Virus record (IMG/VR): IMGVR_UViG_3300012932_000063
DNA: 29,457 nucleotides
Source of the DNA: a virus
Strand: one strand, 5' to 3'
Part shown: in pieces, positions 1-29,457 of the stretch
Position numbering within the stretch: the stretch's first letter is position 1
Layout of the letters: the number at the start of each line of letters is the position of its first letter
Made by a program: the position numbers and the translations under genes
The notes under the pieces: model-generated
Databases searched by the model: none
Seen by the model: only the letters and a program-made list of their open reading frames with translations
Told to the model about the DNA's origin: nothing

Positions 1-681
1 GCTGTATTTACTTATGTGCAGAAATGGATTGATGCAGGTTGTCCTATATCTAAAGTTAAGCAAAATATGCATCGTCAGAAAGTATGGGCTGGTATTATAG
101 GTGGTATTTTGCAAGACACTCGTTGGTATGATGATTTCTTAGGTAACACAGCTGAGCAGCGTATTCAGTCGGATTCTACTTATGTAAGATGGTCACATGC
201 TATGCGAGATTTAGCAAGACATATAAAATGCGAACCTGGTGCTATAGAGACTTTTCCATTTACAGTGTCTGAGGCTATGCCAATATGTAGTTATTTTGAT
301 TATGAGTTAGATGAGATCACTCTAAAGAAAAAAGTGTTTGAACGAGATGATCCTGATAGTTCTGATAACGATTTGGAAAAATACAGAGCACCTTTTTATG
401 GTCATGATCAGTTGGGTGAAGATATAGGCACAGAAAGAAAAAATTATCAGTCTAGATCAACAATATTAGGAATTCTTTTTAGAGATAAATCTAAAAATAA
501 CGGTACACCGTTTGGTAGTTGGAAAATCGTTGATGCTGGTCAATACCAACAGAGGAGAAGGTTTAAACTTGTATGGATTGGTGATGGTGATATACCTAAT
601 GAATTTTTAATCATAAATCATGATGAGTTTAATATAAGTGAGTCAGCAGAAGATATAGAAGATGATGGTATCAACCTATAA
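1..681 (+). CDS. C-terminal part of a probable phage primase/helicase-like replication protein (5' truncated by window)
   Basis: Frame is open from base 1 (AVFTYVQKW...). The pattern W-x-x-A-G-x-P...WAGIIGGIL...FLGN...D...W resembles C-termini of phage primase-associated proteins; acidic tail. Confidence 0.4.
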   Translation, partial: AVFTYVQKWIDAGCPISKVKQNMHRQKVWAGIIGGILQDTRWYDDFLGNTAEQRIQSDSTYVRWSHAMRDLARHIKCEPGAIETFPFTVSEAMPICSYFDYELDEITLKKKVFERDDPDSSDNDLEKYRAPFYGHDQLGEDIGTERKNYQSRSTILGILFRDKSKNNGTPFGSWKIVDAGQYQQRRRFKLVWIGDGDIPNEFLIINHDEFNISESAEDIEDDGINL

Positions 682-711
682 AATATAGCCCTTAAAAGGA
701 CGTTTTTTTAC

Positions 712-740
712 TTGACTTTTAAGGGAAAATATATTAAAAT
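712..740 (+). promoter_or_regulatory. sigma70-type promoter
   Basis: TTGACT (712-717), 17 bp, TAAAAT (735-740) in an intergenic region; a 10-bp inverted repeat CCCTTAAAAG/CTTTTAAGGG (689-698, 716-725) brackets the -35. Confidence 0.7.
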
Positions 741-867
741 ATAGTTGTTAATTGTGGTTAATTAATTTAGTAGCGATTTCTATTTATAATTTCTAAAGAC
801 ATTGGAAGTTCTGATAAGAATTTAGATAAAGATTAACAACTATAATTTGGTAAAAAGGAACGTTGAT

Positions 868-1626
868 ATGAAAGTTGCGTATCTTTCTGTGCAGACTCGT
901 GAAAAGGATATTAACTTTTCAGGTGAACCAGATGTGAGTTATGTTGGTCTTTGTTTAGAGAACTATACACATTATTCGTTAGATAATGGTAATACAGTTA
1001 TATACAATCTAAATTCAATGTCTGGACTTATAGATCGTTTAAGACACGCTAATATTGTTGTTTGTTTTAGTACCTATTGTTTTGATGTGTTGGACAAGTA
1101 TTATGATTCTAATAATCCTATGTATTATGATTTCTCAATATTTGATATTCAAGATATGGTGTTGGGTGAATTAGAACACAGGATATATTTAGAAACGGTA
1201 GCACAATCTGTAGGTTTAAGCAGAAAAGTTACAAATGGTTTAGCGTATGTATCTTTATGGGATTCAAATAGATTAGATGAACTTAAAAACGGTATTCTTA
1301 CAGATGTTGAAATTTTAAGAAGATCATTTGCTAAGATTATGACTTCCCAAAAATGGGAATTAATAGACCCGCGTACGGATGAGAAAATAATTTTAGATAT
1401 TTCTCAGTGGGGTCAAACCGCTATTGCTTTGTCTAAAGATTCTTTTTTCGAGAGAGTTGATTCTGCTATTGAATTAATTAAGAAAAACACTGAAGCATCA
1501 CATATAAGCGATATTCATGTAGATACAGCTGAATATCTGATAAAGAATTCACTTGTTAGTACATATAAAGATTCTGATGATGTCTTAAGACTTTATATTT
1601 CTGACGAGGAAGAATCTCAATTCTGA
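868..1626 (+). CDS. RNase H-like (YprB/RNase_H_2, DnaQ-like) domain protein, probably catalytically inactive
   Basis: Motif order matches the family: LRHANIVVCFS..FD, DIQDMV...LEHRIYLETVA, K..NGL....W....DELK..ILTDV. The ExoI D-x-E is replaced by S-V-Q. Start moved to ATG 868 behind AAGGAA. Confidence 0.6.
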   Translation: MKVAYLSVQTREKDINFSGEPDVSYVGLCLENYTHYSLDNGNTVIYNLNSMSGLIDRLRHANIVVCFSTYCFDVLDKYYDSNNPMYYDFSIFDIQDMVLGELEHRIYLETVAQSVGLSRKVTNGLAYVSLWDSNRLDELKNGILTDVEILRRSFAKIMTSQKWELIDPRTDEKIILDISQWGQTAIALSKDSFFERVDSAIELIKKNTEASHISDIHVDTAEYLIKNSLVSTYKDSDDVLRLYISDEEESQF

Positions 1627-1664
1627 TGTGTCTGATTCTTATATTTATTTAAAAGGGGTATACA

Positions 1665-2198
1665 ATGGCTTTCGAATTTACGAAAGAAGATGGCAAAACT
1701 TCAAGTATAGAACAGGATCCTAACAATCTTATTGCTCTTAGGTTCGGCGACAATCCTATGTCTTGGTATAACAGCAAGAGTAAAAGTATTGAGACTGTTG
1801 TTAATACGCAAAACGTGGCATATCCAAAAATTATGCATTTGCGTAGATCGCCTGAATTTAAAGCTGTAGCTGAGACTTTTCTTCAGAATAACGGCTATGA
1901 ACTTAATGAAGCAAATCTCAGACAAGCAGGTGTTCTTGGAGAGAAGAAGAAAGTAGTAAGACATGATCCACGTGCCTCCAAACATATCATTTGGGGTGAG
2001 ATTATTTCGGAATCTGACAACGAAATAGTTATTCGTACTTATCCACCTTTGAAGAATGAATTTGCCAATAGGTCAAAAAAAGAGTTGACTGAGGAAATTT
2101 TGACTTTACGCGATGAAGTAAAATCTCATAAATCAGCAACTGGTGTTGTTGAGGATGAAGCATCTGACACAGATGATTTGGAACATGCTTCTGAATAA
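1665..2198 (+). CDS. hypothetical protein with acidic C-terminal tail
   Basis: 177-aa ORF, RBS AAGGGG, short coiled coil and acidic tail. Confidence 0.75.
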   Translation: MAFEFTKEDGKTSSIEQDPNNLIALRFGDNPMSWYNSKSKSIETVVNTQNVAYPKIMHLRRSPEFKAVAETFLQNNGYELNEANLRQAGVLGEKKKVVRHDPRASKHIIWGEIISESDNEIVIRTYPPLKNEFANRSKKELTEEILTLRDEVKSHKSATGVVEDEASDTDDLEHASE

Positions 2199-2232
2199 CG
2201 AGTAACTATTAACTAACTTTTGATAACTAACC

Positions 2233-2283
2233 TATAAAGAGAGTATTATATAGATTTTATATCTATATAATACTCTCTTTATA
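2233..2283. repeat. perfect 23-bp inverted repeat (hairpin or terminator-like)
   Basis: TATAAAGAGAGTATTATATAGAT (2233-2255), 5-nt loop, exact reverse complement at 2261-2283. Confidence 0.9.
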
Positions 2284-2313
2284 TCAAGAGTATTAAATAT
2301 ATTAATTCAGGTA

Positions 2314-2354
2314 CTCCAGTCTAAAGCCTGGAGTCCCCAATCTGAAGAACCTGA
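2314..2354 (+). mobile_element. solo IS200/IS605-type end hairpin remnant
   Basis: 29 of 36 aligned positions identical (hand alignment) to the end hairpin downstream of the IsrB/IscB gene at 29039-29004 on the - strand; both are followed by NN-CTGA. Confidence 0.6.
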
Positions 2355-2363
2355 AGGAGTTTT

Positions 2364-3173
2364 ATGATGTTGCTATCTCAAGCTGTAGATGAGTTTATAG
2401 AAACACTTAGACCTCTATATATAGACGAAACTAAGTTTTATGATACTTTTCCTGGTAATAGACAAAGTGATCCACCAGTAGAGATATTAAACGTACATTC
2501 AGTTAGACTTTTTGCATCTATAGCTGGTATAGGTATTAAAGAAGGATCGACTAAAGTTTTAGAAGAACCTGATTTATCAGATCCGAATTCTGAGGTTATT
2601 ATTTCTGCTTATGCTATATGGCTTCATGATTCACATCTATTAGCGGAAAGACTGGAAGAAACAGGTCGTGGTGCTTATGCTGAAATTACACAAAAAACGC
2701 ATAGGTTTCCCAAAGGTGGTGGTGATCCTTATATTAACCCTAATTATAGAGAAACGGGTTTTTCAAGAGCACAAAGAAATGCTATGTTAGGTTTAATTCC
2801 TGCAAGATATGTCATACAGAGAATTAAGCAGCTAACAATTGAGAAAAACGAAGTGCGTAGCATGGCAGAAAAAGTTTCTAAGGCAAGAGCTTCTGCTCAA
2901 GGTAAAGCCCGTATTGTGGAAGGATATGGTATAGCATCTATAGATACGCTTGAGAAAGTGAAATCTATAAGAGGTGATAACATAGAAGAATGGAATGTTA
3001 CAGATTGGAATTATCTAGAGTCTGAATTAGATTTAGTGATTTCTAATCATACACCTTCTGAATCAACCGAATCTGAGGGCTTAGATGAAGAAGTTGATTC
3101 TTTGCCTGAAGAAGAAATATCTTCGGAAGAATTAACTGCTGAAGAAGCATCTGAAGAACAAGGCGAATTTTAG
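2364..3173 (+). CDS. probable ssDNA-annealing recombinase (Rad52/Sak/Erf-like superfamily)
   Basis: ETGFSRAQRNAMLGLIP resembles the conserved SSAP helix; very acidic C-tail; RBS GAAGGAG; sits in a recombination neighbourhood. Confidence 0.45.
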   Translation: MMLLSQAVDEFIETLRPLYIDETKFYDTFPGNRQSDPPVEILNVHSVRLFASIAGIGIKEGSTKVLEEPDLSDPNSEVIISAYAIWLHDSHLLAERLEETGRGAYAEITQKTHRFPKGGGDPYINPNYRETGFSRAQRNAMLGLIPARYVIQRIKQLTIEKNEVRSMAEKVSKARASAQGKARIVEGYGIASIDTLEKVKSIRGDNIEEWNVTDWNYLESELDLVISNHTPSESTESEGLDEEVDSLPEEEISSEELTAEEASEEQGEF

Positions 3174-3177
3174 TTTG

Positions 3178-3219
3178 AAACCTATAATATTTAGGTTTTC
3201 AACTAAATATTATAGGTTT
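3178..3219. terminator. 17-bp inverted repeat, probable terminator or operator
   Basis: AAACCTATAATATTTAG (3178-3194) / CTAAATATTATAGGTTT (3203-3219), directly after a stop codon and directly before a promoter. Confidence 0.6.
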
Positions 3220-3224
3220 TCCTC

Positions 3225-3253
3225 TTGACAAAAAATCCGAACTCTGATATAAT
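3225..3253 (+). promoter_or_regulatory. consensus sigma70 promoter
   Basis: TTGACA, 17 bp, TATAAT, with the extended TGn motif. Confidence 0.9.
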
Positions 3254-3281
3254 ATGTATATTATAAGATTGAATTGTATAT

Positions 3282-4382
3282 GTGAGGTATATATCAGTGG
3301 AAGATCAGATTACTCTTTTTGAAACAGAAAATATGTTAAGTTCGGAATTTTCTCAAGATGCATTGGATACTATTATATCTAACACCAGTTGTTTTATAAC
3401 CTACATGGGGGCGAAAACACAAGCTAGGTCTACTATTTTTTCGTGTTACCCTGAAGATATGACAGAGATCGTTTCACCATTTATTGGTGGCGGCAGCTTT
3501 GAGCTATATGCAGCGTCAAGAGGTATTAGAGTTTATGCGCATGATAAATATGATTTATTGGTAAAATTGTGGGATATTATGTTAACACGTGCGCATGATG
3601 TTTCTAAATTGGTGTACGAGAAATTTCCTATGGATCCGGACTATCTTAATCATCTTGTAATTTCTGGTGAAATTTATAATATAAAAGATGATCTAGATTT
3701 TGCTAGCACAGCTATCTGTATTTCTAAGCAGGGTTTTAACGGTTTTTTTATAGGACACACTTATTTTCGTGATTCTAAATATCCGAAATATATTTACAAG
3801 AGAGACCCTGAGAAACCTTATATGGTGGGTTCTAAGGGCGATAGAATACCTAATCCTGATTATGAGATTAAATTTGAGAAAGGTACATTGATGCGTCCAC
3901 AAGACTGGAAAAATTGGCGTGTACCTAATCTGTCTGTTATAGAACAAGATTGGCAAGTAACGCTCAAACAATATCATAATCAATTGATGTATTGTGATCC
4001 GCCTTATGCTGAAGAAAAACAGCAAAGATATTATGGTCCTTATAGAACTAAAAGAGGTACGCCTGAACTAATCAGAGAGTGGACTTTTGATCACCATGGA
4101 TTTGCTGAAGCTATGAAAAATCACAATAACGGCTGGGCTTTGTCTTATTTGGATCATCCTCTGATTCGAGAGTTATATGCAGATTATGATGTGCTGTTTT
4201 TAGAATGGGCGCAAGGATCGCTTGGTTCTCAGATGAAACATGACTGCAAATCTAATAAAGAAATTTTAATTCTTAAATCGCCAGTCAGTCATCCGCAAGC
4301 CGTGAAATATGCAGATGTACCCAAGTTTGAAGGCCCTTCCGTGATTCATAGGGATATTATGCAACTGAGTATGGAAATTTAA
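3282..4382 (+). CDS. DNA adenine methyltransferase (D12/Dam class)
   Basis: YMGAK, SPFIGGGS (SAM binding), GFNG, YCDPPY catalytic motif, WALSY..HPLIRELY. The start may be GTG 3297 behind GAGGT. Confidence 0.93.
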   Translation: MRYISVEDQITLFETENMLSSEFSQDALDTIISNTSCFITYMGAKTQARSTIFSCYPEDMTEIVSPFIGGGSFELYAASRGIRVYAHDKYDLLVKLWDIMLTRAHDVSKLVYEKFPMDPDYLNHLVISGEIYNIKDDLDFASTAICISKQGFNGFFIGHTYFRDSKYPKYIYKRDPEKPYMVGSKGDRIPNPDYEIKFEKGTLMRPQDWKNWRVPNLSVIEQDWQVTLKQYHNQLMYCDPPYAEEKQQRYYGPYRTKRGTPELIREWTFDHHGFAEAMKNHNNGWALSYLDHPLIRELYADYDVLFLEWAQGSLGSQMKHDCKSNKEILILKSPVSHPQAVKYADVPKFEGPSVIHRDIMQLSMEI

Positions 4383-4396
4383 ATAGGTGATATATT

Positions 4397-4822
4397 ATGT
4401 ATGATGAACCCATGGAGTGTATACGGTTGCCAGTGAAGCCTTTGTCCCAAAATGATGCTTGGAAGATGAACAAAAAAGGCTATATGTATAAAACTGCTGA
4501 GTATTATGCCTATCAAGAAGAGATATTAAAGTTTTTGGAGTTAAAGCCTCTTCATATACCTGAAGGTCAGTTGTTAATTTTCAAAGCTAATTTTGGTACG
4601 GCATATATAGATTTAGATAATTGTGAAAAACCTTTTATAGATATTTTAGAAAAGGCTTATGGTTTTAATGATAGCACTATCCATGAAATACATGTCAAAA
4701 AACATAAAGTAGGTAAAGGTTTAGAGTATATAGAATTCGCTTTTTATCCTCTTGAAGATTTTTTACCTATGGATTTTGTTAATTCGCCAAGAAGTACTTA
4801 TAAAATTTTAACTATGAACTAG
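4397..4822 (+). CDS. rusA: RusA-family Holliday junction resolvase
   Basis: KPLSQN.AW; DLDNCEKPFIDIL....FND catalytic motif. Confidence 0.85.
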   Translation: MYDEPMECIRLPVKPLSQNDAWKMNKKGYMYKTAEYYAYQEEILKFLELKPLHIPEGQLLIFKANFGTAYIDLDNCEKPFIDILEKAYGFNDSTIHEIHVKKHKVGKGLEYIEFAFYPLEDFLPMDFVNSPRSTYKILTMN

Positions 4823-4827
4823 AAGTA

Positions 4828-4900
4828 GGTCCCGTAGTTCAAAGGTTAGAGCACCTGTCTCATAAACAGGTAGTTGCAGGTTCGAGTCCTGCCGGGACCA
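4828..4900 (+). tRNA. tRNA with CAT anticodon, likely tRNA-Ile2 (lysidine) rather than elongator Met
   Basis: Acceptor GGTCCCG/CGGGACC, anticodon arm CCTGT-CTCATAA-ACAGG, T-loop TTCGAGT. C4:G69 and C5:G68 pairs are as in Ile2 tRNAs. No encoded CCA. Confidence 0.88.
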
Positions 4901-4954
4901 TTTCAAATTAATTAAAGGTAATCCTATGGATATTATATAGTGAGAATAGATTAA

Positions 4955-5026
4955 TGCAGGGTGATTCAGTGGTTGAATACCAGGCTCATAACCTGGGTTA
5001 GGTGGGTTCGATTCCCACCCCTGCAA
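4955..5026 (+). tRNA. tRNA-Met(CAT), initiator-like
   Basis: Acceptor TGCAGGG/CCCTGCA with a weak U1:A72 pair, anticodon arm CCAGG-CTCATAA-CCTGG, T-loop TTCGATT. Confidence 0.88.
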
Positions 5027-5045
5027 TAGATATAAAAATTATGAC

Positions 5046-5073
5046 TTGACAAAAATTAATTCTATGATATAAT
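5046..5073 (+). promoter_or_regulatory. consensus sigma70 promoter
   Basis: TTGACA, 16 bp, TATAAT with TGn; shares the CTTGACAAAAA...TGATATAATA context with the 3225 promoter. Confidence 0.85.
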
Positions 5074-5085
5074 AGGTGTAATTAA

Positions 5086-5298
5086 ATGGAACAAACTCAT
5101 ATTATCAAAGTATATCTATCAGGTAATAATAGTAACTCCTATGCTATTATGGGCTACGCGAAAGATGCGTTAAGAAGCCTTGGACAACCAGAAGAATTAA
5201 TACAAGAGTATTGTGACAAAGCAATTAATGTTGATTATAACACTTTGATAGATATGACAAAGGAATATGTCGGTGATTCTATAGAGTTTGTTGAATAG
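5086..5298 (+). CDS. small conserved phage hypothetical protein
   Basis: L.G..SN.YAIMG...ALR.LG...DY..L pattern typical of a small phage family; first gene after a promoter; RBS AGGTG. Confidence 0.7.
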   Translation: MEQTHIIKVYLSGNNSNSYAIMGYAKDALRSLGQPEELIQEYCDKAINVDYNTLIDMTKEYVGDSIEFVE

Positions 5299-5307
5299 AG
5301 GTGTGTT

Positions 5308-5679
5308 ATGACTATGCTTGTCAATTTCGCCACTTGTGAGAAATTGCTGCCGCTTTATGTTGTTGATAAAGAGTTTCCGGTGATGGCTAAGCTTTATATT
5401 AATGACAAGAGAGTAGAAGCTCTGGTTTCTATGGGCGGCGAATGGATATTGATTAAGCCGGATAAAGATAGACGCGAAGTCTATAAATATGATTTAGATG
5501 AATATCACGATATTGATGTGGACATGCAAGGTTTCATAGAAAACAAAGTAAATATACCTACAGGAGAGTTATGCTATAACTCTACATGGTATAAAAAATT
5601 CATGAAATATAAGCACCACTTTGAAATGGTAAGTGCGCATAATTTTAAGGAGTTAAAGAGAAAAGATGGGTCAGTTTGA
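5308..5679 (+). CDS. hypothetical protein
   Basis: 123-aa ORF, RBS GAGGTG, tightly packed. Confidence 0.75.
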   Translation: MTMLVNFATCEKLLPLYVVDKEFPVMAKLYINDKRVEALVSMGGEWILIKPDKDRREVYKYDLDEYHDIDVDMQGFIENKVNIPTGELCYNSTWYKKFMKYKHHFEMVSAHNFKELKRKDGSV

Positions 5680-5956
5680 AACAACTTCTGTATATGATTA
5701 TATTCTATCAATACAGAGTATGGGAGATATTAAAGTACCTGTTGACACAAAGAATATAGGGGCTTTAGAACATTATATACAAGGAGAAGTATCTGAAGAA
5801 CGCGCTCTGGCACATGAGATAGCCGCTTATAATTTGAAACCAATAGGAGACAAAAACGCTGAGATATTGTTTTGTGCGTTTCAGTTAGTACATAAAGCAT
5901 ATCTTAACGCAAGGAAAGTAAACCCGGAGGACACACAATCCGGTCCGTCAAATTAA
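5666..5956 (+). CDS. hypothetical protein
   Basis: 96-aa ORF, AAGGAG upstream, short overlap with the previous gene. Confidence 0.7.
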   Translation: MGQFETTSVYDYILSIQSMGDIKVPVDTKNIGALEHYIQGEVSEERALAHEIAAYNLKPIGDKNAEILFCAFQLVHKAYLNARKVNPEDTQSGPSN

Positions 5957-5967
5957 GGAGATATAAA

Positions 5968-6771
5968 ATGTCTGAAAAACAAGGTTATGATAAGAGTAAA
6001 AAACACCCCGTAACAGTTGATTTAACAGCTGAACAGATGGATATTTTCTTTGAAAATAAACAGCGAAGAGGTATCAAGACTAATGCTGAATATTTACGAA
6101 GATTGATTCGTTCAGATAGTGAAGGTGATGGTAATTCTCTCATTGATCTTGAACAAACCAAGGATCAACTTGCTGATGCTGAGAAAAAACTTAAAGGGGC
6201 AGAAAAAGAAATTAAGTTTAAATCTCAGCAAGCTAAAGAAAATGCCAATTTAGCAAATGACAGATTAGGTATGCTTGAGAGTGCTGAAGCTGAGGTTTCT
6301 CATTTGCATAACAAGGTTTCTGAACTTTCTAAAGGCAAAGGTGATTGGATGAATGCTTTTGTCTGTTTGGAATTGGCAATTATTAATGCGGATATTGAGG
6401 AGTTGAAAAATATTAGTCATCCGGCATTAGAAGATGAGAATCTTCCAAGGATTAATAATATTAGGGACATTATTGCAGAATCTAATCCAGTTCTTGTAAA
6501 AGAATTAAAAAGTCAAATTGAGAATAAAGAGAAACAGATTGTTGATACTTGGGTTATCATAGGCAATCTTGAGGATGCTATTAACAGATTAGATATAGAT
6601 CATATCCATGCTTTGAAAATCACTGAAGAAGGTGGTGAATTAGGTATAAGTCAGGAGAGAAAAGAAGTCCTGACAAATTCTATCAAAATGGCTATAGAAT
6701 ACAGAGATAAGGTGTGTAAGCCTTCCTTCGGATTTACACTTAAACAATTGTGGAGGTCAATTTTCAAGTGA
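5968..6771 (+). CDS. ribbon-helix-helix DNA-binding domain fused to a long coiled coil
   Basis: PVTVDLTAEQMDIF...GIKTNAEYLRRLI fits an RHH (CopG/MobC-like) domain; heptad-rich region follows; RBS AAGGAG. Confidence 0.55.
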   Translation: MSEKQGYDKSKKHPVTVDLTAEQMDIFFENKQRRGIKTNAEYLRRLIRSDSEGDGNSLIDLEQTKDQLADAEKKLKGAEKEIKFKSQQAKENANLANDRLGMLESAEAEVSHLHNKVSELSKGKGDWMNAFVCLELAIINADIEELKNISHPALEDENLPRINNIRDIIAESNPVLVKELKSQIENKEKQIVDTWVIIGNLEDAINRLDIDHIHALKITEEGGELGISQERKEVLTNSIKMAIEYRDKVCKPSFGFTLKQLWRSIFK

Positions 6772-7376
6772 AAGAAATTCAGAAGGGTAAGTTTATCTCT
6801 TTTTCTGGTATTGATGGTGTGGGTAAGTCTACGATGATGTATATGGTTGCACATCATTTGCAGAAGTCTGGTATTGAACATCGTATTACCGATGAACCTT
6901 CTACATTTGGTAAATCTAAACATATTAGAAAACTTGTTAAAGAAAAGGATTTTAGTGACAACGCAACTTTATGTTTAGTGACTGCTGCAAGGGTAGAGAC
7001 TATAAATCATCTCATTAAACCCACACTTGAAAGTGGAGGTCATGTTTTAACTCATAGGTGGTTAGCTGATTCCAGGGCTTATCAGGATTACAAATTGGCT
7101 GGTGAACTTCATAAATTATTATGTGATAATCTAATGCCGGATTTACAGTTGGTATTAGATGCACCGGTTCAAGTATGTGTTGAACGTATAAAATCTCGTG
7201 ATAATAACGAACCACTTGACAGATTTGACATGGCACCTGAAGAAGTTATGGAATCCAGAAGAAGCATGTTCTTAAGACAAGTGTTTGAACCAGGTGTCGC
7301 AATAATAGACGCAAACTATACCAAGGAAATTGTTTTTGATAACATTATGAAACATCTCAAAGAGGTACTTAAGTGA
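6768..7376 (+). CDS. tmk: thymidylate (dTMP) kinase family protein
   Basis: P-loop GIDGVGKST, AAR...IKP.L..G..VL.HRW..S.AYQ, PDL..VLD. GTG start overlaps the previous stop (GTGA), behind GGAGG. Confidence 0.88.
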   Translation: MKEIQKGKFISFSGIDGVGKSTMMYMVAHHLQKSGIEHRITDEPSTFGKSKHIRKLVKEKDFSDNATLCLVTAARVETINHLIKPTLESGGHVLTHRWLADSRAYQDYKLAGELHKLLCDNLMPDLQLVLDAPVQVCVERIKSRDNNEPLDRFDMAPEEVMESRRSMFLRQVFEPGVAIIDANYTKEIVFDNIMKHLKEVLK

Positions 7377-7714
7377 AATCCAATAGATGTCTTTTCGCGT
7401 TTTTTGTGCCTGTTTTTATTTTTGTGTTTGTAGTAACAACTTTGTTTTTGAAAGGTTGTTCAAACGAAAGCAATGCCGGTAGTTCTATAAAAAACGAAAT
7501 AGAATCTGTTTCTCAAAATATAGATTTAGATGTGTTTAGTTGGTCTGATATAGAGATTCGTGATAAAATGAATAACATCTATTCTCAGATTCAGGTTCTG
7601 AAGACCAAATCTAATAACTCGTCTATAACCAGAGATAGATATTTTTATTATTCAAATCTGCTGGGTATGGAATTACAGATATTGCAACATGCAGATTATG
7701 TAAACGATAGGTAA
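7373..7714 (+). CDS. hypothetical exported or membrane-anchored protein
   Basis: N-terminal hydrophobic segment ending in LKGC (possible lipobox); GTGA overlap. Confidence 0.65.
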   Translation: MKSNRCLFAFFVPVFIFVFVVTTLFLKGCSNESNAGSSIKNEIESVSQNIDLDVFSWSDIEIRDKMNNIYSQIQVLKTKSNNSSITRDRYFYYSNLLGMELQILQHADYVNDR

Positions 7715-7720
7715 GCATCA

Positions 7721-8053
7721 ATGCCATCTAAAACTAATTATGATTATTTCAGGTACAAGGACACGTATATGTATTACTATAATATACATATACCCACAAC
7801 AGGTTTTAAATTTGCTGAAGGTCGTGTCCTTGTCTGGGATGCTGATTATGCTACAAGTGTGTATCTTATCAAGGAAAAGATCCACGACACAGCGGTATGG
7901 GTCTGGTTTCAGATGCTTGATAAAGATGACAGGTATGTGATACAGAAATATCAGCGTGAGGGTTTTGATTGGATCAAAGCGGAAGAATCTTTTGGTAAAG
8001 TGCCGTATATTAGTTATAACCCTTTTAAGGAGGACAATTATGCCGCAATGTAG
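7721..8053 (+). CDS. hypothetical protein
   Basis: 110-aa aromatic-rich ORF in the operon. Confidence 0.65.
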   Translation: MPSKTNYDYFRYKDTYMYYYNIHIPTTGFKFAEGRVLVWDADYATSVYLIKEKIHDTAVWVWFQMLDKDDRYVIQKYQREGFDWIKAEESFGKVPYISYNPFKEDNYAAM

Positions 8054-8231
8054 AGAAAACAGAAAAACAAGAGAAGCTCGTAGAAAGAGAGAACGTGTAA
8101 GACTTTTCAAACAGCATCATGAATCTTTAAGTGCTAATCCAATGCACATCACAAAATATCAAGAGGTGCATGATCATTTTGAAACACAAAAACGGATTAA
8201 TAACTATTCACCTTTAAATCATAAGGAGTAA
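8040..8231 (+). CDS. small basic hypothetical protein
   Basis: ATG 8040 behind AAGGAGG; in frame with the 7956 ORF. Confidence 0.6.
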   Translation: MPQCRENRKTREARRKRERVRLFKQHHESLSANPMHITKYQEVHDHFETQKRINNYSPLNHKE

Positions 8232-8235
8232 TATA

Positions 8236-8607
8236 GTGAACACTTTTCAACAAGAAAAAGAACGAATCAAGGATATGGTTTTAGAGGATATTAGCTTCTT
8301 AATAATTCCTGATTTTTGTAATATCAATTTTGGCAACTTAGAAGAAAGAGTTAAATATAGGATCAAAGAGGAATTTGATATAAATATAGTTAATGTGGCG
8401 GATGTTCTTAACGCGGGCCTGATATACGCAGAAAATTATTGGGATGGCACAGAAGTTTACTGCAATTTTACTGAAGGCCATCGTGGTGTAGGCAAGAAAC
8501 TCAGTATTAACAAAATAATGGATTGTGCAAAACAGACAATTTGTGATGATATTTGCGATGCTATAATAAGTAACTATGTTGTTTCTGTTGTAAAACAGGA
8601 GAAGTAG
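8236..8607 (+). CDS. hypothetical protein
   Basis: GTG start behind AAGGAG. Confidence 0.7.
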   Translation: MNTFQQEKERIKDMVLEDISFLIIPDFCNINFGNLEERVKYRIKEEFDINIVNVADVLNAGLIYAENYWDGTEVYCNFTEGHRGVGKKLSINKIMDCAKQTICDDICDAIISNYVVSVVKQEK

Positions 8608-8662
8608 TAATCATGTCCAGAAATAATTATACTATTTCTATTAACAAAAAGGAGAATTAGAA

Positions 8663-8917
8663 ATGTCTATAGATAACACTGATAAAATTTATTCTGAATT
8701 CAAATTTGATGAAAAATATAGAGCCGTTATTGTCTATGGTCGAAAAACTGAATTTGAACATACAGTTAGTAATTTTGATAGATTAGTAGTAAAAACTTAT
8801 GGGGAATTGTATGAGTTTAGTTTCTCAAACAAAGAAATTGAAAAGCATCAAAGTGTAGAGATAATTAATAGACATGATTTTATATCTTTAACTCTTGAGA
8901 AAATAAGGAGTAGTTGA
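8663..8917 (+). CDS. hypothetical protein
   Basis: RBS AAGGAG, 84 aa. Confidence 0.7.
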   Translation: MSIDNTDKIYSEFKFDEKYRAVIVYGRKTEFEHTVSNFDRLVVKTYGELYEFSFSNKEIEKHQSVEIINRHDFISLTLEKIRSS

Positions 8918-9393
8918 TGAATAGTATACCACTGGTAAAATCTGAATATCAAAAGGAGAAAGAAGCTAAAAAAGAGAGAAAAAAGATTAAGCGTGAAGTG
9001 ATTGAGGATTTTCTGTCTGGTGGTGCCCAAAGATTTGAAAAGGTGGGTTTAGAAACCCTTGCTATGATAGACAATCTTAATCATAATCACAGAAGTATTA
9101 GAGAGATCGAAGAAGAAATGATTAATTCTGATAAATTTTATAACAAGATGATAGAGACATTTGCTGAGCATAATTTAGTACCGGAGAATAATCCTGATAT
9201 GAAATTGTCAGAAATAGGTTTAGAAGATACCATGTTTACCACCTTTCGTCAGGTGTGTGCTTATGCCAATTCGCTTTATATAGAATTGATAATAGCCCAG
9301 TTTTCTTATTATGTGACCAAGCTGCAAAAATTAGGTGTTGGTAGTTTAGATGAATTAGTGGAACAAGAACTCAAAAAGGAAGGATTGGAATAG
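8914..9393 (+). CDS. hypothetical helical protein
   Basis: RBS AGGAG; start overlaps the previous stop. Confidence 0.7.
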   Translation: MMNSIPLVKSEYQKEKEAKKERKKIKREVIEDFLSGGAQRFEKVGLETLAMIDNLNHNHRSIREIEEEMINSDKFYNKMIETFAEHNLVPENNPDMKLSEIGLEDTMFTTFRQVCAYANSLYIELIIAQFSYYVTKLQKLGVGSLDELVEQELKKEGLE

Positions 9394-10008
9394 ATGGGTG
9401 AACAAGTCACGTGTAAAGAATTTTTTAATGTTGGTTCTATATATCCACATGAATCAGATTTCTATAAAGCCGCCAAAGAATCAACAGACTGGGTTACAGC
9501 ATCTATGTTTAATATGTTTCCTTGTCTTGATGTTACTCTCTCTAACAAAGTTATAGTCAAAGATTTTGGCATCCTCTGTAAAGAAATAAACGAAAACACC
9601 ATAGAAAATGATAATACCTCTAATATATTAAAACAACTTGAATCGCTCTGTGTAACTTGTGCCGTGGTATATGTTCAGATTTGTTATAAATTTGATAGAG
9701 CAATTATACCTAATATGGAAGTATTGGAAGTTAATGTTAGCACCAGGGCAGAATGTAATCGTTTATTTGATGTATTTATAGAGAAAGTCTTTATAGAAAA
9801 ACGCCGGCAAGATATGGTATGGGGACCCAATCAATGCCACGGCTATTTTTGGCTGGGCGTATTAGGAGAAGAACTTGGTGAGTTTTACGAAGAACTGGAA
9901 CATATAGACAAACAAGTACCAGATATTAACAAAGTGGATGATGCTATCACGGAACTTGTGCAAACAGCCGCTGTGTGTTTTTCTTGGTGGAAAGAACTTA
10001 GAGGTTAA
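9394..10008 (+). CDS. MazG-like nucleotide pyrophosphohydrolase domain protein
   Basis: E..RQD..WG..Q.H....WL.VLGEELGE...ELVQTAAV in the C-terminal half. Confidence 0.75.
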   Translation: MGEQVTCKEFFNVGSIYPHESDFYKAAKESTDWVTASMFNMFPCLDVTLSNKVIVKDFGILCKEINENTIENDNTSNILKQLESLCVTCAVVYVQICYKFDRAIIPNMEVLEVNVSTRAECNRLFDVFIEKVFIEKRRQDMVWGPNQCHGYFWLGVLGEELGEFYEELEHIDKQVPDINKVDDAITELVQTAAVCFSWWKELRG

Positions 10009-10010
10009 TC

Positions 10011-10514
10011 ATGTTGATTGAAGATCATTTTGATGGTAACCTAATCAAAGATTGGAAGCCTATAAACGATTCGGAATTTGAAGAAGTGTTTGAGTTGGAT
10101 AATATCTGTTTTCCTGAATACAGGGATTTAGATTTTATCAGGGACAACAAAGACACCAGGGGCGAAATTCACAGGCTTTATTCTTATGAACATAACAAGA
10201 TTATAGGCTATGCCGTATACGGTCAGATATTTGATAATCACAGTGCTTACATATTGCGTATAGGCGTATTACCAGAGTTTAGACGGCAAAGTTATGCATC
10301 TTATATTATTGACTGCATTATCATTGATTTATCTTCAAGACAGCCTAAATGTCCAGCCGTTTATGCTGATATTAGACAATCTAACCAAGCTAGTATGAAT
10401 TTGTTTATGAAATCAGGATTCTATTTGCTTGAAGTTAGAGGACAAATATGGCGAGGTCAAATATACAATAACGGAGAATTATCAAACTGCATGTATTTGA
10501 GGGTAGCATTATGA
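10011..10514 (+). CDS. GNAT acetyltransferase, RimI-like
   Basis: LD..CFP, IIGYA, ILRIGVLPEFRRQSYAS (acetyl-CoA motif A), RQSNQAS..LF.K.GF. Confidence 0.85.
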   Translation: MLIEDHFDGNLIKDWKPINDSEFEEVFELDNICFPEYRDLDFIRDNKDTRGEIHRLYSYEHNKIIGYAVYGQIFDNHSAYILRIGVLPEFRRQSYASYIIDCIIIDLSSRQPKCPAVYADIRQSNQASMNLFMKSGFYLLEVRGQIWRGQIYNNGELSNCMYLRVAL

Positions 10515-10825
10515 GAGATAAAAATTTAGAAAGAATATTTATTGAAATAGATACCAGATTTGCGAATATGTTTCGTCAACTGAGAATACCTAGAGAAAAT
10601 TCTTTGTTTGATTTAAAGCCGCAAGAGACTAAACTCTATTTTACTCAAAATCTTATGAATTCATTGACTTATACTAAATATGAGTATCTTGATCCTTCTA
10701 TAGGAGGCAATATTTCAAAACAATACGGCGATATTATAGTTAACTATTCTAATAATAGTATTAATATATCTGGACGTGTTTCTGATTATAGTAGTTTACC
10801 ATCTAAAATCAAGATTAATTATTGA
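10511..10825 (+). CDS. hypothetical protein
   Basis: ATGA overlap, 104 aa. Confidence 0.7.
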   Translation: MRDKNLERIFIEIDTRFANMFRQLRIPRENSLFDLKPQETKLYFTQNLMNSLTYTKYEYLDPSIGGNISKQYGDIIVNYSNNSINISGRVSDYSSLPSKIKINY

Positions 10826-10836
10826 GGGATATTGTC

Positions 10837-11751
10837 ATGAAAACTCATATCGAGATAATTTGGGATGATGATCTTATTAATTCGCCTAGCTATATACAAG
10901 ATGTTAAAGATTATTTATCAAGTATAGTCAATGAGATTAAACATCAAGTTTTTAGCAAATCAGGCACGAATCATATTGCTGATAATATAAAAGATGCAAT
11001 GTATAGAATGCCTGATTTTTTTGATGTGGAATTAAAGGTAAACACTGATGATCAAAATAAAACGAATGAGGAGGAAGATGAGAATAAAAAAGCCAGGAAA
11101 ATGGAGTTAGATAATCTGTTTTCTGACTTTTCGGAAACATTTGACAATATGTTAGATACTTTGGAAGAAGAAAACAAAGAATCTATCCTTCATCAAGAAA
11201 CTGAAAGACAAGATGGTGATACAAGTGGAACAGTAACTCGTAAAATTCATACACTTGATGTGCCTTTAAAACTTAATAGCAATATGAAAAGTAATATTAA
11301 ATTTGATAGAGATGTAAAAATAGGCGGAACAGTAAATTTTAAATTAAAAGCCATGGATCCTAATGATATGATCAAGGGAGATTACGGGCCTCAGGACATC
11401 TATGGTGTTATTCAAGAATCTCCTTTTGATCCGGCTATACCTATTTTTAATAAATTTAGTGAAAGGCTTAATCGTGCTATGGGTGGCACAAAACCAGTAA
11501 TTGATTTAAGATCAATCAAAGATCATCGTAAAGATTTTATCAATTCGATGTCTGAACAAGAACTATCAATTTTCAATGAAGTATCAAAAAACTGTATACG
11601 TACTTATGATACTATAACTATGGCAAACGAAGCTGAACAATATGAAGCCTTAGATCCTTTAACAGATCCTTTAATTCTTAGATTAAAAGAAAATCATGCT
11701 GACACTACTGAATTTATTTCAAAAGTTAGGAGAAAAACAAAAAGTGGGTAA
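10837..11751 (+). CDS. hypothetical acidic protein
   Basis: Long ORF; ATG 10837 behind GAGGG. Confidence 0.75.
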   Translation: MKTHIEIIWDDDLINSPSYIQDVKDYLSSIVNEIKHQVFSKSGTNHIADNIKDAMYRMPDFFDVELKVNTDDQNKTNEEEDENKKARKMELDNLFSDFSETFDNMLDTLEEENKESILHQETERQDGDTSGTVTRKIHTLDVPLKLNSNMKSNIKFDRDVKIGGTVNFKLKAMDPNDMIKGDYGPQDIYGVIQESPFDPAIPIFNKFSERLNRAMGGTKPVIDLRSIKDHRKDFINSMSEQELSIFNEVSKNCIRTYDTITMANEAEQYEALDPLTDPLILRLKENHADTTEFISKVRRKTKSG

Positions 11752-12277
11752 GAGCGTATATAATAAGAAAATTGACAAAAGAATTCCTAAAAAGGCAGTC
11801 TATGTAGGCAGACCTAGCCCATGGGGCAGCCCTTTTCCTGTTGTCACAAACAAAAGAAAAGATGGGGTTTATATTAGAGGACTATCAAGACAAAGATCTG
11901 TAAGATTATTTAGTGAATACGCTCATAAAAGATTAATCAATGAACCTTCGTGGTTGGATCCTTTAAAAGGTAAGCCTCTTATTTGTTTCTGTGTGCCTAA
12001 ATCTTGTCATGCTAATATCTTATATTTTTTAGCTAATAAATTGCCAATACAAGATGAGAAACTTATTAGACAAACCGATCGTTATGAAATCTACGAATGC
12101 AAAAATTATGTTGTGCCAAAGGATATTAAAGAAACCAGATTACCGAAATATGCTTTAGACTGGTATGAATTCAGGTGTCCTGAAAAGGGCATTATTTTAT
12201 TGAGTTCACCCTATTATATAGACATTGCGTCTTATGAATATGAATTTAATCTTAAACTTAAAAATCTAGGAGGGTAA
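11744..12277 (+). CDS. DUF4326 domain protein with C-terminal extension
   Basis: AVYVGRPSPWGSPF and LKGK.L.CFC.PK.CHA..L motifs; GTG 11744 is the likely start. Confidence 0.8.
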   Translation: MGKSVYNKKIDKRIPKKAVYVGRPSPWGSPFPVVTNKRKDGVYIRGLSRQRSVRLFSEYAHKRLINEPSWLDPLKGKPLICFCVPKSCHANILYFLANKLPIQDEKLIRQTDRYEIYECKNYVVPKDIKETRLPKYALDWYEFRCPEKGIILLSSPYYIDIASYEYEFNLKLKNLGG

Positions 12278-12280
12278 AAA

Positions 12281-12631
12281 ATGCACCACCATGTTTTCTA
12301 TAATATAGATGTATCTTTTATAGATAAATATCTTTCTTCCCGTGTTTTGACACGTGAAAAACTCTGTAAGATTATTGATTTTGATATGGTGTTGTTAAAC
12401 AGAATTATTGAAGGTGAAAGACCGCTTAGATACTTTGCTTTTTATAAGATTAGTAATCTTCTTTCTATTAAACCTGAAGATGTTATTAAGGATGAGGATA
12501 ATCTACGTAAATATAATGATTATCTACGGCAGTATGCATCTGAGATAACACTACCGCAAAAAATTAGAGATTATCTTTCCAAGCGCAGTATGGTGTTATC
12601 TCAGGAATTTGAGGAGATGGTAACTTACTGA
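12281..12631 (+). CDS. XRE/Cro-type HTH protein
   Basis: LTREKLCKIIDFD...LNRIIEGER.......KISNLLSIKPEDVI. Confidence 0.65.
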   Translation: MHHHVFYNIDVSFIDKYLSSRVLTREKLCKIIDFDMVLLNRIIEGERPLRYFAFYKISNLLSIKPEDVIKDEDNLRKYNDYLRQYASEITLPQKIRDYLSKRSMVLSQEFEEMVTY

Positions 12632-12759
12632 TTTTTGTCTTTCAAATTTCGTTTAATTTTTTTGTAATCAACATAGTATTTTTTTCTAGTTTCAACAACT
12701 TTCCAGATACCTAAGAGGACCGCTGCTATGATGATTGCAGTAACTAATATTGTTAACAT
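12625..12759 (-). CDS. 44-aa single-TM peptide with basic tail
   Basis: ATG 12759 behind AGGAG; MLTILVTAIIIAAVLLGIW followed by a Lys-rich tail. Confidence 0.65.
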   Translation of the reverse strand: MLTILVTAIIIAAVLLGIWKVVETRKKYYVDYKKIKRNLKDKNQ

Positions 12760-12779
12760 TTTTATTTTCTCCTGATAAA

Positions 12780-12816
12780 AGGCTATTGCAGTGAGTTGTG
12801 TTAACTGCAATAGCCT
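12780..12816. terminator. 13-bp hairpin, probable bidirectional terminator
   Basis: AGGCTATTGCAGT/ACTGCAATAGCCT with short T runs on both strands, near the convergence of the two arms. Confidence 0.6.
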
Positions 12817-12900
12817 GTTTTCATTCCAATAGGAGGACCGCTCGAAGCCCTTACTAGCTATATCCAGCAGGACAAAGATATACACGAGGGTGAGCTTTAA

Positions 12901-13260
12901 TTATAAGTTTTTGTTAACCTCTGGTTTTACAATTGCGTGTTTTTTCTGTTTTTTGCTGGGGTCGCCTCCAGCTTTAAATCTTTTGTAATCTGACATATCT
13001 CTAACATTTTTAGGTTTCAAACCTTTTTTTCTTTGTTCGTTAATTTGAATATCCAATTCTAATTCCTCCTCATATTCTAATCTTAAACCGGCTCTGTCGC
13101 AATCACAGGTAGGACAAGTAACGTAGGTATACTCTGAGCTGCTGGCTTCATAAGCAAGATATTTTTCTCCGCAACCTAAGCATTTAAAACCTACTTCTCT
13201 GATAATATTACCTGGATACAAAGATGGTGCAGGATGCGGCGTATTATTTTTTGATGACAT
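12901..13260 (-). CDS. zinc-ribbon protein
   Basis: FKCLGCG...TCPTC; basic C-terminus. Confidence 0.65.
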   Translation of the reverse strand: MSSKNNTPHPAPSLYPGNIIREVGFKCLGCGEKYLAYEASSSEYTYVTCPTCDCDRAGLRLEYEEELELDIQINEQRKKGLKPKNVRDMSDYKRFKAGGDPSKKQKKHAIVKPEVNKNL

Positions 13261-13486
13261 CTTTGAATTGATCCTCTAAAGATATATACTCAGTGCCTTT
13301 ACGTAAACCTTGAGATAATTGCACAGTGGTAACATCAAATGCAAATTGCCGACGTCTTTTTCTGGGTACACCTTTTATATTTTTGCCAGCACGTTTGGCA
13401 AGACGTTTTGCTTCAAGTCTTGCGTTTTTTCTTTTCTGTTGACGTGTTAACTTATCAGTTTTTTTTATCATAAGTTCTTGTTCCAT
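13244..13486 (-). CDS. small basic hypothetical protein
   Basis: Lys/Arg-rich, 80 aa, RBS GAGGT. Confidence 0.65.
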   Translation of the reverse strand: MEQELMIKKTDKLTRQQKRKNARLEAKRLAKRAGKNIKGVPRKRRRQFAFDVTTVQLSQGLRKGTEYISLEDQFKDVIKK

Positions 13487-13494
13487 ATCTACCT

Positions 13495-13923
13495 CTATAT
13501 AACAAAATTAGCAGGTCTTTTAAAGGCTATTATTTTACCATGTTCGGCAGCGTTGGTTATCTCAATAACTCTATTTTTTTCATTGCAGCTAATAATATCA
13601 ATACTTGTACCTTTTATTTCTGAGACAATACCAATGTGTTTATAATCCTCAAAAATACAAATTGCTCCTTCAACGAGTTCGCAATCTTTAAATAGCATAA
13701 AAGATTGGATAGTATTATCAGAAGATTGATCTAAACTACTGGAACCTAACATTAAATTAATAAAAGAAGGTGCTGTTTGTTCCGTTGGAAAACCTACTAC
13801 TTTTTTAGAATGTGTCAACCAGGGCGGTTCACCTATTGGATCAAACTTGATCATTTTTATAGATTCTTCAGCACGTTGGCCTAATTGTTCGTCATCTATG
13901 TGATTAATAGCTTCGTTTGTCAT
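13495..13923 (-). CDS. degenerate CHAP/NlpC-P60 (TIGR02594-like) protein lacking the catalytic Cys
   Basis: EPPWL, SFINLML, GAICIF...HIGIV, I.IIS.N..NRV, IIAFKRP follow the family pattern; the WC motif is absent. Confidence 0.55.
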   Translation of the reverse strand: MTNEAINHIDDEQLGQRAEESIKMIKFDPIGEPPWLTHSKKVVGFPTEQTAPSFINLMLGSSSLDQSSDNTIQSFMLFKDCELVEGAICIFEDYKHIGIVSEIKGTSIDIISCNEKNRVIEITNAAEHGKIIAFKRPANFVI

Positions 13924-13962
13924 TGATTAAATCTCCTTAAGCACAAAATTAATTATTTTATT

Positions 13963-13992
13963 AGTATAAACTTAATTTTTACATTTTGTCAA
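13963..13992 (-). promoter_or_regulatory. sigma70-type promoter
   Basis: TTGACA (13992-13987), 18 bp, TATACT (13968-13963), upstream of the 13923 start. Confidence 0.7.
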
Positions 13993-14126
13993 GATAAATC
14001 AAATTTCTAATATTCTGTGGCGCATTTGTGTATATCAGCCCTGTCATATATCAGATTTTTGTCTGCAACCAATCCTGTGGCATCCTGTGAAGACCTGTGA
14101 TATGATATATGGCATTATCACGCACA

Positions 14127-14181
14127 AAAACGCGGATATAAAGGAGAGGAGTTTTAATACACCATAATATATCCGCGTTTT
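14127..14181. terminator. 14-bp stem with 27-nt loop, probable terminator
   Basis: AAAACGCGGATATA/TATATCCGCGTTTT; ends the long - strand gene run. Confidence 0.55.
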
Positions 14182-14220
14182 GGCTATCTCACAATTCAAG
14201 GAGGCGAACCGCGTACTTCT

Positions 14221-14667
14221 TCAATCAGAGTGGGTTCTTTGTATCATGTTTCTCAATCTTTCTATTTCTTTATTTTGAAGTTCTAATTGCGCATATATTT
14301 CACTAAGATAATGCCTTATATCGGTGTCTATGTAACTATCGTTTTTATCAGAGAATGGATCTTTGGCACCGTATATATGCCTGATTATTTTAATAAGATT
14401 TTCAAGATCCCCTTTCATATTTCTTCTGTAAATACTGATATTGGCAATCACATTAAAAATATTATTTGGATCTGTGTGCCCAAGTGTGCCTTTAGGTCCT
14501 ACAGGATCGCCTGCATGATTTTTTTCTGTATATTGCACAGGGAAAAATCTAACACCAATATCGCCTATACCGGCTTTGACACCTAGTGCCCCCAAAGGGG
14601 TTTCTTCACCAGGTTCGCCTTGAGTACCATCATGTCCTCGATCGCCTTTCGGTGTTTCAATAATCAT
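14221..14667 (-). CDS. protein with short degenerate collagen-like G-X-Y stretches and C-terminal coiled coil
   Basis: GDRGHDGTQGEPGEE and GPKGTLGHT. Confidence 0.6.
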   Translation of the reverse strand: MIIETPKGDRGHDGTQGEPGEETPLGALGVKAGIGDIGVRFFPVQYTEKNHAGDPVGPKGTLGHTDPNNIFNVIANISIYRRNMKGDLENLIKIIRHIYGAKDPFSDKNDSYIDTDIRHYLSEIYAQLELQNKEIERLRNMIQRTHSD

Positions 14668-14885
14668 GTATTATATCTCCATACTATACGGCCTTTTTCT
14701 AAATCATAAGGTGAAATTTCTATAGAAACTCTGTCACCAAGACATACCTTTATTTGTCTGGTTCTTAGTTTACCGCCTAAAGTACAATCTACTATATGTC
14801 CTTCAGCTGCATCTTCAAGTTCCACTAAGAAATTTGCACCTTTGTATTCTTTGATAATTTTGCCGTCTTTTAAAATTTTATGCAT
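14664..14885 (-). CDS. infA: translation initiation factor IF-1
   Basis: F.VEL...H.V.C.L.GK.R...IKV..GDRV.IE.SPYDL.KGRIVWR is the IF-1 signature. Confidence 0.93.
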   Translation of the reverse strand: MHKILKDGKIIKEYKGANFLVELEDAAEGHIVDCTLGGKLRTRQIKVCLGDRVSIEISPYDLEKGRIVWRYNT

Positions 14886-14926
14886 GTACCGATCTTTCTC
14901 ACGAACCTCGCGATTATAGTTTATCC

Positions 14927-15199
14927 TCAGTCTCCAGAATTAAGAAACTCTATCACTGAGGGTGAATCATTTGTTTTTCGGACATTATTAGTTTTTCTTT
15001 GTTTGGATGAAACAGTATCAGGCGCAAAAGAATAAGTTACAGTGGATCTTGTTAAAGTTAAATCCACATGCTTTTGCTCTTTGTTAGATAATTGGCGAGC
15101 GTAACAACATGCCATTGCGACTTGCCCTTCATCTACTTTGCATTCATAGATAACACTACCGTCTTCTTGTCTAGTAAATACAGCTGACAACTTATCCAT
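14927..15199 (-). CDS. hypothetical protein
   Basis: RBS AGGAG, 90 aa. Confidence 0.7.
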   Translation of the reverse strand: MDKLSAVFTRQEDGSVIYECKVDEGQVAMACCYARQLSNKEQKHVDLTLTRSTVTYSFAPDTVSSKQRKTNNVRKTNDSPSVIEFLNSGD

Positions 15200-15211
15200 T
15201 GGATATTTCTC

Positions 15212-15406
15212 CTATATTTCTTGTGTTAAATATCTATAAATAGTTAGTGTTAATACTAATGATAAACCTATAATAACACTTGTCAAAATTTTGTTTTCAT
15301 GAAAACGTTCTATCATAAAAAGAATAATGCCGTAACATAGATAGGATATAAATAAACCGGCTAAACATGAAACTAAAAACATAAGAAATAAAATAAGAAA
15401 TTTCAT
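15212..15406 (-). CDS. small two-TM membrane protein (holin candidate)
   Basis: Two hydrophobic helices; two genes downstream of the lysozyme. Confidence 0.55.
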   Translation of the reverse strand: MKFLILFLMFLVSCLAGLFISYLCYGIILFMIERFHENKILTSVIIGLSLVLTLTIYRYLTQEI

Positions 15407-15419
15407 GTGCGCCCTCTAA

Positions 15420-15794
15420 TCATTCTTCCTCTTCCGCGGATTCACTATCTTCCTCTTTTTGTGCAGGTTGTGCTTGCTGCTGACGCTGTTGGGGCCGCTG
15501 AGCCTGTTGCGCCTGTTTCGGTTTTTGTTCTTCTTGTACTATCATCAAAGCGTTTACGCTTTCTATTTGGCCAATATAATTAGCAACGTTTTCTCTAATG
15601 TTTTCTTTGATGCTTTCTGGTAAATCATCATAAGAATTATTGGAGAAATTGATCCAGTCTGCTGCAGCGTTATGATCTATGAAAACACTACCATCTTTCC
15701 TTGTATGGAATCCTTGTGTGAATCTGCTTACCCATATAGACCATATTTTATGTTGGGCTTCGCATAATTCTTCAAACACTTCTGTATATGCCAT
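15420..15794 (-). CDS. hypothetical protein, RyR-domain-like, paralog of 16752-17051
   Basis: E.LCE.QHKIWS...DGSV.I...Y..L.E..K.NI; Gln/Glu-rich tail; start behind AAGAGG. Confidence 0.65.
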   Translation of the reverse strand: MAYTEVFEELCEAQHKIWSIWVSRFTQGFHTRKDGSVFIDHNAAADWINFSNNSYDDLPESIKENIRENVANYIGQIESVNALMIVQEEQKPKQAQQAQRPQQRQQQAQPAQKEEDSESAEEEE

Positions 15795-15810
15795 AATAAA
15801 CCTCTTTTTA

Positions 15811-16617
15811 TTAATTAGGCAATTCAAAATATTTGGCATCGCCAGTTTGAATTACCATTGCGTTTCTATAATATCGAGTTGAAAGTTCTTCGTTAGAAAC
15901 ATGCAGCTCTATTGCTGCTTCTTTCCATTCTCCAGCTTTTACATGATCAATAAACTTATGGAATCTTCTAAAACGTGTTAAGCCTAAATTAAATATAACA
16001 TCAATAATTGCTTCTCTACGTGGTTCAGTAATAGATTGCCAAGTATTACCAAAAACACTCATAGCTTCTTTAGTGGTGTTTTTTAAGTCGTCTGTTAATA
16101 ATAATTCAATATCATGTTCAGATAAAGGCGTATGAAATATCTGATTAGCTACGCCAAAATTTTTTATATAAATACGACCATTTTTGACTTCGGTAGAGGA
16201 TAAAATAGTTCTGACATCAGGTTCAGGTATGATAGAAAATAATTCATTAACAGAAATTCCGTTAGTGGATAAAGATCTACCTACACCTATTGTGACGGTT
16301 TGTTCATTATCAAGATAAGGTGTGGAACGCTTAGATTCGTCTCTTATAATTAATCTTGATAACCGAGAAAGCGGAGTGCCTGCATCTGATTCTATGGTAT
16401 CTATATGTTCTTTATGTGGTGATTCTGGCGGTATATCTGATTGCGATATAACCGAAGGTGAAGTTTGTTCGTTTTGTGTCTGTTGTTTTTTCTGTTCTAA
16501 CGTTTCCTGTATAAGGTTATATTCTTTTCTTATACTGAAATATACCACTGTTAAACCTATACATATTAGAATCAACAGGGCCACCACAACGTCCATAAAT
16601 GTTATTCTTCTAATCAT
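15811..16617 (-). CDS. T4-type (GH24) lysozyme with N-terminal transmembrane anchor
   Basis: E-x8-D-x5-T triad (DESKRSTPYLDNEQTVTIGVG), R..AIID..FNLG..R..F, W.EAA.E; N-terminal TM helix and linker. Confidence 0.85.
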   Translation of the reverse strand: MIRRITFMDVVVALLILICIGLTVVYFSIRKEYNLIQETLEQKKQQTQNEQTSPSVISQSDIPPESPHKEHIDTIESDAGTPLSRLSRLIIRDESKRSTPYLDNEQTVTIGVGRSLSTNGISVNELFSIIPEPDVRTILSSTEVKNGRIYIKNFGVANQIFHTPLSEHDIELLLTDDLKNTTKEAMSVFGNTWQSITEPRREAIIDVIFNLGLTRFRRFHKFIDHVKAGEWKEAAIELHVSNEELSTRYYRNAMVIQTGDAKYFELPN

Positions 16618-16651
16618 ATTTCACCTCTTTATGTTAAATCTTTGTGGTATA

Positions 16652-16726
16652 TCAGGGCGACTGGATTTGAACCAGCGACCTCGTGGACCCAAACCACGCA
16701 CTCTGGCCGGGCTGAGCTACGCCCTG
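16652..16726 (-). tRNA. tRNA-Pro(TGG)
   Basis: Acceptor CAGGGCG/CGCCCTG, anticodon arm CGTGG-TTTGGGT-CCACG, T-loop TTCAAAT. Confidence 0.93.
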
Positions 16727-16751
16727 ATATTGTTATCAGAAGAAAACGTTA

Positions 16752-17051
16752 TTAGGTCGTTTCTTGAACTGAAGATTCTTGATTATTTGATTCCTGAGAA
16801 ACCTGTTCTTCAGAAACCTGTTCTTTTTCTTGATCGTCCGGAGACAAATAACCCGAAACAGACGTCTGAATATTTTGCTTGGATTTTTCAGACAACTCTT
16901 TATAATCCATAGCAGCTAATTTTTTATACCTATCAACAGCGGATGGACTAATCAAAACACTACCATCCTCTCTAACTTTTTTCAACATACCAGATACACA
17001 ACGTGACCATATCTTATGTTGTATTTCACATAACTGTTCTAAATTAACCAT
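16752..17051 (-). CDS. hypothetical protein, RyR-domain-like, paralog of 15420-15794
   Basis: EQLCEIQHKIWS...EDGSVLI...YKELSEKSKQNI; RBS AAGGAG. Confidence 0.65.
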   Translation of the reverse strand: MVNLEQLCEIQHKIWSRCVSGMLKKVREDGSVLISPSAVDRYKKLAAMDYKELSEKSKQNIQTSVSGYLSPDDQEKEQVSEEQVSQESNNQESSVQETT

Positions 17052-17065
17052 AAAACAGAGTCTCC

Positions 17066-17914
17066 TTATTCATCATAATCGTCATCTGAGTAATCTTCAT
17101 CATCATAATTATCGTCAGAATCATCGTAGTCATCACCTGAATCGTCGTCGGAATAATCATCGCCAGAGTCATCATAGTCATCACCTGAATCGTCGTCGGA
17201 ATAATCATCGCCAGAGTCATCATAGTCATCACCTGAATCATCATAATTATCGTCATCTGAATCAGACCAATCATCGCCGGTATTATTATAAGCAGCAGAT
17301 GGATTGTTTATTGGCAATTTTCCGCGAATAACAGCAGCTTGAGCTTGCGCAAATTCCATGTTTATGCTGTTACAAGTATCTAAGAACTTACATAAAGTGT
17401 CTACGATTCGCATGAGGGCTTCAGGTGGTTCCTCGCGGATCATTTTCACTTCCCATTTAACAGTGGCACGGTAGTCTGTTTTGCGTTTCTTGTCTTCTGA
17501 CATACCTACAGAACCATGAACTTTTACAGTGGCACTGATAGGTCCAAAACCATATTTAGCACTACCCTCAAATCCACCTGAAGATTCCACATGTTTAGCT
17601 TCTTCTGTGCTGGTGCTAACATCCATAGAACCTGACACAGTTGCTTCGTGCATAAGAAACGGTGAGAGTTTACGAGATAAAACACGTGGCAAGTTAGCAC
17701 TATATCTCAAACCTTCATCCACACCTAAGATAGCCATTGCGGTATCTATGTCAAAATTAGGATGTTGAAAAGCACGATCAATAGTTGCTTCTGCAAGGTC
17801 TTCCAGGTGCATATTGCCAGCTGCCACTGCTTCACAAAACGCCATTATCTGGTCAGACATTAATCCGCTATAATTCGCTTCTCGTGCTACATTATCTGAT
17901 CCGTAATCAGCCAT
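17066..17914 (-). CDS. DUF2589-like protein with Asp-rich repetitive C-terminal tail
   Basis: LAEAT.D, GS.K.GFGPISA.V...GSV......R.TD.RA, EPPE.L.RIVD.L; tail of DDSGDDY repeats. Confidence 0.65.
   Translation of the reverse strand: MADYGSDNVAREANYSGLMSDQIMAFCEAVAAGNMHLEDLAEATIDRAFQHPNFDIDTAMAILGVDEGLRYSANLPRVLSRKLSPFLMHEATVSGSMDVSTSTEEAKHVESSGGFEGSAKYGFGPISATVKVHGSVGMSEDKKRKTDYRATVKWEVKMIREEPPEALMRIVDTLCKFLDTCNSINMEFAQAQAAVIRGKLPINNPSAAYNNTGDDWSDSDDDNYDDSGDDYDDSGDDYSDDDSGDDYDDSGDDYSDDDSGDDYDDSDDNYDDEDYSDDDYDE
17127..17239. repeat. exact 48-bp tandem repeat, about 2.3 copies, encoding DDSGDDYSDDDSGDDY
   Basis: Units start at 17127, 17175 and 17223. Confidence 0.9.
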
Positions 17915-17942
17915 AACAACTCTCCTTTATCGGTTAAAATAA

Positions 17943-18479
17943 TTAATTGTTAGTAGTATCTTCTTCGTTGTTTTCTTCTTCACTATTCTCAGTGCTGTTT
18001 TCTGTCATGGTAGGTCGCGATGCTTGTGTAACCCTATTTTGCAATTGTTTATGCAACTCTTGATTTGCTTCTTCTCTAATTAGTTCTAAGCCTTCCACTG
18101 GGTCCGTTCGCACCATGGTTAATTTCACTTTAAGATTTGAATGTGACTTGAATAATCCTACTTTTTTCAATGATATTTGCACATCAGGATTATCTGCGTC
18201 GCCAGTGTTTTCAAAACTCATGGGCGTATCAAACTCAAATTCAAGTGATTCAGGTACCATAGTATCTAAAACCCTTCTTAAAATCACAGGAACCGTTATA
18301 ACCGGTGTATTATCAAAAAGCTTAATCTTATCCGATTTGAACATGTATACACCATCGCCATCTGGATCCTCAAAATATTCCATAAATTTCTCATGTGCAG
18401 CGACAGCCATGCTATGTGCTAATTCAATAGGAATTTGACCAAGTGTATCCGCAATAAACTTTTTAAGGTTTATAGACAT
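17943..18479 (-). CDS. second DUF2589-like protein
   Basis: YF...K..KI.L....ITVPVI.......LEFEF...LKVKLTM...DPVEGLELI; Asn/Glu-rich tail. Confidence 0.55.
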   Translation of the reverse strand: MSINLKKFIADTLGQIPIELAHSMAVAAHEKFMEYFEDPDGDGVYMFKSDKIKLFDNTPVITVPVILRRVLDTMVPESLEFEFDTPMSFENTGDADNPDVQISLKKVGLFKSHSNLKVKLTMVRTDPVEGLELIREEANQELHKQLQNRVTQASRPTMTENSTENSEEENNEEDTTNN

Positions 18480-18494
18480 AGATAACCCCCTCTA

Positions 18495-18743
18495 TTAACT
18501 ATGTTTCATTCTTCTTTTTGATTTAGATTTGTATTTGGCAATACGTTCTAAAGCTTGTAACAAATTAGGTAGTGCTTGCAGCACATGCCAGATTGCAAGA
18601 ATCAATATGCTATGATGCAGTTTCATGAATAAATCATCAAACACAACAGTTAATAACAGAACAAGACCAATAGAACTTTGAAGATAAGGATTTCTTATGA
18701 TTCTTCGTATATGACGATGGTGTTTAAACAGGTGGTGTACCAT
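18495..18743 (-). CDS. small two-TM membrane protein with His residues
   Basis: NPYL...IGLVLLLT...HHSILILAIWHVL.ALP; start taken at MVHH (uncertain). Confidence 0.6.
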   Translation of the reverse strand: MVHHLFKHHRHIRRIIRNPYLQSSIGLVLLLTVVFDDLFMKLHHSILILAIWHVLQALPNLLQALERIAKYKSKSKRRMKHS

Positions 18744-19089
18744 AGGTGTTTTCATCTTCATTACCTTTAAGACAACCAAGAATGAAAATGCTTATGAAAA
18801 AACCTACTATTGGAATATAATTTAATGCAGTGAAAACACCTTGTTTGTCTAAATCATGCCAACGTTTAGTGTTTAGGGCCACATGCATCCAAATATAACA
18901 CACACCAATCAGTGTGCCTATAGTAAGATTATGAATGCTGAATATACCCCAAGACAGCTCATGCGGGATAGAAAAATGGAATATGCTACCTAAAACAACA
19001 GAGATAAAAACGGCAGTTAAATTACCTAACCACCAATATTTACGATTTATTCTACCTTCTAAACTAAATAACAATTTACATATATTCAT
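18724..19089 (-). CDS. DUF805 inner membrane protein
   Basis: FSLEGRINRKYWW, KRWHDLDK.G, IPIVG, KG....N.YG.PP. Confidence 0.88.
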   Translation of the reverse strand: MNICKLLFSLEGRINRKYWWLGNLTAVFISVVLGSIFHFSIPHELSWGIFSIHNLTIGTLIGVCYIWMHVALNTKRWHDLDKQGVFTALNYIPIVGFFISIFILGCLKGNEDENTYGTPPV

Positions 19090-19095
19090 AATAGA

Positions 19096-19455
19096 TTACC
19101 TGTGATGCTGAGAATGACCATGGGTTCCATGACCTTCTAACTTGTGAAGTTCTTCTCTAACAGCGTGTTGTGCAGCTTCAACTAATATCAAACACTTTTT
19201 TGAATCAGAAACACGATGTGCTTTATGAGTGTTTTCTTCAGCTTTTTCTATTGCCAAAAGCAGCTCATGCCCACCATGGCCTAATTCATGTATCAATCTC
19301 TTAAAATCAACGCCAGACGTTAATTTTCTAAGATCATTTGCAACCTTATGTATTTCTTCTATGCTACGTGCTTGGTTTAAATCTTGATGAGATTCTTCTA
19401 AAACTTTAGAAACATGATGTAAACTCTTAATATTATTTTCGTGCGGATGAACCAT
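19096..19455 (-). CDS. His-rich helical protein
   Basis: 18 His in 119 aa by hand count; amphipathic helices; LEGHGTHGHSQHHR tail; RBS AGGAG. Confidence 0.8.
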   Translation of the reverse strand: MVHPHENNIKSLHHVSKVLEESHQDLNQARSIEEIHKVANDLRKLTSGVDFKRLIHELGHGGHELLLAIEKAEENTHKAHRVSDSKKCLILVEAAQHAVREELHKLEGHGTHGHSQHHR

Positions 19456-19493
19456 AATTTAATTCTCCTGGTTTATGATGTTGCACTTCTTAA

Positions 19494-19736
19494 TCATTTA
19501 CGATGTCTAACAGCATTTTTTCTATGCAGATGTGAATGACTGCTATGTCCAGCATGATCAGAATGACCTTCTAATTCAAGAGTAACTTCCGATAATTTTT
19601 TCAAAGTTTCTTCTATCAACCCTAAACTGGGTTTGAGAATAGAAATGTCCTTTTTATGTTTAATAGCTTGTTCTATATCACCATGCAAATCTTCTAAACC
19701 CGCTTTGATAGCATGTAGTTCTCTTGGTGCTGACAT
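19494..19736 (-). CDS. His-rich helical-hairpin protein
   Basis: Two amphipathic helices plus LEGHSDHAGHSSHSHLH tail; RBS AGGAG. Confidence 0.78.
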   Translation of the reverse strand: MSAPRELHAIKAGLEDLHGDIEQAIKHKKDISILKPSLGLIEETLKKLSEVTLELEGHSDHAGHSSHSHLHRKNAVRHRK

Positions 19737-19747
19737 AATAATATCTC

Positions 19748-20017
19748 CTATGTTAAGTATCTCTTAACTGCTAAAATTAATATTGTGGAATATATAATGT
19801 TAATCACAATATTCAAAATATAAGCTCTGATTATTTTCCCTTGGATCTTAGACGTTTCAGATTCTATAAATTCATCAATTTTATCTTCAAGGGTTTGTAC
19901 TTCCTTGTTGATAACTTTTTCAACACCTTCTAATAACTTGTCGGTCAAAATATTGGCTTCCACCACTATAGGTGTTAATACCATTAATATTAATATACAG
20001 GATAAAATACGTGTCAT
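19748..20017 (-). CDS. small protein with signal/TM segment, coiled coil and C-terminal TM
   Basis: Hydrophobic termini around an acidic heptad region; RBS AAGGAG. Confidence 0.7.
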   Translation of the reverse strand: MTRILSCILILMVLTPIVVEANILTDKLLEGVEKVINKEVQTLEDKIDEFIESETSKIQGKIIRAYILNIVINIIYSTILILAVKRYLT

Positions 20018-20032
20018 TTTGTATCTCCTTTT

Positions 20033-20740
20033 CTAAAATTCTATTCTTAAGGCATGTTTCCAATTCCAATGCCAGTGTTGTCTCTCTAAAAATTCAATGT
20101 CAGTTCTATAATTGATAACGCCTGAAACTTCAAAATAAATCTTGTCCATAAAAAGAAAACGGCCTATGGGTATGCTCCACACAGGCAGTAGGCGTATTTC
20201 ATAATCTCCAAAATCATGTTCTGGTAAATATTCACAGAAGATAGAAAATTTAGAAATTCTTAACTCAACATGTGCTTGTGGACCATATTCCAAAGAAGTG
20301 TCTACATCTATATCAGATGATAATTCTTCTTGTGATAACCAAGTTCCAACACCACCGTTGATTTCAAAATTTTCAGAATCAATGATGTCTACATGCAGAT
20401 AAGCACCACCATGCCACAAAGATTCAAGAGAGTGCAAAGTGTCTTTATCAAAACGAGCATATCCTCGTAGACCTAATCTGTTTTTATGATAACCACCTTC
20501 TATTCTTGAACGGACAAAATATGCGCTTTGAGCATTAATTTCATGTAATTGTCTTAACTCACCACCTATATATCCATTAACAAAATTTAAAGGATAACTA
20601 GCAGATGCCGCAAAAGTATGATAATCTTTCGTACCATCTGTCCGCAACGAAAAGTTTAATCCATCACCAACATAAAATTCTGCTGCAATAGGCATTGACA
20701 GCAAAGTGATTAAACAACAACAACTTAAAACCAATTTCAT
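20033..20740 (-). CDS. outer-membrane beta-barrel protein (DUF481-like)
   Basis: ATG 20740 behind AAGGAG; signal peptide MKLVLSCCCLITLLSMPIAA; alternating amphipathic strands; C-terminal ALRIEF beta-signal. Confidence 0.7.
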   Translation of the reverse strand: MKLVLSCCCLITLLSMPIAAEFYVGDGLNFSLRTDGTKDYHTFAASASYPLNFVNGYIGGELRQLHEINAQSAYFVRSRIEGGYHKNRLGLRGYARFDKDTLHSLESLWHGGAYLHVDIIDSENFEINGGVGTWLSQEELSSDIDVDTSLEYGPQAHVELRISKFSIFCEYLPEHDFGDYEIRLLPVWSIPIGRFLFMDKIYFEVSGVINYRTDIEFLERQHWHWNWKHALRIEF

Positions 20741-20750
20741 AATTATCTCC

Positions 20751-21371
20751 TTAGTTATGACCGTGTCCATGACCACCATGACCACTATGATCATCATGGT
20801 GATGGCTATGATCTCCATGGCTACCACTGTGTCCACTATCATGACCGCCATGGTGACCAGCAGGTGCACCAGCATGACCTCCATGTCCATGGTGACCGTG
20901 TCCACCATGTGTGCCACCTTGATGACCTAAATGTGCACCAACATGACTTCCACCATGACTTCCACCATGTGCACTTTCATGTGAACCATCATGATCGTTA
21001 GATTTGTCAATACAATTTTTTAATATGCGTTTTACCTCAATTAGTGCGAGTGAAATAAGTTCAAATCTGTGTTGATAGTCACTGTCTAATTTGCTCAGAT
21101 CAGCTAATGCTTTTGCTATATGATCTAAGATTTGATGAATTTCATGTTCTTCCACTTCTATAGAATCATAAACAATGTGTCCGTGGTGTTCAACATGATG
21201 GACAGGATGTTGTAACTCTGTAACAATATTAGCGGCTTGTGATATATTTCCTTTTATAGCACGCATAATGTGAGGAGTACTATCCATAGAAAGGCATCTT
21301 TGTCGAGCTTCTTCTATTTTATGCAGTGCTTTTTCCATCTCCTCTTGTTTTAAGATAATTTTGTGTGGCAT
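20751..21371 (-). CDS. His-rich protein: two helical hairpins and a long Gly/His/Ser tail
   Basis: Start MPHKIIL behind AAGGA; tail of HGGSHGGSH/HGGHGHHGHGGH repeats. Confidence 0.8.
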   Translation of the reverse strand: MPHKIILKQEEMEKALHKIEEARQRCLSMDSTPHIMRAIKGNISQAANIVTELQHPVHHVEHHGHIVYDSIEVEEHEIHQILDHIAKALADLSKLDSDYQHRFELISLALIEVKRILKNCIDKSNDHDGSHESAHGGSHGGSHVGAHLGHQGGTHGGHGHHGHGGHAGAPAGHHGGHDSGHSGSHGDHSHHHDDHSGHGGHGHGHN

Positions 21372-21390
21372 GAAAATATCCTTTTCACAA

Positions 21391-21915
21391 TCATTGATGC
21401 GAACTATGCTTTTTCCTGTGTGGCACCGATGGACCATCTTCACTATAGTGGAGATGATGTTTGGTTTGACTAAGATGCGGATGCATTTTGTGTAGAATTC
21501 TATGTGCTTTTTCTATATCCTGGTGAATAACACCAACATGCGCAGCCACTTTGCGTCCCATATCTGCTAGTATTTTCAAACCTTTTTCTACAAGTTCATA
21601 TATCTCATAAAATTTATCATCCTCTAATTGAGTTAAAGGATTATGAGTGTGTTTTATACCAAGTTCTTGATTTGTGGGTTCATGACCTGGAGAGTGTTTA
21701 TGTGATTTGGCACCATGATGCGCTTGATGGGGGTGATGATCCCTAACTATTTCTACATATTGAGGATATATCTTTTTAAGTAGAGAAATAGCATGTCCCA
21801 CATCTCTTATTAACTCCTTAAATCTTGGTGTAGGATGTTCAATAGATTTAAGGCGTTCTAAAGCACGAGAAAGAATATGTATAACCTCATCTATTTGCAG
21901 CTGATTAACTTTCAC
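21391..21915 (-). CDS. His-rich protein with two helical hairpins
   Basis: TPRFKELIRDVGHAISLL and GVIHQDIEKAHRIL units joined by His-rich linkers. Confidence 0.8.
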   Translation of the reverse strand: MKVNQLQIDEVIHILSRALERLKSIEHPTPRFKELIRDVGHAISLLKKIYPQYVEIVRDHHPHQAHHGAKSHKHSPGHEPTNQELGIKHTHNPLTQLEDDKFYEIYELVEKGLKILADMGRKVAAHVGVIHQDIEKAHRILHKMHPHLSQTKHHLHYSEDGPSVPHRKKHSSHQ

Positions 21916-22223
21916 TATAATATTCCTTCAGAAAATGAAGATACTCTTAAAGCGGATATTTCTCTGTATAATCCTTTGTAGTTCTTCAATTTATAGATTG
22001 TATCACCTGACAGGTTTTCACCATTAAACATGGTTACTTTACCTTTTTCGTCGTATGTAAAATGGACAGATGCGCCCACCATCATCCCAAAAGGTACATG
22101 TATTTCTTCAATAACATCATTAGGAAAATCGCCATGATGATTTCCTTGTGATGCTTTATAATCTCCTGGTCCCAATTCTTTGCTATGGCGACCATTATCC
22201 CATACTATTTTTACCTTAGACAT
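21915..22223 (-). CDS. beta/gamma-crystallin-like (Greek key) protein
   Basis: LGPGDY...PND.I..I.VP.G..V....H..Y...and ISALRV match the two-motif crystallin pattern. Confidence 0.55.
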   Translation of the reverse strand: MSKVKIVWDNGRHSKELGPGDYKASQGNHHGDFPNDVIEEIHVPFGMMVGASVHFTYDEKGKVTMFNGENLSGDTIYKLKNYKGLYREISALRVSSFSEGIL

Positions 22224-22232
22224 AATATCTCC

Positions 22233-22787
22233 TTAACTATGATGCCGACGCTTCTTCTTAGGAATAGGCGGTGGTGTTTCACTACCAGAATGATGAGAAT
22301 GATGACCAGGTGAATGACCTGAATGATCAGCATGCTCATCCACAATTTCTATATGAATCAGATCGTCTAATAATGCTATAAGATGATGGATATCTGAGAT
22401 AAGACGTTCTACCTCAGGCGTTTTGTTATGATGCTTCAAAGCATCATTAGCAAGATTCACCTGTTTATCTGCATCTCTTAGGGCTTTCACACTTACACTT
22501 GAATGATGACCACCATGTGTAGGTTCAAGATGTTCTAAAATGCCTTGTGCGACAGCAAGATGCTGTGAAATGACATTAATTTTATCTAATTTATGAGCAT
22601 GCGATGCTAATTTCTCCGCTTTGTCCACGGCTCTCTGGCATGTGGCAAAAGCCTCACTCATCTGTTCTGAATTGACAAGCTTGTGAGAACTATCTGGGCT
22701 ATGTGAAGAATGATGAGCATCCTTATGCGCATGTGTAGAACGATAAGGTGCAGGCTTATGAGGTGGTTTACGTTTACCGTGTGCCAT
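22233..22787 (-). CDS. His-rich protein with two helical hairpins
   Basis: 29 His in 184 aa by hand count; first gene after the promoter; RBS AAGGAG. Confidence 0.82.
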   Translation of the reverse strand: MAHGKRKPPHKPAPYRSTHAHKDAHHSSHSPDSSHKLVNSEQMSEAFATCQRAVDKAEKLASHAHKLDKINVISQHLAVAQGILEHLEPTHGGHHSSVSVKALRDADKQVNLANDALKHHNKTPEVERLISDIHHLIALLDDLIHIEIVDEHADHSGHSPGHHSHHSGSETPPPIPKKKRRHHS

Positions 22788-22820
22788 ACTTTTTCTCCTT
22801 TTCCTTAAATTATAATAAAC

Positions 22821-22849
22821 AATTTACCACAAAAACTTCATAACGTCAA
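22821..22849 (-). promoter_or_regulatory. sigma70-type promoter for the His-rich cluster
   Basis: TTGACG (22849-22844), 17 bp, TAAATT (22826-22821) with TGn; a second TATAAT at 22814-22809. Confidence 0.65.
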
Positions 22850-22856
22850 GGTTTTT

Positions 22857-23690
22857 TTAGAGTTTAAATCCAATATCTGTAAAAAATTGTACCATATCAG
22901 TGTCCGTGATTATATTATCTAATACAGATACAAATTGAGGTGTTGAAAGAGGTGTATACGGATGAACACTATCAAACACTTTGCCAAAAGTACCAGGCCA
23001 CGTATCTTCAATATATTTAACAACCGTATATGAGTATCTATAGCACCATTGTGTTAAATCCGCTTGCGCATAAATACCTTGACCTTCTGTCCAATTTTGA
23101 ATAGCATTAACACCTTGTTTATCTTTACGTATTTTCTCTGTCAAAGAGGCAAACGCAGGATGTGCAGGCACCTCTGTATACATGTTTTCATTTAATACTG
23201 CAAAACCTTCATCTACCCATACTGGTAAATGAAACGGTGCTATAAAACTATGAGTTAATTCATGTGCCCTTACAAATTCTTTATCAAACATCACATAAGG
23301 AAAATGCATACTTAATTTAGAAATCATACCGTTCTGATAATCAACATCGGTATAAGCAATATTTGTAGAACCTCTTAATAATTTATGTATAGTTACATGT
23401 ATTTGATGATCAGGTTTAAAATGAAACCTGTCATAAAAATTCTGAAATAATTTGTCCATGTTCGTTAAAGCATTTTCTTTATAATTGTCTCGCTTTTGTT
23501 GCGTGTCAAATAATTTATCAGATTTAATATCTTCAGCATAATCTAAACTAAAATGCACACTATTAACATTATCTAATTTAACATCATCCATAATAGGTTT
23601 GCCTTCATCACCACAACCATCTAAAATCGTAATGCCAATAAATATGCAAATAGGTATTATTAAAATTACCAAACAACTTAAGTTTTTCAT
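22857..23690 (-). CDS. lipoprotein zinc metallopeptidase (peptidase MA/gluzincin-like)
   Basis: Signal ending LDGC; AHELTH...PVWVDEGFA; Y.YSY.VVKYI. Start MKNLS behind GAGG. Confidence 0.8.
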   Translation of the reverse strand: MKNLSCLVILIIPICIFIGITILDGCGDEGKPIMDDVKLDNVNSVHFSLDYAEDIKSDKLFDTQQKRDNYKENALTNMDKLFQNFYDRFHFKPDHQIHVTIHKLLRGSTNIAYTDVDYQNGMISKLSMHFPYVMFDKEFVRAHELTHSFIAPFHLPVWVDEGFAVLNENMYTEVPAHPAFASLTEKIRKDKQGVNAIQNWTEGQGIYAQADLTQWCYRYSYTVVKYIEDTWPGTFGKVFDSVHPYTPLSTPQFVSVLDNIITDTDMVQFFTDIGFKL

Positions 23691-23703
23691 AAATAGCCTC
23701 ATA

Positions 23704-24000
23704 TTATAATCTTAAATCACCAATTAAAGGGCCCGTTATAGTCTCAAGATATTCAGCATAAGCTTTTACACCTGCTGTACTAGCTGTCATACGATATTCC
23801 CAACCACCTGGGAAAGCTCTTTGTTTTATATCATCAGTAAATGTAAAAACATCTTCCCAGTTTTCGCTTGTATCAGGTGGTTTTTTCTGTAATTTTACAG
23901 TTGCACTACCAACAGAACCTATAATACCAATTGAAAACCATATAACAGGTTTTATAGTTTTACCACTTGTAGTTTCGTCATTGTCTAATAGTAATACCAT
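23704..24000 (-). CDS. small beta-rich, probable virion protein
   Basis: G...SATVKLQ......NWEDV pattern; lies in the structural gene run. Confidence 0.55.
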   Translation of the reverse strand: MVLLLDNDETTSGKTIKPVIWFSIGIIGSVGSATVKLQKKPPDTSENWEDVFTFTDDIKQRAFPGGWEYRMTASTAGVKAYAEYLETITGPLIGDLRL

Positions 24001-24028
24001 ACAACACCTTCCTTATCAAAAAAATTAA

Positions 24029-24415
24029 TTAAAAATCGGAACCTTGAATAATAAGGGGCTCAGAGTTTAATCCGTCTTTTACTGCAACAATTTCTAAATT
24101 TTCAAATACAACATTTTGCTGACTAATAGTAACACCCTCATATTGTTGTCCGTTATTTGATGTATTAAGTACGGAAAGATTTGGATTTGTTGCGCCTATA
24201 CGATATGTCAGTTTAAAATTATACATGTCAGGTGCACCTTCAGATGAATGTGTAACAAATATAAGAATCGACACACCTTGTGTCACAACTGTTGTAGTAA
24301 TCGTTGCAGCAGCAGGCGGCAAAGGATTCTCTGCAATTAATGCGGCAACATCTGCATCAAATGGTCTGCTGAATGGTCTGTCAAAACCAAAATTAAAATC
24401 ACGATTAAAACTCAT
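24029..24415 (-). CDS. hypothetical probable virion protein
   Basis: N-terminal F-x-R-x-F repeats followed by a beta-rich domain. Confidence 0.6.
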   Translation of the reverse strand: MSFNRDFNFGFDRPFSRPFDADVAALIAENPLPPAAATITTTVVTQGVSILIFVTHSSEGAPDMYNFKLTYRIGATNPNLSVLNTSNNGQQYEGVTISQQNVVFENLEIVAVKDGLNSEPLIIQGSDF

Positions 24416-25527
24416 GATACATCAAACTCCTTACCAAACGCTTCTTGACCTGTGCCATAATTATCATCATAAGTTACACGCGCTCTATATACACCTATTC
24501 CAGGTATATTCCAGTTTTGTTGTAAACTGGCTATATCTTTCCAATCGCCGTCTTGATCTTGGGTTTGCCAATAATAACTAATATTGGTTACACCACCATC
24601 ATAATCTACAATAGATCCTTCTATAGATTGACCAGTCATAGGATTATCATTATTATATGAAATTATACCTGGTTGATTCTTTACAATCCATGAATCATCT
24701 GTGGCATCATAATTAGCAGGATAATCATATCTTTCATCAGCATTTTGAATAACTTGTGCTAAGACTTTTCTGACAACATCACTTGGTGAAGTAAGATTTC
24801 TTGTTTCCACCCAAATTGCAGCGAACGCAAACCCGTTAGGATGTGCAGTTGCCATAATACGAAGATTACGAAACAACTCTAACGAATCACTAATAGTGCT
24901 TGGGCCTTGAGAAGCTTCTAACGCCATCTGACGCACAATCAATGGATCTATGTCAGGATTTTGAAAAAATCTCTTAATAACACTATCAGCACGACTTAAT
25001 ATTCTACCTAAATGATTGCCTATATCATCCATCAAATGCTGATATTCCAATGCCATTTTATTCCAAGAAATCAATTGATCTCTCCATTGTTTAATAGCAT
25101 CAACAGCTAATTCCTGTTTCTTGGCATAAGACATATCCGTAGGTAACCAATCTGGCACTTCAGTGGGTGTTTCATCGCCAGGAGTTTCACCAGGCGCACC
25201 ATATATTTCTTGCGGCGGTGTAACATTAATTTCTATAGAAGAAGATTCAGGTAAGAAAGCATCATCAGAAATAGCAGCAACTATTTTCGCGTATAAATCG
25301 CCCTTTTCATAAAAATATTCATATAAGTTATCTGATAACCCATTATTAGAACTACCAGCACCTATATCAAAAGCATTACGAAAATCATAATCAGACACTA
25401 CATCAGCATTATTTATGACCCTCTTGATGATGATTCTTTTGTCCACAGGCACCCTTATTTTTTTAACAACAGGTATATTGGGGTAATCTCCCTGTTTAAC
25501 ATACTGTATTTCTAAGATAGTGGCCAT
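24412..25527 (-). CDS. probable virion/tail protein with C-terminal Ig-like domain
   Basis: P..GQSI...IVD.DGGVTNISYYWQ...WKDI...YRARVTYDD..G is an Ig-like repeat pattern. Confidence 0.6.
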   Translation of the reverse strand: MATILEIQYVKQGDYPNIPVVKKIRVPVDKRIIIKRVINNADVVSDYDFRNAFDIGAGSSNNGLSDNLYEYFYEKGDLYAKIVAAISDDAFLPESSSIEINVTPPQEIYGAPGETPGDETPTEVPDWLPTDMSYAKKQELAVDAIKQWRDQLISWNKMALEYQHLMDDIGNHLGRILSRADSVIKRFFQNPDIDPLIVRQMALEASQGPSTISDSLELFRNLRIMATAHPNGFAFAAIWVETRNLTSPSDVVRKVLAQVIQNADERYDYPANYDATDDSWIVKNQPGIISYNNDNPMTGQSIEGSIVDYDGGVTNISYYWQTQDQDGDWKDIASLQQNWNIPGIGVYRARVTYDDNYGTGQEAFGKEFDVS

Positions 25528-26349
25528 CTATACACCCCACCCCCATATTTGTTTAACGCCTGCTGCACTTACACCTGCATTAATCCTGAACTGTGTGTCA
25601 TTCACAATCAAAAGCTCTTTCCAATTATTAAGAGTATGAAACTGAATTTTATTGTTTGCTATAACCACACTGCCAGGAAAAGCAGCACATAAATTCACAG
25701 TGTCAACGGTAGTACCTGAACCATGATTATCATAAGTCACAAATATTATATCATAATCACTAAAAATTTTACCCGCATTCAAAGTATAGGTAGTACTTGA
25801 AGAAACAGTAGTAACTCTACCACCAGGTGCAGCCCATAACAATTCAGGATTAGAAGAAAAAGCAGAAGAAGTGGCGGGCTTTTCATAAGTTATAAGAGCA
25901 CTCGCGTCAAAATTGGTTTCTATATAACTCGTTGTCCAATCCGCTTCTGTGGAACTTAACGCTTCCCAGCTACCCTGAAACTCATGCGTTTCAGCATGAG
26001 AGGTGTTAATATTAGTTATATTAAACTGATGACCTGAGACATATAATTTATTAGAGGAGCCTATATCAGAGGGTGCTGCACCATCAATATTAATAAATAT
26101 AGTAGTGGCGTTCACTCCAAATTGACCATTATTGAAAGAACCGGCACTAAATAACCCTGGAGTAGTACGAGCATATCTTCCTAATAAATGTTTATTTTTC
26201 TCACCTAATATATCTGCCACTGTTATATCTGCCCAATCATTTGTGCCTGGATCTATTGCGGTTATTTTTGCATCCAAACGATCTTTTACACCCACATCAG
26301 GCAGATTAGTAGCATCTCTAACAGTAGTTATTCTTGGGTCGTTTGCCAT
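25528..26349 (-). CDS. probable tail fibre or receptor-binding protein
   Basis: Beta-rich; LLW....TYTL....FSDYD.I.V C-terminal module typical of fibre tips. Confidence 0.55.
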   Translation of the reverse strand: MANDPRITTVRDATNLPDVGVKDRLDAKITAIDPGTNDWADITVADILGEKNKHLLGRYARTTPGLFSAGSFNNGQFGVNATTIFINIDGAAPSDIGSSNKLYVSGHQFNITNINTSHAETHEFQGSWEALSSTEADWTTSYIETNFDASALITYEKPATSSAFSSNPELLWAAPGGRVTTVSSSTTYTLNAGKIFSDYDIIFVTYDNHGSGTTVDTVNLCAAFPGSVVIANNKIQFHTLNNWKELLIVNDTQFRINAGVSAAGVKQIWGWGV

Positions 26350-26357
26350 TATTTTCC

Positions 26358-27245
26358 CTATTGTCCAAAAATCATCGCCGCTTTGACTATAGAGGCACCT
26401 GCGTTTTCACCGCCTGGTGACACCACAAAACCTCTACCTTTTCTTCTAATATTAGCATTAGATTCATCATAAGTATCTGTAGGATCAGGTGCTTCCTGTA
26501 TAAATCCTTTAGGTATAGTAGGATGCACAGCTGAATTTTCACTGCCTATAATGCGTTTGCCAACGGTCAACGGGGTGCTAGTGCCATTGATAAATTTTAT
26601 ATCCCACCCTTCAACAGCAATCTTTAATTTACCATAAGATAACCCTAATATAGAACCTATAACTTCCTCATTTTCACCAGCTAATCGAACCGATATATCA
26701 TTGATATTGCTGGTTTCATCTGCAAATGTTACGGCTCTATTAATATAAACTTTATCTAATTGGCCTTTAGTGAGATATAATGTGGTATCCTCAGTAACAG
26801 TAGCCGCGGTGAAAGCGGTAACTTTTTTGACTCTGTTGTCTAAAATATCATAAAAGAAATAGGTTTTAGTGCTGTCATAAGTGTTATCTTCTAACCATTC
26901 TCCAGCGGCTGCAGGTGTGTTTACGGATTCTGAACCCGTTGCACCATGAACTTTACCTAACCACACATTAGCGGCACCAAAAATTATAGCACTAGTAGCA
27001 GGTATAGATACCCAATTTGAACCATCATATCTATAAAACCCTTGAGTTTTTCTTCTGTTACCTATTTTAAAATAAACAGGATTCGTACCATCTGTTTCTA
27101 CAAGATTTTCAACAGATTCCCTGTAAACACCTTTCCAAGCACCTGCAACATCGTCATCGTCGATTATTTCTGAAGTAATTGAATGCTCTACAGGTATTTT
27201 TCGACCTATGGAAGCGGAAATTATCTTTTCTTGAAAATATCCCAT
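26358..27245 (-). CDS. virion-type protein, paralog 3 of a tandem trio (capsid decoration-like C-terminal domain)
   Basis: Shares VWLGK..GA.GS, YINRAVTF, VRLA..IGSILG, DIKFIN, SIVK...FG with its neighbours. Confidence 0.65.
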   Translation of the reverse strand: MGYFQEKIISASIGRKIPVEHSITSEIIDDDDVAGAWKGVYRESVENLVETDGTNPVYFKIGNRRKTQGFYRYDGSNWVSIPATSAIIFGAANVWLGKVHGATGSESVNTPAAAGEWLEDNTYDSTKTYFFYDILDNRVKKVTAFTAATVTEDTTLYLTKGQLDKVYINRAVTFADETSNINDISVRLAGENEEVIGSILGLSYGKLKIAVEGWDIKFINGTSTPLTVGKRIIGSENSAVHPTIPKGFIQEAPDPTDTYDESNANIRRKGRGFVVSPGGENAGASIVKAAMIFGQ

Positions 27246-27249
27246 ATTT

Positions 27250-28146
27250 TTACCATCCTCCGAAAATTAAGCTCACTTTAACTATACTTTGACCAGCGAC
27301 TGATGCTTTAGAAGAATCACTATAGGTTATATGACCTCTGGCATTACTTCTTAATAATTCATTACCAGAAATTAAAGCATAATCAGGTGCCTCCTGTATA
27401 TAACCAGGATTATTATTTACGTTTTTACCTATAATTTTCCTTCCAACAACCAATGGCGCAGTGGTACCATTAATGAATTTTATATCCCATCCGTCTACAG
27501 CTATCTGGAGTTTGTTATAAGTGTAGCCCAAAATAGAACCCACAACAATGCTGTCATCATGTGCCAATCTCACTTTTGGATTAGTGATAGTAAAATCTTC
27601 ATCAAATGTTACAGCTTTATTAATATAAGATTCCGCCAAATTACCCTTGACGATTTGTATTTGACCAGGCGCAACGTATTTAATAACTTCTTCTACTTCA
27701 TCTGATTCAGAATTGTAAAAATAATATACATTGCTGCTGCTATAATTATTACTGTTAAAATAAGTTAGCAAAGAAGAATATGATGTCACTTGAGCAGAAC
27801 CAGTGGCACCATTGTTTTTACCAAGCCACACCACTGTTCTAGGTGGTATACCAGGATCCGTAGATACTTTAGTAGTATCAAATACGTTAACATCAGTCGG
27901 GGTAATATCAACCCAAGAGGTAGTGTTCCTGTATCTAAAAATATGACTGGTTGAGTTAAAATGTAATTTTGTTCTGATTGGTGGTGAACCGGGTAAATCT
28001 GCAAAATCCACATCGTCCAAGTCTCTGGTAGAAACACCAGCATAATCATCAGCGCCTACATCAGCTGAAGTTATTGTTTCTCTTTCTAAGATAGGATTCG
28101 CACCACCTGGTACTCCAGAAAGAATTTGTTGTTGAAAATATGCCAT
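27250..28146 (-). CDS. virion-type protein, paralog 2 of the trio
   Basis: Same conserved blocks. Confidence 0.65.
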   Translation of the reverse strand: MAYFQQQILSGVPGGANPILERETITSADVGADDYAGVSTRDLDDVDFADLPGSPPIRTKLHFNSTSHIFRYRNTTSWVDITPTDVNVFDTTKVSTDPGIPPRTVVWLGKNNGATGSAQVTSYSSLLTYFNSNNYSSSNVYYFYNSESDEVEEVIKYVAPGQIQIVKGNLAESYINKAVTFDEDFTITNPKVRLAHDDSIVVGSILGYTYNKLQIAVDGWDIKFINGTTAPLVVGRKIIGKNVNNNPGYIQEAPDYALISGNELLRSNARGHITYSDSSKASVAGQSIVKVSLIFGGW

Positions 28147-28149
28147 ATT

Positions 28150-28998
28150 TTACCAAGCTCCAAATTTCATAACAGATTTGACAATGCCGATACCGGATTG
28201 TCCATCTAAACCAGAATGAATAATTTTGCCCCTTGATTTAGCCAAATTAGATTCAATGGTCCCCGCTTGCTGCACATAACCACCTTTGTTATCATAAGTA
28301 TGCCCTATTATTTTTGAACCAATGGGTATAGAATAATCTGTGGCGTTAATAAATTTAATATTATCGCCAGTGACATGTATTTGCAGGCGTTTATTGCTAT
28401 AACCCAAAATAGAACCTATCACCATTTCATTATCACCAGCTAATCTAACAACAGGATTATTAATATTAAACGGATAACCATCAAAAGTGACAGCTCTGTT
28501 AATATATTCTTTGTCCAATTTACCATTCACAATAGAGATTTTGAAAACCATGTCGCTATCATAAGAAGTCACTTTCTTGATGTTACCTACACCATCATGC
28601 AAATTAGTGTTATCATAATAATAGAACGTCTGACTGGTATCCAAAGAGGTAGAGGCAAGAAATTCTAAAAGACTAGTTAAATCATTCACTTTTTCTGAAC
28701 CAAGGGCACCATCGTTTTTACCAAGCCACACACCATTAGAACCCAAAATATTCTGATGTGTGGGTAAAAGGATCTCCCACCTCCTATTAGAATCTGTCCA
28801 ACCTTTAAAAATCTCATTAGTGCGATCAAAATATATAGGATCAGTATCATCGTTTGGTACATTACCTTCTTCACTAAAATCAAAATCGCCTTCCCAATCA
28901 CCGGGTATATCTGCGTCTACTAACGGTGCAGATGTAACACTACCAATTGTGCCACCAGGTATAGCACTAAGTATTTGTTGCGGATCATAATAATTCAT
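28150..28998 (-). CDS. virion-type protein, paralog 1 of the trio
   Basis: Same conserved blocks; start set at MNYYDPQQILS to align with MAYFQQQILS. Confidence 0.65.
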   Translation of the reverse strand: MNYYDPQQILSAIPGGTIGSVTSAPLVDADIPGDWEGDFDFSEEGNVPNDDTDPIYFDRTNEIFKGWTDSNRRWEILLPTHQNILGSNGVWLGKNDGALGSEKVNDLTSLLEFLASTSLDTSQTFYYYDNTNLHDGVGNIKKVTSYDSDMVFKISIVNGKLDKEYINRAVTFDGYPFNINNPVVRLAGDNEMVIGSILGYSNKRLQIHVTGDNIKFINATDYSIPIGSKIIGHTYDNKGGYVQQAGTIESNLAKSRGKIIHSGLDGQSGIGIVKSVMKFGAW

Positions 28999-29050
28999 CA
29001 GCATCTTCAGATTTGGAAACCCCAATCTTTAGATTGGAGAGGAAAATCTG
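28998..29050 (-). mobile_element. IS200/IS605-type element end hairpin
   Basis: TTCCTCTCCAATC-TAAA-GATTGGGGTTTCC flanked by CAGATTT/AAATCTG, overlapping the IsrB/IscB stop codon. Confidence 0.7.
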
Positions 29051-29457
29051 CTCCAGTGGTAATTAAAGTTAAGGCGTGTAAGAATCTTAAAGGATTCTCT
29101 TTTTGCCGTTGTTGTTAGCCTTTTATTTTCAAGGCTATAGAGAGAAAACAAACCTTTCGCATTTACACCAGCCAAACGTGTTATACCGTACTTAACATGT
29201 TTTATCAAAGAGTTTTTGATAAGTCCATGTCCTAATACCGTGCCACCATATTCAGTGCGTTTACCTCCAGTCCCTGGCTTTTCTTCTTTGTGAAGTTTGC
29301 GCCTATGTATATTAATAGGCGATACACATAGTAAATCTTTGTTTTCCACATTAGAAGAAGAAGAACCTCCCACAACAGAATACGCCAAACACCAGCTATC
29401 TACACAATGAGCATCAAAGGTTTCTGCCGTCTTATCCCTGGCCTTCTTAAGTCCAAG
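29029..29457 (-). CDS. C-terminal part of an RRXRR-family OMEGA nuclease (IsrB/IscB-like), 5' truncated by window
   Basis: Frame is open to the window edge: LGLKKARDKTAETFDAHCVDSWCLA (RuvC-III H..D), RRKLH, GGKR..YGGT, KH.KYG. Confidence 0.8.
   Translation of the reverse strand, partial: LGLKKARDKTAETFDAHCVDSWCLAYSVVGGSSSSNVENKDLLCVSPINIHRRKLHKEEKPGTGGKRTEYGGTVLGHGLIKNSLIKHVKYGITRLAGVNAKGLFSLYSLENKRLTTTAKRESFKILTRLNFNYHWSRFSSPI

Follow-up and report, generated by a model that had tools for sequence, protein, structure and literature searches.

A tentative spanin-less lysis core with DUF2589 and DUF481-type genes, likely interrupted by two blocks of histidine-rich orphan genes, in a virus genome from IMG/VR

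The analysed DNA (the window, 29,457 nucleotides of IMG/VR virus record IMGVR_UViG_3300012932_000063) contains 12 co-oriented minus-strand ORFs, g1 to g12, running from 22787 to 17066 with intergenic gaps of -20 to 38 bp (Table 1). A previous sequence-only reading had described these tightly packed genes as one unit headed by a single promoter, without obvious internal terminators and ending at g12. The tight packing was confirmed. A promoter candidate was present at the predicted site (22849-22821), but a general promoter scan, which returned 50 sites against 45.2 expected, did not separate it from chance; a strict pattern, written after this site had been seen, matched 3 times where 0.47 matches were expected, with 2 of these sites in intergenic gaps. 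The candidate has no counterpart in a complete relative, phage G001, because the matching gap there (peptidase to barrel) measures only 12 bp. A terminator scan of the window showed two weak minus-strand terminator-like sites within g9. The same scan listed none after g12, and the gene run therefore continues through g13, tRNA-Pro and the lysozyme gene, all omitted by the sequence-only reading.

Table 1. Features of the region in the order of the minus-strand gene run
Feature	Position	Strand	Description
Exported Zn-metallopeptidase-like protein	22857..23702	-	HELTH motif, lipobox-like LDGC; first core gene, outside 12-gene block
Promoter candidate	22821..22849	-	Sigma70-type extended -10, TTGACG-17-TAAATT with TG; head of His-rich block 1
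g1	22233..22787	-	184 aa, 15.8% His; two amphipathic helical hairpins, His-rich ends, basic C-terminus; orphan, block 1
g2	21915..22223	-	102 aa, probable beta/gamma-crystallin-like domain; weak PDB matches, all-beta model; orphan, block 1
g3	21391..21915	-	174 aa, 14.4% His; two helical hairpins joined by His-rich linker; orphan, block 1
g4	20751..21371	-	206 aa, 19.4% His; two helical hairpins and 80-residue His/Gly tail; orphan, block 1
g5	20033..20740	-	235 aa, signal peptide and DUF481/YdiY-type outer-membrane beta-barrel; core gene
g6	19748..20017	-	89 aa; hydrophobic N-terminus, acidic helix, C-terminal membrane helix
g7	19494..19736	-	80 aa, 12.5% His; one helical hairpin and His tail; orphan, block 2
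g8	19096..19455	-	119 aa, 15.1% His; two helical hairpins, five ExxH motifs, His tail; orphan, block 2
g9	18724..19089	-	DUF805 inner-membrane protein (Pfam E 7.5e-21, 75.1 bits); core gene
g10	18495..18743	-	82 aa, very basic (pI 11.4) membrane protein, 11% His; core gene
g11	17943..18479	-	DUF2589 'B' paralog, short hairpin, by hhalign to g12 family; core gene
g12	17066..17914	-	DUF2589 'A', long amphipathic beta-hairpin (residues 109-138), Asp-rich tandem-repeat tail; core gene
g13	16752..17051	-	99 aa, paralog of 15420-15839; weak homolog directly upstream of lysozyme in G124
tRNA-Pro(TGG)	16651..16727	-	Between g13 and lysozyme
Phage lysozyme	15811..16617	-	N-terminal membrane helix (residues 7-25); last core gene, outside 12-gene block
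64-aa protein	15212..15406	-	Two-helix membrane protein; second holin candidate

Most of the gene products named by the sequence-only reading were recovered. Its signal-peptide beta-barrel is g5, for which the predicted structure matched the 12-stranded DUF481/YdiY barrel (PF04338; Atlas feature score 0.96, model TM 0.86), a family listed as TCDB 1.B.75 in PMC4827864. The g5 protein itself gave no Pfam match; its distant homolog L016 passes Pfam DUF481, and it is 42% identical to the barrel of G001. Signal peptide, size, C-terminal Phe and predicted fold are those of DUF481/YdiY barrels, but g5 differs from the host DUF481 copies (~20% identity) in forming, together with the G001 copy, a long branch of its own and in being tied to the lysis region. 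The three small membrane proteins of that reading are g6, g9 and g10. The g9 protein passed the Pfam cut-off for DUF805 (PF05656), is 50% identical in G001 and matches a PHROG 'moron' membrane protein. G001 also carries g10 (49% identity), the His-rich N-terminus of which occurs only in the present phage, and lacks a counterpart of g6. The latter is weakly similar to a coiled-coil/transmembrane gene that follows the barrel gene in G013 and G133, with z of 6-7 when measured on shuffles in which membrane-helix clustering was not preserved, and may belong to the conserved core. The metallopeptidase-like protein, which matched Pfam Peptidase_MA_2 below cut-off (E 6e-4), is 58% identical to the gene directly upstream of the barrel in G001.

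Two DUF2589-like proteins were likewise found. The g12 protein passed the gathering cut-off for Pfam DUF2589 (PF11655; E 9.5e-6, 26.5 bits against 23), and 100 of the 111 members of its family matched at E≤0.01. No Pfam match was obtained for g11 itself, which was assigned by its hhalign alignment to the g12 family minus the long hairpin (probability 88.7, E 2.6e-6); its homologs, 41-42% identical in L001 and L002, match DUF2589 below cut-off (E 0.009 and 0.019). Across 111 homologs, the hairpin of g12 alternates hydrophobic and polar residues around a G-[WFY]-G-P turn and is flanked by Ser/Thr-rich strands, as in the protective-antigen/Vip1 and aerolysin pore formers, and the best PDB match of the family profile (weak, E 0.0059) fell on the hairpin region of Vip1, the pore subunit of a binary toxin. 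Unlike those pore formers, g12 is a cytoplasmic phage product of ~200 aa with long terminal helices and no receptor-binding or calcium domain. A pore-former fold was matched neither by Foldseek (E≤0.001) nor by VIA (best Z 5.2, to coiled coils), the hairpin being modelled at pLDDT <50, and family searches placed none of the 12 proteins in a toxin family. Neither g11 nor g12 has a receptor-binding domain, a signal peptide or another export signal, and lacking a signal peptide they therefore need prior lysis steps to reach the outer membrane. To our knowledge, Archaeoglobus has neither peptidoglycan nor an outer membrane, and the DUF2589 family, which also occurs there, is therefore not lysis-specific. 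The available part of PMC3949148 reports DUF2589 in Archaeoglobus, including the tandem genes AF0414-AF0417 of Archaeoglobus fulgidus, and assigns it no function. The genes of the window, with g12 as a member and g11 as a remote paralog, are also in tandem, but differ from those described there in their divergent subfamily, B-A order, lack of a zinc-ribbon partner in the window and proximity to barrel and lysozyme.

The lysozyme passed the Pfam Phage_lysozyme cut-off (E 2.2e-6), matched the PHROG endolysins (E 1.9e-9) and is 43-51% identical in L001 and L002. Candidate holins in the window are g6, g9, g10 and the 64-aa protein; no holin family was matched in Pfam, PHROG or NCBIfam, the 64-aa protein having been scanned in NCBIfam only. 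A candidate role as holin or membrane disruptor is assigned to g10. A lipobox scan of the minus strand of the window, which is part of a 95-kb genome, revealed no typical spanin, neither a pair nor a one-piece form; it returned only the peptidase and the 64-aa protein, in which ~24 mostly hydrophobic residues separate the lipobox from the C-terminal helix. According to bioRxiv 10.1101/515445, ~15% of phages lack spanins and rely on other outer-membrane disruptors, an example being the spanin-less cassette of phiKT with the disruptin gp28. As far as that source describes holin-endolysin-spanin and phiKT cassettes, the window resembles them in a late co-oriented run of phage lysozyme and small membrane genes without a typical spanin, and g10 shares its small size, positive charge and hydrophobicity with disruptins or holins. 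It differs from them in the added DUF2589 pair, DUF481 barrel, DUF805 protein and exported peptidase, in the lack of a holin family match, and in that g10, with 82 aa and a membrane helix, has no shown relation to gp28.

The remaining genes form two blocks of orphans. As claimed, five proteins (g1, g3, g4, g7 and g8) are His-rich, at 12.5-19.4% against a background of 144 His in 6902 residues (2.1%) in 37 other ORFs of the window (binomial P 7e-6 to 2e-26). Histidine makes up 27% of residues outside and 8% inside their helices, and none has a signal peptide. The helical hairpins agree with the previous description as helical paralogs, but relatedness was faint: the best pair was a g1/g3 domain (E 2.5e-5, within 14 proteins), and 8 of 36 pairs of hairpin units were similar at p<0.03. 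No match to g1 was found in 151 genomes of the Poribacteria phylum, none to g3 except itself among 5.8 billion proteins, and no relative of g4 in IMG/VR. From pH 7.4 to pH 5.5 the computed net charge shifts from between -11 and +4 to between +9 and +24, each protein gaining 9 to 31 positive charges, consistent with the proposed switch near pH 6. Judged by composition, the proteins are probably metal buffers predicted to bind transition metals, in agreement with the suggestion that the tails suit Ni/Zn/Cu. Helicobacter Hpn and the tails of SlyD and HypB are His-rich metal stores or chaperone tails. They share with the present proteins flexible His/Gly-rich tails free of Cys clusters, but show no sequence relation, and the novel amphipathic helical hairpins and five copies in a phage set the latter apart; these hairpins may be a new small metal-binding scaffold, known from one genome so far.

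The crystallin-like assignment of g2 was borne out in part. Six of nine PDB matches were beta/gamma-crystallins, weakly (E 0.68-1.2, residues 11-51), and the single-sequence model was all-beta (pLDDT 45.6), but Pfam gave no match, nor did Foldseek with this low-confidence model at E≤0.001. The calcium motif of crystallins reads N/D-N/D-x-I-S/T-S, and the aligned positions in g2 are degenerate (NDVIEE and YREISA). The poly-Asp tail reported for one DUF2589-like protein is a 48-bp repeat in g12 (2.8 copies, 95%), and a tail of ≥40% D/E occurs in only 8 of 110 homologs. The argument for a calcium role of tail and crystallin fold fails, since the tail is a recent repeat and the motifs are degenerate.

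In the complete phage G001 (63,966 bp), peptidase, barrel, DUF805 protein, small membrane protein, DUF2589 B, DUF2589 A and lysozyme follow in the same order, the seven core genes being 41-58% identical to those of the window. There the barrel and DUF805 genes lie 9 bp apart, and g1-g4, g7 and g8 were absent by tblastn (E≤0.5) and by hairpin profile. Because G001 shares peptidase and lysozyme as well as the inner core (g5, g9-g12), the conserved unit extends past both ends of the 12-gene block, and the claim that the 12 genes form one system was not upheld. The two His-rich blocks are likely later inserts in this phage; their reading as insertions and not as losses in the relative leans on this one close relative. 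A single metal capture/storage system of all 12 genes, in which barrel porin, membrane-protein permease and His stores would handle metals and Asp tail and crystallin calcium, would accord with the tight packing behind one promoter candidate, the extreme His content and the 11 His of the barrel (13 in its homolog). We consider it the least probable explanation, and very doubtful, since conservation of the barrel, membrane and DUF2589 genes does not extend to any His-rich gene, the Asp tail is not conserved and no transporter family was matched.

The window and G001 have only 9 distinct proteins in common, 8 of which fall in this segment, as expected of one exchanged block, and the small flanking genes differ among all loci. 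Both observations would suit a late-gene hot spot of unrelated accessory genes, with the order in G001 reflecting common descent of the segment and no joint function. Such a hot spot appears improbable, because DUF2589 pairs of 22-43% identity recur in the same kind of setting across different elements, and the module-linked barrels split deeply into three groups, none of which includes the housekeeping host copy (some DUF481 barrel, mostly housekeeping, occurs in 88 of 151 genomes). The DUF2589 A gene was present in 8 of 151 Poribacteria-phylum genomes, as a fragment in G085 and G013. A co-oriented DUF481 barrel gene lay no more than 14 kb away in 5 of the 8, and 3 had a lysozyme or TIGR02594-like gene at a distance of up to 15 kb; one or the other kind of neighbour was present in 7. 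Counted as independent elements, these neighbourhoods number only about four (G002; G087 with G036/G050/G053/G126; G022/G133/G085/G013; G094). G142 carries its DUF2589 pair in ordinary chromosomal surroundings, with neither barrel nor hydrolase nearby. His-rich genes accompanied the DUF2589 pair at no other locus examined.

These neighbourhoods also bear on a rather unlikely alternative, that the core remodels the host envelope or excludes superinfecting phages and merely adjoins a lysis gene, with the His-rich genes as further accessories. In the G022 group, barrel and DUF2589 are followed by sugar-modifying genes, with no lysozyme within the 20 kb read. The 'moron' match of g9 also fits, as does a Pseudoalteromonas DUF481 protein whose loss, according to bioRxiv 10.1101/2024.12.11.627208, changed drug sensitivity, an ordinary envelope role. 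Against it, the DUF2589 pair lies 0-2 genes from the lysozyme in three unrelated phages or prophages (the window, L001 and L002); L002, a prophage-like contig of a Poribacteria MAG, carries DUF2589 B, A, two small genes and lysozyme. Moreover, in the G087 group a holin-like gene precedes adjoining barrel and lysozyme genes, and of 16 lysozyme-positive genomes 5 have barrel and lysozyme no more than 2.5 kb apart.

The reading we tentatively prefer, while holding it as somewhat short of probable, is that the conserved core serves a spanin-less breach of the envelope at lysis and is interrupted by two inserted His-rich blocks predicted to bind metal. The membrane-anchored lysozyme would be exported and held in the inner membrane, and the holin-type trigger would come from g10, g9 or the 64-aa protein. 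DUF2589 A and B would co-assemble, A supplying its hairpin to a beta-barrel pore that performs the membrane step done by spanins in other phages, and g5 would be the outer-membrane partner or channel. The His-rich hairpins, which would stay in the cytoplasm because they have no signal peptide, would be made from their own promoter along with the downstream genes, and their flexible tails would chelate Zn/Ni/Cu as a metal sink dispensable for the core. The sequence-only reading had not considered a lysis or envelope role; its view that the gene composition is undescribed and that His tails fit metals or pH stands, but the single system is not supported and the calcium role is only weakly so.

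The charge gain on acidification also raises a quite improbable alternative, a pH-triggered assembly of His-rich hairpins and DUF2589 pair, similar to an R-body or pore toxin, acting after a sponge cell engulfs the infected symbiont or lysate. The amphipathic hairpin repeats, the Vip1 likeness, the His gained in this phage even by the core gene g10 and the sponge home of the probable host would fit. None of the 12 proteins, however, matched RebB (PF11747) or another Reb family in Pfam (E≤1) or NCBIfam (E≤0.1), a toxin family match and other loci combining His-rich genes with DUF2589 are likewise missing, and g11 and g12 lack a receptor-binding domain or export signal. As far as the available parts of PMC3583457 and PMC13689365 describe R-body Reb proteins, the likeness lies in several small helical paralogs in one run, a possible pH response and a symbiont setting; the His-rich proteins differ in composition, in the lacking RebB match and in their unconserved cluster. 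We regard as highly unlikely a reading in which DUF2589 A/B, as a novel beta-pore former of two components, replaces spanins in Poribacteria lysis together with the DUF481 barrel, and in which the His proteins are an acid-triggered polycation switch arming this pore in sponge phagosomes.

It is unusual for one phage to carry five His-rich helical orphans, and a literature search on His-rich phage proteins yielded only reviews. For the spanin-less step the locus offers candidates in the DUF2589 pair with its pore-type hairpin and the DUF481 barrel, which are found alongside a lysozyme in phages of a major phylum of uncultured sponge symbionts.

The tight packing of the twelve co-oriented genes g1–g12 (intergenic gaps of -20 to 38 bp) was confirmed. 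The sequence-only reading had taken them as a single system, and this was not borne out by the complete 63,966-bp phage G001, the one locus obtained when IMG/VR was scanned with close g12 homologs; scans with the lysozyme and the peptidase led to G001 again and to no other locus. G001 carries, in this order, genes for the peptidase, barrel, DUF805 protein, g10, an 86-aa protein, g11, g12 and lysozyme (41–58% identity to the window genes). No counterpart of g1–g4, g7, g8 or g13 was found in the whole G001 genome, in which none of the 276 ORFs of at least 50 aa both reaches 100 aa and attains 8% His; g6, represented there by a 20-residue match (E 0.34), may belong to the core. One metal system of all twelve genes, as first suggested, is therefore very improbable. 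A gap of 12 bp in G001 takes the place of 2.1 kb in the window (promoter, g1–g4), and 9 bp take the place of 0.94 kb (g6–g8), so the His-rich genes form two blocks that were gained here or lost in G001. Since these genes are absent from every other DUF2589 locus read, the comparison favours gain in the window phage. An accretion of genes with no joint function is improbable.

A promoter had been placed at the head of the run. The candidate ahead of g1 is plausible, matching a strict extended -10 pattern that was composed after the site had been seen. It is part of block 1 (g1–g4). The window scan listed no terminator-like site on the minus strand downstream of g12, and the run continues with g13, tRNA-Pro, a lysozyme whose N-terminus holds a membrane helix, a second gene paralogous to g13 and a membrane protein of 64 aa. 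Identical at 40% of positions across 68 aa (E 3e-14), g13 and its paralog flank the tRNA and lysozyme genes and are possible lysis regulators; in genome G124 a weakly similar gene, whose product has a His cluster, lies directly upstream of a lysozyme gene.

The five proteins g1, g3, g4, g7 and g8 are indeed enriched in His (12.5–19.4%, versus 2.1% in 37 other window ORFs). They are built of amphipathic units, each a helix-loop-helix of roughly 50 residues, with a helical moment above that of shuffles (p<0.05) in 13 of 18 half-units, and His occupies 37 of 449 positions within the units versus 85 of 314 outside. Their description as paralogs was borne out in part: g1 and g3 gave the best similarity (E 2.5e-5, comparison of 14 proteins), but kinship is faint, with 8 of 36 unit pairs at p<0.03 against shuffles in which the heptad pattern was not preserved. 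No homolog was found for g1 or the hairpin profile in 151 genomes, for g4 in IMG/VR, or for g3 in 5.8 billion proteins, of which 16 were candidates; the searches with single proteins of this group (g1, g3 and g4) were word-seeded and would miss distant relatives. In the PDB the hairpin profile matched solely generic and designed helical bundles, and a literature search on His-rich phage proteins turned up reviews alone. Small helical genes of 80 and 81 aa, absent from the window, lie near the lysozyme genes of G001 and of L002, a prophage-like contig of a Poribacteria genome; their mutual likeness is weak (z 2.8), and neither they nor a 91-aa G124 gene matched the profile. The protein g2, without homologs in 5 genomes or records, is probably crystallin-like, as six of its nine PDB matches are crystallins (E 0.68–1.2), but a fold search gave nothing significant and what we take to be the crystallin calcium motifs are broken.

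The protein g12 belongs to DUF2589 and g11 is a remote paralog without the long hairpin. A profile search with the g12 family gave 200 relatives at E<=0.001. The g12 model (111 sequences) consists of a helix, two strands, a long strand, the hairpin 104–146 (pLDDT <50), a long strand and a helix. Residues 109–138, flanked by Ser/Thr-rich stretches, show a hydrophobic/polar alternation centred on G-[WFY]-G-P, and near-invariant R144, D147 and E165 come next. The corresponding region of Vip1 was the best PDB sequence match of the family (E 0.0059; two matches at E<=10), and fold searches gave no significant match. The pattern would fit a membrane-inserting hairpin and also a sheet-forming filament. 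The Asp tail, earlier read as a calcium element, is a recent 48-bp repeat; with a comparably acidic tail (at least 40% D/E) in 8 of 110 homologs, it is no family feature. The predicted g11–g12 complex scored 0.27 against a mark of 0.32. An R-body was rejected (no Reb match, cluster not conserved), as was anti-phage defence (PADLOC, one weak match among 13 proteins, g9, E 0.003). Queried directly, g12 (protein or alignment A1) gave no result in IMG/VR, JGI metagenome contigs or cultured phages, and the query P0026 gave none in phages, plasmids or IMG/VR; a canonical DUF2589 query gave one unannotated 4-kb phage record.

The window, part of a 95,061-bp contig, is phage DNA (35% GC; thymidylate kinase, DNA methyltransferase, RusA-like protein, lysozyme, three tRNAs). 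The host is probably a member of the Poribacteria, because, among homologs carried in genomes, those closest to g11, g12 and the lysozyme sit on a Candidatus Poribacteria contig. L002 carries g11, g12, two small genes and lysozyme together with tape-measure and terminase-like genes. The g12 profile matched 8 of 151 genomes of the phylum, with a barrel or hydrolase gene nearby in seven (by element, about four of five). G087 has the DUF2589 pair, a lipoprotein-gene array, small membrane genes, lysozyme and barrel; the same locus, lysozyme and barrel included, recurs without a g12-profile match in G036, G050, G053 and G126, the last of which retains a short remnant. The pair lies 3–3.5 kb from a barrel gene, without lysozyme in the 20 kb read, in G022, G133, G085 and G013, the g12-type member being a fragment in the last two. 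G094 combines a nuclease, the pair, membrane genes and a TIGR02594-like gene (below cut-off), and G142 has a canonical pair with neither barrel nor hydrolase.

In G087 and its kin, lipoprotein paralogs (+) interleaved with metallopeptidase-like paralogs (-) interrupt or replace the pair beside a cassette of holin-like, lysozyme and barrel genes and sugar-modifying genes; this locus, common to at least five Poribacteria genomes, is either a prophage in decay or a lysis locus that has been domesticated. Four genomes (L013–L016) share a conserved chromosomal element of repeated 440-aa genes, a secreted protein, the pair, a lipoprotein, a nuclease-like anchored protein, the barrel, and epimerase and methyltransferase-like genes. 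Another recurrent gene, Cys-rich, zinc-finger-like and about 220 aa long, is the immediate upstream neighbour of the barrel or of the DUF2589 region in different Poribacteria elements.

The barrel g5 belongs to DUF481 and g9 to DUF805. DUF481 barrels are common (88 of 151 genomes); the 15 best-scoring host barrels have no DUF2589 or lysozyme gene within 1.5 kb and form a separate group, while module-linked barrels fall into three groups on long branches (25-row tree; p-AU 0.42 for one clade of phage and cassette barrels). DUF481 is catalogued as a putative 12-stranded pore family (PMC4827864), and its loss in Pseudoalteromonas is described as altering growth with fusidic acid (bioRxiv 10.1101/2024.12.11.627208).

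The region is tentatively read as a variant of a phage lysis/envelope region containing undescribed parts; what is new is the His-rich orphan blocks and that DUF2589 pair, barrel and lysozyme occur together in elements of Poribacteria. Because of gene content, order, recurrence, the hairpin and the lack of a typical spanin on the minus strand of the window, a 29,457-nt part of the 95,061-bp contig, we tentatively propose, with slightly less than even confidence, a late envelope-breach region with His-rich metal sinks. The anchored lysozyme would cut the wall, triggered by a small membrane protein, and both DUF2589 proteins with the barrel would deal with a membrane, the role described for disruptin in the spanin-less phage phiKT (bioRxiv 10.1101/515445). 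The cytoplasmic His-rich proteins, which lack Cys clusters, would most simply be Zn/Ni/Cu sinks. Their computed charge flips upon acidification, and they may act as a pH switch; a pH-triggered device aimed at sponge cells is quite improbable. Against lysis stand the few independent elements, the G022 group without lysozyme, the absence of export signals in g11 and g12, and DUF2589 outside a lysis setting in G142 and, as reported in PMC3949148, Archaeoglobus. An envelope remodelling or exclusion module is unlikely.

Coordinates of features in the window and in related loci
Feature	Sequence	Position	Strand	Remark
g1–g12	window	22787-17066	-	
g13	window	16752-17051	-	
g13 paralog	window	15420-15839	-	
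IF-1 (translation initiation factor)	window	14664-14885	-	phage-encoded, by eye
Two tRNA-Met(CAT)	window	4828-5026		
Extended -10 match	window	3225-3253	+	
Extended -10 match	window	4698-4668	-	antisense within RusA-like gene
Three similar genes	window	26358-29025	-	tandem, 291-298 aa
C-terminal ORF fragment	window	29029-29457	-	presumably IS200/IS605-family (RRXRR/IscB-like), by eye
Lipoprotein/metallopeptidase-like array	L012 (also L060-L063)	437-9800		
Cys-rich gene	L013	6910-7590		
Cys-rich gene	L015	12056-12706		
Cys-rich gene	L016	12474-13160		
Cys-rich gene	L002	7349-8014		
Small helical gene	L001 (G001)	12352-12594		
Small helical gene	L002	11001-11246		
Weak g13-type homolog	L042 (G124)	1847-2122		

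The tandem of three similar window genes gave no match in Pfam or PHROG; their C-terminal part is common to all, and they are likely to encode tail-fibre or receptor-binding paralogs.
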